Shown piece by piece: positions 1 to 61,090 of a DNA stretch of 61,090 nucleotides (positions within the stretch are counted from its first letter, which is position 1; every line of letters begins with the position of its first letter). Source of the DNA: Flavobacteriales bacterium (GTDB lineage Bacteria; Bacteroidota; Bacteroidia; Flavobacteriales_F; PHOS-HE28); NCBI GenBank assembly GCA_020847755.1, contig JADLBK010000175.1, positions 1-61,090 of the forward strand. The letters run 5' to 3'. The position numbers were made by a program, and so were the translations under genes. The notes beneath the pieces were generated by a model that was not told the origin of the DNA, searched no databases, and worked only from the letters and a program-made list of their open reading frames with translations.

Positions 1-327
1 CCCGGCGCGGCCTCCACACCACCTGCGGAAACCCCGGTTGTCGGATGCAGCAGCACTAGCACCGGGATAAACCCGCCTCGACCTGCTCAAGGCATAAGCA
101 TACGACCATTGAACGCAGGTCTGGAGATCATCGTGGCCGATGGTCTCAAGGCTCAGGAATTCAGGATCAGGAACTCAATGGGCGGCATTGTCACCAACTC
201 CGCAGTGCCCACAGCGACAGGCGCGCTGGTCGACTTGGCCGGTTTGAGTTCTGGCCTTTATGTGGTCGAGCTCGTTTCCGGAAGCAGGCGCTTTGCGGAG
301 CGCTTTATTCATTCGGCTTCCCGATGA
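1..327 (+). CDS. 3' end of a secreted protein with a type IX secretion (T9SS/Por) C-terminal sorting domain; the 5' end lies outside the window
   Basis: Frame 1 is open from base 1 to TGA 325-327. The last ~70 aa (..LVDLAGLSSGLYVVELVSGSRRFAERFI..) look like the CTDs of the other T9SS cargo proteins in this window. Confidence 0.6.
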   Translation, partial: PGAASTPPAETPVVGCSSTSTGINPPRPAQGISIRPLNAGLEIIVADGLKAQEFRIRNSMGGIVTNSAVPTATGALVDLAGLSSGLYVVELVSGSRRFAERFIHSASR

Positions 328-470
328 GCCCCTATTATGCGGCGGCGCGGTTGTGGCTGGATGCCATCATCGATCCGCTGGATACGAGGACGTGGATATC
401 GATGGGGATCGAGGCAGCGGCACAATCGCCAGCTACTCGGGAGTTCAATATGGGGGTCTTGCAGACATGA
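324..470 (+). pseudogene. 48-codon ORF matching only the extreme C-terminus of an acyl-CoA carboxylase carboxyltransferase (beta) subunit, MCCase-beta-like (copy 1); either a gene relic or an independent mini-ORF
   Basis: Translation is MSPYYAAARLWLDAIIDPLDTRTWISMGIEAAAQSPATREFNMGVLQT*. This has the carboxyltransferase C-terminal pattern (..ARLWxDxIIDPxDTR..G.....). No upstream carboxyltransferase sequence is present, and the ATG overlaps the preceding stop (ATGA). Confidence 0.5.
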
Positions 471-823
471 AAGCTCTCCTGTTCTTTAGTCTCATTGCAG
501 TTGTCGGCTGGCCTGGCGAGAAGCGGACGTTGCAGCCATGCGCATGCCCTCAAGCCATCTCTGCTTCCTCGGACACGCTAATGACCTTCACGCTTGGCCG
601 GTATGCGCTGCACAACGTCAGTAAGAAGGAGGGCATGGAACTGAGCACTTGCCTATCGCTAAAGGCAGGAATGACCTTCCAACTGGATAGTGCGTTCTAT
701 CGATCACTTTGTGCATGCAGCACGAAGCGTCATTGCTTGAAGAAGGTCAGGCTAATGACGCCCGACCCATTAGGTGCCCCTTCGAGCGATGTGGGCCTCA
801 TACTGGAGTATGAGGAACGTTAA
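467..823 (+). CDS. small hypothetical protein with an N-terminal hydrophobic signal-like segment
   Basis: ATG 467 overlaps the TGA of the mini-ORF (ATGA). The 118-aa product starts MKALLFFSLIAVVGW. The segment is visibly more AT-rich than its surroundings, and I recognise no family. Confidence 0.35.
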   Translation: MKALLFFSLIAVVGWPGEKRTLQPCACPQAISASSDTLMTFTLGRYALHNVSKKEGMELSTCLSLKAGMTFQLDSAFYRSLCACSTKRHCLKKVRLMTPDPLGAPSSDVGLILEYEER

Positions 824-838
824 CATGGTTCAGAGTTA

Positions 839-957
839 GGTTCTTTGGGCGTGCCCCCTCGCAGAGCCTCGGGGTCCGGCCATCCGCTGTACTCCTCGCT
901 AGTTCCTCGCTGCCGGGTGCCGCTGCTGTCCGTCACGCGAAATGCGGGTTCACCGTT
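839..957. repeat. 119-bp interspersed repeat R, copy 1
   Basis: About 95% identical by hand alignment to 1753-1871 (gttctttgggcgtgccccctcgca.agcctcggggtccggccatccgctgtactcctcgct.gttcctcgctgc.gggtgccgct.ctgtccgtcacgcga.atgcgggttca.cgtta). Confidence 0.85.
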
Positions 958-968
958 ACCTTAGTGCC

Positions 969-1169
969 ATGGCCAAGCGCACCGACCTCCTTGACAAGAA
1001 GAAAGTCCTGAAGTCCATCCGCAGCATGCCCGACAAGTTCAGTGTGGATGATGTGGTGGACCGCATGATCATCCTGGAAAAGCTCGAGCGCGCCATCGCG
1101 GACAGCGAAGCGGGGCGCACCTTCACCCTGGCCGAAGCGAAGAAGCGCCACGCCAAATGGCTGAAGTAG
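969..1169 (+). CDS. type II antitoxin (small helical, acidic; partner of the RelE/ParE toxin)
   Basis: The 66-aa product is MAKRTDLLDKKKVLKSIRSMPDKFSVDDVVDRMIILEKLERAIADSEAGRTF.. It overlaps the downstream toxin gene by 13 nt. The alternative start at 942 lies inside repeat R, so ATG 969 is preferred. Confidence 0.7.
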   Translation: MAKRTDLLDKKKVLKSIRSMPDKFSVDDVVDRMIILEKLERAIADSEAGRTFTLAEAKKRHAKWLK

Positions 1170-1486
1170 TCTTCTCAGCTGAGGCGATCAGCGACATCGA
1201 GGAGATCCACGCCTACATCGCACAGGATTCCGCCCGTTACGCCGATCGGCAAGTACAACGGTTCTACGAAGAAGCTGAACGGCTGGCGACCTTTCCCCGC
1301 GGAGGACGAATGGTCCCGGAGGTCGAACACTATACCGTGCGTGAACTCATCATCGGCAACTACCGCATGATGTATCGACTGTTGGAACTGGACATCGTGG
1401 AGGTCATGATCATCCACCACGCCAAACGCAGATTCCCGTTCGGACGCATCCTTCCCGGAAGGTCAAGTCGTACCCGTCGCAAATGA
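1157..1486 (+). CDS. RelE/ParE-family type II toxin (plasmid stabilisation system protein)
   Basis: The 109-aa product (..AISDIEEIHAYIAQDSARYADRQVQRFYEEAERLATFPRGGRMVPE....RELIIGNYRMMYRL..DIVEVMIIHHAKR) has the typical ParE/RelE layout. It is coupled to the upstream antitoxin. Confidence 0.85.
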   Translation: MAEVVFSAEAISDIEEIHAYIAQDSARYADRQVQRFYEEAERLATFPRGGRMVPEVEHYTVRELIIGNYRMMYRLLELDIVEVMIIHHAKRRFPFGRILPGRSSRTRRK

Positions 1487-1533
1487 TCCGCAGCAAGCTT
1501 CATGGTCCCGCCTTAGCGGGATACGAGGACAGC

Positions 1534-1752
1534 ATGAGCCCCTACTATGCTGCGGCCGGTCCCGGGCTTGACCCGGGATGGCTGGATGCGATCATTGATC
1601 CGCTGGAGACGAGGATCCCGCCGAGGCGGCGGGACAGGCTGTGGATCAGCATGGGCATCGAAGCCACCTTCGCGAAGACGCTTCGGCGGCTGAAAGCGGC
1701 GAGTCAGTGCCCGGCGACGCGGGAGTTTATTATGGGGGTACTCCAGACGTGA
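1534..1752 (+). pseudogene. 72-codon carboxyltransferase C-terminus-like ORF, copy 2 (longer, with three in-frame insertions relative to copy 1)
   Basis: Translation is MSPYYAAAGPGLDPGWLDAIIDPLETRIPPRRRDRLWISMGIEATFAKTLRRLKAASQCPATREFIMGVLQT*. Homology to 324-470 starts at exactly the same ATGAGCCCCTA. Confidence 0.5.
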
Positions 1753-1871
1753 GTTCTTTGGGCGTGCCCCCTCGCAAAGCCTCGGGGTCCGGCCATCCGC
1801 TGTACTCCTCGCTCGTTCCTCGCTGCGGGGTGCCGCTCCTGTCCGTCACGCGAGATGCGGGTTCAGCGTTA
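1753..1871. repeat. 119-bp interspersed repeat R, copy 2
   Basis: About 95% identical to 839-957. Here it directly abuts the stop of the mini-ORF. Confidence 0.85.
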
Positions 1872-1892
1872 ATGGTATACATTCGTTAGGCG

Positions 1893-2798
1893 ATGAGGCG
1901 GATGGTCTATGGGTTGTTAGCGATTCTGGTGTCTTGCACCGACATCGCAGCACAGACCTATATCCCACTCTTCGGCGACACCACGCGTATGTGGACATCG
2001 ACCATTTCCGGCTCCGCCGAGGGTGACTGTCTCGATACGTGGGTGACCACACACTGGATCGATGAAGACACCGTGATTGACGGCACGACGTACACCAGGG
2101 TCCGATCGCGCGAACGACACTACGTAACACCCTTGATGGACTGGTGCCAATCTGTGACTGAGTATCCGGGCCAGGATACCTATGTCAGGGAGGTAGGCCA
2201 TGCGGTTTTCGCTCGTTCGGACTGGTCAACGGAATCACTGATCTATGATCTGGACGCCGTGGTGGGCGATACCATACCCTATCCGATCAATGCCTACGAA
2301 AATGGTTCCGGCTGGCATGCGATCGTGGTGCAGGTGGATTCGATCCTTGTCAATGGCACCTACCGCACCCGACAAACCGTGAGCGATGGTCCCAATGAAG
2401 GGGACACGGTCCGGGTGATCGAAGGAATCGGTGCTACAACGGCGCCGTTCGGATTTCTATCACAACAGCTGGGACTATCACATTTCGGTCGGCTCGACTG
2501 CGTCAGGGAGTCTGGTCAAGTGATATTCGGAGATACCTGGTGTGAGCTGATCACAGGTATTGCGCCAACTGTTGTCCGCCGACAATCGGCGCCCTTCCCG
2601 AACCCTGCAACGGATCATGTGACCTTCGACGAAAGGTTTACGACGTACAAGATCACGGATGTCTACGGTCGAACCGTGATCCAGGGGATCGGCAACCATG
2701 CGGACGTATTGCGATTGCCCTCAGGCACATACCTTGTTCGTGGTTGGGATACACAAGGCATCATTGTCGGATCGTGGCCGATGGTGGTTCAACCCTGA
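1893..2798 (+). CDS. secreted protein with signal peptide and T9SS C-terminal sorting domain
   Basis: The N-terminus is MRRMVYGLLAILVSCTDIAAQ. The C-terminus is ..APFPNPATDHVTFDE....ITDVYGRTVIQGIGNHADVLRLPSGTYLVRG.., a canonical Por CTD. Confidence 0.8.
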   Translation: MRRMVYGLLAILVSCTDIAAQTYIPLFGDTTRMWTSTISGSAEGDCLDTWVTTHWIDEDTVIDGTTYTRVRSRERHYVTPLMDWCQSVTEYPGQDTYVREVGHAVFARSDWSTESLIYDLDAVVGDTIPYPINAYENGSGWHAIVVQVDSILVNGTYRTRQTVSDGPNEGDTVRVIEGIGATTAPFGFLSQQLGLSHFGRLDCVRESGQVIFGDTWCELITGIAPTVVRRQSAPFPNPATDHVTFDERFTTYKITDVYGRTVIQGIGNHADVLRLPSGTYLVRGWDTQGIIVGSWPMVVQP

Positions 2799-2808
2799 CC
2801 TGTCCAGA

Positions 2809-3000
2809 TCACCGGTTGAACCGGTCACCCTTCCAATTCGCTGGGTTGTCTGCGATATACCGCGCAATGCGGTCATGCGATGCCGCGTCGCGGATGATGG
2901 TTTCGTAATACCCACGTTGCCAAATCGGGGTGCCGCGTGGCATCAACCCATCGCGTATGGCCTGCCGTGAAACGGCGGCCTGTCGAACAGTTCGTGCCGC
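2809..3000 (-). pseudogene. 3' fragment of a REP-associated tyrosine transposase (RAYT / IS200-like Y1 transposase) paralog
   Basis: The reverse frame gives ..RQAIRDGLMPRGTPIWQRGYYETIIRDAASHDRIARYIADNPANWKGDRFNR*. This parallels the C-terminus of the RAYT at 3503-4235, and no HUH-containing N-terminal part is present. Confidence 0.65.
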
Positions 3001-3013
3001 CCATCTTTGCATC

Positions 3014-3502
3014 ATGTTCATCCGTGCCTTAGTCGCCATCCTGTCGTTCACCCTCGGTGTCACCTTAATCGCGCAATCCGACACCGTAACTGTGCGGATC
3101 ACGCACGCGCCGGGCTGCGACACCACGCTCACCCTTGCGCGGCTGCGGCAAATGCCCGTGCATTCCGCCATTGTCACCTCCCACGATGGGGAACAGGCCA
3201 CCTACGAAGGCGCGCTGCTCTGGGATGTGGTCGCGGCGGGCTGCGCGTCGGTGCCGGCATCGACCAAACGCGACCGCATCGGCATGGTGGTGCGGATCGA
3301 TGCCGCTGATGGCTACCACGCCGTGATCGCCCTGATGGAGGCCGACTCCAGTTTCCGCGAACGCCCCGTGCTGCTGTGCTGGCGAAAGAACGGGGCCCTG
3401 CTGGACGGGCACGATGGCCCCTTGCAGGTGATCGTCCCCGACGATCGGCGCCATGCCCGCAACGTGCGTCAGGTGCGACGGCTGACGATCATGGCACCGT
3501 GA
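3014..3502 (+). CDS. small secreted protein with an oxidoreductase molybdopterin-binding-like domain
   Basis: MFIRALVAILSFTLGVTLIAQ is a signal-like N-terminus. DGYHAVIALMEAD...LLCWRKNGALLDGHDGPLQVIVPDDRRHARNVRQVRRLTI resembles the PF00174-type Moco-binding fold. The start is taken at the internal ATG 3014. Confidence 0.55.
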   Translation: MFIRALVAILSFTLGVTLIAQSDTVTVRITHAPGCDTTLTLARLRQMPVHSAIVTSHDGEQATYEGALLWDVVAAGCASVPASTKRDRIGMVVRIDAADGYHAVIALMEADSSFRERPVLLCWRKNGALLDGHDGPLQVIVPDDRRHARNVRQVRRLTIMAP

Positions 3503-4235
3503 TCAACGGTTGAACCGGTCCCCTTTCCAATTGGCGGGGTTGTCACGGATGTATTTCGCAATCCGTTCGTGTTCGCCGTCATCACGGATCACGCGGTCCC
3601 AATAATTGCGTTGCCATACGGGCGTGCCCTGGGGCAACAACCCATCGCGGTACGCGATGTCGCACGCCGCCAGAGCGCTTTGGCGACGGCGCGCGCGTAA
3701 CCGCGGATTTGTACGACGCCACGATCTGGCCCAATGCACCACGGGGGATGCCCGGCGGTTTCCGCGGATCCCTTAGGGGCGCGTCATGACGCGCCCGTGT
3801 GTGTGGGCCATGCGCGTTGGCCGTGTCGGGATCACCGCCGGGCATTCCGGTTCCGGGATCATTGGGCATGGGGTCGTATGGATCGATCACATCGCCGGGC
3901 GCGTACGCATTCGTATCGGGCGCATCCACCGCACCAATGCCGGGCGCGTCCACCAACCGTTCCCGGATCACCACGATCCCATGCACATGGTTGGGCATCA
4001 CCACGAATTCGCCCACATCAACATGCGGCATGTGATCCGGTATCGCATCCCAACATTGTTGGGCCAATTTGCCGATCGCCGATGGATGCATCACACCATC
4101 CGCAATTCGCCCGAACCAATGGCGCCTGTCATCGGTGCAAATGGTCAGGTAATAGGCGCCCTGTTGGGCGTGATCGTATCCGGGTCGTCGAATGGTGTGG
4201 CGTTTCGGTAGGTCGGCCATGTCCCCACGCGCCAT
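3503..4235 (-). pseudogene. REP-associated tyrosine transposase (RAYT, IS200/IS605-like Y1 HUH transposase), split by a -1/+1 frameshift near 3690-3697
   Basis: The N-terminal frame gives MARGDMADLPKRHTIRRPGYDHAQQGAYYLTICT...VVMPNHVHGIVV (HUH motif) ...GALGQIVASYKSAVTR. The C-terminal frame gives ..RRRQSALAACDIAYRDGLLPQGTPVWQRNYWDRVIRDDGEHERIAKYIRDNPANW (catalytic Tyr region). The frames switch inside a (CG)4 run. Confidence 0.75.
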
Positions 4236-4330
4236 AGCGCTTTGGCGACGGCGCGGCATGCCGAATTTCGGCAACACCGGCTGAATACATCCGAACCATG
4301 GGTGTCACCACCCCATGCCACCAGAACGAC

Positions 4331-4357
4331 AAAGCCCCGGCTCATCGCCGGGGCTTC
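4331..4357 (-). terminator. stem-loop downstream of the cold-shock gene
   Basis: AAGCCCCGG-ctcatcg-CCGGGGCTT forms a hairpin. On the minus strand it is followed by TTTGTCGTT. Confidence 0.55.
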
Positions 4358-4381
4358 GCTCTTGGTGCGAGAGGGAGGACC

Positions 4382-4573
4382 TCAGGCGCGGGTCACGTTG
4401 ACCGCGTTGGGGCCTTTCGGGCTCTGCTCCACGTCGAAGGTGACCTTGTCGCCTTCGCGAATGGGCTCGCGCGTCCCGGTCTTGTGCACGAAGAGGTCCT
4501 TGCCACCCTCATCCGGGGTGATGAAACCGAACCCTTTCTCCGTGTTGAAGAACTTCACTGTACCGCTTGACAT
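4382..4573 (-). CDS. cold-shock protein (CspA family, CSD)
   Basis: The product MSSGTVKFFNTEKGFGFITPDEGGKDLFVHKTG.... contains the RNP1/RNP2 motifs KGFGFI and VFVH-like, and is 63 aa long. Confidence 0.95.
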   Translation of the reverse strand: MSSGTVKFFNTEKGFGFITPDEGGKDLFVHKTGTREPIREGDKVTFDVEQSPKGPNAVNVTRA

Positions 4574-4716
4574 TGTACTGACTGGTAATGTGTCGCCTTT
4601 CGGTCGACGTGTTGATCCCCGGCAAAACCACCGGGGCATTGATGCCGCAAAGGTCGAGCATTCCGGGCTGCGCCCGACGATCGGCAGGAAATAAAGGCGG
4701 AGCCACAGCGGGACGG

Positions 4717-5580
4717 TCACTCGACCACGAAGCGGGTGCGGAGCAGCCCCCGCTCCCCCCGCAGCCCCAGCGCGTACACACCCGGCGCCCACCCGGCCAG
4801 CGCCACCGATCCGTCAGGACCCAGGGGGCCGGAATGCACCACCGCTCCGTGGGCATCGGTGCACTCCACGGTCCACTGGCCGCGGGGAGCCTGCACCTGC
4901 ACCCGCTCCGAGGCCGGCACGGGGAACACCTGGAGGTCGTGCTCACTTCCATGCTCGGCCATGCCGATGGTGCCCGGTGTCACGCAAACAGGGATCAACG
5001 CACCGGAAGGCGTCCGTCGGCTCCACAGCATCGTGCGCGGCTCGCCGCAGGCGGGGTCGGTGAAGATCGGCGTGGTGGCGAAGGCCAGCGCCACGAAGCA
5101 GTACGTGCTGTCCTCATGGAACGGCTGCCCGGTGAACGCGCTCACCGCGGACTCGAGCTGTGGAAAGATGTCCGTGTTGTGCAGCGTGATCGGCCCTACG
5201 AAGCAGCTGTCCGGGCCCTGTGTGAACAGGGCGGTCGCCGCGTCGACGGTATCCACCTTGTCCATCAGGGCCAGCGCCTGTGCGCGCTGCAGGTCGGCCA
5301 CGACCAGGTCGAGGCTGTCGTCCGCGTGAGCGGGGCTGCGCAGCTCCATGATCAAGTAGCCTTGGAAGCGCCACATCGGGTCGGGGGTGGGATCCACCGG
5401 AACGAAGGCCTCGACATAGCTGCCATTGACGTTGTTGGAACCGGGCGGATCGGTGAGCGTGAACGTGAGGGCCGTACCGGAACGCCCGACGAGCAGATCG
5501 GGAGCGTCGGGACCCAGGATGGTCTGGGCCGGGCAGGCCGCCGCGGCCAGCAGGGCGGGGATGATGAGGGTGCTGCGCAT
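4717..5580 (-). CDS. secreted protein with T9SS C-terminal sorting domain
   Basis: A signal peptide (MRSTLIIPALLAAAACPAQ) starts at the internal ATG 5580. The C-terminus is ..LQVFPVPASERVQVQAPRGQWTVECTDAHGAVVHSG...GVYALGLRGERGLLRTRFVV. Confidence 0.75.
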   Translation of the reverse strand: MRSTLIIPALLAAAACPAQTILGPDAPDLLVGRSGTALTFTLTDPPGSNNVNGSYVEAFVPVDPTPDPMWRFQGYLIMELRSPAHADDSLDLVVADLQRAQALALMDKVDTVDAATALFTQGPDSCFVGPITLHNTDIFPQLESAVSAFTGQPFHEDSTYCFVALAFATTPIFTDPACGEPRTMLWSRRTPSGALIPVCVTPGTIGMAEHGSEHDLQVFPVPASERVQVQAPRGQWTVECTDAHGAVVHSGPLGPDGSVALAGWAPGVYALGLRGERGLLRTRFVVE

Positions 5581-5741
5581 GGGGAGGGGAATCGGATACA
5601 CGAACCTAGGCCGGTCCTGTCGGCCGCGCATCGCCCTTCCTCGCCCGGGAGCGTCCTTTCCTGCCCGAGCTGCGGATCGGACCGGGTGCGATGGTCCTTG
5701 GGATGCCGTTGTCGTACTTCGCGATCACCATTCACGCGTAC

Positions 5742-6806
5742 ATGTCCCCCTCCCCTCGAACCCGCAGTGGCCTGGATCCGAAACAAAGCGGAACAGAGCC
5801 CGTGAAGCTCCTCTCCGGTGGCAACCCACAGATCCCCAAGGGCGATGGCGATGCGCCGGTGCAGGCCTACATCGCGGCGATGCCGGGGTGGAAGCGCGCG
5901 GTGGGTGAGCACCTGGATGCGCTGATCGAGCGGCACGTGCCGAAGCTTCGGAAGGCGGTGAAGTGGAACTCGCCCTTCTATGGCGTCGAAGGCCAGGGCT
6001 GGTTCCTCTCCACGCACTGCTTCACGCAGTTCGTGCGGCTCACCTGGTTCCAAGGGCAGGCGCTGAAGCCGATGCCTCCGGGCCCCAGCAAGGACCCCCA
6101 CGCGCGCTACCTGGACATCCGCGAGCATGGCATTGAGGACGAACAGCTGCTGATCGGCTGGATCACGCAGGCCGCCGCGCTCCCCGGCTGGGTGAGCCAC
6201 GCGCAGCAGGACGCCTCGATCAGCGCCACCAACCCCAAGGTCGAATGGTTCTTCGCGAAGGAGGGCAAATGGAAGGCCTGTTTCACCGCCCTGCGCGAGC
6301 TGGCCTTGCAGAGCGGCCTCACCGAGGAGCTGAAATGGGGCCATCCGTGCTACACGCTCAACGGGAAGAACGTCTTCCTCATGCACGGCTTCAACGAATA
6401 TTGTGCGCTGCTCTTCCACAAGGGTGCGTTGTTGAAGGATGATCACGGCATCCTGATCCAACAGACCGGGAACGTGCAGAGCGCGCGGCAGATCCGGTTC
6501 ACGAGCGAGCAGCAGATCGCGAAGCTGGCGCCGGTGCTGCGCGCCACCATCCGGCAGGCCATCGCCGTGGAGCAGGGTGGGAAGCAGATGGTGCTGAAGA
6601 CGACCGCGGAGGTCGTCATGCCTGCGGAATTCGCCAGGGCCCTGAAGCAGATGCCGGAGCTGAAGAAGGCCTTCCAGGCCCTCACGCCCGGGCGGCAGCG
6701 CGGCTACCTGCTCTTCTTCGGCGGCGCCAAGCAGAGCGCCACGCGCGAGGCCCGGATCGCCAAGCACGTGGACCGCATCCTGGCGGGCAAAGGGCTGCAG
6801 GACTGA
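5742..6806 (+). CDS. fusion protein: DUF1801 (YdhG-like) domains plus a YdeI/OmpD-associated C-terminal domain
   Basis: It contains ..AYIAAMPGWKRAVGEHLDALI...AVKWNSPFYG.., a second WGHPCYTLNGKNVFLMHGF module, and a C-terminal ..AFQALTPGRQRGYLLFFGGAKQSATREARIAKHVDRILAGKG. Confidence 0.7.
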   Translation: MSPSPRTRSGLDPKQSGTEPVKLLSGGNPQIPKGDGDAPVQAYIAAMPGWKRAVGEHLDALIERHVPKLRKAVKWNSPFYGVEGQGWFLSTHCFTQFVRLTWFQGQALKPMPPGPSKDPHARYLDIREHGIEDEQLLIGWITQAAALPGWVSHAQQDASISATNPKVEWFFAKEGKWKACFTALRELALQSGLTEELKWGHPCYTLNGKNVFLMHGFNEYCALLFHKGALLKDDHGILIQQTGNVQSARQIRFTSEQQIAKLAPVLRATIRQAIAVEQGGKQMVLKTTAEVVMPAEFARALKQMPELKKAFQALTPGRQRGYLLFFGGAKQSATREARIAKHVDRILAGKGLQD

Positions 6807-6817
6807 ACACTGACCCC

Positions 6818-7168
6818 ATGATCACCGCCCTCATTCCCAAGCTCCCCTCGCGCGAGCTGCAGGCCACCCGGGCATACTACGTGGATCAGCTTGGTTTCAC
6901 GGTCCGTGGACACTACCCGGACCACCTGATCGTGGAGCGCGACGGCCTCGAGTTGCACTTCTTCCGCCATGCCGAGCTCGACCCGCTCACCAACGACGGT
7001 CAGGTGTACCTCCGTGTCGAGGACGTTGACGCGTTGTACCGCTCGCTGGTGGACCGCGGCATGGCCATCCACCCCAACGGAGCGCTAGGCACCAAGCCCT
7101 GGGGCCAGCGCGAGTTCGCTCTGTTGGACCCCGATCACAACCTGTTGACCTTCGGCCAGGCCGCATGA
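6818..7168 (+). CDS. VOC-family protein (glyoxalase/bleomycin-resistance fold)
   Basis: The 116-aa product is MITALIPKLPSRELQATRAYYVDQLGFTV....GLELHFF....YLRVEDVDALY......KPWGQREFALLDPDHNLLTFGQ. Confidence 0.8.
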   Translation: MITALIPKLPSRELQATRAYYVDQLGFTVRGHYPDHLIVERDGLELHFFRHAELDPLTNDGQVYLRVEDVDALYRSLVDRGMAIHPNGALGTKPWGQREFALLDPDHNLLTFGQAA

Positions 7169-7369
7169 ACGGGTACGGCAGGACACGCTCGACCCTGTTG
7201 ACCGGCGGCCTGCGCTTCGCCACCGTGCAGGACCTGCTCGACCTCCTTCCCCGCGGTGAACACGCATGGACCGGGGATCGGCGTGAACCGCTGATCGCCG
7301 ATGGCGGCGGCCGCCCCTGATCGTTCACATCCGGGCCCCATCCCCGATGGTAGGGAAACACCCTGGCGC

Positions 7370-8545
7370 ATGAACCGCTCCACCACCCTGCTGATCGGCT
7401 GCACGACCCTCTTCTTCGCCTGCGGTGAAGGAACCGGAACGGGCCAGGACCCTGAAGGGTCGGGCTCGGGCATGAGCGAGCTCGAAGCGCGTGTGGCCGC
7501 GCTCACCGGGAACCCGATGGCGGACGAGCGATCCGCCGGGTACGATCCGGAGGACCCGGCCGGCGGCCCGAGCGGTGGCGCCTCCGGAGGAACGCGCACC
7601 TACACGCTGAACGGCACGGCCTTCAACATGCCGCTCGCCCAGCTCGAGCTGCCGGCGCACTGGCAGGTGCGGGGCATGGAGACCGGGAACTGGACCGTGA
7701 CCGCTCCGGTGAAGGTGCAACAGGGGTCGCCGATGAACTTCAGCTACGCCGGCGGGCAACTGGGGCGCTTCAACCAGGCCAACAACGTGCCGATGCGCGC
7801 GCCGATCGCGCCCGAGCAGGTGGTGATGCAGGACCTGGTGCCGTACTTCCGCCAGCAGGGGTATGAACTGGTCGGCCACCGCTCCCTGCCGGAGGTGGCA
7901 CGGGTGAACCAGCGCTTCATGGACAACCTGTACTCCGTGGGGCAGGCGCAGCGCATCTGCCAGGCCGACCTGAGCGAGTGGCGCCGCGGCGATGACCGCC
8001 TGGCGGTGGTGATGAGCTGGTTCAGCATCGCCGGCAACGACCTGGTGAACTGGGGCTACAACACCACGGCGCTGCAAGCCCCGTCCGGCCGGTACGAGGC
8101 GGAGCGGGACGGCCAGCAGAACGGCTTCGCCAGTGTGCGCTACAACCCCGCCTACTTCGCGGCCTACGCGCAGAGCGAACAGCAGAAGGAGCAGCAGAGC
8201 TGGTCCGCACACAACGCCCGCATGCGCAGCAGGCAGGCCGCCTTCGATGCGCAGCAGGCCGCGCACCGCGACCGCGTGAACTCCGTGAACGACGCCATCA
8301 TGGGCACCTGGAACAACACCAGCTCCACCATGGACCGCATGCACGAGGCCACCATCGACGGCATCCGGGGCGAGCAGAACGCGTGGAACCCCAACACCGG
8401 TGCGATGGGCAAGGTGGAGTCCGGCTACCAGAATTACTGGGTGAACAGCGACGGGCAATACTTCGGCACCAACGACGTCAACTACGACCCCAACGCGAAC
8501 GGGCAGTGGGTGGGTCAGTGGCAGCAGATGTCCACCGAGCCCTGA
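7370..8545 (+). CDS. hypothetical lipoprotein
   Basis: MNRSTTLLIGCTTLFFACGEG is a lipobox-like signal. The composition is protein-like and the C-terminal half is rich in Q/N. The antisense ORF 7325-8554 is judged an artefact. Confidence 0.7.
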   Translation: MNRSTTLLIGCTTLFFACGEGTGTGQDPEGSGSGMSELEARVAALTGNPMADERSAGYDPEDPAGGPSGGASGGTRTYTLNGTAFNMPLAQLELPAHWQVRGMETGNWTVTAPVKVQQGSPMNFSYAGGQLGRFNQANNVPMRAPIAPEQVVMQDLVPYFRQQGYELVGHRSLPEVARVNQRFMDNLYSVGQAQRICQADLSEWRRGDDRLAVVMSWFSIAGNDLVNWGYNTTALQAPSGRYEAERDGQQNGFASVRYNPAYFAAYAQSEQQKEQQSWSAHNARMRSRQAAFDAQQAAHRDRVNSVNDAIMGTWNNTSSTMDRMHEATIDGIRGEQNAWNPNTGAMGKVESGYQNYWVNSDGQYFGTNDVNYDPNANGQWVGQWQQMSTEP

Positions 8546-8617
8546 GCGTGGCACGGGTCACCTGCGGGACCGCTGCGGGCGTTCCGGCGAAGTGCAGGCG
8601 CTGCCGACCTTCGCCGC

Positions 8618-9310
8618 ATGCCCGACGCACGATCGACCGTCATCGCGAAGTCCACGCTCGGCTTCCTGGCAGACCTGGACGCACACAACGAGAAGAGCTG
8701 GTTCGAGGCGAACAAGGGGCGCCATGTGGCGGCGCACGCCAACATGGTGGCCTTCGCCGACGCGCTGCTGGACCGCATGCGGGCCCATGACAAGCTGAGC
8801 ACACCGAGCGGTGCCAAGAGCCTCATGCGCATCCACACGGACCAGCGCTTCCACAAGGGTCGCCCGCCCTATGCGCCGCGCTTCGGTGGCCGGTTGGTGC
8901 GCGTGAAGCCGGCGCTGCGCGGCGGCTATTTCTTCCGGATCCAGCCGGGCGGCCGGTCGCACGTCACCTGCGGCTTCATGGGCCCGGAGCCGGATGACCT
9001 GCGGCTGATCCGGCAGGACATCGCCCATGACCACGGGACCTGGCGGAAGATCCTCCGCGGCAAGGCCCTGCGCACCCTGTTGGGCGAGCTGTTCGGCGAG
9101 GAGCTGGCCACCGTGCCGCGCGGCTTCCCGAAGGACCATCCGGCGGCCGACCTGTTGCGCAGGAAGCAGTTCCTCCTGCGGCGCCCCTTCAGCGATGCCG
9201 AGGTCCTCGCACCGGGCTTCCTGGACGAGGTGGTGAAGACCTTCCGGGCGGTGCGGCCCTGGTTCGACCACATGACCGAGGTGCTCACCACCGACGCGAA
9301 CGGCGCCTGA
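8618..9310 (+). CDS. DUF2461 (TIGR02453) family protein
   Basis: ..TLGFLADLDAHNEKSWFEANKGRH............MRIHTDQRFHKGRPPYAPRFGG...GYFFRIQPGG is the typical DUF2461 signature. Confidence 0.8.
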   Translation: MPDARSTVIAKSTLGFLADLDAHNEKSWFEANKGRHVAAHANMVAFADALLDRMRAHDKLSTPSGAKSLMRIHTDQRFHKGRPPYAPRFGGRLVRVKPALRGGYFFRIQPGGRSHVTCGFMGPEPDDLRLIRQDIAHDHGTWRKILRGKALRTLLGELFGEELATVPRGFPKDHPAADLLRRKQFLLRRPFSDAEVLAPGFLDEVVKTFRAVRPWFDHMTEVLTTDANGA

Positions 9311-9327
9311 ACCCGAACGACCCGCCC

Positions 9328-9813
9328 ATGGACCCACGCGCCGAAGCCTTGATCCGCGAGCTCGACCTGCGCCCACACCCGGAGGGCGGCCACTACCGCG
9401 AACTCCATCGGTCCACGTTGCCGGTGGATCCGATGGATGGCCGGGGCGTGCGCGCCGCGCTCACCACCATCTACTTTCTGCTGCCGGCCACCGAGATCAG
9501 CCGCTGGCACCGGGTGTCGAGCGACGAGGTGTGGCACCATCTGGAAGGGGCACCGCTGGACCTGCTGGTGAGCGACCCGGAGTTCGATCACGTGGAGCGC
9601 TACGGGCTCGGCCCCTTGCGCGACGGTCTGCGTCCGGAAGTGGTGGTGCCGCCGATGCACTGGCAGGCGGCCCGCAGCACCGGGGCCTTCACGCTGGTGG
9701 CCTGCGTGGTGGGCCCGGGCTTCGACTTCGCGGACTTCGAGATGCTGCGCGATCGGCAGGAGCTCGCCCAGCAGCTTCGACAACGTCAACCGGGGTTCGT
9801 CGACCTGCTCTGA
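9328..9813 (+). CDS. cupin-fold protein, DUF985 family
   Basis: ..LDLRPHPEGGHYRE...........TTIYFLL......WHRVSSDEVWHHLEG.PLDL.....VVPPMHWQAA...GAFTLVACVVGPGFDFADFEM. Confidence 0.8.
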   Translation: MDPRAEALIRELDLRPHPEGGHYRELHRSTLPVDPMDGRGVRAALTTIYFLLPATEISRWHRVSSDEVWHHLEGAPLDLLVSDPEFDHVERYGLGPLRDGLRPEVVVPPMHWQAARSTGAFTLVACVVGPGFDFADFEMLRDRQELAQQLRQRQPGFVDLL

Positions 9814-9821
9814 ACGGCCGT

Positions 9822-10172
9822 TCAGGCCTTGCGCACGTAGATGCTCTTGAGGCCCATGGCCCCGAAGCCGTCGATCTTGCAATCGATGTCGTGCCCGGCG
9901 TTGCCGCCACCGTCCACCAACCGGATGCCCTTCACCTTGGTGCCCGCCTTCACAGGCTTGGGCATGCCCTTCACCGGCAGGTCCTTGATCACGACCACGT
10001 CATCGCCATCCTGAAGCACGGTGCCGTTCGCGTCCTTGATCACCGGCCCGGCGTTGGCCGCAGCCACCTCCTCGGGGTTCCACTCATGGCCGCACTCGCC
10101 GCACATCCAGGAGGTGCCGGTGGGGTACGTGATGGCGGAGCGGCACTCGGGACAGGGATGGTTCTCGGGCAT
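9822..10172 (-). CDS. yjdM: zinc-ribbon protein YjdM/PhnA family
   Basis: CPECRSAITY......CGECGHEW is an N-terminal zinc ribbon. The C-terminus is ..VIKDANGTVLQDGDDVVVIKDLPVKG....VKAGTKVKGIRL......HDIDCKIDGFGAMGLKSIYVRK. Confidence 0.9.
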   Translation of the reverse strand: MPENHPCPECRSAITYPTGTSWMCGECGHEWNPEEVAAANAGPVIKDANGTVLQDGDDVVVIKDLPVKGMPKPVKAGTKVKGIRLVDGGGNAGHDIDCKIDGFGAMGLKSIYVRKA

Positions 10173-10242
10173 GATGGCGCGAAGGTACCCCTCCGCCCCG
10201 GTCGCCGCCGGACGACCGCGTCCGCCCCGTGGCGCCGCGCGC

Positions 10243-10404
10243 TCACCGCTTGGCCAGGAGGTCGCGCATCAGGTAACCCAGCACCGCCACCAGGAACACG
10301 ATGTTCACGGCCCGGGCGAACGGTGGTGCGCCTTCAGGCCAGAGCTGACCCAGCAGCACGACCGCGTTGAGCACCACCAGGACAACGAGCAGGGTCCTTC
10401 GCAT
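10243..10404 (-). CDS. possible small two-helix membrane protein (53 aa)
   Basis: MRRTLLVVLVVLNAVVLLGQLWPEGAPPFARAVNIVFLVAVLGYLMRDLLAKR. Only the 3' end of the long ORF 10243-11031 looks protein-like. Confidence 0.35.
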   Translation of the reverse strand: MRRTLLVVLVVLNAVVLLGQLWPEGAPPFARAVNIVFLVAVLGYLMRDLLAKR

Positions 10405-10474
10405 GGCCCGAAGATGGTCGATCTCGTCGAGACCGAAAGCCCGTGCGGCGATCGAGCGGGATGGTGCGGTCCGG

Positions 10475-10645
10475 ATGATCGGGGCGTGCACATGCGATCG
10501 ACCTGCGTTCAGGCGTTCCAGCATCGTGGGTCGCGCGCTCGTCTTCCTGTTGATCGTGCTCCTGGCCACATCATGCGCCAGTGGACGCTCGGTGCGCAAG
10601 TGCGACGGCCATCGCGGCACGCGGGTCCCCATGGGAACGCTGTAG
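10475..10645 (+). CDS. possible small lipoprotein (start uncertain: ATG 10475 or GTG 10526)
   Basis: ..RRSSIVGRALVFLLIVLLATSCASGRSVRKCDGHRGTRVPMGTL* has a basic n-region, a hydrophobic core and a Cys after ATS. Confidence 0.3.
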   Translation: MIGACTCDRPAFRRSSIVGRALVFLLIVLLATSCASGRSVRKCDGHRGTRVPMGTL

Positions 10646-10681
10646 GGATGGTCCGTTGGAGGCAAATCCGACCTTCGCCCG

Positions 10682-11191
10682 ATGGACCGTCCCCACCTCT
10701 TTGCCCAGCTCGAGCAGCATGCGGCGGTGATCCGTGCGTTGCTCACCGACCTCGGTACCGACGAAGCCACCTGGAGACCCGCGGCCGATAAGTGGTGCGC
10801 GCTGGAAGTGGCATGCCATCTGCTCGACGAGGAGCGCGAAGACTTCCGTGCACGGCTGCGGAGCACATTGGAGGACCCCGGCAGGGCCTGGCCGAAGATC
10901 GATCCGCCGGCGTGGGTGGCCGAACGCCGGTACATGGAGCAGGACCTTCCCGCCGTGCTGGACGCCTTGCTCACCGAGCGCGCCGCGTCGCTCACCTGGC
11001 TGCGGGCCCAGGCACAGGCGCCCTGGAACAACGCCTACATGCATCCGAAGGTGGGCCCGGTGAGCTGCGAACTGCTGCTCACCAACTGGGTGGCGCATGA
11101 CCTGCACCACATCCGGCAGTTGATCCACCTGCGGTACGCCCGCCTGAAGGCGAACACGACCGTGCCGCTGGATTACGCGGGAACGTGGTAG
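10682..11191 (+). CDS. DinB-family protein
   Basis: ..WRPAADKWCALEVACHLLDEERE... and ..LLLTNWVAHDLHHIRQLIHLRY show the His-containing four-helix DinB pattern. Confidence 0.8.
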   Translation: MDRPHLFAQLEQHAAVIRALLTDLGTDEATWRPAADKWCALEVACHLLDEEREDFRARLRSTLEDPGRAWPKIDPPAWVAERRYMEQDLPAVLDALLTERAASLTWLRAQAQAPWNNAYMHPKVGPVSCELLLTNWVAHDLHHIRQLIHLRYARLKANTTVPLDYAGTW

Positions 11192-11215
11192 GTTCGGATC
11201 ACCAAACGCCCCCCC

Positions 11216-11617
11216 ATGTCTCCCCTCCTCCGGAACATCCTGGCCGTGGTGGCCGGCACCGGCGCCTGCCTGCTGTTCAATGGGCTCCTTCTGGACCTGC
11301 TGATGCGCGTGATCCCCCCACCCACCGGCTTCGATCCGAACACACCGTCCACCTACACCCTTCTGGAGACGCGGCACTTCATCGCCCCCTTCCTCGCGCA
11401 TGCCGTGCCTTCGCTGGTCGGCGGGTGGCTGGCGGCGCGGCTGGCCGCCACGCGCCCGATGACCTTCGCCCTGGTGGTGGGGGCACTGCATCTGCTCGGC
11501 GGCATCGCGGCGGCCTTCATGATCCCCGCACCCACGTGGTTCATCGCGCTGGACCTGCTGGTCGCCTACCTGCCGATGGCGTGGCTGGGCGGGCGGCTGG
11601 CCGGTGTGGGACGCTGA
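11216..11617 (+). CDS. hypothetical integral membrane protein (4 predicted TM segments)
   Basis: The translation is hydrophobic with regularly spaced helices (ILAVVAGTGACLLFNGLLL.., FIAPFLAHAVPSLVGGWLAA.., FALVVGALHLLGGIAAAF.., FIALDLLVAYLPMAWLGG). Confidence 0.6.
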   Translation: MSPLLRNILAVVAGTGACLLFNGLLLDLLMRVIPPPTGFDPNTPSTYTLLETRHFIAPFLAHAVPSLVGGWLAARLAATRPMTFALVVGALHLLGGIAAAFMIPAPTWFIALDLLVAYLPMAWLGGRLAGVGR

Positions 11618-11701
11618 TCCGACCCGCGGCGATCGTCGGAGCGTGCGTCCTGTGTCGCATCTTCGCGCCACAACGGCCACACGGTCGTTCCTCCCTCAGC
11701 G

Positions 11702-12082
11702 ATGAAACGATCGATCCACCTCGACGAGAAGCTGGAAGGTTCCAGCCCCTTCACGGCCGCCGTGGAGGCCAACGGCTTTGTCTTCATCAGCGGCCAGATC
11801 GCCTCGGTGAAAGGCACCCGCACCGTCATCACCGACAACATCACCAAGGAAGTCGAACAGGTGATGGCGAACATCGGCGCGATCCTGGAGGCGGCCGGAC
11901 TCACGTACGACGACCTGGTGAAGTGCACCATCTACCTCACCAACCTGCAGTACTACACGGCGGTGAGCGCGGTGTATCAGGCCTGCTTCAAAGGTGACCC
12001 GCCCGCCCGCGAGACCGTGGGCGTGAAGGAGCTGCCCCGCGGCGCCAACGTGGAGATCAGCGGCATCGCTGTGAAGCGCTGA
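11702..12082 (+). CDS. ridA: RidA/YjgF/TdcF-family reactive intermediate deaminase
   Basis: ..SPFTAAVEANGFVFISGQI.............EVEQVMANIGAILEAAGLTYDDLVKCTIYL.......AVYQACF....PARETVGVKELPRGANVEISGIA. Confidence 0.9.
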   Translation: MKRSIHLDEKLEGSSPFTAAVEANGFVFISGQIASVKGTRTVITDNITKEVEQVMANIGAILEAAGLTYDDLVKCTIYLTNLQYYTAVSAVYQACFKGDPPARETVGVKELPRGANVEISGIAVKR

Positions 12083-12147
12083 ACAGCTGCAGCACCGCCC
12101 ATGGCTTCGCGCCACGGGGCGGTGTTCCGTACCGCACTGCGCGCGTC

Positions 12148-12780
12148 ATGGACCCCGGTGAACAGGCCGCCCGGATCTTCGACCGGTACGCCGCACGGTA
12201 TGCCGCCGAATACGCGGATGTCGGCCGCTACATCCCATCGCTCCAGGCCTTCCTGGACCTGCTGCCGACCGGAGCGGACGTGCTCGAACTGGCCTGTGGC
12301 CCCGGCAACGTCACCCGTCATCTGCTGCACCAGCGCCCCGACCTGCGGGTGTTGGGCACCGACCTGGCCCCGGCCATGCTGGCCATCGCCCGCGAACAGC
12401 TCCCCATGGCCACCTTCGAGCGGCTGGACCAACGCGCAGTGAAGACCCTTGGCCGGCGGTTCCACGGCATCGTATGCGCCTTCGGCCTGCCCTACCTGAG
12501 CGCGGTGGAGGCCGCGGCCTTGATCGCGGATGCCTCCGCCATGCTGCATCCCGGCGGTGCCCTCTACCTGAGCACCATGGAGGAGGACCCCGCCCGCAGC
12601 GCATGGGAAGGTCCGTCGGAGGAGGAGCGCATCCTGATGCACTACCACGCCGGGGCGGCGCTGAGGAACGCGTTCCGGAAGGCCGGTCTGAACCTTCGGC
12701 ACGAGAGCCGCAGCCGCTACGTGGATGCCCATGGCAAGGCCGTCACCGACCTCATGCTGGTGGCGCAGCGCGCTATGTGA
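12148..12780 (+). CDS. class I SAM-dependent methyltransferase
   Basis: Motif I is VLELACGPGNVT, followed by ..GTDLAPAML.. and ..LHPGGALYLS. Confidence 0.8.
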   Translation: MDPGEQAARIFDRYAARYAAEYADVGRYIPSLQAFLDLLPTGADVLELACGPGNVTRHLLHQRPDLRVLGTDLAPAMLAIAREQLPMATFERLDQRAVKTLGRRFHGIVCAFGLPYLSAVEAAALIADASAMLHPGGALYLSTMEEDPARSAWEGPSEEERILMHYHAGAALRNAFRKAGLNLRHESRSRYVDAHGKAVTDLMLVAQRAM

Positions 12781-12801
12781 GCGATCCCATCTTTGCGCCC
12801 C

Positions 12802-13845
12802 ATGGAGTTCGGCATCTACACCTTCGTCGACCACACGCCCGATCCCGTCACCGGCGAGCGCATCACCGCACAGCAGCGCCATGCCCAGCTGCTGGAGGAG
12901 GCTGAGCTGGCCGACCGCCTGGGGCTGGACGTGTTCGCCATCGGCGAGCACCACCGCGAGGACTTCATCGCCAGTGCGCCCGCCGTGCTGCTGGCCGCCA
13001 TCGCCGCGCGCACCACCCGCATCCGGCTGGGGAGCGCCGTCACCGTGCTCAGCAGCGAGGACCCGGTCCGCGTGTACCAGCAGTACGCTACGCTTGACCT
13101 GCTCAGCGGCGGGCGGGCGGAGATCATGGCCGGCCGCGGGTCCTTCACCGAGTCGTTCCCCTTGTTCGGGTACGACCTGAAGGACTACGACACGCTCTTC
13201 AGCGAGAAGCTGGCCATGCTGCTGGAGATCCGCAAGGGCGAACGCCTCACCTGGAACGGACGGCACACCCCGACCATCGAAGGCCGTGGCGTATACCCGC
13301 GTGCCGTGCAGGAGCCGCTGCCCGTGTGGGTGGCCGTGGGCGGCACGCCGGAGAGCGCCGTGCGAGCGGCCGCGTTGGGGCTGCCCATGACGCTGGCCAT
13401 CATCGGTGGCGACCCGGCGCGCTTCAAGCCCTTCACCGACCTGTACCGCAAGGCCTGGCAGCAGGCGGGCCATCCGCTGGACCGCTTCCAATTGGGCATC
13501 GGTTCGCACGGCTTCATCGCGGACAGCTTCGAGGAGGCCGCCGAGCTCACCTGGCCGCGCTACGCCATGCAGATGGGCCGCATCGGCAGGGAGCGCGGCT
13601 GGGGCCCGGTGGGCCGGCCTCAGTTCGACTTCGAGGTGTCGCCACACGGGGCCATGCTGCTGGGCGATCCGGAGACCGTGGCGCGGAAGATCGTCCGCGA
13701 GCACGGGCTGTTCGGCTTCACACGCTTCTGCCTTCAGTTCAGCGTGGGCAGCATGCCGCACGACAAGCTGCTGCGTTGCATCGAGCTGTACGCCACCGAG
13801 GTGGTGCCGCGGGTGAAGGCCGCCGTGGGGGCCCGACGCCGTTGA
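12802..13845 (+). CDS. LLM-class (luciferase-like) flavin-dependent oxidoreductase
   Basis: MEFGIYTF....LGLDVFAIGEHH.........RIRLGSAVTVLSSEDPVRVYQQYATLDLLSGGRAEIMAGRGSF. Confidence 0.85.
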   Translation: MEFGIYTFVDHTPDPVTGERITAQQRHAQLLEEAELADRLGLDVFAIGEHHREDFIASAPAVLLAAIAARTTRIRLGSAVTVLSSEDPVRVYQQYATLDLLSGGRAEIMAGRGSFTESFPLFGYDLKDYDTLFSEKLAMLLEIRKGERLTWNGRHTPTIEGRGVYPRAVQEPLPVWVAVGGTPESAVRAAALGLPMTLAIIGGDPARFKPFTDLYRKAWQQAGHPLDRFQLGIGSHGFIADSFEEAAELTWPRYAMQMGRIGRERGWGPVGRPQFDFEVSPHGAMLLGDPETVARKIVREHGLFGFTRFCLQFSVGSMPHDKLLRCIELYATEVVPRVKAAVGARRR

Positions 13846-13905
13846 ACACGCCGTTCGTTCACCATCCCGCGCCGCGTGCGCACCTTTAGGCCTCGGTCGT
13901 CGTCC

Positions 13906-15537
13906 ATGAACGCTCAACGCTCCGCGTCCCGATGGACCATGGTGGTCCTGGTGGTGCTCTCCGCCCTTGTCGGCGGCTACGCGCTGCGGCACACCCTGGC
14001 GCGCCAGGCGTTGACGGCAGTGGCTTCCCAGGCCGGTGGCGCGCGGTATCACGTGGACCTGGGAACGGTGGACCTCGATCCGTTCAGAGGGCGCATCCGG
14101 ATCGGCGACCTGCGCATCACCCCGCGGCCCACGGCCGTTGCGGACGGCTCACCGACCATCACGGTGCAGGCCCGCACGATCGAGCTGTCCAAGGTGGACC
14201 TCTTCGCCCTGCTGTGGGACAGGCATCTGATGGTGGGGCGCATGCTCATCGATGCGCCGGAGGTGACGCACGAGTACGGAACGCGGGCCGGGGAGCGCAT
14301 GGCACAGACCCGGGAAGCCGACACCTTGAAGCTGCCCATGGGCGTGGAGTTCCTGCATGTGGACACGCTGCGGATCCGCCATGCCCGGGGGAGTACGCGC
14401 GACCGGAACGGTGTGCACCCGCACGCATCGGTGGCGGGACTGGACATCCTGCTCACCGGGATCCTCATGGCGCAGGGAGCCGGGGACCGTCCGCTGATCC
14501 GCCTGGTCTCGGGCGATCTCGTGCTCCGCGAAGCGGATGCACGGATGGAGCCGTTCCACACGGCCCACATCGACTCGCTTCACATCCGGGTGCCGGAGAA
14601 CACGGCCCGGGTCCACGGGTTCCACTTCACCCCCCTGGTGGGCCCGGACCACTACCGAACGGCGAATGATGCGCCGATGGAGCTGTACGAGGCGCACGCG
14701 GACAGCATCCTGTTGGACGGATGCGACCTCACCGCCTGGCTGGAAGGCGGGGTGCTCCTCGCACAGGGCTTCACGGTGGCCCGCCTGCAGGTGGACATCC
14801 ATCGGGACAAGTCGGTGCCCTACACCGAAGAGCGACCACGAGCACCGCTGCCGGCCGAGCGGATCGGCGGATGGCGCGTGCCTGTGGCCCTGGCCCGGGT
14901 GAACATCACGGGGGGCCGCATCACGTATCACGAGCGGCTGGCACCGGGAGAGCCGTATGGATCGGTGACCCTCGCCGGGTTGGATGCGAAGGTGACCGGT
15001 CTGACGAACATGCGCCCGGACAGCAGCACCGAACTGCACCTGGCCGGTCGATTTCGGCTCTGGGACAAAGCCCCGGCGCGGGTGGACCTGTGGCAGTCGC
15101 ACTCGCCGCAGGGCTCACGGATCGAGGCCCGGGTCCACTTGAGCGGCCTGCAAGCGCGCGAGCTGAACCACATCACCGATGAGCTGGTGAAGGTGCGGGC
15201 CACCGAAGGACGGATCCATGCGGTGGATCTACATATGCTGGGCGACGACCGCTCGGCGCACAGCACGGTGCACATGCACTACGAGGACCTCAAGCTCAAG
15301 TTGGAACCGGCACGTCCGCATGCCGGTCTGCTCTCGCTGCTTGCTAACGCGGTCATCCGCAGCTCCAACGTGCCGGGCGATCGGCGCTACCGGGTCGGAC
15401 GGACGCTGGTGCACCGCAACCAGGAGACCTCCGTGTTCAACTACCTCTGGCTGAGCCTGCGCGAAGGCATGCTGGACATCCTGCTGCCCGGTCCGGTGCT
15501 CGATCAACTTCACACGCACAAGGTCCCGCCTCGCTGA
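13906..15537 (+). CDS. hypothetical membrane-anchored protein (single N-terminal TM; possibly DUF748/AsmA-like)
   Basis: MNAQRSASRWTMVVLVVLSALVGGYAL is an N-terminal anchor. It is followed by a long beta-rich region with repeated 'L.I..L.....' segments. The function is not recognised with certainty. Confidence 0.65.
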   Translation: MNAQRSASRWTMVVLVVLSALVGGYALRHTLARQALTAVASQAGGARYHVDLGTVDLDPFRGRIRIGDLRITPRPTAVADGSPTITVQARTIELSKVDLFALLWDRHLMVGRMLIDAPEVTHEYGTRAGERMAQTREADTLKLPMGVEFLHVDTLRIRHARGSTRDRNGVHPHASVAGLDILLTGILMAQGAGDRPLIRLVSGDLVLREADARMEPFHTAHIDSLHIRVPENTARVHGFHFTPLVGPDHYRTANDAPMELYEAHADSILLDGCDLTAWLEGGVLLAQGFTVARLQVDIHRDKSVPYTEERPRAPLPAERIGGWRVPVALARVNITGGRITYHERLAPGEPYGSVTLAGLDAKVTGLTNMRPDSSTELHLAGRFRLWDKAPARVDLWQSHSPQGSRIEARVHLSGLQARELNHITDELVKVRATEGRIHAVDLHMLGDDRSAHSTVHMHYEDLKLKLEPARPHAGLLSLLANAVIRSSNVPGDRRYRVGRTLVHRNQETSVFNYLWLSLREGMLDILLPGPVLDQLHTHKVPPR

Positions 15538-15610
15538 GATCCACCGTGCGCGGCCCCGCCACAGGATGACGCGCTGGTGGTCTCCTCGAACACGGGCACC
15601 GGTCCATCGC

Positions 15611-16927
15611 TCATTGGCGCAGGAAGGGCTGCCGCCGCACGCTCCCACCCTGCCGCACCTCGGCCACGTAAAGGCCTGCCGCCAGCCCGTCCAGGGGGAT
15701 CAGCGCCCGATCAAGGGTCGCCGCACGACGCATCACCCGGCCCTGCGCATCGCGCACCAGCACCTCCGCTGGCCCACCCACCACCACGGTGACCAGGTCG
15801 TCCGCCGGCACCGGGAACAGCGAAAAGCCCTCCATGGGCTCCTCCTCCACCGCAGTGATCAGGCCATTGCTGCGGAGCGGCCGCATATGGCCCATGGCAT
15901 AGCCGTGGGCAGTGTCGTAGAAGTGGACATCGTACAGGCGGCGTGCGGAGTTCAGCGTGGCGGTGCTGTAGTTGAGGTCCCAGGTGGCTCCGCCGTCATC
16001 ACTGAACAGGATGTAGCCGGCCGACCCATCGGTGCGGTAGCCGGTGACGAAACCCGCTCCATCGCCGCGGAAGGTGGCACCCGTAAGGATATACGTGCCG
16101 GCGTGGTTGTTGACGGCCGGTGCCCAGGTGGAGCCGCCATCAGTGGTGCGCAGGATCGTGCCGTCGTTGCGGGTGGCCACACCGTTGGTGCTGGAACTGA
16201 AGGCCACCGCGCTGAAGCCGGCTGTGGCATCGGCATGCACCTGCTGCCAGGTAAGACCGCCGTCGGTGCTGCGGTAGATGGCGCCACTATCGGGCAGAAG
16301 CACGCCGTTGTTGATCGTGCGACGGTAGCCGCCGGTGGCGGCGAAGGCGAGCTGGTCGTTCACGAAGTGCAGCCGGGATACCGGCTGGCCGGGCAGCACG
16401 GCGACGTTGGACCATGTGGCCCCGGTGTCGGTGCTGATGTCGATGATGCCATTGCCGAGCGCATCCCCCCCGCCGGTGAAGGCCACCAGGTCATCGCGCA
16501 TGCGGATGGCGCGGTAGTAGCGTCCTGTCCCTGTGCGCACGCTGTCGAAGCCGATGGGATAGGCAGGGAACAGATAGGGTCGCACCACGATGCTGCGGTC
16601 GTACAGCTCGTGTCCGGCGGCCATGTACAGCGGCCTCCCGCCAGTGACCTTCACGTGGATGTCCTCCAGGTTGGTGGAGGGTTCGTACCAGACATAGTAG
16701 CCGCCGGACTGGGCGCCATTGTCGGTCAGCAACAGACCGCCTTCCGTGGCCGATGGGCTGGGGCCGGGGTTGTTGGCGCCGTAGACGAACAGGCCACTGT
16801 CCACCGTGTGGAAGGCGCAGGCCTGGAAGTGGATGGACGAGGAGAACAAGCCGCCCGTTGTCCATTGGGCGCGGGTGACAACAGGAACGAGCGCGATGAC
16901 GAGCGCCAGCGGAGCGAAGCGATGCAT
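15611..16927 (-). CDS. BNR/Ycf48-like beta-propeller protein with T9SS C-terminal sorting domain
   Basis: The signal is MHRFAPLALVIALVPVVTRAQ. There are repeated S.D.G.TW motifs (STDTGATWSNV, STDGGLTWQQV, TTDGGSTWAPA, SDDGGATWDL). The CTD is ..FSLFPVPADDLVTVVV....VLVRDAQGRVM........GLYVAEVRQGG. Confidence 0.85.
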   Translation of the reverse strand: MHRFAPLALVIALVPVVTRAQWTTGGLFSSSIHFQACAFHTVDSGLFVYGANNPGPSPSATEGGLLLTDNGAQSGGYYVWYEPSTNLEDIHVKVTGGRPLYMAAGHELYDRSIVVRPYLFPAYPIGFDSVRTGTGRYYRAIRMRDDLVAFTGGGDALGNGIIDISTDTGATWSNVAVLPGQPVSRLHFVNDQLAFAATGGYRRTINNGVLLPDSGAIYRSTDGGLTWQQVHADATAGFSAVAFSSSTNGVATRNDGTILRTTDGGSTWAPAVNNHAGTYILTGATFRGDGAGFVTGYRTDGSAGYILFSDDGGATWDLNYSTATLNSARRLYDVHFYDTAHGYAMGHMRPLRSNGLITAVEEEPMEGFSLFPVPADDLVTVVVGGPAEVLVRDAQGRVMRRAATLDRALIPLDGLAAGLYVAEVRQGGSVRRQPFLRQ

Positions 16928-17041
16928 GGGATCGGGTGGGTTCGGCGGTGGACACGCGGACCGTTCATTCCGCTGCCTGCGCTGCGCCCGAACACGCGGA
17001 CAGGCGTTGTGGTTCGGCGAAGTGGCCCGACCTTGGTGCGC

Positions 17042-17380
17042 ATGGACGCCGCCACCGCCCGCGACCGGCTGCTCACCCTTCCGGGCATCACCGAGCACGA
17101 TCACTTCGGACGACCCGCCTACCGCGCCACCACCGCCAAGGGCAGGCCGACCACCATCTTCCTCACGCTGTGGCTCGACGAACAGCGGGCCGTGCTCCTG
17201 CTCGATGTGGAGCAACAGGCCGACCTCCACGCACGGCACCCGCAGGTCTTCTTCCCCGTGCCCAACAAATGGGGCGCGAAGGGCGCCACCTTCCTGGAAC
17301 TCGCCCGGGCCGACGAACGCCTCTTCACCCTCGGCGTGCAGCAGGCACTGGCGAAGGCCACGGGCGATCGCCGACCTTAG
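17042..17380 (+). CDS. MmcQ/YjbR-family DNA-binding protein
   Basis: MDAATARDRLLTLPGITEHDHFGRPAYR.....TIFLTLWLDEQRAVLLLD.....LHARHPQVFFPVPNKWGAKGATFLEL. Confidence 0.7.
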   Translation: MDAATARDRLLTLPGITEHDHFGRPAYRATTAKGRPTTIFLTLWLDEQRAVLLLDVEQQADLHARHPQVFFPVPNKWGAKGATFLELARADERLFTLGVQQALAKATGDRRP

Positions 17381-17384
17381 CAGA

Positions 17385-18797
17385 ATGATGCGGACCGTGC
17401 TGCTGCTCTCCTGCCTGCTTCCAGGCGCCGTGCTGTGCGCGCAGCCTTACACCCAAGCGCTGTGGCCGGTGGACACGGTGCGCAACATCACGTACGGCTG
17501 GGACACCACGTATCTGGGCGGCATCGACACCCTGAAGCTCGACCTCTTCCGCCCGGTGGGCGATGGCAACACGCACCGGCCGGTGCTGGTCGCCGTGCAC
17601 GGCGGGGCCTGGGTGGGCGGCACGCGGCAGGATCTGTGGTCCATCTGCCATGCCGCGGCACAGCGCGGCTACGTGGCCGCCACCATCAGCTACCGCCTGC
17701 GCCACCACGTGCCACAGAACGTGTCCATCTCGCTGGGCGTGGATCCGTGCGTGTACCTGCCGGACAGCGCGGAACTGCTGCGGGCGCTCTATCGCGCCCA
17801 ACAGGACCTCAAGGGCGCCATCCGCTTCCTGAAGGGACGCAGCGCCCAGGACAGCACCAACGCCTGCACCGTCTTCCTGTACGGCGAGAGCGCGGGGGCG
17901 ATCACGAGCCTGACCGCCGCCTTCCTCGACGAGGCGGGTGAACGCCCTGCGGCCTGCGGCGCGCTCCCCGCGGTGCCCGACCCGAACCTGCTGCTGGGCG
18001 GTTGCCACGTCACGGGCCTGCCCCTCACCGCGGCCCAGCGCAGCCGCCCCGACCTCGGGCCGGTGGACGGCGACCTCATGCTGAACGGCACCGATGCGCG
18101 GGTGGCCGGCATCGCAGCGATGTACGGCGCGCTGCCCATCATGGCCCTTGCGGAGGACTGGATGCAGGGCCCCGATACGCCGGCCGTGTTCCTCTACCAC
18201 CAACCGTGCGATGCCATCGTACCGAACGGCACCGCGCCCCTCCTGCGCGACCTCTCCGCTTATTGCGCGGGCGGCACTTGGTGGAGCATGCACTACCCCT
18301 GGAGCGCGGGGAGCGCGGTGCTGGCGCAGGTGTTGGGGTCGAAGCTGCTGGCCAGTATCCAGGATGCGGCCGTGTGCAACGCGGTGCTCGGACAGTTCCC
18401 CTTCTCCTTCAACTGCATCAATGTGGCGCAGAACGGCTCGTTCCACTACGTGAACCAGGCCGCCGTGGTGGTCGACAGCGTCTTCAAGGCCTTCAGCCCG
18501 GTGATCGTGGCGACCGAAGCGCTGCCGTGTGGAACCACCGCCATCGCCGACAGCCATCCCTCCGCGCGCGCGCTGCTGTTCCCGAACCCGACGGTGGATG
18601 CGCTGACCGTGGTCCTGCCCGATGGGATCCGCGCCGCGCAGGCCCGGCTGTGCGATGCGACAGGCCGGGTGCTTCGGTCCGTGCGCATGCAGGGCGGCCG
18701 GAACATGATCGATGTGACGGGTCTTGGCAACGGTGCGTACATCCTGATGTTCGAGGATGCCCCCCTGCCGACGGAACAGGTGATCGTGGCGCGATAG
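17385..18797 (+). CDS. alpha/beta-hydrolase (carboxylesterase/lipase-like) with T9SS C-terminal sorting domain
   Basis: The signal is MMRTVLLLSCLLPGAVLCAQ. HGGAW is an oxyanion-hole motif and GESAGA is the nucleophile elbow. The CTD is LLFPNPTVDALTVVL........LCDATGRVLRSVRMQGGRNMIDVTGLGNGAYILM. Confidence 0.85.
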   Translation: MMRTVLLLSCLLPGAVLCAQPYTQALWPVDTVRNITYGWDTTYLGGIDTLKLDLFRPVGDGNTHRPVLVAVHGGAWVGGTRQDLWSICHAAAQRGYVAATISYRLRHHVPQNVSISLGVDPCVYLPDSAELLRALYRAQQDLKGAIRFLKGRSAQDSTNACTVFLYGESAGAITSLTAAFLDEAGERPAACGALPAVPDPNLLLGGCHVTGLPLTAAQRSRPDLGPVDGDLMLNGTDARVAGIAAMYGALPIMALAEDWMQGPDTPAVFLYHQPCDAIVPNGTAPLLRDLSAYCAGGTWWSMHYPWSAGSAVLAQVLGSKLLASIQDAAVCNAVLGQFPFSFNCINVAQNGSFHYVNQAAVVVDSVFKAFSPVIVATEALPCGTTAIADSHPSARALLFPNPTVDALTVVLPDGIRAAQARLCDATGRVLRSVRMQGGRNMIDVTGLGNGAYILMFEDAPLPTEQVIVAR

Positions 18798-18889
18798 GCC
18801 GCGCACCGTTCGTCCCGGTGACGGATCGTGTGTCACCTTCAGGCAGCATCGCGCGTCCCATGACCGTCCAACCGACACGCCATCGGACC

Positions 18890-19930
18890 ATGCGCACGAT
18901 CCCTACGCTCACCCTCAGCCTCAGCCTTGGCCTTCTGCAGGCCCAGTGCCCCTTTGATCCCACCATCCAACCGGATCCGGTGATCCTGTGCCCCGATGCA
19001 GCGGAGGTGCTCACCACCCAGGTGTACGACAGCTACCAGTGGTACAAGGACGGGCAGCCGATCGCCGGTGCGATCCAGCAGACCCACGCGGTGAACTCGG
19101 CCAATGACGCGGGCTCCAGCTTCACCGTGGAGTGCACCCTGAACGGATGCACGGAGCTGTCGCCACCTGTGCTCGTGGACGGCTGGGTCTTCCTGCTGCC
19201 TTTCGTGATGCACGAGGGCGACACCGAATACGGCATGGGGCCGAACGGCCAGTTGCTGTTCTGCGAAGGCGACACGCTGTTGCTGACGCTGATGCCGCCG
19301 TACGACACCAACATCCAATGGACCAACGGAGGCGTGCCGATCCCCGGCGCCAACAGCCCCACGCTGACGGTCACGGAGAACGGGTCGTACTCCGTGAGCG
19401 GAGCTCCGAGCACGTGCCCGAACTTCATGCAGCAGCTCGGTGTCACCATCGAAGCGGAGTTCACCGCGCCCGCGCAGCCCGTGATCACGTTGAACGGTGC
19501 CGACCTGTGCGCCACCCCGGCGGGGAACAGCTACCAGTGGTTCCTCAACGGGCAGCCCATCGGGGGCAGCACGCCGTGCATCCTGGCCGGCATTCCGGGC
19601 GTCTACACGGTGTTCGTGGACTATGGCCTGCCCTGCCAGATGCTGTCCGAACCCTTCGGGATCACCACGGGGGTGGGCGAACGGACGGGCCGGACGGAGG
19701 TGGTGGTCTCCCCGAACCCGGCCACGAACACGGTGCGTGTCCAGTGGCCCGGTACGCGGCCCGGTACATGGACCGTGATCGACGGCTCCGGACGGGCGGT
19801 GGTGTGGGGCGAAGTGAGCACGCAGCGCACCCAGGACATCGACGTGAGCCGTTGGCCTTCGGGCAGCTACACGCTGAGGACAGTGGATGCCCGGCATGTG
19901 GACGAACGACGGTTCGTGGTGCAACGGTGA
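18890..19930 (+). CDS. secreted Cys-rich protein with T9SS C-terminal sorting domain
   Basis: The signal is MRTIPTLTLSLSLGLLQAQ (alternative ATG at 18860). It has repeated 'YQW(Y/F)..GQPI.G' Ig-like modules. The CTD is VVVSPNPATNTVRVQW....WTVIDGSGRAV........SRWPSGSYTLR. Confidence 0.8.
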   Translation: MRTIPTLTLSLSLGLLQAQCPFDPTIQPDPVILCPDAAEVLTTQVYDSYQWYKDGQPIAGAIQQTHAVNSANDAGSSFTVECTLNGCTELSPPVLVDGWVFLLPFVMHEGDTEYGMGPNGQLLFCEGDTLLLTLMPPYDTNIQWTNGGVPIPGANSPTLTVTENGSYSVSGAPSTCPNFMQQLGVTIEAEFTAPAQPVITLNGADLCATPAGNSYQWFLNGQPIGGSTPCILAGIPGVYTVFVDYGLPCQMLSEPFGITTGVGERTGRTEVVVSPNPATNTVRVQWPGTRPGTWTVIDGSGRAVVWGEVSTQRTQDIDVSRWPSGSYTLRTVDARHVDERRFVVQR

Positions 19931-19951
19931 GCGTATCGCCTTCGAACGAAC

Positions 19952-19976
19952 AGGGCCGCCCGAGGGCGGCCCTGTC
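19952..19976. terminator. bidirectional stem-loop between convergent genes
   Basis: CAGGGCCGCC-cgag-GGCGGCCCTG lies between the stops at 19930 (+) and 19997 (-). Confidence 0.6.
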
Positions 19977-19996
19977 GCTTTTCGTTCAGCGCCCGA

Positions 19997-20749
19997 TCAT
20001 TCGCCGGTGATCGCGGCGGCCAGGTTGGTCATGGCCGTCTGGTTGTTGGGGCCTCCGCCCATGGCGATATCATTGGCCAGGAGGTCCAGGCCCATGAGCA
20101 GGGTGGTGACCTCGATGGTGGGCGCCAGGTTGGCGGTGCCCCCGGCGGCCAGGTCGGCGTGGTAGTGGAAGTGGTCCTCGGTGAGCAGGGCATCCGTGGC
20201 GCAGTGGTACAAGAAGGCCTTGTCCTCGGGATCATCGAAGTCGCCATCGCCATTGCCATCCACATACCCTTCCATGTTCAGGAACTTATAGCCCGCGCTG
20301 GGGTTCCAGCTCCAATGCATCTCCTCCAGGTCGAGCGGGGACTCGGCCTGCGTGGGGTCGGCATGGTTGGTGGCGCTGTCCAGGCCCAGGGCGATGTGCA
20401 CCTCGTGGATGTGGTTGGGCGCGATGCTGCCGAGCGTGAAGGTGTTGGTGGCCGCAGCGGCATCCACCAGCAGCACCGTCCCGTGGAACTCGCCCACGGT
20501 GTTCATGGCATCGTCCGTGAGGTGGATGTCGCTCACGTAGAACTTCAGCTTGTCGAACTTGACGGCATGACCGGCGCCGTCCTGCACGACGTCGCTGAGG
20601 GTGAACGGAGCGCCGTTCTTGGTGAAGGAGAAGGACAGCTTCACCGTGCCCGTGGTGGGCGTGGTGGGCGTGGGCTCGGGATCGTCCTTCTTGCAGGCGG
20701 TGAAGCCCACCGCGAGGGCGGCCACAAGGGCCAGGTGTTGGGTGTTCAT
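19997..20749 (-). CDS. MbnP-family (putative metal-binding) lipoprotein
   Basis: The lipobox is MNTQHLALVAALAVGFTAC. ..FDKLKFYVSDIHL.., ..HIALGLDSATNHADP....SPL....MHWSWN.SAGYKFLNMEG.., and ..FLYHCATD match my recollection of the MbnP family signature. Confidence 0.6.
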   Translation of the reverse strand: MNTQHLALVAALAVGFTACKKDDPEPTPTTPTTGTVKLSFSFTKNGAPFTLSDVVQDGAGHAVKFDKLKFYVSDIHLTDDAMNTVGEFHGTVLLVDAAAATNTFTLGSIAPNHIHEVHIALGLDSATNHADPTQAESPLDLEEMHWSWNPSAGYKFLNMEGYVDGNGDGDFDDPEDKAFLYHCATDALLTEDHFHYHADLAAGGTANLAPTIEVTTLLMGLDLLANDIAMGGGPNNQTAMTNLAAAITGE

Positions 20750-20781
20750 GCGGAGTGGTCGTGTTCTGTTGTTGTTGTTGT

Positions 20782-21708
20782 TCAGTTGAACGCGTAGGTG
20801 ATCCCGAGGATCGCGCGCTGTCGGTTGGGGATCATCCATTCGCCGGAGGAACGGGCCACGGCGTATTGATGGTTCACCGTCACCATCCAGTTGCGCCACC
20901 ACACGCGGGATCCCACGTGGGTGAAGAGCGTGTTGGCGCCCGTGCCGGGCACCTTCCCGTCGTTCTGCCGGTCCATGCCGGCATGTTCGGCATACAGTCC
21001 CAGGGAGGGCGCCAGGGTGAAGGCCCCGATCGGCACCTGGTGGAAGCCCTCGGCGGTGGCCGAAAGGCCGTGTCCCATGCGGTGGTCGCCGGCACCGACG
21101 CTGTTCAGGCGGCCGGTAACGGCCAGGCTTCCGCCCCACCGCTGCCGGCGCACCAGGTATTCGGCCGAGGCAAGCCCGTCCCAGCTGCCCGTACCGGGCT
21201 GCAGGTCGTGGCCCACCTCCTGACCCGCCCAGGTGCGGTCCGTGGCGCCCAAGGGTACCTTGCCGCCCAGCCCCACGGTGAAGCGATGCACCGTCCGCGG
21301 CACGTCGGAGAGCCCGCGGGTGTTGGCCAGCACGTAGCGGGCCAGCACGAAGGGATCGCCCACCCCGTACAGGTCGGCGCGCGCATAGCCGTCCACGCCC
21401 TGGTAGTTGTTCACCAGGGGCACCGAGGCCATCACGGCGAAGCGGGGGCCGAACCACACGTCGCCGCGCAGTTCGAGCACCTGGTAGAGCTCCGTGTAGT
21501 GCTGATCGGCCGTGGTGGTGGCACTGTGGCCACCGTGCTTCAGCACGCCGGCGGTGCCCAGCATCCCATCGAGCTGGCGGAAGCGGTAGAAAAGGCCGAC
21601 GGTGGTGCTGCGGTCCTTCGGCTGGATGCCGAGGAAGAGGCCGCACACATCGCAGGCAAGCAGCGGAGGCGCGCTCAGCAGCGCCGCCGCCAGGAACAGG
21701 CGTTTCAT
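20782..21708 (-). CDS. outer-membrane beta-barrel protein (transporter-like; MetA-pathway/phenol-degradation-like fold)
   Basis: The signal is MKRLFLAAALLSAPPLLA, followed by CDVCG. The sequence alternates in a beta-strand pattern and ends in the aromatic ..ILGITYAFN. Confidence 0.65.
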   Translation of the reverse strand: MKRLFLAAALLSAPPLLACDVCGLFLGIQPKDRSTTVGLFYRFRQLDGMLGTAGVLKHGGHSATTTADQHYTELYQVLELRGDVWFGPRFAVMASVPLVNNYQGVDGYARADLYGVGDPFVLARYVLANTRGLSDVPRTVHRFTVGLGGKVPLGATDRTWAGQEVGHDLQPGTGSWDGLASAEYLVRRQRWGGSLAVTGRLNSVGAGDHRMGHGLSATAEGFHQVPIGAFTLAPSLGLYAEHAGMDRQNDGKVPGTGANTLFTHVGSRVWWRNWMVTVNHQYAVARSSGEWMIPNRQRAILGITYAFN

Positions 21709-21759
21709 GGAAAAGGGTTGAGGTTCGACGATGGCCGGCCGCGTGGGCCGGATCCGGAC

Positions 21760-22155
21760 CTAGCCCCAGGGCACCGGGTCGGCGATGGCGTGGATGCCAT
21801 CGAGCAGCATCACACGCAATGGCGGTGCGGCCAGTTCGCGCATGGGCAGCACCGGCGGCCAGTTCAGTACGTCGGCCACCAGCGAGGGCTGGGTGCGCAC
21901 CTCCAGGTTCTCGAAGGGGGCCTGGGCCTTGCGCTCGCTGGTGTTGAGCTGGCGCATCAGCACGCAGTTGCCATGGCAGGTGTTCTGCTCCGGGGCGGCG
22001 TCGCGCATCACGCAGAGCTCCCGCTCGATGCGGTCGCGTTCCAGCAGGAAATGGCCCACGATCAGGGAGGGCAGCAGCAGGGAGATCAGCAACGCTGCCG
22101 CCATCATGCCCGTCGACAGACGAAGCAGGAGGTTCACGAAGGCCGCCGAGCGCAT
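21760..22155 (-). CDS. hypothetical membrane-anchored protein (first gene of the MbnP-like operon)
   Basis: It has one TM (MMAAALLISLLLPSLIVGHFLL) and a Cys/His cluster (..CVMRDAAPEQNTCHGNCVLM..). I recognise no family. Confidence 0.5.
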   Translation of the reverse strand: MRSAAFVNLLLRLSTGMMAAALLISLLLPSLIVGHFLLERDRIERELCVMRDAAPEQNTCHGNCVLMRQLNTSERKAQAPFENLEVRTQPSLVADVLNWPPVLPMRELAAPPLRVMLLDGIHAIADPVPWG

Positions 22156-22206
22156 GATGCCAAAAGTAGATCAACGACCACTGCAGCGACTGACCGGCAT
22201 CATCCG

Positions 22207-23223
22207 TTATGGACCGATGCGCTCCAACAACACCAGGCTGTGGTCCGTGCGTTGGAAGTGGTCCACCAGCAGGCCCCAGCGCGGAGCGGCGGATCCGCTG
22301 CGGAGCACGGCCTCTGCAGGCAGGTGGCCGGTGCGCAGGCCCGACCAGAGCAGCCAAAGGCCGAAGGCGTTGGCCGTGAAGAACTCGCCGCAGAGGTGTT
22401 TGTAGGCGGCGTGGGTGGCCTGCGGCAGGTCGGCCTCCATGGGTGCGTAGGCGCCATCCTGCGGGCCGTCGCCGTTGCGTCCGGTCATCAACAGGTCGAT
22501 GCGGTCGGTGGATAGGCCGTTCCGCTGAAGGAAGGCCTGCACGCGGTCGCGCAGGGTCTCCGCCCCGCCACGATAGCTGATGTCCACGTCCACCACGCGC
22601 ACGGCCGTGCCCGGTCCTGGCGTGTCGCCCAGGACGAAGAAGGCGGCCCCTTCGCCACAGAGGGCGCCGCCATCGGTGGCCCGCAGCACCTCCAGGTTCG
22701 GCACGTCGTGCTGCTTCCAGATGCCGCTCCGGCGCTGTACCAGATAGTAGTCCGGGGTGATGCTCTCAGCGCCGCCCACCAGCACGGTGGCACGCCCCTC
22801 CAGGCCCACCTGCATCCAGCCGTCGAGCAGGGCGCTGGTGAAGGAGATGCCGCGGTGGAGATAGGTGTAGTTGTAGCCGGTGCAGCGCGTGGCCAGGGCG
22901 ATCTGTCCGGCCACGTTGTTGTGCAGCAGCGGCACGAAGAAGCGTTCGGTGCTTTCCATGCAGCCCAGTCCGGTGCCCACGATGATGGCCTCGGGAGCTG
23001 CGCCGCCCGCGCGGTCCAGGGCATTGAGGGCGGTGCCCAGTCCGATCCTGGCCACTTTCTCCATCCGGCGCCCGCGCACGGGGTCCACGTAGCGGCGCAG
23101 TTCGGGCACCACGGCGTTCAGCGGGTGGGTGGTGTAGGCGGCGACCTGTTCCAGGCGGTCGGTGTCGAACACCGGTTGTGGACCGATGGCCGAGGCCTCA
23201 CGGATGTACACCGGTCGCTTCAT
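22207..23223 (-). CDS. beta-ketoacyl synthase-like protein lacking the active-site Cys context (chain-length-factor-type partner of the adjacent KS)
   Basis: It has a thiolase-fold-like sequence (..IIVGTGLGCMESTERFF.., ..LVGGAESITP.., ..GEGAAFFVL..). It overlaps the upstream KS by 4 nt (ATGA), an arrangement typical of aryl-polyene/flexirubin KS-CLF pairs. Confidence 0.7.
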   Translation of the reverse strand: MKRPVYIREASAIGPQPVFDTDRLEQVAAYTTHPLNAVVPELRRYVDPVRGRRMEKVARIGLGTALNALDRAGGAAPEAIIVGTGLGCMESTERFFVPLLHNNVAGQIALATRCTGYNYTYLHRGISFTSALLDGWMQVGLEGRATVLVGGAESITPDYYLVQRRSGIWKQHDVPNLEVLRATDGGALCGEGAAFFVLGDTPGPGTAVRVVDVDISYRGGAETLRDRVQAFLQRNGLSTDRIDLLMTGRNGDGPQDGAYAPMEADLPQATHAAYKHLCGEFFTANAFGLWLLWSGLRTGHLPAEAVLRSGSAAPRWGLLVDHFQRTDHSLVLLERIGP

Positions 23224-24437
23224 GGCCGTGCTTCCGGTGCGCTCAGCACCAGGCTCGTGTTGTTGCCGCCGAACCCGAAGGAACTGCTGAGCACATGGCG
23301 AACGGCCACATCGCGCCGGGTCCGGGTCACCGGCACCAGCGGCGCTTCGTTCAGCGGCGTGCGCCAGCGCAGGTTGGCGAAGTGCACCCCGTGCCGGATG
23401 GCGAGCACGGCGTACACGGCCTCCACTGCACCGGCGGCACCGAGGGTGTGGCCTGTGAACGACTTGGTGCTGCTGAAGGGGGGCACCGCGCCGTGGAAGA
23501 GGCGGTTGAGCGCGATGCCTTCGGAAGCGTCGTTGTTCGGAGTGCCGGTGCCGTGGACGTTCACGTAGCTGATGGCCTCCGGGGCCAGCCGCGCCATGGC
23601 CAGGGCCTGCCGCATGGCCTCGTAGGCGCCGGTGCCGTCCGGCGAGGAGGCCGTGGCGTGGAACGCCTCATTGGTGTTGGCGTACCCGCTCACCACAGCG
23701 AGCACGTCGGCACCGCGGGCCCGCGCGCGCGCCTCGGTCTCCAAGACCAGGTAGGCGGCCGCCTCGCCCAGGTTGAGCCCGGCGCGGTCGCGGTCGAAGG
23801 GGCGGCAGGGCTCGCGGTCCAGGATCAGCAGCGAGTTGAAGCCGTTGACGGTGAACTTGCACAGGGCGTCGGTGCCGCCCACCACGGCCACGTCGGTCAG
23901 GCCATGGCGGAGCAGCCGGTCGCCCAACATCAGTGCGTTGGCGCTGCTGGAGCAGGCGGTGCTGATGGTGGTCACCAGGTCGCGGAAGCCGAGCTCGGCG
24001 GCGATGCGTTGGGCGTGGTCGCCGGGGTCATGCGTGCCCAGGTATTGCGCGGCCTCATCGGGGATCTCCGGAAGGAAGTACTGGTCGTAGATGGGCTCCG
24101 TCTTGTCGATCCCGCCGGCGGTGGTGGCCGAGATGAAGGCCGTGCGCTGGGCCGCGGGATCGATGCCGGCGTGGGCCAGGGCCTCCTTCACGGCGCGCAG
24201 GCCGAGCAGGGCGGTGCGGGTCCAACTGCGCACGGCGCGGGGAGCGGCCAGGGCGGCGAGGGCATCATCGTCCAGGTGGACCTCGGCCACCGGGATGCTT
24301 CCGCGGTGGCGGGTGGGCAGCACGGTGATGGGACCGATACCGGAGCGCTCATGGAGCAGCGCGTCGAGGTTGCCCTCCACGTTGGTGCCCAGGGCGCTGA
24401 TCACGCCCAGGCCGGTGATCACCACGCGGTCGCTCAT
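23220..24437 (-). CDS. beta-ketoacyl-ACP synthase (KAS II / FabF-like)
   Basis: It starts MSDRVVITGLGVISALG. The active-site motifs are TISTACSSSANAL (Cys), NVHGTGTPNND and TGHTLGAAG (His/His). The start is at internal ATG 24437. Confidence 0.9.
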   Translation of the reverse strand: MSDRVVITGLGVISALGTNVEGNLDALLHERSGIGPITVLPTRHRGSIPVAEVHLDDDALAALAAPRAVRSWTRTALLGLRAVKEALAHAGIDPAAQRTAFISATTAGGIDKTEPIYDQYFLPEIPDEAAQYLGTHDPGDHAQRIAAELGFRDLVTTISTACSSSANALMLGDRLLRHGLTDVAVVGGTDALCKFTVNGFNSLLILDREPCRPFDRDRAGLNLGEAAAYLVLETEARARARGADVLAVVSGYANTNEAFHATASSPDGTGAYEAMRQALAMARLAPEAISYVNVHGTGTPNNDASEGIALNRLFHGAVPPFSSTKSFTGHTLGAAGAVEAVYAVLAIRHGVHFANLRWRTPLNEAPLVPVTRTRRDVAVRHVLSSSFGFGGNNTSLVLSAPEARP

Positions 24438-24439
24438 GG

Positions 24440-25726
24440 TCAACGCGAAGAAACGACCCGTTCGGCCACGATGGACACCAGCAGGCAGGCCGCGGCGAAG
24501 AGCGCGAGCGGGATGAGGTACATGACGAGTTCGGCCAGGTCGCCCTGGCGCAGCATCACCACGTTGAAGGCTTCCATGCTCCAGTTCAGGGGCGAGATGC
24601 GGCCGATGACCTGCATGGGACCGGGCATGATGTAGAGCGGCACCCAGATGCCGCCGATGGCGCTCATGATCACCACGGCGGTGCTGCCGAGGATGGCCGA
24701 CTGCTGCTGGGTGCGGGAAAAGGAACCCACCAGCACCCCGAAGGAGGTGGCCGCCAGCCCGATGAAGAGGGCCGCCAGCACCAGCAGGAGGAGGTCCTCG
24801 GGGGGACCGAAGCGCAGGGGCGGCAGGCCGAAGAGCGGCAGCACCCAATGGCCCACGCTGAGGAGGATGGCCAGCTGGGTGAGGCAGACCATCAGGTAGG
24901 CCGTGATGCGGCCGATGAGCCGCTCGGCCACCGTGCCGGGCATGGTGAGCAGGCGCACCATGCAGCCCGCGGTCCTCTCCTTCACCATGTTGCCGGCCAG
25001 CAGCACCACGGTGAAGAACATGGCGAAGATGGTCCAGGCCGGCACGTTGTGGGCGGTGGTGTCGCTGGCCACCTTGCTGCCGGTGAGCTCGCGGGCGGCC
25101 AGTTGCTGGTCGATGCCCACGAAGGGACCGCCCAAGGCGATCGGTGGAAGAGTGTCCCCGTTGATGGCCTCCAGGCGCACGCGCATATCGGCGAGCAGGC
25201 GCTCGGAGCTGATCCCGGCCAGCACGCGCACCAGGCTGCTGCGCACCAGTTCGCGGAAGACATGCTTCACCGCGGGGTCCACCACCATCAGCACGGCGGC
25301 GCTGTCGGCCGCCGGGATGGCCGTGCGGTCGCCGGTGAGCGGGTCGAAGAGCAGGGCCATGGTGCCTTCGGAGCGGGCGGCGACGGCCTCGGTGGCGTTG
25401 GCGGGCACCACCACGCCGATCTGGTGCTCGCCGCGGCGCACGCGCTCGCGGAACTCCACCTCGTCCAGCGCCTGCCCGCTGGTGATGGTGAAGCTGCCCG
25501 TGGCCTCCAGTCCGCGCTGCACGGCCTCCCCCACCGGACCGCCGTCCAGGTCCTTGAAGAGCACGCGCACCTGCTTGTCGCTGAAGTCGCGGAAGGGGGC
25601 ATCCTGCACCACGGCCATCACGCTCACCAGGAAGATGGGCATCACGTACACCAGCAGCAGGCCCGTGCGGTCGCGCAGGAGCAACAGCAGCTCCTTGTGC
25701 ACGTGGGCGAGGATGCGGGTGAACAT
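24440..25726 (-). CDS. ABC-2 type transporter permease
   Basis: It starts MFTRILAHVHKELLLLLRDRTGLLLVYVMPIFLV. It has a large periplasmic loop followed by 5 C-terminal TM helices, and it lies directly downstream of the ATPase gene. Confidence 0.85.
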   Translation of the reverse strand: MFTRILAHVHKELLLLLRDRTGLLLVYVMPIFLVSVMAVVQDAPFRDFSDKQVRVLFKDLDGGPVGEAVQRGLEATGSFTITSGQALDEVEFRERVRRGEHQIGVVVPANATEAVAARSEGTMALLFDPLTGDRTAIPAADSAAVLMVVDPAVKHVFRELVRSSLVRVLAGISSERLLADMRVRLEAINGDTLPPIALGGPFVGIDQQLAARELTGSKVASDTTAHNVPAWTIFAMFFTVVLLAGNMVKERTAGCMVRLLTMPGTVAERLIGRITAYLMVCLTQLAILLSVGHWVLPLFGLPPLRFGPPEDLLLLVLAALFIGLAATSFGVLVGSFSRTQQQSAILGSTAVVIMSAIGGIWVPLYIMPGPMQVIGRISPLNWSMEAFNVVMLRQGDLAELVMYLIPLALFAAACLLVSIVAERVVSSR

Positions 25727-25730
25727 GGGG

Positions 25731-26468
25731 TCAGTCGCGCAGTTGGCGTCCGGTGAGGCGGAGGAAGGCGTCCTCCAGGCGTTCGTGCCCGCCGCCGCGG
25801 GTGGTGGACAGCTCGCCCACACTGCGTCCGTCGTCCATCACCACCACGCGGGTGCAGAGGCGCTCGGCCTCCTCCAGGTGGTGGCTGGTGTACAGCACGG
25901 TGGTGCCACCGGCGTTCACCTCGTGGAGCAGGTCCCAGATGGCGGCGCGGCTTTGGATGTCGATGCCCACGGTGGGCTCGTCGAGGAAGAGGATCGGCGG
26001 CGCGTGGAGCAGGGCCACCACGATGTTGAGGCGGCGGCGCATGCCGCCGCTCCAGTGCCGCACCTGCTCGTCGGCACGGTCCTGGAGCCCGGTGCGCACC
26101 AGCAGCGCCTCGGCGCGTTCGCCGAGCATCGCGGTGGACAGACCGTGCAGTCGGCCGAAGTAGCGCAGGTTCTCGCGGGCGGTGAGGGTGTCGTACAGGG
26201 CGATCTCCTGGGGCACGAAGCCGATGAGGCGATGGACGCGGCCGGGCTCCTTCACCACATCGAGGCCGCGCACCAGCACCCGGCCCTCGCTGGGGGCCAG
26301 CACGCCGGTAAGGATGCTGATCATGGTGGTCTTGCCGGCACCGTTGGGGCCGAGCAGACCGAAGAACTCACCGGGCATCACCTGCAGGTCCATGCCGTTC
26401 AGGGCGGGACGGCCTCCGTTGCGATAGCGCTTCACCAGGCCCTCCACCCGGATGTCCGGGGCGATCAT
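25731..26468 (-). CDS. ABC transporter ATP-binding protein
   Basis: Walker A is GPNGAGKTT, the signature is WSGGMRRRL, and Walker B is ILFLDEPT. The start at ATG 26468 overlaps the upstream gene (ATGA). Confidence 0.95.
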   Translation of the reverse strand: MIAPDIRVEGLVKRYRNGGRPALNGMDLQVMPGEFFGLLGPNGAGKTTMISILTGVLAPSEGRVLVRGLDVVKEPGRVHRLIGFVPQEIALYDTLTARENLRYFGRLHGLSTAMLGERAEALLVRTGLQDRADEQVRHWSGGMRRRLNIVVALLHAPPILFLDEPTVGIDIQSRAAIWDLLHEVNAGGTTVLYTSHHLEEAERLCTRVVVMDDGRSVGELSTTRGGGHERLEDAFLRLTGRQLRD

Positions 26469-27487
26469 AGCTGCTTGGCGCACTGGTGGAGCTGCTTGAA
26501 GAAGGCGGTCTCCTGGCGCCCGATGTCGGCCAGCTTGTCGGCCAGATGGTCGTAGGTGATGTGGGCCTCGGCGCGGCCCTTGCACAGACGGCCGGCCTGG
26601 TAGGCGAGATCGCGCCACTGGTCGCCGATGCGGCTCATCTCCAGGGCCATGTCCTTGAGGGCCGGGGCGTTCAGCAGCTTGGCACCTTCCATGAGGAAGG
26701 CGGCGAAGATGAAGCGGAAACCGGCGCCGCCGGTGCCGATCTCCTCCTGCATGCGGATCAGGTTGCCCAGCGCGAGCCGCGCATCCTTCTCGCCCAGGCG
26801 GCGCTCGTAGTGGCGCAGCCTGCCGGCCAGGTAGGCGATGCCCTTGCTGCCGAACATGGGCAGCGGGGTGGTGCTCATGTCGCGCGCGGTGCGGCGCAGG
26901 CCCCTGAGGGCGGCCGTGCGCAGGTCGGCATCGGCGGGCACCTGGGTGGGGTAGTACATCCGGCCCTTGATGTTGGGCATGCCCTTGGCGAAGCGGGCCC
27001 GGATCAGCGCGGAACGATGGATGCGCGTCGGGCCGTCCATCACGGGATCGCTCACGAGGTACTCGTCCCCCTCCTTCCCGAACACCACGATGTTGTGGCC
27101 ATTGAAGTGGAAGCGGAACGCCTTCGGCAGGTAGGGCAGGTAGAACACGCTGGTGAGCAGGCCCACGGGCAGGCCCTGGGCCAGCACCCGGTCCAATTCA
27201 TCCATCGCCTCGCGCGGATCGCGGAAAGTGACCCGCCGGATGCTGATGCCGAGCCGCTTGGTGAACCGGCTGAAGATCCAGCCCGGCAGGATGCGGTAGC
27301 TGGTCACCGGGATGCCGTTCATCTTCAGGAAGGGCATGTGGCTGAAGAACAGGCCGGAGCCGATGCCGAAGGCCATCGGTTCGCTCACGGGCAGGCCGTG
27401 GAAGCGCATCAGGTTGCTGATGACGCCCGTCTCGCAATGGGCGCTCTGCTGGTGGTCGAAGGGGATCACCCGGGCAGGCTGGCTCAT
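26465..27487 (-). CDS. BtrH-N-like / DUF4872 domain protein (papain-like fold)
   Basis: ..FDHQQSAHCETGVISNLMRFHGL.....AFGIGSGLFF.. is the BtrH N-terminal peptidase-like signature. The 340-aa length is typical. Confidence 0.7.
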   Translation of the reverse strand: MSQPARVIPFDHQQSAHCETGVISNLMRFHGLPVSEPMAFGIGSGLFFSHMPFLKMNGIPVTSYRILPGWIFSRFTKRLGISIRRVTFRDPREAMDELDRVLAQGLPVGLLTSVFYLPYLPKAFRFHFNGHNIVVFGKEGDEYLVSDPVMDGPTRIHRSALIRARFAKGMPNIKGRMYYPTQVPADADLRTAALRGLRRTARDMSTTPLPMFGSKGIAYLAGRLRHYERRLGEKDARLALGNLIRMQEEIGTGGAGFRFIFAAFLMEGAKLLNAPALKDMALEMSRIGDQWRDLAYQAGRLCKGRAEAHITYDHLADKLADIGRQETAFFKQLHQCAKQL

Positions 27488-27885
27488 CGGGGCACCTGCT
27501 TCAGCTCGTCCACCGACACCAGCAACACCTCCGCGTAACGGCCCAGCAGGGCCTGGTCGAGCTCCGCGAAGCCGGCGGGCTCCAGATGGCGCTTCACCTT
27601 GCGGGCCGGCAGGTCCATGTGCTGGGCCAGCAGGGCGGCGTCCATCATGTTCTTCTCCATGTGATAGGCCAGGGGGCTCAGATCACCCTTCAACACCTGC
27701 TGCCGGGCCGCCTCCACGCGCTCATGGATCACGTCCCAGGCCTGGCTCAGGGCCACGTTCTCCGGCTCCCAACCCACACTGGGCACCTTCTCGAACTCGC
27801 CGTTCTCGTTCAGGGCGTACTTCACCACCTTGAACTTGCCCTCCAGCATGTTGGCGTCGTCCTGGGGTACTTCCTCCTTCTTCAT
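27484..27885 (-). CDS. hypothetical protein (conserved partner in this operon)
   Basis: The 133-aa product starts MKKEEVPQDDANMLEGKFKVVKYALNENGEF.. It is translationally coupled (4-nt overlap) to the BtrH-like gene. Confidence 0.6.
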   Translation of the reverse strand: MKKEEVPQDDANMLEGKFKVVKYALNENGEFEKVPSVGWEPENVALSQAWDVIHERVEAARQQVLKGDLSPLAYHMEKNMMDAALLAQHMDLPARKVKRHLEPAGFAELDQALLGRYAEVLLVSVDELKQVPR

Positions 27886-27973
27886 GTGGATGGCTTCACC
27901 GGAGCGCGGTGGCCGCCGCCGTCCGGGGAAAGGAGCACAAAGATAGCCAGACGACCAGGAAGGTCGCCGCGAC

Positions 27974-29104
27974 CTACACGGCGGTGAGCAGGGCGAAGGC
28001 GTAGCTGAAGCGCGCGCTCTCGGGCACCATCAGCAGCACCTTCTGGCCCTTCTTCACATGGCCCTCGGCGATGAGGTCGCGGAGCTGGAGGAAGATGGAG
28101 GCGGAACCCACGTTGCCCACCCGGGGCAGGTTGATGAACCACTTGTCCATGGGCACGCCGATGCCCTGGGCCACCATCTCATCGTGCACCTTGTCGCGGA
28201 AGAACATGCTGCTGAGGTGCACCAGCATGTGGTCGATGGAGGCGGGATCGAGCCCGTGGCGCTCGAAGGTCTCGCGCAGGAAGCGCACGCCCACCGGAAC
28301 GATGTTGCGGCCCAGCAGCTTCACGTCCTGCTTCATGGTGAAGATGGAGCGTCCGGCGAGGTCCTGCGGCAGGAAGTGCTTCCAGCCGTGGTATCGGCCG
28401 TCCACATCCTTGTCGCCGCCGCTGTACATGCACACGTCGAGCTCGTGGGCGAAGGAGCGGCTCACCACCCACTCCATGCGCAGGCTCAGCGGACCGCGGG
28501 GTGCGGGCTCCATCAGCACGGCGGCGGCGCCGTCGCTCAGCATCCAGCGCAGGAACTCCTTCTCGAAGCCGATGATGGGGTCCTGCTCCAACTCGCGATA
28601 CCGCTCGGTCTCGCGCTCGAAATTGCGGGCCAGCATCATGGGGCTCACCAGCTCGCTGCCTGCGGCCACGGCATTGCGGGAAAGGCCCGCGCCCACGCTC
28701 ATGTAGCCGTACTTCAGGGCATGCATGCCGGTGCAGCAGGCACCGGCCGTGCTCACGATCTCCAGGGGATGGTCCAGCTCGCCATGCACCTGCGAGGCGT
28801 GCGAGGGCAGGAACTGGTCGGGGCTGCTGGTGCCGCAGGCCAGCACCTCCAGGTCGCGCACGGCCAGACCGTCCCCGGCCAGGCCCTTCACCGCCTCGGC
28901 CACCAGCTGGGCGTTGCTGTGCGTGATGCGCCCCTGGCGGTCCAGCGCGTAGTGGCGTTGCACGATGCCGTTGTTGCGGAGCACGATGTACTGGGCACGC
29001 GACGGCTTCCCGTCGATCATGCCCAGAAAGTCCGTCATCTCCGCATTGGAGACCGGAGCGTTCGGCAGGAACCCGGATACCCGGGTGATGTAGACGTCGT
29101 GCAA
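27974..29104 (-). CDS. darB: 3-oxoacyl-ACP synthase III-like ketosynthase, DarB-type (dialkylresorcinol biosynthesis)
   Basis: It has a KAS III fold with active-site Cys (STAGACCTGMHAL) and C-terminal ..NVGSASIFL.. It is adjacent to darA. The start is uncertain: TTG 29104 (LHDVYITRVSGFLPN) is preferred over ATG 29176. Confidence 0.8.
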   Translation of the reverse strand: MHDVYITRVSGFLPNAPVSNAEMTDFLGMIDGKPSRAQYIVLRNNGIVQRHYALDRQGRITHSNAQLVAEAVKGLAGDGLAVRDLEVLACGTSSPDQFLPSHASQVHGELDHPLEIVSTAGACCTGMHALKYGYMSVGAGLSRNAVAAGSELVSPMMLARNFERETERYRELEQDPIIGFEKEFLRWMLSDGAAAVLMEPAPRGPLSLRMEWVVSRSFAHELDVCMYSGGDKDVDGRYHGWKHFLPQDLAGRSIFTMKQDVKLLGRNIVPVGVRFLRETFERHGLDPASIDHMLVHLSSMFFRDKVHDEMVAQGIGVPMDKWFINLPRVGNVGSASIFLQLRDLIAEGHVKKGQKVLLMVPESARFSYAFALLTAV

Positions 29105-29202
29105 GGCCTTGGCGTTCTTCCCCCCCTTCGTGCGGACCGGCAAAAGTAACCGCTGGCCGCACCGGCCCAAAAACAAGCGACAAGGGCCTGTTGTTCAGGG
29201 GC

Positions 29203-30108
29203 TCAATACGTGGACAGCCGCTCCACCTCGGCACGAAGCTGACGCCGCTTCACCAGGGAGAGCAGGGATGTGGTGAGCGTGGTGAGGGGCCCCAGGATGA
29301 AGACCCCGATGGTGAGCACGGAGCTGAACACCTTCACGCGGCGCAGGCGACTGGCCGGGTCGCGGTGCACCTTGGCCAGGATGAAGCGGCGGTACTTGCC
29401 GAAGAGGAAGGTGGCCCGCTTCTCCAACATCAGCAGGCTGGGCACGATGCGGATGGAACCCTCGCGGCGCAACGCGGCGTTCAGCCCGCCGAGGTCGCCG
29501 GAGGACAGGTGCTTCACCAGCACGCGGCCGAACCGGGCGGAGGCGTCCATGTCCTCCGCGCGGATGCCGGCCGCGGGGAAGACCAGGAAGGGGTCGCGGC
29601 GCCCCCAGAACATCCAGCGGATGATGGTGATGACACTGACCAGGTTGGGGCTTCGGTCCACTACGGTGATGTGGCCCACCAACCGGCCGCGCAACCCGGC
29701 CACGGCGCTGCGCATGTGTTCCTGGGCCAGCACCCACATGTTGCGCGCGCCCACCACCGTCAGCACCGGCCGGTCCGCCAGATAGCGGGCGGCGTCGGGG
29801 TGCTTCAGGAAGCTGGTCATGGGGATGCTCGGGTTGAGGAACCAGATGGTGTAGCCCAGGATGACCAGGTCGTACGGCCCTTCCGGCGGCACGGTGAGCG
29901 GTTCCAGCGGCACGGGGTCGTGGCCCACCGCCTCGGGGAAGCAGTTGAAGAAGCTGAGGCGCGTCCACGGGAAGGGATAGGGTGTGGCGGGCCGCAGGGG
30001 CAGGTGGTCCACCGCCATGCCCGCGGCCTGCAAGGGCGCCACGATGCGGTCGAGCAGCGCGGAGAGCTGCCCGGTCTGGGAGTAGTGGATGACGAGGACG
30101 CGCTTCAT
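29203..30108 (-). CDS. darA: dialkylresorcinol condensing enzyme DarA
   Basis: MKRVLVIHYSQTGQLSALL.. is a flavodoxin-like N-terminus. The ~300-aa length, C-terminal TM segment and pairing with a KAS III-like gene match my recollection of DarA-annotated proteins. Confidence 0.75.
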   Translation of the reverse strand: MKRVLVIHYSQTGQLSALLDRIVAPLQAAGMAVDHLPLRPATPYPFPWTRLSFFNCFPEAVGHDPVPLEPLTVPPEGPYDLVILGYTIWFLNPSIPMTSFLKHPDAARYLADRPVLTVVGARNMWVLAQEHMRSAVAGLRGRLVGHITVVDRSPNLVSVITIIRWMFWGRRDPFLVFPAAGIRAEDMDASARFGRVLVKHLSSGDLGGLNAALRREGSIRIVPSLLMLEKRATFLFGKYRRFILAKVHRDPASRLRRVKVFSSVLTIGVFILGPLTTLTTSLLSLVKRRQLRAEVERLSTY

Positions 30109-30866
30109 GACCCGGAAGAACGGAAGTACTGGGCCAATTTGCGCAACGGTTTGCGGATGGCGAGCAGCGGTGGCGGGTTGAAGCCGTTCCGGCGCCAGGC
30201 CTCCACCACTTCGCGGTTGGCCTTCCAGACGTGCGCCAGGCTCTTGTTGCTGGCCCCGCCCAGCCGGAAGCGCACGATGGTGAGCGGCACGTAACGCGCC
30301 CGCAGCCGGTGCTTGTACAGGAAGCGGAACATCAGCTCGTAATCGGCCGCGATGCGGAAGCGCAGGTCGAAACCGCCGAAGCGTTGGTAGGCCTCGCGCC
30401 GGATGTAGGTGCCCAGGTGGGGCGGCATCCAGCCGCTGCGGAAGCTGTCGCGGTGGTAGGCGCCGCCCTTCCAGAATCGCCGGACCTTCCGGATGTCGTC
30501 GGGGTCCACCATGTGGGCATCGCCGTAGATCACCTCGGGGTCGCCCTGGGTGAACGCGGCCGCGAGCTTTGCGATCACGTCGGGCGCCTCGAGCAGGTCG
30601 CCGGCGTTCACGAAGCCGATCACGTCACCCGTGGCGCGGGCCAAGCCCTTGTTCATGGCGTCGTATACGCCCTTGTCCGGCTCACTGATGAGGATGCAGC
30701 GACCGTCGTCGATGCGCCGGAGCACCGCTTGTGTGGCCTCGTCGGGAGAGGCGCCGTCCACGATGATGTGCTCGATGTGCGGATGGGTCTGGGCGCGCAC
30801 GCTGGCCACGGTCTCGGCGAGCTCCTCGCCGGCCTTGTAGCACACGGTGATCAGCGAGAACCTCAT
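30105..30866 (-). CDS. family 2 glycosyltransferase
   Basis: MRFSLITVCYKAGEELAETVASVRAQTHPHIEHIIVDGASPD....DKGVYDAMNKG.......FVNAGD shows GT-A motifs. It has 4-nt overlaps with both neighbours. Confidence 0.85.
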   Translation of the reverse strand: MRFSLITVCYKAGEELAETVASVRAQTHPHIEHIIVDGASPDEATQAVLRRIDDGRCILISEPDKGVYDAMNKGLARATGDVIGFVNAGDLLEAPDVIAKLAAAFTQGDPEVIYGDAHMVDPDDIRKVRRFWKGGAYHRDSFRSGWMPPHLGTYIRREAYQRFGGFDLRFRIAADYELMFRFLYKHRLRARYVPLTIVRFRLGGASNKSLAHVWKANREVVEAWRRNGFNPPPLLAIRKPLRKLAQYFRSSGS

Positions 30867-31423
30867 TCGATCACGCGCTCGCGGACGGGCTGCGCCGGAT
30901 TCCCCTGGTGGATCATGTACGCCTCCAGGTCCTTCGTGGCCACGCTGCCCGCGGCGAGCACACTGTGGCTCTTCAGGGTGACGCCGAGCATCACCATGGC
31001 CCCGGCCCCCACCCAGCTGCCTTCCTCCAGCATCACCGGACCGCTCATGGTGGGGTAGTCGACCTTCTTGTAGTTGTGGCTGCCCTGGATGATCATGGCG
31101 CCCTGGCTGATCACCACATGGTCGCGGATGACGAGCTGATCGATGTTGTCGAGCCAGGCGCGCTGGCCGATCCACACGTGGTCACCAATGGTGAGCTTCC
31201 AGGGGTACTTGATGTTCACCCCGGGATGGATCACCACCCCCTTCCCCACCCGCGCGCCGAACAGGCGGAGCAGCGCAGGCTTCACGGACCGGAAGGGGAA
31301 CAGGGGGTTCAGGAAGAAGAGCGCGTTGGTGAAGTACCACAGCGTCATCTTCACCGCGCCCGCCCCCTTGGGGAAGTCGGCGTTGGTGAAGCGGCTCAGG
31401 TCGACGCGCTTGCGTTCGGTCAT
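30863..31423 (-). CDS. hexapeptide-repeat O-acetyltransferase (WcaF-like)
   Basis: ..FGARVGKGVVIHPGVNIKYPWKLTIGDHVWIGQRAWL....LVIRDHVVISQGA.....VMLEEGSWVGAGAMVMLGVTL is a left-handed beta-helix repeat. Confidence 0.85.
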   Translation of the reverse strand: MTERKRVDLSRFTNADFPKGAGAVKMTLWYFTNALFFLNPLFPFRSVKPALLRLFGARVGKGVVIHPGVNIKYPWKLTIGDHVWIGQRAWLDNIDQLVIRDHVVISQGAMIIQGSHNYKKVDYPTMSGPVMLEEGSWVGAGAMVMLGVTLKSHSVLAAGSVATKDLEAYMIHQGNPAQPVRERVIE

Positions 31424-32559
31424 GGCACCAGGAGCTCCAGCGTGCGTTCCACCGGCGCCGGATCGTCCAAATATCGCTTGCCCAGTGCGAAAGCGCCGCG
31501 CGACACGACCTCGAGGTCGGACCCGTCATAGGCCACCAGGTCGTTCAGTTGCTCCCAGAAGCAGGACGGCTCCTCCAGCGGCAGGTCCCAGCCGGCGTTC
31601 TGGCGCTCGAGCTCCTTCCACGGGGTGCGGTCGCTGATCAGCAAGGGAAGCCCGGCCGCGAGGGCCTCCACCATGGTGTGTCCGAAGTTCTCGCCCTGGC
31701 TGGGCATGAACAGCGCGTGGTAGTGCGCGAAAAGGCCGGGCACCTCCTCAGGCGCGGCCGTGCCCTTGTGCGTCACCGTGATCCCGGGTGGCAGCTGGGC
31801 GATGGCCTCCCGGCACTTCGCCCAGTACGCCTCGTCGTAGATGGGCCCGTACAGGTCGAAGGTCACCGCGCCCTTCACGTGCTTCAGGCATTCGATGGCG
31901 AAGAGCGTGTTCTTCTCCACGGCGATGCGGGCCACGCTCACGAGCCGCAGCTCACCGGGTCGCTTCTCGCGCGTCGGAGGTTCCGCGGTCCGCACGCGAC
32001 GGCCCAGGTTCGGCACCAGCTTCACCTCCGCCTCCGCACCGATCCAGCGCTTCACGTCCTCCACCTCCTCGGCGCTGGTGGCTTGGAACACGACGTCGTT
32101 GTAGCAGCCCAGCATCCGCATCGCGGCCAGGAAGACACGCTTCTTCAGCACGCCATGCTTCATCATGCCAGCGGCGAGCATACCGCGCACGGCCACCACC
32201 CGGCGTTGGGAGGAGCCCTTCAGTAACCACAGCGGCATCACACTGAACCACCTGGAGTACATGCCGTTGATGTACACCGTCTCCCAAGTGCCCTCGGCCA
32301 GAAGCGCGCGCCACACGGCCGTGTTCACCCCGGTGTGCGAGGCGTACCAGACCTTCTCGCCGCCGGGCATCACGGTCCAGCGATCGGGCGTGATACCAGC
32401 GTAGGGCGCACGCTCCGTGTAATCGGTATCGGTGGTCACGATGTGCAGGTCGACCTTGTCGCGCAGGTGGTCCACCAGGTTGGCCATGCTTCGCACGGGT
32501 CCGCCCGCCTTGTAACCGGGCAGGTACCAGTCGATGAACACGAGGACCCTAGAGCGCAT
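31420..32559 (-). CDS. family 4 (GT-B) glycosyltransferase
   Basis: The C-terminal motif is ..ALFMPSQGENFGHTMVEALAAGLPLLISD. Its start codon lies inside the left terminal inverted repeat of the element at 32548-32716. Confidence 0.85.
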   Translation of the reverse strand: MRSRVLVFIDWYLPGYKAGGPVRSMANLVDHLRDKVDLHIVTTDTDYTERAPYAGITPDRWTVMPGGEKVWYASHTGVNTAVWRALLAEGTWETVYINGMYSRWFSVMPLWLLKGSSQRRVVAVRGMLAAGMMKHGVLKKRVFLAAMRMLGCYNDVVFQATSAEEVEDVKRWIGAEAEVKLVPNLGRRVRTAEPPTREKRPGELRLVSVARIAVEKNTLFAIECLKHVKGAVTFDLYGPIYDEAYWAKCREAIAQLPPGITVTHKGTAAPEEVPGLFAHYHALFMPSQGENFGHTMVEALAAGLPLLISDRTPWKELERQNAGWDLPLEEPSCFWEQLNDLVAYDGSDLEVVSRGAFALGKRYLDDPAPVERTLELLVP

Positions 32560-32716
32560 CTCAAAATGACTTTTGGAAGCGAGCGGCAGGTATTTCGGGG
32601 CCAGCCCAGGCGCGAGACACGAGCATAGCCGGTAGCTCTGTGAGGGGCGAGCAACGCCGGAAGGCCCCGAAAGGCCGCCGCGCAGCCCGAAGGGTTATTT
32701 TGAGATGCGCTCTAGG
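32548..32716. mobile_element. 169-bp MITE-like element: perfect 20-bp terminal inverted repeats flanking a 129-bp internally self-complementary core
   Basis: CCTAGAGCGCATCTCAAAAT (32548-32567) is the exact reverse complement of 32697-32716. The core has matching arms ..gcggcaggtatttcggggcc.. / ..ggccccgaaaggccgccgc.. Confidence 0.55.
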
Positions 32717-33809
32717 CTTCACGGCGGGCTTTCATCAGGTCCATCACCACGCGCGACCATTCCGTGGGCGTCCACTGCGCACCGAGCGCGCGGCTCCGTT
32801 CGCCCATGGCGCGGAGCTCGGCATCGCTGCGTTCGATCAGCTGCAGCAAGGCCTTGCGCATGTCGGCACCGTCGCCTGCGACGAAACGGACGCCGTTCTC
32901 ACCCGGAGCGAGGAAGCGTTCACCCGCGCCCACCGCACTGCTCAACAGCAGCGGAAGAGCGGCGCAGGCATGCTCATGCACCACCACGCCCCAGGGTTCG
33001 TAGGTGCTGGGCAGCACGAACACACCGCATTGCTCCACCACCTTCGCCATGTCCTCCGCCTGCACGAAGCCCAGGTGCCTGATGCGCGCATGGCGGCCCG
33101 AGGCGGAGTTCACCACGTGGTCGTGCAGTTCACCCGTGCCCGCGATCCACAGCTCCCAATCGCCGGCCCGGCCCTGATCGCACAGGGTGGCGAAGGTGTC
33201 GCAGAGCAGCTGGTGGCCCTTGGTGGGGATGTAACGGGCCACGCAGAGCAGCCGGTGGGGCCAGCGTTCGGTGCGTTGGTCCAGCAGGCGCCGCCCCAAC
33301 GGGAGGAAGCGATCGGTGTCGGCACTGTAGAAGCCGGTGCGGATGTTGAGGGCGGGGAATCCGAGACGGCGGGCATAGCGGGCCTGCGCCCCGCCGGTGA
33401 CCCAGGCGTGGCTGAAGGTGCGGCGGAGCCAGAGCCGGGTGGCGGCCACCGCGGCCCATTGGCGCGCATCGCCACGCCAGGCCGTGTCGCTGCACATCAC
33501 CGTGGGCAGGCCCTGCTTGTGCAGCATGCGACATACGCGCAGGTAGCCCTTGTCGACCCAGCCGCTGGCGAAGGCGATGTCCGGCCCGACGCCATGCGCC
33601 AGGCGCATCAGGGCCTGATCGTCCAACGCGTCGCGTTCATGCACCTTCACGCGGTCGCCGAAGCGCAGGTCGAAGGGTGCCTCGCGGTTCACCGGCCAGC
33701 GCACGATGTGCACCTCCACGTCATGGTCCCGCACCAGGTGCTCCACACAGGCCAGGAAGTACGGGGCCAGCTCCGTGTACAGGAAGAGCGCCTTGCGGTG
33801 CGTGCTCAT
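32712..33809 (-). CDS. family 4 (GT-B) glycosyltransferase
   Basis: ..VFVLPSTYEPWGVVVHEHACAALPLLLSS.VGAGE is an EX7E-type motif. Its stop codon lies inside the right inverted repeat of the element. Confidence 0.85.
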   Translation of the reverse strand: MSTHRKALFLYTELAPYFLACVEHLVRDHDVEVHIVRWPVNREAPFDLRFGDRVKVHERDALDDQALMRLAHGVGPDIAFASGWVDKGYLRVCRMLHKQGLPTVMCSDTAWRGDARQWAAVAATRLWLRRTFSHAWVTGGAQARYARRLGFPALNIRTGFYSADTDRFLPLGRRLLDQRTERWPHRLLCVARYIPTKGHQLLCDTFATLCDQGRAGDWELWIAGTGELHDHVVNSASGRHARIRHLGFVQAEDMAKVVEQCGVFVLPSTYEPWGVVVHEHACAALPLLLSSAVGAGERFLAPGENGVRFVAGDGADMRKALLQLIERSDAELRAMGERSRALGAQWTPTEWSRVVMDLMKARREA

Positions 33810-34666
33810 GCGACCTGTCGCGGAAGATGGGCCACGCCCGCGTCGAGCAGTTCACCGAAGGTGGTCATGGGCAGGTCGTCGAAGAGGCGTCGCATCTTGG
33901 GCTCGGTGGTGGCGAGGTTCACGTAGCTCATGAAGCGGCGCTTGGCGCTCATGGGCAGCCGTGGATGATGGGGATCCACCTCGCGGGGATGCAGGTAGAA
34001 GACCACGGGGCGCTCTTCGGCCAGCACGGCCCTGGCCCGCTGGCGGATCAGCGGGTACGGGAAGAAGCGCAGGTAGCCGCCGCCGAAGAAGTAGAGGTCA
34101 CGGCCCAGCAGACGGTCCAGGCTGATGGGGAATTCCACGATATCGCCCTGCGTGGTGGACACCACATGGGGCACGGGCAGCGCGCCCGGCCAACCGCCAT
34201 GGTTGCGGCTACCGGGCCAGATGCTGCTATCGTAGGCATGGCCGGTCTCGGCGAGCGCCTCGAAGAACCACGGCGTCTCCTTGGTCGCGCTGAAACCGGG
34301 CGCACGGTAGCCGCGCACCTTCACACCAGCGGCGTCCTCGATGACGCCCTTGGCGCGGCGCACGTCCTCGGCGAAGTGACGGCGGTCGTGCTTGTAGACA
34401 AGCTCGTGCGCGTAGCCGTGCGAGGCGATCTCGTGGCCTTGTGCGGCGGCATCGCGGACCAGCTGGGGATGGCGCTCGGCCACCCAACCCAGGATGAAGA
34501 GGGTCGTGCGCACGTGCTTCTCGGCAAAGAGGTCGAGCATGCGGCGGAACGAGGGCTCCACCCGCGACTCAAGGCCGTCCCACTGTGCCAGGGGTGGCGT
34601 GGAGGGCACATCGAGGATGTGGAACCACTCCTCCACGTCGACGGAGAACACACAGCGCGCGGGCAT
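33806..34666 (-). CDS. polysaccharide deacetylase (NodB-fold, DUF3473-containing type)
   Basis: ..FSVDVEEWFH..........TLFILGWVAERHPQLVRDAAAQGHEIASHGYAH.....GYRAPGFS.. Confidence 0.85.
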   Translation of the reverse strand: MPARCVFSVDVEEWFHILDVPSTPPLAQWDGLESRVEPSFRRMLDLFAEKHVRTTLFILGWVAERHPQLVRDAAAQGHEIASHGYAHELVYKHDRRHFAEDVRRAKGVIEDAAGVKVRGYRAPGFSATKETPWFFEALAETGHAYDSSIWPGSRNHGGWPGALPVPHVVSTTQGDIVEFPISLDRLLGRDLYFFGGGYLRFFPYPLIRQRARAVLAEERPVVFYLHPREVDPHHPRLPMSAKRRFMSYVNLATTEPKMRRLFDDLPMTTFGELLDAGVAHLPRQVA

Positions 34667-34696
34667 GCGGCAAAGGTACCCGGATGGTCATCGACC

Positions 34697-35392
34697 TCAG
34701 CCGATGCGGAGGCGACCGAGGAAGCGCGGGCGTTCGCCCTTGTCGAAGCGGGCGCGGGTGTGGCGGATCCAGCCCACGATGAGCGGCACGCCCAACAAGG
34801 AAGGCCACAGCCATTGCAGCCACATGGGCTTGATCATGGCCAGGTTGACCGCGCTGAAGGCGGACACGGTGGCGATGTAGCTGCCGAGGAACCCGGTCAT
34901 GTGGGCGTAGAGCCACTCCTGCTTGTCGTGGTGGGTGCGGAAGAAGCGGCGCAGTTGCATGAGCACGAGGGCGCATCCGATCGCGCCGAAGACCGTGAAG
35001 ATGATGGCGGCCGAACTGCGCTGGCCATGGATGAGGTGCACGGCGCCCCACAAAAGAAGCCCGGTGTTCACGAGACCGGCGGCGCCGTGCATCAGCAGGT
35101 CCCACCGGCCCAGGCGCTGACCCTTGTGGAGGCCCTTGAGGTAGAGCCCGCGGTAGCCGGTGGCGGCCAGGTGGAAGCTGAAGAGGGCCACCAGGGCCAT
35201 GAGCGGGTTGGGGCGCCAGAAGCCCGCCAGAAGGGCGGTGGCGCACACCAGCACCATGGCGAAGAAGAAGGCACGCCCCCACCAGCGGTGCCAGCGCCCA
35301 CCCTTGCGCACGAGCATCGCCACGGGCGCGGCGCCGAGAGCGACGGCTCCGGAAAGCGCGTGGAGCTTGAGCACGAGGGTCTGGGGATCCAT
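34697..35392 (-). CDS. integral membrane protein (DUF2306-like)
   Basis: It has six predicted TM helices and basic loops (RKGGRWHRWWGRAFFF..). The family assignment is tentative. Confidence 0.6.
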   Translation of the reverse strand: MDPQTLVLKLHALSGAVALGAAPVAMLVRKGGRWHRWWGRAFFFAMVLVCATALLAGFWRPNPLMALVALFSFHLAATGYRGLYLKGLHKGQRLGRWDLLMHGAAGLVNTGLLLWGAVHLIHGQRSSAAIIFTVFGAIGCALVLMQLRRFFRTHHDKQEWLYAHMTGFLGSYIATVSAFSAVNLAMIKPMWLQWLWPSLLGVPLIVGWIRHTRARFDKGERPRFLGRLRIG

Positions 35393-35411
35393 GGCGCGAA
35401 GGGCGGCAGGG

Positions 35412-36875
35412 TCAGGGGATGATGAGGAGGGGTGCGGCGGAACGGCGGCCGTTGTCCGACACCGTGTGAAGCGTGTAGGTGCCTGGGGCGATCGATGGGA
35501 CGCGCAGTGGTTCGGAAGGATGTTGATCGGGCCAGCCCGCCACCTGCCTCCCCTGCTGATCCAGCAGCACGACCGATCGGCGCTGGCCGTTCCCTCCGGC
35601 CAGGGTCATGGTGATCGCATCGCCGGGGCGGGCGGGGTTGGGGTGGAGCAGGAGGCCTGCGGTGGACGGTCGAAGGTCGGGGATGGGGAGGGGGTCGAGG
35701 GTTACATCGAAGGTGCCACTCAGCGGTGAGCCGAAGTGCTTCACGGCCAACACCGCCTGTGGACCGGGCCCTGCGCTGTTCGTCCGGCCCACGAGGACAT
35801 ATCCACCATCGACGGCGGCCACCACATCGAACGCCTCGTCCTGCTCCAGCCCACCGAATGTCGGGCCTTCAATGTATGCCCCAGTAGCGGTCGTATGCCA
35901 CATGTACATATCCTTTCCACCGGCGCCGAAAGCATCCGTGGATCCGGCGAGGCAAAGGTCACCGCTCTGGAGCTCGATGACCGCGTATCCCTCCCAGGTG
36001 CCCTGCCCAAAGGTGACCTCGTTCCACATGAACGCCCCTGCGGCATCGAACTTGATCATCAGCATGGTCCGATAAGGCACGACACCCTCGGTGACGCCAC
36101 CGACAACAAACCCACCGTCCGTGGTGGCGGTCACGGAGCGGCCTTCATCCCAGGCAACGCCTCCCCAGGTGGTCTGCCACAGAAGCACACCGTCCGATGC
36201 GTATCGCACGAGCACGATGTCCTGTCCGGTTGTCGCGGCGCGGTTGACGACCACGGCACAACCACCATCGGGCATTCCCACGACCGCTGTGGCCACCTCG
36301 CTTTCCAAGGATCCGAAGGTCCTTGTCCAAAGGGTATCACCGACCTCAGTGATCCGCAGGATCCACGCCTCGCCGGACCCGTCTCCCACACTGAAGGTCT
36401 GCCCCACCACGAACCATCCACCGGGTACTGATGCGGCTGCGTGGAACAAGTCCCACCCCTGCTGTCCGTAAGGTCTTTCCCAAAGTGGTGTTCCAGCCTG
36501 ATCCGTTCGCACGAGGAACCCATCGTAGCCGAAGGAAGGGTCGTGATACCGTGTCCCAACGATCAGAAGGTCCTCATCATCGGACCGGACGAGGTCGGCA
36601 CCCTGTTCTACACCAGGCCCTCCGTAGGTCATGGACCAGACCAACGACCCGGCGCTATCCACACGGACAAGATACAGATCGCCGCCTCCACTTCCGAAGC
36701 TGCCGGTACTGCCGAGCATGACGTACCCGCTGTCCGCAGTGGCCACAACGGCCACGGCCTCATCCGCCCCGAAACCACCGTAGGTGCGTTGCCAGGTAAG
36801 CTGGCCGGCCACCACGGACGGAACGATCAATGGAGCAAGGGACAGAAGGGGGCGACAAAAGGTAATGGCGCTCAT
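35412..36875 (-). CDS. secreted repeat (beta-propeller-like) protein with T9SS C-terminal sorting domain
   Basis: The unit '..(T/S)DGG(Y/F)V.VG.T.S.G.G..D..L.(K/R)....G...W..T(Y/F)GG' recurs about 7 times. The CTD is LLLHPNPARPGDAITMTL.....VVLLDQQGRQV.......GTYTLHTV. Confidence 0.8.
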   Translation of the reverse strand: MSAITFCRPLLSLAPLIVPSVVAGQLTWQRTYGGFGADEAVAVVATADSGYVMLGSTGSFGSGGGDLYLVRVDSAGSLVWSMTYGGPGVEQGADLVRSDDEDLLIVGTRYHDPSFGYDGFLVRTDQAGTPLWERPYGQQGWDLFHAAASVPGGWFVVGQTFSVGDGSGEAWILRITEVGDTLWTRTFGSLESEVATAVVGMPDGGCAVVVNRAATTGQDIVLVRYASDGVLLWQTTWGGVAWDEGRSVTATTDGGFVVGGVTEGVVPYRTMLMIKFDAAGAFMWNEVTFGQGTWEGYAVIELQSGDLCLAGSTDAFGAGGKDMYMWHTTATGAYIEGPTFGGLEQDEAFDVVAAVDGGYVLVGRTNSAGPGPQAVLAVKHFGSPLSGTFDVTLDPLPIPDLRPSTAGLLLHPNPARPGDAITMTLAGGNGQRRSVVLLDQQGRQVAGWPDQHPSEPLRVPSIAPGTYTLHTVSDNGRRSAAPLLIIP

Positions 36876-36969
36876 CTTGAATGCCCGAATATCGGGATGC
36901 CCATGGCAATGGACCTACTTTTGACGGCCTTAAAGGTGACAACGCCACCCTGCCTGAATCTTCTCTCTG

Positions 36970-38241
36970 ATGACCACCCGAGGACTATTGGGATTCGTTG
37001 TGTTCATGCTGGTCCTGGTCCTGATCGATCTGTACGCCTACAAAGGCATCAATACGGCGATGAACGGCTGGACCCAGGGAGGACGGCGCGTCGTGCGGTT
37101 GATCTACTGGGCTGTGTCCATCGGCATGCTGGCATTGATGGTCTGGGTAGCGGTGAGCATCCAGGACCTGCGCAGCACGCGGAACCACTCGTTCATGTTC
37201 TCGCTCGCCGCCCTGTTCATGCTGTTCTTCCTGCCCAAGGTGGTGATCATCCTCTTCCACGGGCTGGAGGACCTCATCGAGGGCGGTCGCTGGCTATTCG
37301 ACAAGCTCACCCCGGGCGATCCGGTCTCCACGGGCGAGCCGATCACACGGCTGAAGTTCCTTTCCCAAGTCGGTCTTGCGCTGTCGGCCATCCCCTTCGC
37401 CGGTGTGCTGTACGGCATCACCCATGGACGGCGGAATTTCCGCATCGAACGTGTGCACCTGAACGCCCCGAACCTGCCTGCAGCCTTCGACGGGCTCCGC
37501 ATCGTGCAGATCAGCGACCTGCACCTGGGCAGCTTCCCGAGCGGCACGGACATCGTGCGCAAAGGCGTGGACCTCATCAACAAGGAGCGCCCCGACCTGA
37601 TCCTCTTCACCGGTGACATGGTGAACGACTTCGCGGACGAGGCCGAAGCCTGGGTGGACACGCTGAAAGACCTGCAGGCGCGCATCGGCAAGTACTCCAT
37701 CCTGGGCAACCACGACTACTCGGACTATGCACGTTGGGATTCGCAGCAGGGCAAGCAGGCTAACCTGGAGCGGCTGAAGCGCCACCATGCCGCCATGGGC
37801 TTCCGGCTGATGCTCGACGAGAACACCCGGATCGAGCGCGGCGACGCGGCCATCACCCTGCTCGGCGTGCAGAACTGGGGCCGGCGTTTCCAGCAGTACG
37901 GCGACCTGGCCAAGACCCTGCATGGGCATGATCCCTCGACGTACCGGATCCTGATGAGCCATGATCCCACCCATTGGGAGGAACAGGTCCTCGGCACCGG
38001 CATCGACCTCACCCTGAGCGGGCATACGCATGGGGCGCAGTTCGGCATCACCATCGCCGGTCAGACGTACAGCCCCGCTCAATGGGTGTACAAGCGATGG
38101 GCGGGGCTGTACACTGAGGGTGCTCAGCATCTTTACGTGAACCGGGGCTTCGGCTTCATCGGCTTCCCAGGCCGTGTGGGCATGCCACCGGAGATCACGG
38201 TGATCGAACTGCGAAAGGGCGGGGAGGCGCCACATGCGTGA
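36970..38241 (+). CDS. membrane-anchored metallophosphoesterase (calcineurin-like, YkuE-type)
   Basis: It has N-terminal TM helices followed by the motifs IVQISDLHLG, FTGDMVND, LGNHDY, and LSGHTHG. Confidence 0.9.
   Translation: MTTRGLLGFVVFMLVLVLIDLYAYKGINTAMNGWTQGGRRVVRLIYWAVSIGMLALMVWVAVSIQDLRSTRNHSFMFSLAALFMLFFLPKVVIILFHGLEDLIEGGRWLFDKLTPGDPVSTGEPITRLKFLSQVGLALSAIPFAGVLYGITHGRRNFRIERVHLNAPNLPAAFDGLRIVQISDLHLGSFPSGTDIVRKGVDLINKERPDLILFTGDMVNDFADEAEAWVDTLKDLQARIGKYSILGNHDYSDYARWDSQQGKQANLERLKRHHAAMGFRLMLDENTRIERGDAAITLLGVQNWGRRFQQYGDLAKTLHGHDPSTYRILMSHDPTHWEEQVLGTGIDLTLSGHTHGAQFGITIAGQTYSPAQWVYKRWAGLYTEGAQHLYVNRGFGFIGFPGRVGMPPEITVIELRKGGEAPHA
38180..38218 (+). repeat. 39-bp direct repeat, copy 1 (inside the 3' end of the metallophosphoesterase gene)
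   Basis: GCATGCCACCGGAGATCACGGTGATCGAACTGCGAAAGG is identical to 39894-39932. Confidence 0.9.
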
Positions 38242-39845
38242 TGCAGCGCCCCGCCGATCAGCCCCGACCGGTTGAAACGCGGTCCTCCCGATGGCCCGGG
38301 CTGCGTTTGAGCCGCTCCGGTGGATTGGCCCTGTTAATTGTGATCCTTTCGCTCCAGGCCTGGACCTATCGATATCAGGAGATCCTGTTCGCCCGACCGC
38401 AGGGCTATCACGCCTGGAGGCAGAGTGACTGCCTGTCGATGGCGTGGCACTACATGCAGCTCGATCTGCCTTGGTGGGATGGAAGAATGCACTACCTCGG
38501 AACAGAGGGCACCGGGCGCGCCTTGAGCGAACTGCCTCTGCTCCCCTACCTCATCGGGAAAGTGTGGCGGTCCACCGGTCAGCAGGAGTGGCTGTACCGG
38601 GCGACCGTCCTGCTCCTCTCCATCTCCGGGTTGATCTCCCTCTACTTCACGGTCAATACGCTGCTGAAGGACGGCGTGCTGGCGGCGTGGGTATCCGCCT
38701 TCCTGTTCACCTCACCCATGGTGGCGTACTACGCGAACAACTTCCTTTCGAACGCCGCCGCCCTCGCTTTCGTGCTCAACGGCTGGTACGCCGCCGCATC
38801 AGGAATGGAACGTTCATCTCGTCCCCGGCTCGTGGGAGCTGTGGTGCTCTTCACCCTGGCGGGGCTGCTCAAAGCCACAGCGGCGCTAAGCCTCCTTATC
38901 CTGATCGCGATCGTTCTGATCTCCTTCCTGCCGTTCCGACATGTGCTTCTCGGAACCTGGCGACCCCGACATCGGGCCGTGATATTGGTCGCCGGACTGG
39001 CGGGCCTGTTCGCCATCGCCGCATGGTACTCCTACGCCCGATGGTACAATGCGGGGCAGGCGCAAGGCGTCTTCCTCATCGGCACGCTCCCCTATTGGAG
39101 CATTCCGAAGGAGGAGCTTGCCTCCGTATGGCAAGGCATCAGCGACCACCTTCGTCGCGACTACCTGCGCCCGGACCTCTATTTCGTGCTCATGGCCATG
39201 TTCGCGCTGGCCGTGTTCGCATCTCATCGGATCCCCCGTGCGCTATGGATGGCGTTCACGCTGCTATGCCTCGGTGTTCTCTGCATCGACATTCTGTTCT
39301 TCGGCGCACTGAGGGACCATGACTATTACAGCCTCGACCAAGTGATCATCTTCCCTGCCGTCCTTCTCCTTGGCCTTCTGGCTTTGGTCCGTGGCAGCTC
39401 GGGGATAACCCGCACCTGGCCGTTCCAACTTGCTCTGTTGGTGGTGTTGGTCCACGGCACCGATTTCGCAAGGCGACGGATGACGGACCGGTACTCGACC
39501 TGGATGAACAAGGAGTACTTGACCCAGCATGAACCGCTGGGCCGAATCCAGGAAGCGCTCCTTGCCATAGGTGTCGATCGCTCTGCCCGCGTGGTGAGCG
39601 TGCCTGATATCAGCTTCAACCGAAGCCTGTATCTGATGGAACGTTCAGGCTGGACCGATTTCGATGGTCTTAGCGACGACCCCAACAAGCTCCAGGCGAA
39701 GTTGGATCAGGGCGCGCGATTCCTTTTGACCACCAACGATTCCGTGCTGCTCAAGCCATCACTCCGACCATTCCTGGCCCACCCGATCGGTCGCTTCGAG
39801 AATGTGAGGATCTTTGCGCTCGAGGTCCCTGATCGGAACCATTGA
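38241..39845 (+). CDS. polytopic membrane protein, possibly a GT-C-fold (ArnT/PMT-like) glycosyltransferase
   Basis: It has about 12 predicted TM helices and a soluble C-terminal domain. It lies entirely between the 39-bp direct repeats and is AT-richer than the flanking sequence. The start is ATG 38241 (or GTG 38238), overlapping the upstream stop. Confidence 0.65.
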   Translation: MQRPADQPRPVETRSSRWPGLRLSRSGGLALLIVILSLQAWTYRYQEILFARPQGYHAWRQSDCLSMAWHYMQLDLPWWDGRMHYLGTEGTGRALSELPLLPYLIGKVWRSTGQQEWLYRATVLLLSISGLISLYFTVNTLLKDGVLAAWVSAFLFTSPMVAYYANNFLSNAAALAFVLNGWYAAASGMERSSRPRLVGAVVLFTLAGLLKATAALSLLILIAIVLISFLPFRHVLLGTWRPRHRAVILVAGLAGLFAIAAWYSYARWYNAGQAQGVFLIGTLPYWSIPKEELASVWQGISDHLRRDYLRPDLYFVLMAMFALAVFASHRIPRALWMAFTLLCLGVLCIDILFFGALRDHDYYSLDQVIIFPAVLLLGLLALVRGSSGITRTWPFQLALLVVLVHGTDFARRRMTDRYSTWMNKEYLTQHEPLGRIQEALLAIGVDRSARVVSVPDISFNRSLYLMERSGWTDFDGLSDDPNKLQAKLDQGARFLLTTNDSVLLKPSLRPFLAHPIGRFENVRIFALEVPDRNH

Positions 39846-39893
39846 ACATCCCCTTCCGCGGGAGCTATCGCTCGTGATCATTCGGCCACATGC

Positions 39894-39932
39894 GCATGCC
39901 ACCGGAGATCACGGTGATCGAACTGCGAAAGG
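39894..39932 (+). repeat. 39-bp direct repeat, copy 2 (orphan copy of the metallophosphoesterase 3' end)
   Basis: It is identical to 38180-38218. It reads MPPEITVIELRKA* in frame, probably the ancestral gene end. Confidence 0.9.
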
Positions 39933-39937
39933 CCTGA

Positions 39938-40798
39938 TCAGGCCGGGAACACCCCGGCCGACCGCTGCACGGCCCGTTCCAGCTGGACCAGGTCGAGGCC
40001 CGTGCGGATGCCACGCTCCTCAAGGCTGCGCACGAAGAGCTCCATCTGCAGGTTGCCCACCAGCTCATCCTCGGCCATGGGGCAGCCGCCGTAGCCCTTG
40101 ATGGCCCCATCGAAGCGCCGGCATCCGGCATCCCAGGCAGCCTGCGTTTTGGCGGGCCAGTTGTCCGGGCTGCAATGCAGGTGCGCACCGAACTCCACCT
40201 CGGGCAGCGCGGGGATGAGCGCGGCGAACATGGCGGTGATGTCCGCGGGCCTCGCGACGCCGACCGTATCACTGAGCGCGATGATGCGCACGCCCAGCTC
40301 CTTCACGAGCCGCTCGGTCCAGCGCAGGGCCACCTCCGCGTTCCAAGGGTCGCCGTAGGGATTTCCGAAGGCCATGCTGATGTACACCACGAGCTCCTTG
40401 CCCGCCGCCCGGGTCAGTTCGGCGATGCGCGCAATGCGGCCCCAGGAACCCTCGATGCTCGTGTTGGTGTTCCGCTGCTGGAAGGTCTCGCTGATGCTGA
40501 AGGGATAACCCAGATAGGTCACGCATTCCTGCTTCACCGCCTCCTCGGCACCACGTTCGTTGGCCACGATCACCAGCAGCTTGCTGCGCGAGCCGCTGCG
40601 GTCGATGCCGGCGAGCACCTCGGCCGTATCCGCCAGCTGCGGGATGGCCTTGGGGCTCACGAAGCTGCCGATGTCGATGGTGTCGAAGCCCACCTGCAGC
40701 AGGGTGTTCAGGTAGTCCACCTTCACGTCGGTGGGGATGAAGGGCACGATGCCTTGCATCGCATCCCGCGGACATTCGATCAGCTTCACGCTTTCCAT
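39938..40798 (-). CDS. hydroxymethylglutaryl-CoA lyase
   Basis: ..[13 protein letters not shown]... is the HMGL-like TIM-barrel opening. ..[13 protein letters not shown].., ..[12 protein letters not shown].., and ..GAHLHCSPD....[21 protein letters not shown] are also present. Confidence 0.9.
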
Positions 40799-41823
40799 CG
40801 GGCGTAGGCCTGGTTGATGCGCTTCACCAGCGCGGGTCCTTCATAGATGAGCCCGGTGTACACCTGCACCAGGTCGGCGCCAGCTTTCAGCTTCTCCATC
40901 GCCGCCTCCGCCGAATCGATGCCGCCCACGCCGATGATGACGATGGGCCGAGGCAGGCGGTCACGCAGGTAACGCACCACCTCGGTGCTGCGCTGGCGGA
41001 CCGGGGCACCGCTCACGCCCCCCGCCCCCATGGCCTCCACCTCGCCCTTCGGCGTGCGCAGGCCTTCGCGGGATATGGTGGTGTTGGTGGCGATCACGCC
41101 TGCGATGCCGCTCTCCTTCACCACGGCCACCACGTCGTCGAGCTGGGCATCCGTCAGATCCGGGGCGATCTTCAGCAGGATCGGCTTCTGCGGACCGCTT
41201 CCCGCCCGTTGCCCGTTGAGCGCATGCAAGCGCGTGAGGATCTCGAGCAAGGGCCCCTTGTCCTGCAAGGCGCGCAGGCCCGGCGTGTTCGGACTGCTCA
41301 CGTTCACCACGAAGTAGTCCACCACGGGGTACAACGCCTCGAAGCACGTCACATAGTCGTCGAGGGCCTGCTCGTTAGGCGTCACCTTGTTCTTGCCGAT
41401 GTTGCCACCGACGATGATCCCGGGCTTGCGCTTCCGCAGGCGTTCCACCGCGGCCTGCACGCCGCCGTTGTTGAAGCCCATGCGGTTGATGAGGGCGCGA
41501 TCGGCCGTGAGGCGGAAGAGCCGTGGCTGCTCGTTGCCAGGCTGGGCCCGGGGCGTCAACGTCCCGATCTCAATGAAACCGAAGCCCAGCGCGCTCAGCG
41601 CGTCGACGTGCTTCGCGTCCTTGTCCATGCCAGCGGCGAGGCCCACGGGTGAAGGGAAACGAAGGCCCATGACCTCCACGGCGGCCAAGGCGGGCGGCGG
41701 GGCACCACCCACCATGGCAACCGCTCCTGGCACCTTGGCGGCGAGCTCCAACAGGCTGAAGGTGAGGTGGTGGGCCCGCTCGGGGGTGAACCGGAAGAGC
41801 AGCGGGCGAAGGAGCGCGTACAT
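40786..41823 (-). CDS. pyrD: quinone-dependent dihydroorotate dehydrogenase (class 2)
   Basis: [19 protein letters not shown].....[17 protein letters not shown]...........GFIEIGT.TPR.QPGN..PRLFRL....[10 protein letters not shown]......NIGKNK....[13 protein letters not shown]. The start is ATG 41823, and the ORF extension to 42114 lies in repeat DNA. Confidence 0.95.
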
Positions 41824-41883
41824 CCGAGGCGAAAGTACCGGCTGTGGTGGATGCGAGTATGTGCCGTGACACGCGCTTCGGAA

Positions 41884-42764
41884 CATATGTATGGCCATAC
41901 ATACATTCTCGGCCTCGTAAACTGGTCGCAATGCCCGGTCACCAAAGGATGATCGTGGCATGGGTTTTCTCCTGGCCTGAACGGACATGACCGGGCCCGA
42001 TCCAGCCGGAAAGCCATGACTGGAAGGCGTTTCGACGCTATCGCATCTGTGGCGGACATATGTATGGCCATACATACGTCCTCGCATTTGGCCCCTCGCG
42101 CAACGCCGGGCCACCTCCGAAGATCCGGTTCCAGGAACTTTCGGGCGAGAACTGCCCTGACCTGTCCTTATCCGACCGTTAAGCCAAGCCTGGAGAGCGT
42201 TCTTCCCCCTTCACAGCATTGGAAAGCATATGTATGGCCATACATATGTCCTTGGCCACGTCAGACGGTCGCAATGCCCGGTCTCTAATGGAAGATCGTG
42301 GCATGAGCTTTCTCCTGGCCTGAACGGACATGACCGGGCCCTATCCGACCGTTAAGCCAAGCCTGGAGAGCGTTCTGCCCCCTTCACAGCATTGGAAAAC
42401 ATATGTATGGCCATACATATGTCCTTGGCCACGTCAGCCGGTCGCAATGCCCGGTCACCAAAGGATGATCGTGGCATGGGCTTTCTCCTGGCCTGAACGG
42501 ACATGACCGGGCCCGATCCGGCCGGAAAGCCATGACTGGAAAGCGTTTCACCGCTATCACATCTGTGGCGGACATCTGTATGGCCATGCATACGTCCTCG
42601 CATTTGGCCCCTCGCGCAACGCCGGGCCACCTCCGAAGATCCGGTTCCAGGAACTTTCGGGCGAGAACTGCCCTGACCTGTCCTTATCCGACCGTTAAGC
42701 CATGCTTGGAGCTCGTTCCGCCCCCATTACACCTTTGGAAAACATATGTATGGCCATACATACT
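41884..42764. repeat. phased array of six copies of the palindrome (CA)TATGTATGGCCATACATA(TG), separated by ~150-bp spacers of two alternating repeated types (A, B, A/B hybrid, A, B)
   Basis: Palindrome centres are at 41894/5, 42067/8, 42237/8, 42410/1, 42583/4 (degenerate copy) and 42753/4. The spacings are 173, 170, 173, 173 and 170 bp. The spacers are mutually ~90% identical within each type. Confidence 0.9.
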
Positions 42765-42782
42765 TCCCGGGTTCGAAGGACC

Positions 42783-45020
42783 TCACTCCAACGTCATCCG
42801 CACACCCAGAACCCCCCGCACACCCTGCAGCGGCGCGTACATGTATGAAGTATCGAAGGTGTGCCCGTGCGGATTCGTCGCCGGATCGTCCACCGTGCGG
42901 TCGAACGGATCGAAGGGCCTCATCAAGGGGTCTTCGGGCACGAAGTCGAGCAGGTTCTTCACCCCGCCGTACACCTCGAAGCGCTCGTTGAAGCGGTGTT
43001 TCACCTGCACGTTGAGCAGCATGTACCAAGGGGAGTGCGCCTGACGGTGGTCGGTGGGCTGCACGGGCAGCCGCATCGGGCCATACCACTGACCAGTGAG
43101 GTCCACCGTGAAGTGGTGCGGCAGCTTCTGGCTCAGCGCGAAGGTGCCCTGCCATGCTGGAGCGAAGAACTGGTCCTCGCGCAGAGTACCTTCCACGGTG
43201 TACACGTCCATCCAGGTGGCTCCGGCGATGGCCCGGAAGTCATGGCCGATGCGGGCCTCCACATTCAGGCTGGCACCTTGGGCGATGCCGTACCCGTGGA
43301 GGTTGCGGTACACGATGAGGTCCGGGTCGGTGTCGTAGTCAGGCAGGATCCGGTTGCTGAACTGCGTGAGAAACAGCGAGGCGTCAAGTCCGATGAAGCG
43401 CTTCTCCCCAGGCCACTTCCGCGCCACGTTGAGGGAGGCGTTCCACGAGCGCTCGGGCAGCAGGTCCTCGGCGATCACCACGCTACGGGCGCCGGTGAGC
43501 GCGGCATGCTCCTCGGTGAAGAGGTTCACCACGCGGTAGCCCGTGCCCGCATGGGCCCGAACGGTGATACGCCCATTGGGCGCGAGTTTGTACGCCACCC
43601 GGGGCGAATGCACCAGGCCGTGGTCCCGGTCATGGTCCAGCCGGTAGCCGAGGAGCACCACGCTGCGGGGCGAAAGCATCCACTCATCCTGAACGAAGAC
43701 GCCCGGCAGGGGCCTGCGCTCGGCCTTGTTCCGCCTCGCGGGTGGTTCGCCCACGGCCGTGGCCGGGGTATTGTCGTCGTAGTAGGTGTTGCGATAGGCC
43801 AGGCCGGCCAGCACATCGTGTCGGTGCGCGAAGCGGTGGCGCCAGACCAGCTGCGCGAAGAGCACGCGCTGCACCGCATCGTACGGTGTGGTGCCATACC
43901 AGCTATCCTGATGGTGGCCGTTGGCCGAGACCTGCAAGGTGACCTGTTCCCGGAGGGGGAGCTGGTACTGACCGATCAGCTCCCAGCGCCGCGTGACGAT
44001 CGTCTCCCCGTAGAGGCTGTCCCCACCGGCGAAGGCCGGTGTCCAGTCCATCTGCCCTCCCCAACGATCCTCGCCCACCAGCCGCACCGCGAGCCCGGCC
44101 ACACGCTTGTTCCGCCGCTGCACGGTAAGTTTCTGGAATACGGAGATGCGCTTCTGCAGGGTCACATCCGTGAACCCGTCCTCGTTGCGATCACGCGGGT
44201 CGTCGTACAGGTATCCGTTGATCCCGGTGAGGCTGCGTATCCTCCCCTTCCCCAGGCCGATGCCCACATCAGCGCTGTGCTCCATCCAGGTGGTGCTCAT
44301 CAGGTCGAGGCTCAGCCGCGGAGCGATCACGGGGTCCTTGGTGATCACGTTGATGATGCCGCCCATGGCCTCGCTGCCGTAGAGCGCGCTTCCGGGACCC
44401 TTCACCACCTCCACGCGTTCGATGAGGCTTGTCGGGATGCCGCTGAGACCGTACACCGTGCTGAGACCGCTGACGATGGGCATGCCATCGATGAGCACCA
44501 GTGTGTACGGCCCCTCCATGCCGTTGATGTGGATGTCGCCGGTATTGCAGACGCTGCAGTTGAGCTGGGGCCGCACCCCGTTCACCATGCCGACGGCATC
44601 CAGCAGCGCCGGGCCCGGGTTCTTGCGGAAGAGCGTGGGCGTGATCACCTCCACCGGCACCGGACTGGCATCGCGCGACACCGGCGCCAGGGTGCCCGTC
44701 ACCACCACCTCGTCCAACGCGGTGGCCGATACCACCAGGAGCAGGATGCCCAGATCAAGGGTGTCCAGAAAGTTCACCTGAAGCACGCGCTCCGATGCCT
44801 GATGGCCCATGGCCTCGATGCGCAAGCGGACGGGACCGGACGGAAGCGGCCCCACCAGAAATCGGCCATCAGCATCAGCCGCAGTTCCGAGCTCCCCCGC
44901 TCGCAGCGTCGCGAAAGGCAGCGCACCCTCCGGGCCGGCCACCGTTCCGCGTAACACCGACTGCGCCCGCATGCCGAGGGCACTGAGAAGGCATACCAGT
45001 AGAACGTTCGACCGTGGCAT
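42783..45020 (-). CDS. TonB-dependent receptor with N-terminal CarboxypepD_reg-like domain
   Basis: The signal is MPRSNVLLVCLLSALGMRAQ, followed by SVLRGTVAG.EGALPFATL (CarboxypepD_reg). The plug motifs are DEVVVTG and IERVEVVKGPGSALYGSEAMGGIINVITK. A long beta-barrel follows. Confidence 0.9.
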   Translation of the reverse strand: MPRSNVLLVCLLSALGMRAQSVLRGTVAGPEGALPFATLRAGELGTAADADGRFLVGPLPSGPVRLRIEAMGHQASERVLQVNFLDTLDLGILLLVVSATALDEVVVTGTLAPVSRDASPVPVEVITPTLFRKNPGPALLDAVGMVNGVRPQLNCSVCNTGDIHINGMEGPYTLVLIDGMPIVSGLSTVYGLSGIPTSLIERVEVVKGPGSALYGSEAMGGIINVITKDPVIAPRLSLDLMSTTWMEHSADVGIGLGKGRIRSLTGINGYLYDDPRDRNEDGFTDVTLQKRISVFQKLTVQRRNKRVAGLAVRLVGEDRWGGQMDWTPAFAGGDSLYGETIVTRRWELIGQYQLPLREQVTLQVSANGHHQDSWYGTTPYDAVQRVLFAQLVWRHRFAHRHDVLAGLAYRNTYYDDNTPATAVGEPPARRNKAERRPLPGVFVQDEWMLSPRSVVLLGYRLDHDRDHGLVHSPRVAYKLAPNGRITVRAHAGTGYRVVNLFTEEHAALTGARSVVIAEDLLPERSWNASLNVARKWPGEKRFIGLDASLFLTQFSNRILPDYDTDPDLIVYRNLHGYGIAQGASLNVEARIGHDFRAIAGATWMDVYTVEGTLREDQFFAPAWQGTFALSQKLPHHFTVDLTGQWYGPMRLPVQPTDHRQAHSPWYMLLNVQVKHRFNERFEVYGGVKNLLDFVPEDPLMRPFDPFDRTVDDPATNPHGHTFDTSYMYAPLQGVRGVLGVRMTLE

Positions 45021-45039
45021 GGCGCAAAGATGGTTCAAT

Positions 45040-45071
45040 TTAGTCTTGTCTAATATTTTGTTATACATTTG
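45040..45071 (+). promoter_or_regulatory. candidate Bacteroidota-type promoter (-33 TTG / -7 TAnnTTTG) in the AT-rich divergent intergenic region
   Basis: TACATTTG at 45064-45071 matches TAnnTTTG exactly, 10 nt before ATG 45081. A TTG lies ~20 nt upstream. TTAGTCTTGTCTAA (45040-45053) has only short inverted ends and is a weak operator candidate. Confidence 0.4.
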
Positions 45072-45080
45072 TCGCACTTC

Positions 45081-45740
45081 ATGTTCAGCCGAAGCGAAGA
45101 AGACCACATCAAGGCCGTGCATGGCCTCCTTCAGGATGCCGGGCAGGCCTTCACGAAGGACATCGCCGAGCGGCTCAACACGCGCGCCAGCAGTGTCACC
45201 GACATGCTGAAGAAGCTCGCTGCGAAGGGGCTGGTGAAGCACGCGCCCTACCACGGGGCCACCCTCACGGCGAAGGGCCGCCGGCATGCGTTGACGCTAG
45301 TGCGCAGGCACCGGTTATGGGAGACCTTCCTGGTGCAGCGACTGGGCTTCACCTGGGATGAGGTTCACGAGGTGGCCGAGCAGTTGGAGCATGTGAGCAG
45401 CGAGCCGCTGATCGAACGCCTGGACGCGTATTTGGGCCATCCACGGTTCGATCCGCACGGCGACCCCATTCCCGATCGCGACGGCCGGATGCCCGAGCGC
45501 GTCACCGTGCACCTCACCGAGGCGCTGGTGGGGGTCCGCCACCAGCTGGTGGCCGTTAAGGATGGCAGCGACGCGCTGCTTCGGCTGCTCGATGCCAAAG
45601 GGCTCACGATCGGGCGCGTCTTCACCCTCACCGCGCGCCAGGACTTCGATGGCAGCCTGCAGCTCACCTGGCGGGGTGGCGGCTGCGACCTCAGTGCGCA
45701 GGTGGCCGCGCACCTCCTCACCGTACCCGACAACGCATGA
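45081..45740 (+). CDS. DtxR/MntR-family metal-dependent transcriptional regulator
   Basis: It has a winged-HTH (..TKDIAERLNTRASSVTDMLKKLAAKGLV.), a metal-binding/dimerisation helix (..RRHRLWETFLV..LGF.WDEVHEVAEQLEH), and a C-terminal FeoA/SH3-like domain. Confidence 0.85.
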   Translation: MFSRSEEDHIKAVHGLLQDAGQAFTKDIAERLNTRASSVTDMLKKLAAKGLVKHAPYHGATLTAKGRRHALTLVRRHRLWETFLVQRLGFTWDEVHEVAEQLEHVSSEPLIERLDAYLGHPRFDPHGDPIPDRDGRMPERVTVHLTEALVGVRHQLVAVKDGSDALLRLLDAKGLTIGRVFTLTARQDFDGSLQLTWRGGGCDLSAQVAAHLLTVPDNA

Positions 45741-46558
45741 ACCAGATCATCCCGTTCTTCGAACGGATCGACCCAGTGTGGGCCGCACTGCTGGCCACCA
45801 CCTTCACCTGGCTGGTCACCGCCGCCGGAGCCGCGGTGGTCTTCCTGTTCAAGGAGCTGTCGCGCAAGTGGCTGGACGGCATGCTGGGCTTCACCGGTGG
45901 GGTGATGGTGGCTGCGAGTTTCTGGAGCCTGCTGGCGCCCAGTATCGACATGAGCGCGCGCATGGGCTTCCCCGAGTGGTTGCCACCGGCGGTGGGTTTT
46001 GCCGTGGGCGCGCTGTTCCTGTTCGCCTTGGACAAGTATGTGCCGCACCTGCACATCAACTTCGACCCCAGCCTGAAGGAAGGACCGGACACAGGGTTGC
46101 GGCGCAGCACCCTCCTCATCCTGGCCATCACGCTCCACAACATCCCCGAAGGCCTCGCCGTGGGCGTGCTGTTCGGCGGGGTGGCGGCCGGCATCCCGGA
46201 AGCCACCATCGCCGGTGCGGTCACCCTGGCCATCGGCATCGGGCTGCAGAACTTCCCGGAGGGCATCGCGGTGAGCATGCCGTTGCGACGGCTTGGCGTG
46301 AGCCGCGCGCGCAGCTTTTTCTACGGTCAGCTCAGCGCCATCGTGGAACCCGTGGCCGGCGTGGTGGGTGCGATGGCCGTGCTGTGGATGCAGCCCATCC
46401 TGCCCTTCGCCCTGGCCTTCGCCGCCGGCGCCATGATCTACGTGGTGGTGGAGGAGGTGATCCCCGAGACGCAGCAGGACAAGCACACCGACATCGCCAC
46501 GCTGGGCTTCATCGGCGGCTTCATCGTGATGATGGTGCTCGACGTGGCCCTGGGCTGA
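45737..46558 (+). CDS. ZIP-family divalent metal transporter (ZupT-like)
   Basis: It carries the ..LAITLHNIPEGLAVG.. and ..GIGLQNFPEGIAVS.. motifs and has 8 TM helices. It overlaps the regulator gene by 4 nt. Confidence 0.9.
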   Translation: MNQIIPFFERIDPVWAALLATTFTWLVTAAGAAVVFLFKELSRKWLDGMLGFTGGVMVAASFWSLLAPSIDMSARMGFPEWLPPAVGFAVGALFLFALDKYVPHLHINFDPSLKEGPDTGLRRSTLLILAITLHNIPEGLAVGVLFGGVAAGIPEATIAGAVTLAIGIGLQNFPEGIAVSMPLRRLGVSRARSFFYGQLSAIVEPVAGVVGAMAVLWMQPILPFALAFAAGAMIYVVVEEVIPETQQDKHTDIATLGFIGGFIVMMVLDVALG

Positions 46559-46566
46559 CGGCGCGA

Positions 46567-47805
46567 TCAACCCACCGCGAGGCGCCCGATGGCCTCCGCT
46601 GCCGTCGCCACGCCGTCCTCTCCGACCATGCGCATACGCAACGCGGACACCTGTTGGGAGTACGAAGGCGTATCCAGCACCTCACGGATATGCGCGGCCA
46701 GGGCGGTCACCGTGGCCGATCGACGGGGGATGGGACGCGGCGCCACCCCCAACGCATGCAGTCGGCGGGCCCACCACGGCTGGTCGAAGCCATGCGGCAC
46801 CACCACCGAGGGTGCACCGGCCCGGGCCACGGCATGGGCCGTACCGGCACCGCCGTGGTGCACCACTGCAGCACACCGCGGGAACAGCACGTCATGCGGG
46901 GCGCGATGCAGCACCAGCAGATCCCTGTGGCCGTGCACCGGTCCCAGTTCGGGACCGACCTGCACGATGGCCCGCACGCCGGCCCGCGCCACAGCACCGC
47001 GCATCAGGTCCCAGGCTTCCTTCGCGCCATAGGTCGCGCACGAGCCGAAGGTGAGGTGCACCGGTGCCGGGCCCGCCTCCAGGAACGTGCTGACCTCCTC
47101 GCTCAGCACCCGATCCTCCGGCAGCTGCTCACGCCTCCACGCTCCGGTCACCACCGTCCCGGGCGCCTTCAGGGGCGGCATCAACGCCGCACTGGCGGCC
47201 AACAGGTTCAGCGTTGGCGAGCGGAACCCCTCGGTGAGCAGGCTTCGCAGCGGCGCCAGTCCACGTTCGCGGTGCAACCGTTCGCTTACGGGGTAGAGCG
47301 CCCGGGTCATCACGGCATCGCCCAAGCGCCACAGGGCGGCATCCGCCCAGCCGCCCAACGATCGGCCGAGCGGGGGCAGCATCCCCGGAATGGCCTGCGG
47401 GGAGAAGGCCACGGAAACACGCGGAGTGCCGTGCTGCAGCGCCGCGGTGTGCAGGGTGCGGTTCAGCATGTGGCCCACCACGATGTCGTTGCCGCGGCAG
47501 AGCGCCTCACCGGCCTCCAGCAAGGCCCCGGCAATGGGCTCATGGAAGCGCGCCAACAGCGCACGGAGCTGCACGGTGGGCGACGAGGAGGCCGTCAGAG
47601 CGTACGGGTCCACGGCTCGTCCGAACGGTCCGCCCACCCGGTGCACGGTCACACCCGTTCCGGCAAGGCGCCGGGCATGGTCACCGTCGTCCACGGCCGT
47701 GTGGACAAGGGTGACCTGATGGCCTGCACCTTGAAGGCCTGCGGCCAGGGCCACGAACGGGGCCACATCGCCTTCGGTGCCCCAGGTCTGAAGGCCGATG
47801 CGCAT
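46567..47805 (-). CDS. family 1 glycosyltransferase (MGT/UDP-glycosyltransferase-like)
   Basis: It starts MRIGLQTWGTEGDVAPFVALAAGLQGAGHQVTL. The C-terminal motif is ..VVHHGGAGTAHAVARAGAPSVVVPHGFDQPWWA. Confidence 0.85.
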   Translation of the reverse strand: MRIGLQTWGTEGDVAPFVALAAGLQGAGHQVTLVHTAVDDGDHARRLAGTGVTVHRVGGPFGRAVDPYALTASSSPTVQLRALLARFHEPIAGALLEAGEALCRGNDIVVGHMLNRTLHTAALQHGTPRVSVAFSPQAIPGMLPPLGRSLGGWADAALWRLGDAVMTRALYPVSERLHRERGLAPLRSLLTEGFRSPTLNLLAASAALMPPLKAPGTVVTGAWRREQLPEDRVLSEEVSTFLEAGPAPVHLTFGSCATYGAKEAWDLMRGAVARAGVRAIVQVGPELGPVHGHRDLLVLHRAPHDVLFPRCAAVVHHGGAGTAHAVARAGAPSVVVPHGFDQPWWARRLHALGVAPRPIPRRSATVTALAAHIREVLDTPSYSQQVSALRMRMVGEDGVATAAEAIGRLAVG

Positions 47806-47809
47806 CGCC

Positions 47810-48322
47810 TCAGAGCTTGCCGTTCGCCCGATTGGTGGCGATGAAGCGGGTGATGCGGTCCTTGAGGGCCGGGTCCTTCACGTCCTTCAGCTTGCGCTCC
47901 ACCAGGGCCAGGTCCTCCGTCTTGTTGGCGTCGTAGCCCACGATCGGCGGCACGTTCACCTGGATGCTGAGGCGCAGGAACCGAAGCTCGGCGTTGGTGA
48001 GGTCGTGCGCGATCGCCTTCTCCAGCATCGACTTTCCGCCGTTGAAGTGCACCAGGCGGCTCAACGGATCGAAGGCGTGGCGGCCGCGGGCCATGCGCAC
48101 CGCACCATGGTAACCCAGGAGCAGCGCGCTGCCACTGCTGCCGGCCCGGTCGAAGCGCTCCACATAACGGTCGCAGACATCCTCATCAGCGAACACGGCG
48201 CCGATCTCCCGTCGGATGTCCTGCAACAGGCCGCCCTCCTCCTGGGCGCTCGCACGACCGGACAATGCCGGCACCGCCACGACGATCGCAACGAAGAGGC
48301 ACCGCCAGCACCACGCCTGCAT
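47810..48322 (-). CDS. hypothetical secreted protein
   Basis: It has a signal-like N-terminus (CLFVAIVVAVPALSGRASAQ) and a helical remainder. I recognise no family. Confidence 0.55.
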   Translation of the reverse strand: MQAWCWRCLFVAIVVAVPALSGRASAQEEGGLLQDIRREIGAVFADEDVCDRYVERFDRAGSSGSALLLGYHGAVRMARGRHAFDPLSRLVHFNGGKSMLEKAIAHDLTNAELRFLRLSIQVNVPPIVGYDANKTEDLALVERKLKDVKDPALKDRITRFIATNRANGKL

Positions 48323-48331
48323 GGCGCAAAG

Positions 48332-49108
48332 CTACCGCCGTCGGAGGGCTGCGTTGAGCAGAGTGCGCATCACCGTGTCGTCCAGCGGGTCCAGGTAGCG
48401 GGCGCCGGTGCTGCGGCCCTGTGCGTCGAAGCGCACCCAGGCCATGCGGGCATCCCTGCGGATCAGCTCCAGATGGAACGGCCGCTCGGTGTACTGTTCG
48501 ATGAACAGGAACCGCGATCGCGGATGACGCGCCACCAGGCGGTCCATCACCCCTTGGAAATGCGCCGGGGCCTGCCGCTCCGGCAGCCGGAAGGCCGGTC
48601 GGAAGCCACCCGCAAGCCGGCGGCGCTTGTCCTGTTCGTTCACCACGGTGGTGACGAACAGGATGGGCGCGTCCGTGGCCAGCAGGGCGTTGAAGCGTTC
48701 CACACAACGCACGTAATAGGCGTGATGGCGGGCGAAGGTGCGCGGATCGCGATGGCCGAACAGGCTGCGGTGGTAGTCGCGGTGGCCCCCGTCCGTCCAC
48801 AAGGCGATCATGCGGCTCCGGTCCAGGAAGGTGCGGAAGCCGTCGTCGAGAACGTGCTCGATGAGCGCCGGGCTCACGGCCAGCCAGTCGAACGGATAGG
48901 ACGCCTGCTTGGCCCCCACGGCCTTGATGGTCCAGGCCGTGGAACAGTTCTGTCCCAGGGACACCACCGCCGCGGGCTCCTCCACCGCCCATGTGAACAG
49001 CTGCTCCTGAAGGGCCGCCGTGGCGGCGTTCACGGCCGCCACGTCCGCAGGAGTGCGCCGCACCCGCCCCCGCCCGAGCCGCAGCAGGGCATGCGCCAGG
49101 TCGTCCAT
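48332..49108 (-). CDS. DUF1796-like protein (putative papain-like cysteine peptidase fold)
   Basis: ..VVSLGQNCSTAWTIKAVGAKQASYPFDWL.. resembles the DUF1796 N-terminal signature. The start is at the internal ATG 49108, just downstream of the preceding gene's stop. Confidence 0.55.
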   Translation of the reverse strand: MDDLAHALLRLGRGRVRRTPADVAAVNAATAALQEQLFTWAVEEPAAVVSLGQNCSTAWTIKAVGAKQASYPFDWLAVSPALIEHVLDDGFRTFLDRSRMIALWTDGGHRDYHRSLFGHRDPRTFARHHAYYVRCVERFNALLATDAPILFVTTVVNEQDKRRRLAGGFRPAFRLPERQAPAHFQGVMDRLVARHPRSRFLFIEQYTERPFHLELIRRDARMAWVRFDAQGRSTGARYLDPLDDTVMRTLLNAALRRR

Positions 49109-49137
49109 CCACGCCTTCACACCGCGATGATAGCCGA

Positions 49138-51618
49138 CTAGAACTTGAAATGGAATGACGGCTTCACCAAAAAGGGCAGCGCATCGGGGTGGTCCAGCTC
49201 CGTCACGCGCCACACCAGGTCCACCCGGGCCACCTTAAGGATGTTCTCCAGGCCGAAGCCCACTTCCACGTACGGGCCATCGGGAGCATCGAGGCCGGTA
49301 GGGAGCGGCACCGGTCCATTGCGGTTCTCCGCACGCAGGTCGCCCACGAAGGCACGGGCGAAGACGAACTCACGCAGCTTGATGCGGCTGAGCAGCGGCA
49401 CGCGGTTCAGCAGGAAGCCCTCCAGGTGGTGCTCCACATGCAGCGCGGCATAGCGGTCGGCGGCGAACTCCATGAAGTTCATCAGGTTGAACGAGCGCGC
49501 GTCGTTGAAGAGCAAGGGGTCGCTGTTGGGATAGAAGAGCAGCGGATAGGGCACCGCGCCGGACAGTGCGCCACCCTCGGCCAGCAGGTCGAGATAGCCC
49601 CAGCGGCCCAGGCGCTGGCGGTGCTCCAGCTTCAGCCGAAGACGGGCCATGTCCACCTGCCCGCCCCAGATCCCATCGGCCGCGAGGGTGGCTTCCAGGG
49701 CCACCGTGGGCAGGCGCGGCGCGAAGAGCCCCTTTCGCAATTCGTCGAACGCGGCGGAAAGGCCGGGGGTGCCGGGGCTCCAGCGCAGGGCGAGCCGGGC
49801 ACCGGCCAGGTCGACCGCGTTCCAGGCCAGGGTGTCGCTCGCACGGATCCGCGGCAGGGGCCCGTCGGCATCGGCGAGGCGATCGCCGAAGAAGCCGAAG
49901 CGGACCGAAAGACCGTCCGTGCCGCGCCGTTCCGCATGAGCCTCCAGCAGCCGGCGATACCAGCGCGGGTCCGGGCCGGACAGGCGCACCAGGCTGGTGA
50001 GCGCATGATCCAGCGGAAGCAGGCTGGCGCTTCGCCCCGGCTGCACCAGGTCGTCCCAGAGGTCGAGGCCACCGCCCCAGGTCCTGCGCCCACGGCGATC
50101 ACGGGGACGCCACCACAGGGAGGCGGCACCCTTCGGACGGTCATCGTCCACACCGTAGGCCAGGTGTCCCGAAGCGCCCCAACCCGTGCTCAGCCGGTCC
50201 GTGGTGCGCAGGCCCACCTTGCCACGCCAGCCTTCCACGCGGTTGTGGCTCACGAAGGTGTACACGTTGCCCACATCGATGGCGCCCACGGGCAGCCAGC
50301 CTTCGGCGAGCAGGTGCAGCACCGCCTCCCTCCTCTTCCACCGCGGATCGCTGTTCATGCGGTCCACCATGCGCACCACACGTGCTTCCTCCTGGCCGAA
50401 GGCCTCCGGACGAACCGCCTCCCAGTAGAGGTCATCGCGGACGTAGGCGCTGTCCACGTCCGGGTCCGGCGGCGCGGTGCGGTAGAAGCCATCGTCGCGG
50501 GGACGGTCGAGCACCACCCGGCGCGTGACGCTCAGCTTCCGTCCGAAGAAGCCCGTCATGTCGGCATCGTTCTCGATCACGGTGAAGTCGGCGAGCACTT
50601 CGCTGCGGCGAAGGAACCAGGGACCGCCGGGCTCGGGTGCGTGATGCTGGCGGATGCGGTAGTGACGGACGAAGTTCACGTTGGCCGCGATGCTGAAGAT
50701 CAGGTCCACCCGCACCACGGCGTGGCTCACCGTATCGATGAGCAGCTCACCGGTGAAGGCGGCATCGGCCGCCACCCGCGGACGGTAGGTGATGCGGTGG
50801 CAGGTGAACCCTTCGCACTGCACCAGGCTGTCCTGAAGGAGGTAGCGGTACGCGCGTTGAAAGTGGTCGTTGATGGGGCTGGGGAAGCTGCGGTCCAGGA
50901 TGAGCACCTGCTCCTGGTAGATGTCCGGCTCCACGTACATGTCCTGCACGAACTCCATGATGCGCCGGGCACGGAAGAACTTGGAGGTGCGGCTGCCCAG
51001 GAGCACCGTCCGGTCCGCTGGTGGGACGGCGCGGTGGTGGCGACGCTCATGCTGCTCGGTGAGGAGGATCGGCAGGTAGCGCACACCGTCGGCCGTGGTG
51101 TCGATGCCCTCCCACAGGAAGTCGAAGGGCCGCAGGAGGAAGTTGCGCTTGATGCGGTCGCTGAAGTGGTTCAGGTCGAAGCGGACGCGGTGGTAGAGCT
51201 CCTGCTCGTATGCGGCGGCACTGCCCGGCGCGTTCACCGGCTTCCGCGCCACCATGCGGCGCAGGATGGCGAATGCGGGGTTCTCCCCGGGCCGTACGCG
51301 CACCTCGCCCAGCAGTTCGCTCGCAGGCTCCAGGGCCACGAAGAGGTCGCGCTCGCCCCCGCGCGGCAGCGCCTGCCGGAAGGGCCGGTAGCCCGTCATG
51401 GTCACCTGCAGGCTGTCCCGTCGTCCGTCGGCCTCCAACACGAAGGCGCCCGTGCTGTCGGTGGTGGTGCCCTCCGCCGCGCCCACGAAGCCCACGTTCG
51501 CGAAGGGCAGCGGATCGCCGGAACGGGCGTCGGCCACCACGCCGGACACGCGGGTGCGCTGGGCCAGGGCGGGCAGGGCGGCGATCAGCAGCAGGCCGAT
51601 CAGCGGGAGGCGGACCAT
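49138..51618 (-). CDS. CarboxypepD_reg-like domain plus DUF5686-family outer-membrane-associated protein
   Basis: The signal is MVRLPLIGLLLIAALPALAQ, followed by RVSGVVADARSGDPLPFANVGFVG...GTTTDSTGAF. The ~800-aa length and C-terminal ..KPSFHFKF are beta-barrel-like. Confidence 0.75.
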   Translation of the reverse strand: MVRLPLIGLLLIAALPALAQRTRVSGVVADARSGDPLPFANVGFVGAAEGTTTDSTGAFVLEADGRRDSLQVTMTGYRPFRQALPRGGERDLFVALEPASELLGEVRVRPGENPAFAILRRMVARKPVNAPGSAAAYEQELYHRVRFDLNHFSDRIKRNFLLRPFDFLWEGIDTTADGVRYLPILLTEQHERRHHRAVPPADRTVLLGSRTSKFFRARRIMEFVQDMYVEPDIYQEQVLILDRSFPSPINDHFQRAYRYLLQDSLVQCEGFTCHRITYRPRVAADAAFTGELLIDTVSHAVVRVDLIFSIAANVNFVRHYRIRQHHAPEPGGPWFLRRSEVLADFTVIENDADMTGFFGRKLSVTRRVVLDRPRDDGFYRTAPPDPDVDSAYVRDDLYWEAVRPEAFGQEEARVVRMVDRMNSDPRWKRREAVLHLLAEGWLPVGAIDVGNVYTFVSHNRVEGWRGKVGLRTTDRLSTGWGASGHLAYGVDDDRPKGAASLWWRPRDRRGRRTWGGGLDLWDDLVQPGRSASLLPLDHALTSLVRLSGPDPRWYRRLLEAHAERRGTDGLSVRFGFFGDRLADADGPLPRIRASDTLAWNAVDLAGARLALRWSPGTPGLSAAFDELRKGLFAPRLPTVALEATLAADGIWGGQVDMARLRLKLEHRQRLGRWGYLDLLAEGGALSGAVPYPLLFYPNSDPLLFNDARSFNLMNFMEFAADRYAALHVEHHLEGFLLNRVPLLSRIKLREFVFARAFVGDLRAENRNGPVPLPTGLDAPDGPYVEVGFGLENILKVARVDLVWRVTELDHPDALPFLVKPSFHFKF

Positions 51619-51729
51619 CGAACAGAGCGGACCGACCGGGCGTCGCGGATGTTCGCCCAAGGGACGCGCATCCGTCGGGTTGCGGGGATCGTGCCAATTT
51701 TACGCCGTTCGCGCCCAGCCCTCATCCCC

Positions 51730-52884
51730 GTGAAGATCCACATCGGCCGCGACCGCTACCTCAGCTTCTCGGCCACCACGCTCATCGGTGCCGACCCGGC
51801 CACCTGGCTGGGCATCCTGTGGCGCTACGGACGCGGCATGTCCTGGCCCTTCATCCCCAAGGCCATCATCCTCACCTGGCTGGTGCTGCTCAACACGCCG
51901 CTGGTGTGGTGGGAGCGCCTGCGCTACGACCGGCGCATCCGCCGGGCCAAGGTCACCGCGCCGCTCTTCATCATCGGCCATCAGCGCAGCGGCACCACCT
52001 ACCTGCACTACCTCATCGGCAAGGACCCGCAGTTCGGCTATCTATCCGTGAAGGAGAGCTTCATGCCCTGGCTTTACCTCACCCTGGCCCCGCTGCTGCG
52101 CCGCATGTACGCCAAGGCCCTGCCCGACAAGCGGCCGATGGACGACCTGCGCATGGGGGTGGACCTGCCCACGGAGCCGGAGTACTCTCTGGGCAACATG
52201 ACGGCGAGCACCATGATCCCGGGCTACTACTTCCCGCGGCGCATGCTGGAGGTGTTCCGCCGCAACGTGCTGTTCGAGGATGAGCGCGCCAGGAAGGCCT
52301 GGCAGCGCACGCTGCGGTACTTCATGCAGAAGCTCACCCTGCGCCACGGCGGCAAGCCCCTGGTGCTGAAAAGCCCGGAGAATCTGGCCCGGGTGAAGGA
52401 GATCCTGGAGGTCTTCCCCGATGCGCGCTTCCTGCACATCATGCGCGACCCCTACCGGGTGTTCTTCAGCACCGAACGGCTCTACGGCATCACCCTGCCG
52501 CTGGTGACCATGCAGCACGTGAAAGGGGACGAGGTGGAGGAGGCGCTGCTGGAGAGCTACCGGCTGATGTTCGCGAAGTTCTTCCGGGACAAGGCCGCGA
52601 TCCCTGTCGGACAGCTGGCCGAGGTGCGCTACGAGGACCTCATCGGCAACGAGGAGGCCGTGCTGGAGAAGGCGTACGCGCAGCTGGGCCTCGGCGGTTT
52701 CGAGGCCGCGCGACCGCACATCCTCGCCGAAGTGAAGAGCTACGCGGGCTACCGCACGAACACGTATGCCTATCCGCCCGAACGCATGCGGCTGGTGCGC
52801 GAACGTTGGGGACCGGTGTTCGATGCGTTGGGCTATCCGAAGGACGTGCCCCTAAGCGCCAAGCAGCAGAACGCGCAGGCCTGA
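51730..52884 (+). CDS. sulfotransferase-family protein
   Basis: IIGHQRSGTTYLHYL is a PAPS 5'-phosphosulfate-binding loop and ..RFLHIMRDPYRVFFS is a 3'-phosphate-binding motif. A GTG start at 51730 is inferred; only this last third of the 1231-aa ORF looks coding. Confidence 0.75.
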   Translation: MKIHIGRDRYLSFSATTLIGADPATWLGILWRYGRGMSWPFIPKAIILTWLVLLNTPLVWWERLRYDRRIRRAKVTAPLFIIGHQRSGTTYLHYLIGKDPQFGYLSVKESFMPWLYLTLAPLLRRMYAKALPDKRPMDDLRMGVDLPTEPEYSLGNMTASTMIPGYYFPRRMLEVFRRNVLFEDERARKAWQRTLRYFMQKLTLRHGGKPLVLKSPENLARVKEILEVFPDARFLHIMRDPYRVFFSTERLYGITLPLVTMQHVKGDEVEEALLESYRLMFAKFFRDKAAIPVGQLAEVRYEDLIGNEEAVLEKAYAQLGLGGFEAARPHILAEVKSYAGYRTNTYAYPPERMRLVRERWGPVFDALGYPKDVPLSAKQQNAQA

Positions 52885-54132
52885 GGCGAAGCGGTCCGCC
52901 TCCTCCTCGGTCAACGCGCGGCCATCGTAGCCCAGCACCACCAGCAGCCCGCCGCGTTCGCGTCCCACCACCATGCTGAGGCCCGGCGGCGCCGGCACCG
53001 GCGGCAGATGCAGCACCTCGCCGATGGGAAGGCCGGTGAAGGTGGACGGCATGCGGCCCAGGTCGCCCAGGTCGCTGAAGCCGAAGCTGCTCCAACGCCC
53101 CAGCGAAGGCAGGTCCACCATGGCGGCGCTGAGCCAGGCGGGCAGCCGCCGGAAGGCCCGCAGCAAGGCCCGGTAGCGGTGGGGGAAGCGCGCACGCACC
53201 TGCTCCACCAGCTGGCCGTTGAGCGCACGCACCGCAGTGGCCGTATCGTGCAACTGGCCCTGGTCGAGGCGGAAGAAGAGGAAGGACGTGACATTGGTGA
53301 GCAGATGCCCCGGCGTGCCCCGCGGTCGCTGATCCACCGGCGCCGAGAACCACAGGTAGCGCGGGATGCCACCGCGCCGTCCGAGCGTGTCGTGCACCAG
53401 GCGGGCGGCCACGGCCATGAAGTGGGCGCTGCGGGCCAGGGCGGCGCCGGTGCTGCGGGCCAGGGCGTCGATGCGGAGGGTCTCCTCGGGGGTGAAGCGC
53501 AGGACCCGGAACCGCGGCACGTTCGGCACGGGCCGATCGCGCACCCACAGCGAGCCCAGCCGCGGCCCCGAGGTGCGGAAGGCCTGGGCGGCGCTGGCCA
53601 CCACCTCACGCCAGGCCCCCGGTGCGGTGGCGCGGTCCTCCGGCGGCAGTACTGGCCCCGCCCAGCCTCCGGCCTCCACGCCGTGCAACAGGTTCAGCAT
53701 GCCCTGATGGTCGAACAGCGCGTGGTGGAAGGAGACCAGCACCTGCGCACGGCCCTGAGCAGCGAGCACATCGAAGCGCAGCAGGCCCTCCGGACCCAGC
53801 CGGTCGCCGAGGCGATCGGTCAGCCAGGCTTCGGGATCATCGCCACGGTGCAGGTGCACGATGTCCGGCCCGTCAGCGAGCAGCCGCCAACGCGGCAGCG
53901 CAGGCCAGCGCACCATCCACCGGATGAGCCCCACGTGCCGCACCACCGGGCTGGCACGCAGCGCGGCCGCCACGGCCTCCGCATCGGCGCCCGCCCCGAG
54001 GTCGAAACGCATGCGCGACACGTTGCCGGCCAGTCCGCGTGCGCGCATGGCGCGATGCACCAGCCAATGGAAATGGTCCGGGCCCGAGAGCGGCCGGTCC
54101 ATCTCCGGCGCGGACAGGGACCACGACGGCAT
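52852..54132 (-). CDS. condensation-domain-like acyltransferase (HHxxxD family)
   Basis: It carries the HHALFDHQG motif, is ~425 aa long, and lies immediately downstream of an ACP gene. Confidence 0.65.
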   Translation of the reverse strand: MPSWSLSAPEMDRPLSGPDHFHWLVHRAMRARGLAGNVSRMRFDLGAGADAEAVAAALRASPVVRHVGLIRWMVRWPALPRWRLLADGPDIVHLHRGDDPEAWLTDRLGDRLGPEGLLRFDVLAAQGRAQVLVSFHHALFDHQGMLNLLHGVEAGGWAGPVLPPEDRATAPGAWREVVASAAQAFRTSGPRLGSLWVRDRPVPNVPRFRVLRFTPEETLRIDALARSTGAALARSAHFMAVAARLVHDTLGRRGGIPRYLWFSAPVDQRPRGTPGHLLTNVTSFLFFRLDQGQLHDTATAVRALNGQLVEQVRARFPHRYRALLRAFRRLPAWLSAAMVDLPSLGRWSSFGFSDLGDLGRMPSTFTGLPIGEVLHLPPVPAPPGLSMVVGRERGGLLVVLGYDGRALTEEEADRFASGLRVLLLGA

Positions 54133-54138
54133 CGAGGC

Positions 54139-54381
54139 TCAGTTGATGTGGCGCAGGGCGTAGGCGGCGAGCGAACGCAGGTCGCGCAGGTCGTCCGCCC
54201 CGATGCCTTCCACGGGGATGCGCGCACCGAAGCGGTCCTCCACGGCCATCATCAGCTCGATCACCGAGAGGGAATCCAGGCCCAGGGAGACCAGTTCGGC
54301 ATCCTCCGCCACAGGCACGGCCACACGGTCCTTCACCAGGTCGCGCAGCACCTCCACCAATTCCGCATGTTGCACCACCAT
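54139..54381 (-). CDS. acyl/peptidyl carrier protein
   Basis: ..LVSLGLDSLSVIELMMAVEDRFG.. contains the phosphopantetheine-attachment Ser. The product is 80 aa from internal ATG 54381. Confidence 0.8.
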   Translation of the reverse strand: MVVQHAELVEVLRDLVKDRVAVPVAEDAELVSLGLDSLSVIELMMAVEDRFGARIPVEGIGADDLRDLRSLAAYALRHIN

Positions 54382-54442
54382 GGCCGCCGCGCGAAGATAG
54401 GATCCCGGGCGCACCCGGGCCGGGGCCGTAGCTTCGCCCGCC

Positions 54443-54889
54443 ATGGCCGCCCCCGCGATCGACGTGCGCAACCGGCGCGCGTCCTACGAGTACCACCTGC
54501 TGGACAGCTACACCTGCGGGCTGGTGCTGATGGGCTCGGAGATCAAGAGCATCCGCGCGGGCGGCGCCTCGATCAGCGAAGCGTTCTGCACCTTCATGGG
54601 GCCGGACCTGGTGGTGCGCAACATGCAGATCAACCCCTCCGGCACCAACGTCCACTTCGTGCACGAACCCAAGCGCGACCGCAAGCTGCTGCTGAAGCAC
54701 AGCGAGCTGAACAAGCTGCGGCGCAAGGTGAAGGACGCCGGCATCACCATCGTGCCCGTGCGCCTGTTCCTGTCCGAAAGCGGCTATGCCAAGCTGGAGA
54801 TCGCGCTGGCCAAGGGCAAGAAGGTGCACGACAAGCGGGAGAGCATCAAGGAGCGCGACGTGCAACGCGACCTGGACCGTGGCCAATGA
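54443..54889 (+). CDS. smpB: SsrA-binding protein SmpB
   Basis: ..NRRASYEYHLLDSYTCGLVLMGSEIKSIRAG.ASI.EAFC.........N..I.P.........HEPKRDRKLLLKHSELNKL......GITIVP.RLF....YAKLEIALAKGKK.HDKR. Confidence 0.95.
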   Translation: MAAPAIDVRNRRASYEYHLLDSYTCGLVLMGSEIKSIRAGGASISEAFCTFMGPDLVVRNMQINPSGTNVHFVHEPKRDRKLLLKHSELNKLRRKVKDAGITIVPVRLFLSESGYAKLEIALAKGKKVHDKRESIKERDVQRDLDRGQ

Positions 54890-56879
54890 CCGTCCCTCCT
54901 GGCGCGCGCACCTGGCCGACGCCGACCCGCGCGGGATCCCCGGCCCGCCATGGGCACGGCTCGCGCTGCTGCTCCTGCTGATCACGGCCGGCGCGCTGCG
55001 CCTGCTCGGCTGGCCGTCGATCCCCTTCACCCACGACGAGATCAGCGCCCTGGTCCGCCTCTACCCCACCCTCGGTGAGACCATCCGACGCGGGGTCATC
55101 GAACTGGACACGCATCCGCCCGGCGTGCAGGTGCTGGAGTGGCTGTGGACGCGGCTGGTGGGCCGCCAGGAGGGATGGGTGCAGCTGCCCTTCATCGCGG
55201 CTTCCCTGGCCGGCATCCTGTTCATGTACCGCTTCGCCCTGGCCTGGACCACCGCCACCGCGGCCCTGGCGGTGACGGCCCTGCTGGCCACCCTGCAGTA
55301 CGCCGTGCTCTATGGCCAGCTGGCGCGCCCGTACGCCATCGGCCTCTTCAGCGTGGCCCTGCTGGCCGACCAGTGGACGCGGTGGCTGGCCTGGCAACGC
55401 ACCCAACACCTGGTGGGTGCGGCCCTGGCTGCGGCCCTGTGCGCCTACACCCACCACTTCGCCGCCCTCGTGGCCGCTCTGATCATGGGCAGCGGCCTCG
55501 CGCTGGCACCCCGCACCGCCCGCCTCCGCTGGCTGCTGGCCTGCGGCGCCAGCCTGCTGCTCTACCTGCCCAACGTGCCCATCCTGCTGCGACAGCTCGG
55601 CCTCGGCGGTCTGCAGGAATGGCTGGCCCCGCCGAACGGCCACTGGTTCCCCGATCACCTGTGGTGGGTGGCGCATGGCTCGGCGCTGCTCGCAGCGGTG
55701 CTGCTGCTCGGGGCAGCCGCCTCGCTCGTTGGCTGGTGGCGCGGCGCCTCACGGGCCTGGCCGATCGTGCCCGTGCTGCTCGTGTGGGTCCTCGTTCCCG
55801 CCGCACTGGGCTACGGATACAGCGTGTGGCGTGCGCCGGTGCTCCAGCACTCGGTGCTCGTGTTCTCCTTCCCCTTCGCGCTGGTGCTGTTGTTCGGCGG
55901 GCTCGACCTGCACCGGAAAGCGCTCGCCATCGGGCTCGCCGTCCTCCTGGCCGGCACGGCCATGCTCACGCTCTTCACGGTGCGGCAGCATCACCGCACC
56001 GCGCTCACCTCCAAGTACGAAGCCTTCCTCCAGGCCGCCACGGATGGCGCCGCACACCCCGACCGGCTCGTGGTGATCGACGCGCCGCCTGAGGTGCTCG
56101 ACCTGCTGGAACAGGAACCGCGGTATACGGCCGCGCCGGGCCACTACCTCCGCTTGCGCGACCTGGGGAGCAATGCCGCCCTGCTCCACCGGATCCGCGC
56201 GCAGCGTCCTGCGGATGTGGTGCTGGGCCTCTTCCACAGCACGGACCGGGCCCTGCCGGCCCTGGTCCAGCACAGCCACCCGGCCCTGCTCGAACGCGTC
56301 GACCTGGTGGAAGGCCAGGTGATGCACTTCCGCACGGGTGGCAACGGGCTCGCCGATACCGTCGCCTGGAGCGCCGCCGCACCGGGCACGGTCCCTGTCG
56401 GCTGGCAGGCGGAACCCGCGGCCATCGGCGCGGACAGCCTCGCGGGCAGCGGCTGGGACCTCGGCGGTCGCGAATACGGGGTGCTGTTCCAAGCGCCCCT
56501 GCCCGGCACGCACCGGCCGAACGATGTGGTGGAACTGGTGGTGGACGCCACCGCGCTGGATGACGCGGGCCTGGGTGTGGAGGCCGTGATCGAGCTCCGG
56601 TCCGTCGTGGACGATCGCGACAGCCTGCTGGTGTACCGCAGCACTTCGGCGCTGGACTGCGCACGGCGTGTGGGTGAGCGCGGCCCCGTGGTGGTGGCCA
56701 TCCCGCTCAGCCGCGCCCTCTCACGCCACCCCGGGCTGCTGCTGCGCGCTTACGTGTGGAACCGCCACAGCGGCATGGTGCGCGTCCACGGCCTGCGGCT
56801 GCGCTGGCGCGAAGGCGACCCGGCGCTCTACGGCCTGGTGGAACCCCTCCACGGGCCCTGGCGTTTCGCACCGCAGTGA
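54879..56879 (+). CDS. GT-C-fold membrane glycosyltransferase (ArnT / family 39-like) with a large C-terminal soluble domain
   Basis: ..LLGWPSIPFTHDEISALV.. has an acidic motif in the first loop. It is followed by ~11 TM helices. The start is uncertain; GTG 54879 was chosen to avoid overlap with smpB. Confidence 0.65.
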   Translation: MANDRPSWRAHLADADPRGIPGPPWARLALLLLLITAGALRLLGWPSIPFTHDEISALVRLYPTLGETIRRGVIELDTHPPGVQVLEWLWTRLVGRQEGWVQLPFIAASLAGILFMYRFALAWTTATAALAVTALLATLQYAVLYGQLARPYAIGLFSVALLADQWTRWLAWQRTQHLVGAALAAALCAYTHHFAALVAALIMGSGLALAPRTARLRWLLACGASLLLYLPNVPILLRQLGLGGLQEWLAPPNGHWFPDHLWWVAHGSALLAAVLLLGAAASLVGWWRGASRAWPIVPVLLVWVLVPAALGYGYSVWRAPVLQHSVLVFSFPFALVLLFGGLDLHRKALAIGLAVLLAGTAMLTLFTVRQHHRTALTSKYEAFLQAATDGAAHPDRLVVIDAPPEVLDLLEQEPRYTAAPGHYLRLRDLGSNAALLHRIRAQRPADVVLGLFHSTDRALPALVQHSHPALLERVDLVEGQVMHFRTGGNGLADTVAWSAAAPGTVPVGWQAEPAAIGADSLAGSGWDLGGREYGVLFQAPLPGTHRPNDVVELVVDATALDDAGLGVEAVIELRSVVDDRDSLLVYRSTSALDCARRVGERGPVVVAIPLSRALSRHPGLLLRAYVWNRHSGMVRVHGLRLRWREGDPALYGLVEPLHGPWRFAPQ

Positions 56880-56892
56880 GCGGCAACGAAAA

Positions 56893-56910
56893 GGCCGCCC
56901 GCAGGCGGCC
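56893..56910. terminator. bidirectional stem-loop between convergent genes
   Basis: GGCCGCC-cgca-GGCGGCC is preceded by AAAA. Confidence 0.55.
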
Positions 56911-56935
56911 CTCCCGGCGCAACAAAGGGGAAGCG

Positions 56936-57919
56936 CTAGAACTTGAAGTTGAGGCCCACGCCCAGCGTTTCCCGGAACTGTGTGGTGGGACCGAACTTGG
57001 CCACACCGTCCTCCGTGCGGGCGATGTTGATGTCGTGGTCGTAGATGAGCATGGTGTTCAACGTCGCTGCGAACCAGCTGTTCACCTTGAAGGTCCACAG
57101 CATCTCCCAGTTCACGTCGATGTTCGACGGCTCCTTCAGGTAGTTGCTGAACAGATCCAGGCGGGTCATGAATCCGATGTTCTTGGCCACGTCCGTCTGG
57201 TAGGTCAGGTTCAGGAAGGCCCCCATCTGGAAGAGCGTGTTCTCCCCGGCGGTCACCCTGCGGATCACCCCGCCGGTGGTGTCGAACACGGCCGGGTCCA
57301 CGCCGAAGTTGCCCGCATCGGCCAGGTCCTGGTCCATCACGAAGGTGATCTTGGCGGTGATGGGCGACAGGTACACGCTGAGCTTCTTGTTCGGCTTGTA
57401 GTCCACGCCCAGACCGAAGAGCAGGTAGCCCGGCGCCAGCAGGTTGGAGATCTTCACCGTGTCGTTGGTGGCATCGAAGCCCTCGGTGAACTGCGACCGG
57501 AACTGGAGCATGGCCGCCGCATACCACGGCCCCTTCATCTGGTAGCCGTAGCGCGAGTTGAGCTCGAAACGGTCATCGCTCTTGAAGGTGCGCTTGCCCT
57601 CCTGCGCCAGCAGGCCATAGGCCAGGGCGATGGAGTTGTCCCACGCGATGCGGCCCTTGCGCTTGTTGGCGAAGGCGTTCACCTGGGCGATGCCGCTCAA
57701 GCTGCTGAGGCCGCCGGCGGCCCAGTTCACCAGCTGCACCTGGGTGAAGTTCAATTGGAACACCCCGCCGGTGGTCCACACCTTGGCGGAGTCGACGGTG
57801 GTGGCGGGTTTGTCGCGCAAGGCCTTGCGGTCGGCGTCCTGCAGATCCTCCTGCGCCACGGCAGGGGCCAGCAGCAGGAAGGCCAGGGGGGCGGAAAGGA
57901 GGCGGAGCGGTCGGTTCAT
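56936..57919 (-). CDS. DUF3078-family outer-membrane beta-barrel protein
   Basis: The signal is MNRPLRLLSAPLAFLLLAPAVAQ. It contains ..WTTGGVFQLNFTQVQLVNWAAGG.. and ends in the aromatic ..LGVGLNFKF. Confidence 0.75.
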   Translation of the reverse strand: MNRPLRLLSAPLAFLLLAPAVAQEDLQDADRKALRDKPATTVDSAKVWTTGGVFQLNFTQVQLVNWAAGGLSSLSGIAQVNAFANKRKGRIAWDNSIALAYGLLAQEGKRTFKSDDRFELNSRYGYQMKGPWYAAAMLQFRSQFTEGFDATNDTVKISNLLAPGYLLFGLGVDYKPNKKLSVYLSPITAKITFVMDQDLADAGNFGVDPAVFDTTGGVIRRVTAGENTLFQMGAFLNLTYQTDVAKNIGFMTRLDLFSNYLKEPSNIDVNWEMLWTFKVNSWFAATLNTMLIYDHDINIARTEDGVAKFGPTTQFRETLGVGLNFKF

Positions 57920-57994
57920 GGGCGGGGAGTTTGGTAGCGTTCGAAGGCTTCGGTCAAAGGGAGGGCGTTCAGGTGTTCCGGCAACTGTCCGCGG

Positions 57995-58495
57995 TCAGGG
58001 TTCCGGGGCGAACACCTGGTCGGGAAAGCGGAGGCTGTCCGGCACGCGCATCACCAGGTACGGGTGGCCGGTGGCCTTGTGGCAGTTGTTGCAGGTGGCG
58101 ATGAGCGTGTTGAAGCGCGGTGCGAAATCGGTCAGTCCGTCGGTGCGCAGCTGGTCGCGCAGGGCATCGATGGCGGGCAGGCCCAGGTTGGTCATGTAGG
58201 TGCTTACCGGCACGCCGTCGTCCACGATGCCGGCCTTGGCCACGGCGGCCATCTCCTCCTTCAGCTCGTGGCGGTAGAACTCGGCCAGCGGCAGGTTGCC
58301 GGCAGTGCCCGCGGCCCACAGCTTGTGGGCGTGGCTCTGGATGCGGCCCATGTACACGGCCACCTCCACCTCGGGCTGCGGGGCGGGTGCGGCGGAGAGG
58401 GCGTCCATCTGATGCTGGAGCCGGTTGATGCGGTGCATCAGCAGCGCCACCACCACCAGGAAGGCGAGGGCCAGGAGCAGGGTTCCGTTCTTCAT
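57995..58495 (-). CDS. membrane-anchored helical protein with a C-terminal CxxCH haem-attachment motif (class II cytochrome c-like)
   Basis: The N-terminal TM is LLLALAFLVVVALLM. The protein is predicted all-helical, with CNNCH 25 residues from the C-terminus. Confidence 0.5.
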   Translation of the reverse strand: MKNGTLLLALAFLVVVALLMHRINRLQHQMDALSAAPAPQPEVEVAVYMGRIQSHAHKLWAAGTAGNLPLAEFYRHELKEEMAAVAKAGIVDDGVPVSTYMTNLGLPAIDALRDQLRTDGLTDFAPRFNTLIATCNNCHKATGHPYLVMRVPDSLRFPDQVFAPEP

Positions 58496-58504
58496 CCGGA
58501 GGTG

Positions 58505-58537
58505 AAAAAAGGCCCTCGGCCGGGGCGCCGAAGGCCT
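58505..58537 (-). terminator. rho-independent terminator downstream of tRNA-Val
   Basis: The minus strand reads AAGGCCUUCGGC-gccccg-GCCGAGGGCCUU followed by UUUUUU. Confidence 0.75.
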
Positions 58538-58615
58538 TGGTGGGCACTGCAGGATTCGAACCAGCGACCCCTACCCTGTCAAGGTAGTGCTCTGAACCAG
58601 CTGAGCTAAGTGCCC
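58538..58615 (-). tRNA. tRNA-Val (anticodon GAC), CCA encoded
   Basis: The cloverleaf folds by hand. The acceptor is GGGCACT/AGTGCCC, the D arm GCTC..GAGC, and the anticodon arm CTACC-TTGACAG-GGTAG. The T arm is GCTGG-TTCGAAT-CCTGC with one T:T mismatch, followed by discriminator A and CCA. Confidence 0.9.
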
Positions 58616-58692
58616 GAAGGGGCGGCAAAGGTAACCGCCGGTTCCGAACCGACGCCACGAACGGATCGGCCCCCGCCGCCGTTATCCATCGC

Positions 58693-59175
58693 ATGCGCCC
58701 CCTCCTGTTCCTTTGCGGGCTGTGGACCCTCGGGGCCTGCGGTCAACCGACCACCGCCCCGGCCCAACACCCCTCCACCATGAAGACCGACGCCGAATGG
58801 AAGGCCGCCCTATCGCCTGAGGAATACCGCGTGCTGCGCCAGAAGGGCACCGAACGCGCCTTCACCGGTGCGTACTGGGACCACCACGACGAGGGCGTGT
58901 ACCGCTGCGCTGGCTGCGGCCAGGCGCTGTTCGGCAGCGACACCAAGTTCGACAGCGGTACGGGCTGGCCCAGCTTCTTCCGGCCGGTGGAGCCCGGATC
59001 GGTGGCCGAGCACAGCGACCGCACCCTGGGCATGGTGCGCACCGAGGTGGTGTGCAGCCGCTGCGGCGGCCACCTCGGCCATGTGTTCCCCGATGGGCCG
59101 CGTCCCACGGGCATGCGCTACTGCATCAACTCGGTGTCGCTGCGTTTCGAACCGGCGGCGGCGGAAAAGCCCTGA
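58693..59175 (+). CDS. msrB: peptide-methionine (R)-S-oxide reductase MsrB with lipoprotein-type signal
   Basis: The signal is [16 protein letters not shown]. It is followed by ..[48 protein letters not shown].......R.....[29 protein letters not shown]. Confidence 0.95.
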
Positions 59176-59230
59176 GCGGCGTCAGCCCCGGCGTGCGGCG
59201 GCCGACTACATTTGCCGTCAGCAGCGCACG

Positions 59231-59866
59231 ATGGCACAGCACACGATCTCCGACAGTGGCCGGATCTTCCAGAACCCGGTGCTGGAGGCCCTCACCAAGA
59301 CGCACATCGCGATCCCCCTCACGCTCTTTTACGGAAGCGGGGTGGTGGCCACGCTGTACGGCGTGCTCCGGCTGAAGCTGGACCTGGCCGCCAGCGTCGG
59401 CCTGTTCCTGGTGGGCGCCTTCTTCTTCACCTTGGTGGAGTACTTGGTGCACCGCTACTTCTACCACATGGAGGCCAGCAACCCGAAGCGGCAGCGGGTG
59501 CAGTACATCTTCCACGGCATCCACCACGACCACCCGCGCGACAAGAAGCGGCTGGCGCTGCCGCCCCTGATGACCGTGCTGGTGGCGGCCATGTTCCTGG
59601 GGCTCTTCCGCCTGCTGCTGGGCAGCTACGGCTGGGCCTTCGGCGGCGGTTTCATGGTGGGCTACGCCACCTACCTGCTGGCCCACTACGCCATCCACAT
59701 CCACCGCCCCCCGAAGAACTTCCTGTCGCTCATCTGGAAGCACCACAACCTGCACCACTTCGCCGACACCGATGGCGCCTTCGGCGTCAGCTCGCCCTTC
59801 TGGGACCACGTGTTCGGCACCATGCCCCGCGACCCGCGCGCCAAGCGCGAGGCGGCCGGCGCCTGA
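59231..59866 (+). CDS. fatty acid hydroxylase / sterol desaturase-family membrane protein
   Basis: The His boxes are HRYFYH, HGIHHDH and HHNLHH. It has 4 TM helices. Confidence 0.85.
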   Translation: MAQHTISDSGRIFQNPVLEALTKTHIAIPLTLFYGSGVVATLYGVLRLKLDLAASVGLFLVGAFFFTLVEYLVHRYFYHMEASNPKRQRVQYIFHGIHHDHPRDKKRLALPPLMTVLVAAMFLGLFRLLLGSYGWAFGGGFMVGYATYLLAHYAIHIHRPPKNFLSLIWKHHNLHHFADTDGAFGVSSPFWDHVFGTMPRDPRAKREAAGA

Positions 59867-59930
59867 GCGGGATCACGCGCACGCGGACACGCACGACCGG
59901 AAGTGGCGTTCTCCTTGAGCGGCGAACAGC

Positions 59931-61088
59931 TCAGACAGCGGCCTCCTTGTCGGCCACCGGCACGCCCAACACCTTCTTCAGCACATCCACGGTGCGGTCG
60001 ATCTCATCCCGCGTGGTGTAGCGGCTGAACGAGAAGCGGATGTTGGCGCCGGTGACCTCGGGGTACAGGGCGCCCAGCACATGGCTGCCCGCATTGCTGC
60101 CGCTGCTGCACGCGCTGCCGCCGCTGCAGGCGATGCCTTCGATGTCCAGGTGGTAGATGAGCATCTCGGCCTTGCCGTCGTCGGGGAAACGCACGTTGAG
60201 CACGGTGTACAGGCTGTCCGGACCGATGTCGCCATTGAAGGCCACGCCCGGCACCTCGGCGCGCAGGCGGGCGACCATGTGGTCCTTGAGGCCGCGGACG
60301 TGCCGCTGGTGCTCCTCCAGGTGCGCGTAGGCCAGGTCGAGCGCAGTGGCCAGGCCCACGATGCCGGCCACGTTCTCCGTACCGCCCCGCATGTTCCGCT
60401 CCTGCGAACCACCCTGGATCATGGGCTTCAGGCCCAGGCCTTCGCGCTGGTACAGGAAGCCCACGCCCTTGGGACCGTGGAACTTGTGCGCGCTCGCGCT
60501 CAGCATGTCCACGGGCAGGGTGCTGAGGTCGAAGGCGTAGTGCCCCATGGTCTGCACCGTGTCGCTGTGGAAGAGCGCCTGGTGGCGGCGGCAGAGGGTG
60601 CCGATGGCCTGCAGGTCGTTGCGGGTGCCCACCTCGTTGTTGGCGTGCATCAGGCTCACCAGGGCCTGGGGGTGGGCGGCCAGCAGCTCCTCCAGGTGGG
60701 CCAGGTCGGCGCGGCCGTCGGCGTCCAGCCGCACCCAATGCACCTGCACGGGACCGCTGCGGCCCAGTTCGTGGGCGGTGTGCTCGATGGCGTGGTGCTC
60801 GATGGGCGAGGTGATCAGGTGGCGCACGCCGCGGTCGCGCACGCTGCAGGCCAGGGCCATGGTGTCCGCCTCGGTGCCGCCGCTGGTGAAGATGATCTCG
60901 CCCGGCATGCAGTGCAGGCGTTCGGCCACGGTGCGGCGCGCCCGCTCCACGGCGGCGCGGCTGCGGCGCCCGAAGGCGTGGATGCTGCTGGGGTTGCCGA
61001 ACTCCTCCCGCAGGCAGGCCGTCATGGCCTCCAGCACTTCGGGGGCCAGCGGCGTGGTGGCGGCGTTGTCCAGGTAGATGCGGTTCAT
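59931..61088 (-). CDS. cysteine desulfurase (class V aminotransferase, NifS/IscS-like)
   Basis: It starts MNRIYLDNAATTP. ..FTSGGTEA.. and SASAHKFHGPKG (PLP Lys) are present, with ..GGSACSSG as the catalytic Cys loop. The start codon is 3 nt from the window end. Confidence 0.95.
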   Translation of the reverse strand: MNRIYLDNAATTPLAPEVLEAMTACLREEFGNPSSIHAFGRRSRAAVERARRTVAERLHCMPGEIIFTSGGTEADTMALACSVRDRGVRHLITSPIEHHAIEHTAHELGRSGPVQVHWVRLDADGRADLAHLEELLAAHPQALVSLMHANNEVGTRNDLQAIGTLCRRHQALFHSDTVQTMGHYAFDLSTLPVDMLSASAHKFHGPKGVGFLYQREGLGLKPMIQGGSQERNMRGGTENVAGIVGLATALDLAYAHLEEHQRHVRGLKDHMVARLRAEVPGVAFNGDIGPDSLYTVLNVRFPDDGKAEMLIYHLDIEGIACSGGSACSSGSNAGSHVLGALYPEVTGANIRFSFSRYTTRDEIDRTVDVLKKVLGVPVADKEAAV

Positions 61089-61090
61089 GC

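What the first reader, a model, noticed from the sequence alone, without database searches (positions are those of the whole stretch)
41824..42782. Phased array of six near-identical palindromes (CATATGTATGGCCATACATATG) every 170-173 bp, with two alternating repeated spacer types, filling the pyrD / TonB-receptor intergenic region
The array is strictly periodic:
- The 18-bp perfect palindrome TATGTATGGCCATACATA (22 bp perfect in copies 3 and 4) occurs six times.
- Its centres are at 41894/5, 42067/8, 42237/8, 42410/1, 42583/4 (a degenerate copy with 2 substitutions) and 42753/4.
- The spacings are therefore 173, 170, 173, 173 and 170 bp.

The ~150-bp spacers are themselves repeats of two unrelated types:
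- Type A lies at ~41906-42056 and 42422-42572.
- Type B lies at ~42079-42226 and 42595-42742.
- One spacer is a recombinant: 42249-42341 is A-like and 42342-42399 is B-like, with the junction at an ATCCG microhomology.
- The overall layout is P-A-P-B-P-A/B-P-A-P-B-P, about 2.5 copies of a ~343-bp unit.

Type A units have structure of their own:
- They have extended inverted termini (CCATACATATGTCC[TTG]GCCAC ... GTGGCGGACATATGTATGG).
- They contain an internal perfect 9-bp inverted repeat, GCCCGGTCA-N46-TGACCGGGC.

The region is clearly AT-richer; one 60-nt stretch I counted was ~52% G+C, against ~67% in a coding stretch elsewhere. I did not see this palindrome anywhere else in the 61 kb.

The array is not explained by any gene model, is not a CRISPR, and does not look like a simple terminator or promoter. 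Three interpretations fit:
- Head-to-tail or nested MITEs that share half-palindromic ends.
- An array of phased operator sites for a dimeric DNA-binding protein; a DtxR-family regulator is encoded 2.3 kb away.
- A tandem family of structured small RNA genes.
Basis: seen in the sequence. Interest (0 to 1): 0.8.

Follow-up and report, generated by a model that had tools for sequence, protein, structure and literature searches.

The report
Palindrome array: likely MarR regulator sites
The six evenly spaced palindromes between the TonB-receptor gene and pyrD are real, and they are most likely binding sites of a MarR-family regulator encoded elsewhere in the genome. They are not mobile elements, small-RNA genes or sites of the nearby DtxR regulator, and the same sites recur in conserved intergenic clusters across a clade of high-GC Flavobacteriales.

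Summary
**Observation.** It is confirmed, with one correction. There are six copies of a 26-bp symmetric palindrome (RAnRTATGTATGG|CCATACATAYnTY) at 170/173-bp spacing, and none elsewhere in the 61 kb. The A and B spacers are not unrelated. They are diverged paralogues (61-63% identity), so the array is five tandem copies of one ~172-bp unit.

**The spacers.**
- They are specific to each locus and non-coding.
- They show no excess predicted RNA structure, no promoter box and no Rfam match.
- The MITE and small-RNA readings therefore fail.

**The palindrome.** It is a clade-wide feature of high-GC Flavobacteriales MAGs.
- About a dozen intergenic clusters per genome sit at conserved (orthologous) positions, beside ordinary housekeeping genes.
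- In all 19 loci examined that carry a MarR-family gene of this subfamily (8 lineages, down to 44% identity), a palindrome lies 20-31 bp upstream of that gene's ATG.
- The palindrome sequence changes lineage by lineage, as do residues of the recognition helix, and the neighbouring extra copies use the same variant.

**Best explanation.** The palindrome is this regulator's operator. The window array is an outlying operator cluster that expanded by recombination between palindromes.

**Other points.**
- The DtxR link is not supported.
- Unexplained: palindrome-to-palindrome spacing is conserved to 0-2 bp between species in all but one comparison (7 bp), while spacer sequence is randomised.
- All evidence is computational, and no binding has been shown.

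The parts
41882..41907 (.). Palindrome P1 (26 bp, centre 41894/5), 71 nt upstream of the pyrD ATG
41908..42054 (.). Spacer A1
   Evidence: 93% identical to A2 and 61% to B1. No coding, structure or promoter signal.
42055..42080 (.). Palindrome P2 (centre 42067/8)
42081..42224 (.). Spacer B1, a diverged paralogue of A
   Evidence: z = 10 against shuffles
42225..42250 (.). Palindrome P3 (centre 42237/8; perfect over 22-23 bp)
42251..42397 (.). Hybrid spacer (A-like left part, B-like right part). It is what a 170-bp deletion across one palindrome would leave.
42398..42423 (.). Palindrome P4 (centre 42410/1; perfect over 22-23 bp)
42424..42570 (.). Spacer A2
42571..42596 (.). Palindrome P5 (centre 42583/4; two substitutions in the 18-bp core)
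42597..42740 (.). Spacer B2
42741..42766 (.). Palindrome P6 (centre 42753/4), 29 nt after the stop codon of the TonB-dependent receptor gene
40786..41823 (-). pyrD (quinone-dependent dihydroorotate dehydrogenase, 345 aa), the gene downstream of the array. A degenerate -7 box TACTTTCG lies at 41837-41830.
   Evidence: (P0002 is 100% identical)
42783..45020 (-). TonB-dependent receptor gene, upstream of the array on the same strand
   Evidence: The 745-aa length matches the orthologue in L088.
45021..45081 (.). Divergent promoter region between the receptor gene and the DtxR-family gene. It has its own TTAG..CTAA box and a TACATTTG -7 box, and no palindrome of the array type. It is not part of the system and is listed because it argues against the DtxR reading.

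Best explanation
**What it is.** Each palindrome (P) is a binding site (operator) for a dimer of a clade-specific MarR-family winged-helix regulator. That regulator is encoded elsewhere in the genome and represses its own gene through the same site.

**Wider context.** Related high-GC Flavobacteriales carry about a dozen intergenic P clusters per genome. Each has 2-6 sites, usually 100-250 bp apart, and they are inherited vertically at orthologous positions.

**The window array.**
- It descends from an ancestral P-172 bp-P module between the TonB-receptor gene and pyrD.
- One old duplication gave units A and B. A more recent duplication of the 343-bp A+B pair followed, and then one 170-bp deletion produced the hybrid unit.
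- All these steps are explained by unequal recombination between the identical palindromes.
- The DNA between the palindromes is spacer: its sequence drifts freely but its length is held.

**Inferred, not shown.** When occupied by the regulator, the array probably separates the presumably metal-regulated receptor transcript from pyrD, or controls read-through into it. Alternatively it tunes pyrD expression from about 71 nt upstream of the start codon, perhaps through contacts between neighbouring bound dimers.
For: **P is the conserved entity, not the unit.**
- The motif is a 26-bp symmetric palindrome. 17 of its positions carry at least 1.5 bits, and nothing is conserved beyond +/-13 (108 sites).
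- Within the window, A and B have drifted to 61-63% identity, yet five of six 18-bp cores are identical.

**Link to the MarR gene.**
- A 143-aa MarR-family gene lies next to P in six different MAGs. Its Pfam MarR score is 45.5 bits against a cutoff of 24.6. The AlphaFold model has pLDDT 89.8, and all top PDB fold matches are MarR-family proteins, several of them solved bound to DNA.
- In 19 loci from 8 lineages (44-100% identity) a palindrome is centred 20-31 bp upstream of its ATG, whatever lies further upstream.

**Co-variation between site and protein.** The half-site changes with lineage, as do residues of the recognition helix:
- TATGTATGG with LDQSTVTKTLEKM
- CATGCATGG with ..KALEKM
- ATTCATGG with LGQSTITKAVEKM
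- TTTGCATGG with LDPSTITKALEKM and with LDASTISRTLDKL
- ATGTATGT|ACATACAT with LDPSTITRMLDKL

In every lineage the extra copies near the MarR gene use that lineage's own variant.

**Distribution in genomes.**
- All clusters examined are intergenic, in tandem (32), divergent (10) and convergent (5) gene contexts.
- They sit beside ordinary housekeeping genes.
- They are at orthologous positions in different species. This indicates stable, selected sites rather than recent insertions.

**Spacing.** P-P spacing is conserved to 0-2 bp between orthologous arrays in all but one pair (224 vs 217 bp), although the spacers are at background identity.

**Copy-number change at P boundaries.** The 99%-identical strain L052 carries exactly the first B and the last A unit of the window array.
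Against: - There is no binding data. Everything rests on comparative sequence analysis.
- The MarR gene is not in the window, and I could not check that this MAG encodes it.
- The site carries far more information, and is copied far more exactly, than ordinary operators. Arrays of 5-6 operators in promoter-less DNA are not typical of a regulon. Ascertainment by an exact 18-mer search inflates the apparent conservation.
- Five clusters lie between convergent genes, where no promoter is expected.
- The flanking genes share no functional theme.
- Within-palindrome symmetry at position +/-10 is somewhat above expectation (66/109 against 48.9). A hairpin model would also predict this.
- Lineage-specific variants could arise by concerted evolution of a repeat family without any protein partner.
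- P1 lies about 71 nt upstream of the pyrD ATG, beyond the core promoter, which is not a classical repressor position.
Confidence: 0.6

Rival explanations
1. P is a REP/BIME-like repetitive extragenic palindrome. It would act as a DNA or RNA hairpin (terminator, mRNA stabiliser, or gyrase/IHF-type structural site) and be spread by an unidentified enzyme. The copy in front of the MarR gene would then be just another copy.
For: - P is intergenic only and often starts 15-20 nt after a stop codon. Stop-to-centre distances cluster at 26-32 nt.
- It occurs between convergent genes.
- The sequence is near-identical across copies, and within-site symmetry is weakly enriched.
- It can form a -13 kcal/mol hairpin.
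- Variants are lineage-specific, as in REP families.
Against: - The site upstream of the MarR gene keeps its position through 8 lineages while its sequence changes.
- Ten clusters lie between divergently transcribed genes.
- There is no U-tract, and the terminator scan finds nothing.
- The stem is AU-rich and weak for a 67% G+C genome.
- There are only about 12 loci per genome, with 100-250-bp spacers, rather than hundreds of copies with short linkers.
- Positions are orthologous and stable between species.
- No transposase or RAYT appears among the best-represented families of the flanking genes.
Confidence: 0.15
2. P is the core site of a site-specific recombinase. The segments between sites would be invertible or excisable cassettes, as with Bacteroides invertible promoters, Xer/dif modules or integron cassettes.
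For: - A perfect palindrome with a symmetric centre resembles two recombinase-binding arms.
- N units are always bounded by N+1 complete sites.
- Copy number differs between 99%-identical strains, with breakpoints at P.
- Segment sizes of 100-250 bp resemble invertible promoters (my recollection of the Bacteroides literature, not checked here).
Against: - About 16 orthologous unit comparisons show no inverted unit.
- No cassette is shared between different loci of a genome.
- No integrase or invertase appears among the listed flanking families.
- The window units contain no promoter box.
- Homologous recombination between 26-bp identical repeats is enough to explain the copy-number change.
Confidence: 0.07
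3. The array is a set of head-to-tail or nested MITEs that share half-palindromic ends.
For: - Unit sizes are MITE-like.
- Type A units have 14-nt inverted termini.
Against: - Unit interiors are unique to each locus.
- Unit ends do not co-vary.
- The outer palindromes are complete, so a solo unit carries two full palindromes rather than two half-sites.
- No target-site duplication is visible at the filled versus empty junctions.
- Orthologous positions are stable across species.
Confidence: 0.03
4. The units are a tandem family of small-RNA or small-peptide genes.
For: - The units are tandem and of regular size.
- There is a 9-bp internal inverted repeat in A.
Against: - There is no Rfam match.
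- Folding z-scores are about 0 for 71 units on both strands.
- The inverted repeat is not conserved in paralogue B.
- There is no TAnnTTTG box in the array.
- There is no excess of open frames and no codon periodicity.
- Orthologous units are at background identity.
Confidence: 0.03
5. P is the operator of the neighbouring DtxR-family regulator.
For: - The gene lies 2.3 kb away.
- DtxR-type boxes are also roughly 19-bp palindromes (general knowledge).
Against: - The regulator's own divergent promoter (45021-45081) has a different TTAG..CTAA box and no P.
- Relatives keep the DtxR-receptor-pyrD synteny but have no array (L053, L054/55).
- P clusters elsewhere sit beside unrelated genes.
Confidence: 0.02

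Closest known systems
Autoregulated MarR-family repressors and their palindromic operators (MarR/marO, OhrR, MgrA, SlyA, AbfR, MexR)
   Same: - It is a small winged-helix protein with the MarR fold.
- A (pseudo)palindromic site of 20-29 bp overlaps the promoter of its own gene. Here the site is centred 20-31 bp before the ATG, next to a -7-like box.
- It has an invariant N-terminal cysteine in helix 1.
   Different: - The site is a very high-information 26-bp palindrome, copied almost exactly dozens of times per genome.
- It stands in clusters of 2-6 separated by 100-250 bp of spacer, including places without promoters.
- HMMER places the conserved Cys two residues away from MgrA Cys12, so redox sensing is only a guess.
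- The protein does not reach the cutoff of any NCBIfam equivalog model.
REP/BIME elements of enterobacteria and pseudomonads
   Same: - They are repeated extragenic palindromes that occur in clusters.
- They are often found just after genes.
- They are bound by host proteins.
- The sequences are clade-specific.
   Different: - P is perfect, symmetric and AT-rich, not a G+C-rich imperfect stem.
- There are about a dozen loci per genome rather than hundreds.
- Spacers are long and locus-specific rather than short defined linkers.
- No RAYT was seen.
- P is linked to a transcription-factor gene.
Centromere-like arrays of palindromic protein-binding sites (F plasmid sopC; lacO/tetO arrays used as decoys or roadblocks)
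   Same: - They are tandem arrays in which each repeat carries one palindromic site for a dimeric DNA-binding protein.
- Arrays of bound repressors are known to block polymerases (PMC1636447, found).
   Different: - The P arrays are chromosomal and occur at many loci.
- The period is 100-250 bp rather than about 43 bp.
- No partition ATPase is associated.
- The arrays are natural rather than engineered.
Invertible promoters of Bacteroides flanked by conserved inverted repeats (Mpi-type)
   Same: - The phylum is the same.
- Conserved inverted repeats bracket intergenic segments of roughly 150-250 bp at about a dozen loci (recalled from the literature, not checked here).
   Different: - No orientation polymorphism was seen.
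- There is no promoter box inside the window units.
- No recombinase was seen.
- The sites are self-palindromic.

Membership tests
MarR-family regulator with an autoregulatory operator (the protein partner) | MarR-type winged helix-turn-helix domain | tested here: met
   Pfam PF01047 scores 45.5 bits against a cutoff of 24.6 (E 6.8e-12), and PF12802 scores 42.7 bits.
MarR-family regulator with an autoregulatory operator (the protein partner) | MarR fold: long N- and C-terminal helices around a wHTH with a beta wing | tested here: met
   The AlphaFold2 model has pLDDT 89.8, with helices 2-32, 38-49, 55-61, 66-78, wing strands 82-95 and helices 97-142. All 50 listed PDB matches are MarR-family structures at probability 1.00. 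Dimerisation was not modelled.
MarR-family regulator with an autoregulatory operator (the protein partner) | Palindromic site overlapping the promoter of its own gene | tested here: met
   In 19 of 19 loci (8 lineages) a palindrome is centred 20-31 bp upstream of the ATG, and its sequence co-varies with lineage.
MarR-family regulator with an autoregulatory operator (the protein partner) | Demonstrated protein-DNA binding and repression | not testable with these tools
   This needs EMSA, DAP-seq or ChIP-seq, plus expression data.
MarR-family regulator with an autoregulatory operator (the protein partner) | The regulator is encoded in the same genome as the window array | not tested
   There is no homologue in the 61-kb window.
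1-Cys OhrR/MgrA/SarZ redox-sensing subgroup | Reactive cysteine at the conserved helix-1 position | tested here: inconclusive
   Cys11 is invariant in 20 sequences, but HMMER aligns it two residues from the MgrA cysteine. The OhrR equivalog model scores 33 bits against a cutoff of 200.
REP/BIME | Short imperfect G+C-rich palindromes present in very many copies, clustered with short defined linkers | tested here: not met
   P is a perfect AT-rich palindrome. There are 11-12 loci per MAG, and spacers are 100-250 bp and locus-specific.
REP/BIME | Cognate RAYT (IS200/IS605-like) transposase | not tested
   None appears among the best-represented Pfam families of 62 flanking genes. Each list shows only the top 25 families, and whole genomes were not scanned.
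MITE | Dispersed copies sharing internal sequence, terminal inverted repeats and target-site duplications | tested here: not met
   No inter-locus similarity between units. No co-variation between unit ends. No duplication at the filled versus empty junctions.
CRISPR array | Unique 25-50-bp spacers between 23-50-bp repeats, with cas genes and a leader | tested here: not met
   Spacers are 144-147 bp and are themselves repeated. The neighbours are pyrD and a TonB-dependent receptor gene.
Structured small-RNA gene family | Match to a known RNA family, or conserved secondary structure, with its own promoter | tested here: not met
   Rfam gives no match at E <= 10. Mean folding z is about 0. There is no -7 box in the array.
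Invertible segment or recombination cassette | Orientation or position polymorphism of the segment, and a cognate recombinase | tested here: not met
   All orthologous units are collinear. No cassette is shared between loci. No recombinase appears in the listed flanking families. Read-level data were not available.
DtxR/MntR operator | The site is present in the regulator's own or its target promoter | tested here: not met
   The 61-bp divergent promoter between the DtxR-family gene and the receptor gene lacks P and has a different palindrome.

The most novel reading that the evidence does not exclude
The MarR-family protein and its palindromes form a genome-wide architectural system rather than an ordinary regulon. 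Clusters of very high-affinity sites would be held at locus-specific, selectively maintained distances, while the DNA between them is free to drift. Neighbouring bound dimers would bridge, loop or wrap the spacer. The result would be conditional (ligand- or redox-released) insulators, roadblocks or decoy reservoirs between transcription units. That would be a bacterial counterpart of insulator or decoy arrays, expanding and contracting by recombination between sites.
Probability: 0.2. Interest if true: 0.85.

Novelty: new variant of a known kind. Interest (0 to 1): 0.62.

Why it matters
**If the regulator binds these sites.** This would be a natural case in which one transcription factor's operator has been multiplied into conserved intergenic arrays across a whole bacterial clade, with protein and site co-evolving. 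It would give a ready-made specificity series: eight site variants matched to eight recognition-helix variants.

**Spacing without sequence.** Conserved spacing with unconserved sequence points to a DNA-geometry function such as looping, insulation, roadblocking or titration. That is little documented for bacterial chromosomes.

**Annotation.** These arrays in Flavobacteriales MAGs should not be called MITEs, CRISPRs or small-RNA genes. Gene callers wrongly extend the MarR gene through the palindrome (N-terminal 'MYGHTYV').

**Limits.** The organisms are uncultured and every step beyond the sequence comparison is inference.

Tried and rejected
- **Rfam.** Both the gathering-threshold search and a permissive search (E <= 10) found nothing in the array.
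- **Sigma-70 promoter and intrinsic-terminator scan.** 0 hits. The scan is not designed for Bacteroidota promoters, so I also scanned for TAnnTTTG and found none in the array.
- **Helical phasing of spacings.** A Rayleigh test over periods of 9-13 bp showed no signal at 10.5-11 bp. The best period was 9.5 bp (nR^2 = 7.2), which I do not consider significant after multiple testing and non-independence.
- **IHF-like bend sites in spacers.** They are enriched overall (6 hits against 0.09 expected), but the hits fall in only 5 of 73 units (4 independent) and none is in the window. This is not a general feature.
- **Small-ORF hypothesis.** Rejected.
- **Homology between window units and orthologous units of L001, L019 and L044.** Undetectable, z <= 2.9.
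- **Intergenic-length control using tblastx anchors.** The result was noisy, because many gaps fall inside genes or anchor on P itself. I use it only qualitatively.
- **Inferring arrays from N-terminal extensions of pyrD homologues.** This failed. The length differences come from an internal low-complexity insert.
- **Literature.** A search for the sequence itself gave 0 papers. Two keyword searches found nothing describing such arrays.
- **Viral contigs.** One exact match only.
- **Exact look-up of the window's pyrD.** It failed because I had included three extra N-terminal codons.
- **Functional theme among flanking genes.** None found.
Full report
**1. The observation**

The 18-bp palindrome TATGTATGGCCATACATA occurs at 41886, 42059, 42229, 42402, 42575 (two substitutions) and 42745. 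It occurs nowhere else in the 61,090-bp window, even at three mismatches, against 0 expected. A search with the 14-bp core adds nothing credible.

- The spacings are 173, 170, 173, 173 and 170 bp. TRF reports a 173-bp period.
- The region is AT-richer, at 0.54-0.58 G+C against 0.668 for the window.
- It lies between the stop codon of a TonB-dependent receptor gene (42783..45020, minus strand) and the start of pyrD (40786..41823, minus strand).

One detail is wrong. A and B are not unrelated. They align end to end at 61-63% identity, with score 21 against -30 +/- 5 for shuffles. The array is therefore five tandem copies of a single ~172-bp unit.

- An old duplication produced A and B.
- A later duplication copied the 343-bp A+B pair (copies are 93% identical).
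- One 170-bp deletion produced the hybrid unit.

**2. What is conserved is the palindrome, not the unit**

A scan of one genome per species found 51 stretches of DNA with the exact 18-mer.

- About ten are single hits in unrelated low-GC genomes. That is roughly what chance predicts for an 18-mer in 596 Gb (my estimate).
- The rest come from a handful of high-GC (59-68%) 'Flavobacteriales bacterium' MAGs, with 11-12 loci in each of the two best-sampled genomes.
- There the palindrome almost always occurs in clusters of 2-6, mostly 100-250 bp apart.

Aligning 108 sites gives a 26-bp symmetric motif, RAnRTATGTATGG|CCATACATAYnTY, with no conservation beyond +/-13.

The DNA between palindromes is specific to each locus.

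- All-vs-all BLAST finds similarity only within an array or between orthologous loci of different MAGs.
- The two ends of a unit do not co-vary, with 30/66 symmetric against 29.7 expected. The two halves of one palindrome weakly do, with 66/109 against 48.9.

The spacers also show no sign of being genes.

- They fold no better than shuffles. The mean z-score is about 0 for 71 units on both strands.
- They have no excess of open frames and no codon periodicity.
- They have no Rfam match.
- In the window they contain no TAnnTTTG -7 box. Seven of the nine such boxes in the window lie 4-16 nt before a gene or a tRNA.

This removes the MITE and small-RNA readings.

**3. The locus in relatives**

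The window is a MAG contig. Its pyrD product is identical to MCC6401482.1.

| Locus | pyrD identity to window | State of the receptor-pyrD junction |
|---|---|---|
| L052 | 99% | P-B-P-A-P: exactly the first B and the last A of the window array |
| L001 | 87% | P-171 bp-P, with homologous outer flanks |
| L019, L044 | not measured (flanks 81% and 87% aa identity by tblastx) | P-172 bp-P |
| L088 | 85% | P-172 bp-P |
| L053 | 94% | No array: receptor stop, 21 nt containing a perfect TACCTTTG box, then the pyrD ATG |
| L054, L055 | 92% | No array (same 21-nt junction seen in L054) |

- L052 differs from the window either by a deletion between palindromes or by collapse during assembly.
- The spacers of L001 and of L019/L044/L088 show no detectable homology to A or B, or between those two lineages (z <= 2.9).

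The module is therefore old. Some lineages have lost it. Its palindromes and its length are kept while its interior is randomised.

**4. The link to a MarR-family regulator**

One 'unit' of 505 bp turned out to contain a 143-aa gene.

- It has a MarR domain at 45.5 bits against a cutoff of 24.6.
- Its AlphaFold model (pLDDT 89.8) matches only MarR-family structures. These include the DNA complexes of AbfR, MarR, PecS and MftR.

Orthologues of this gene lie next to the palindrome in six different MAGs. I collected more orthologues from metagenomes and assemblies. In 19 of 19 loci, representing eight lineages down to 44% identity, a palindrome is centred 20-31 bp upstream of the ATG. In several loci a -7-like box follows it directly.

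The palindrome changes with lineage, as do residues of the recognition helix:

| Half-site | Recognition helix |
|---|---|
| TATGTATGG | LDQSTVTKTLEKM |
| CATGCATGG | LDQSTVTKALEKM |
| TATGCATGG | LDQSTVTKTIDRM |
| ATTCATGG | LGQSTITKAVEKM |
| TTTGCATGG | LDPSTITKALEKM and LDASTISRTLDKL |
| TTGCTTGC\|GCAAGCAA | VVPSTITRMLNSL |
| ATGTATGT\|ACATACAT | LDPSTITRMLDKL |

- In nearly every lineage the additional palindromes around the gene use that lineage's own variant. The exception is L066, a 1.2-kb contig on which only the one site was found.
- These extra copies number 2-4, upstream and/or downstream of the gene, at spacings of about 71-239 bp.
- The position relative to the MarR start is constant whether the upstream neighbour is a gene end or another repeat unit. 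The relation is therefore to the MarR promoter.

This is the pattern expected of an autoregulated repressor and its operator.

By contrast, the DtxR-family gene 2.3 kb from the array has its own TTAG..CTAA box and a TACATTTG -7 box in its 61-bp divergent promoter, and no palindrome of the array type. Relatives keep that synteny without the array.

**5. Genomic behaviour of the clusters**

- All clusters examined are intergenic and occur between tandem (32), divergent (10) and convergent (5) gene pairs.
- The flanking genes are ordinary housekeeping genes. Examples are thiolase, 3-hydroxyacyl-CoA dehydrogenase, an epimerase, FKBP, an RlmL-type methyltransferase, an SRP GTPase, shikimate dehydrogenase and receptors.
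- They share no functional theme, and no transposase or integrase appears among the listed families.
- Many clusters are at orthologous positions in different species.

P-P spacing is conserved between orthologous arrays:

| Orthologous locus set | Spacings (bp) |
|---|---|
| Receptor-pyrD junction | 170/173, 171, 172, 172, 172 |
| L003 / L035 | 181 / 183 |
| L013 / L028 | 217 / 216 |
| L015 / L024 | 132 / 132 |
| L023 / L037 | 229 / 228 |
| L016 / L047 | 218 / 218 |
| L012 / L041 | 121 / 120 |
| L018 / L030 | 224 / 217 |
| Upstream of the MarR gene (four MAGs) | 121-128 at each of three positions (one third unit is 245) |
| Upstream of the MarR gene (distant L087 lineage) | 123, 125 |

- The spacers themselves are at background identity in most pairs.
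- The parts of the same intergenic regions that are not bounded by palindromes differ by 3-84 bp (a rough control).
- There is no common helical phase.

I have no tested explanation for this locus-specific conservation of spacing.

**6. Most likely mechanism**

Shown by comparison:

- The palindrome is a selected, vertically inherited 26-bp site.
- Its sequence co-evolves with one MarR-family protein.
- It occupies that protein's own promoter.

Inferred:

- The protein binds the palindrome as a dimer. The 26-bp extent is in the range I recall for MarR-DNA complexes (not checked here).
- The window array is an outlying cluster of such sites that expanded by unequal recombination between identical palindromes.
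- When occupied, it insulates pyrD from read-through from the receptor gene, or regulates that read-through. Alternatively it modulates pyrD from about 71 nt upstream of the ATG.
- The invariant Cys11 suggests thiol-based release. Its alignment to the MgrA cysteine is off by two residues, so this is only a suggestion.

**7. Rivals**

- **REP/BIME-like hairpin element.** This is the main rival. It is helped by the position just after stop codons, the convergent contexts, the near-identity of copies and the weak within-site symmetry. It is weakened by the fixed site at the MarR promoter through eight lineages, the ten divergent contexts, the weak AU-rich stem without a U-tract, the low copy number and the long unique spacers.
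- **Recombination-site reading.** There is no inversion, no shared cassette and no recombinase to support it.
- **MITE, small-RNA and DtxR readings.** These fail specific tests (sections 2 and 4).

**8. Novelty**

- Autoregulated MarR operators and repeated extragenic palindromes are both known.
- A single operator multiplied into conserved, spacing-constrained intergenic arrays across a clade, co-varying with its regulator, is not something I could find described. The sequence search returned no papers, and keyword searches found nothing.
- I rate it a new variant of a known kind. It is of moderate-to-high interest and wholly dependent on experimental confirmation of binding.

Noticed in passing
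window 45021-45081: The 61-bp divergent region between the TonB-receptor gene and the DtxR-family gene holds an imperfect palindrome, TTAGTCTTGTCTAA. It also holds a perfect Bacteroidota -7 box, TACATTTG (45064-45071), 10 nt before the DtxR-family ATG. This is probably that regulator's own operator and promoter.
   Followed up: partly
window, whole (positions 22168, 34678, 36916, 45064, 48334, 58633, 59207): Seven of the nine perfect TAnnTTTG boxes in the window lie 4-16 nt upstream of an ORF start or of tRNA-Val. Very short or absent 5' leaders appear to be the rule in this genome.
   Followed up: partly
L053 1244-1270; L054 3976-4003; window 41830-41837: In relatives without the array, the receptor stop codon and the pyrD ATG are 21 nt apart, and a perfect TACCTTTG box sits in that gap. 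The window has the degenerate TACTTTCG at the equivalent place. pyrD therefore keeps a start-proximal promoter with or without the array.
   Followed up: partly
orthologous arrays in L001, L003, L012, L013, L015-L019, L021, L023, L024, L028, L030, L035, L037, L041, L044, L047, L060, L061, L087, L088: Palindrome-to-palindrome spacing is conserved to 0-2 bp between species (one pair differs by 7 bp), while spacer sequence is at background identity. Each locus keeps its own spacing, and there is no shared helical phase. Unexplained.
   Followed up: partly
P0122, P0139, P0141 and other database entries; L025 3735-3767: Gene callers often extend the MarR gene by 11 codons ('MYGHTYV...'). They are translating the palindrome itself, which gives mis-annotated 154-aa proteins.
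   Followed up: no
pyrD homologues P0011, P0014, P0041, P0061, P0069, P0117: Many orthologues carry a 19-30-aa low-complexity insert inside pyrD (for example ...SGELRVASAAQAPHSPPGTQHS...). The window's 345-aa protein lacks it.
   Followed up: no
L021 1015-1260; L030 1210-1427; L034 1591-1722; L060 278-403; L061 2729-2854: Five spacers contain matches to the IHF consensus WATCAANNNNTTR, 6 hits against 0.09 expected from shuffles. The matches lie in AT-rich islands. The window has none.
   Followed up: partly
L042 4683-4941: A 258-bp 'unit' contains a decayed palindrome (ATGTATGGACATACAT) at its middle. It is really two ~130-bp units, which shows that palindromes can erode within arrays.
   Followed up: no
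L006 3299-3452; L050 5133-5206: In a lower-GC relative (MAG OH_CBlB_34, 57% G+C) the same palindromes stand only 56-70 bp apart. This is well below the roughly 100-bp minimum seen elsewhere.
   Followed up: no
window 38238-39845 (+): This long ORF near the array has no Pfam match. In L052 a 534-aa gene without any Pfam hit is called at the equivalent place. Two further no-hit ORFs, 45562-47844 (+) and 47798-49141 (+), overlap better-supported genes and may be spurious.
   Followed up: no
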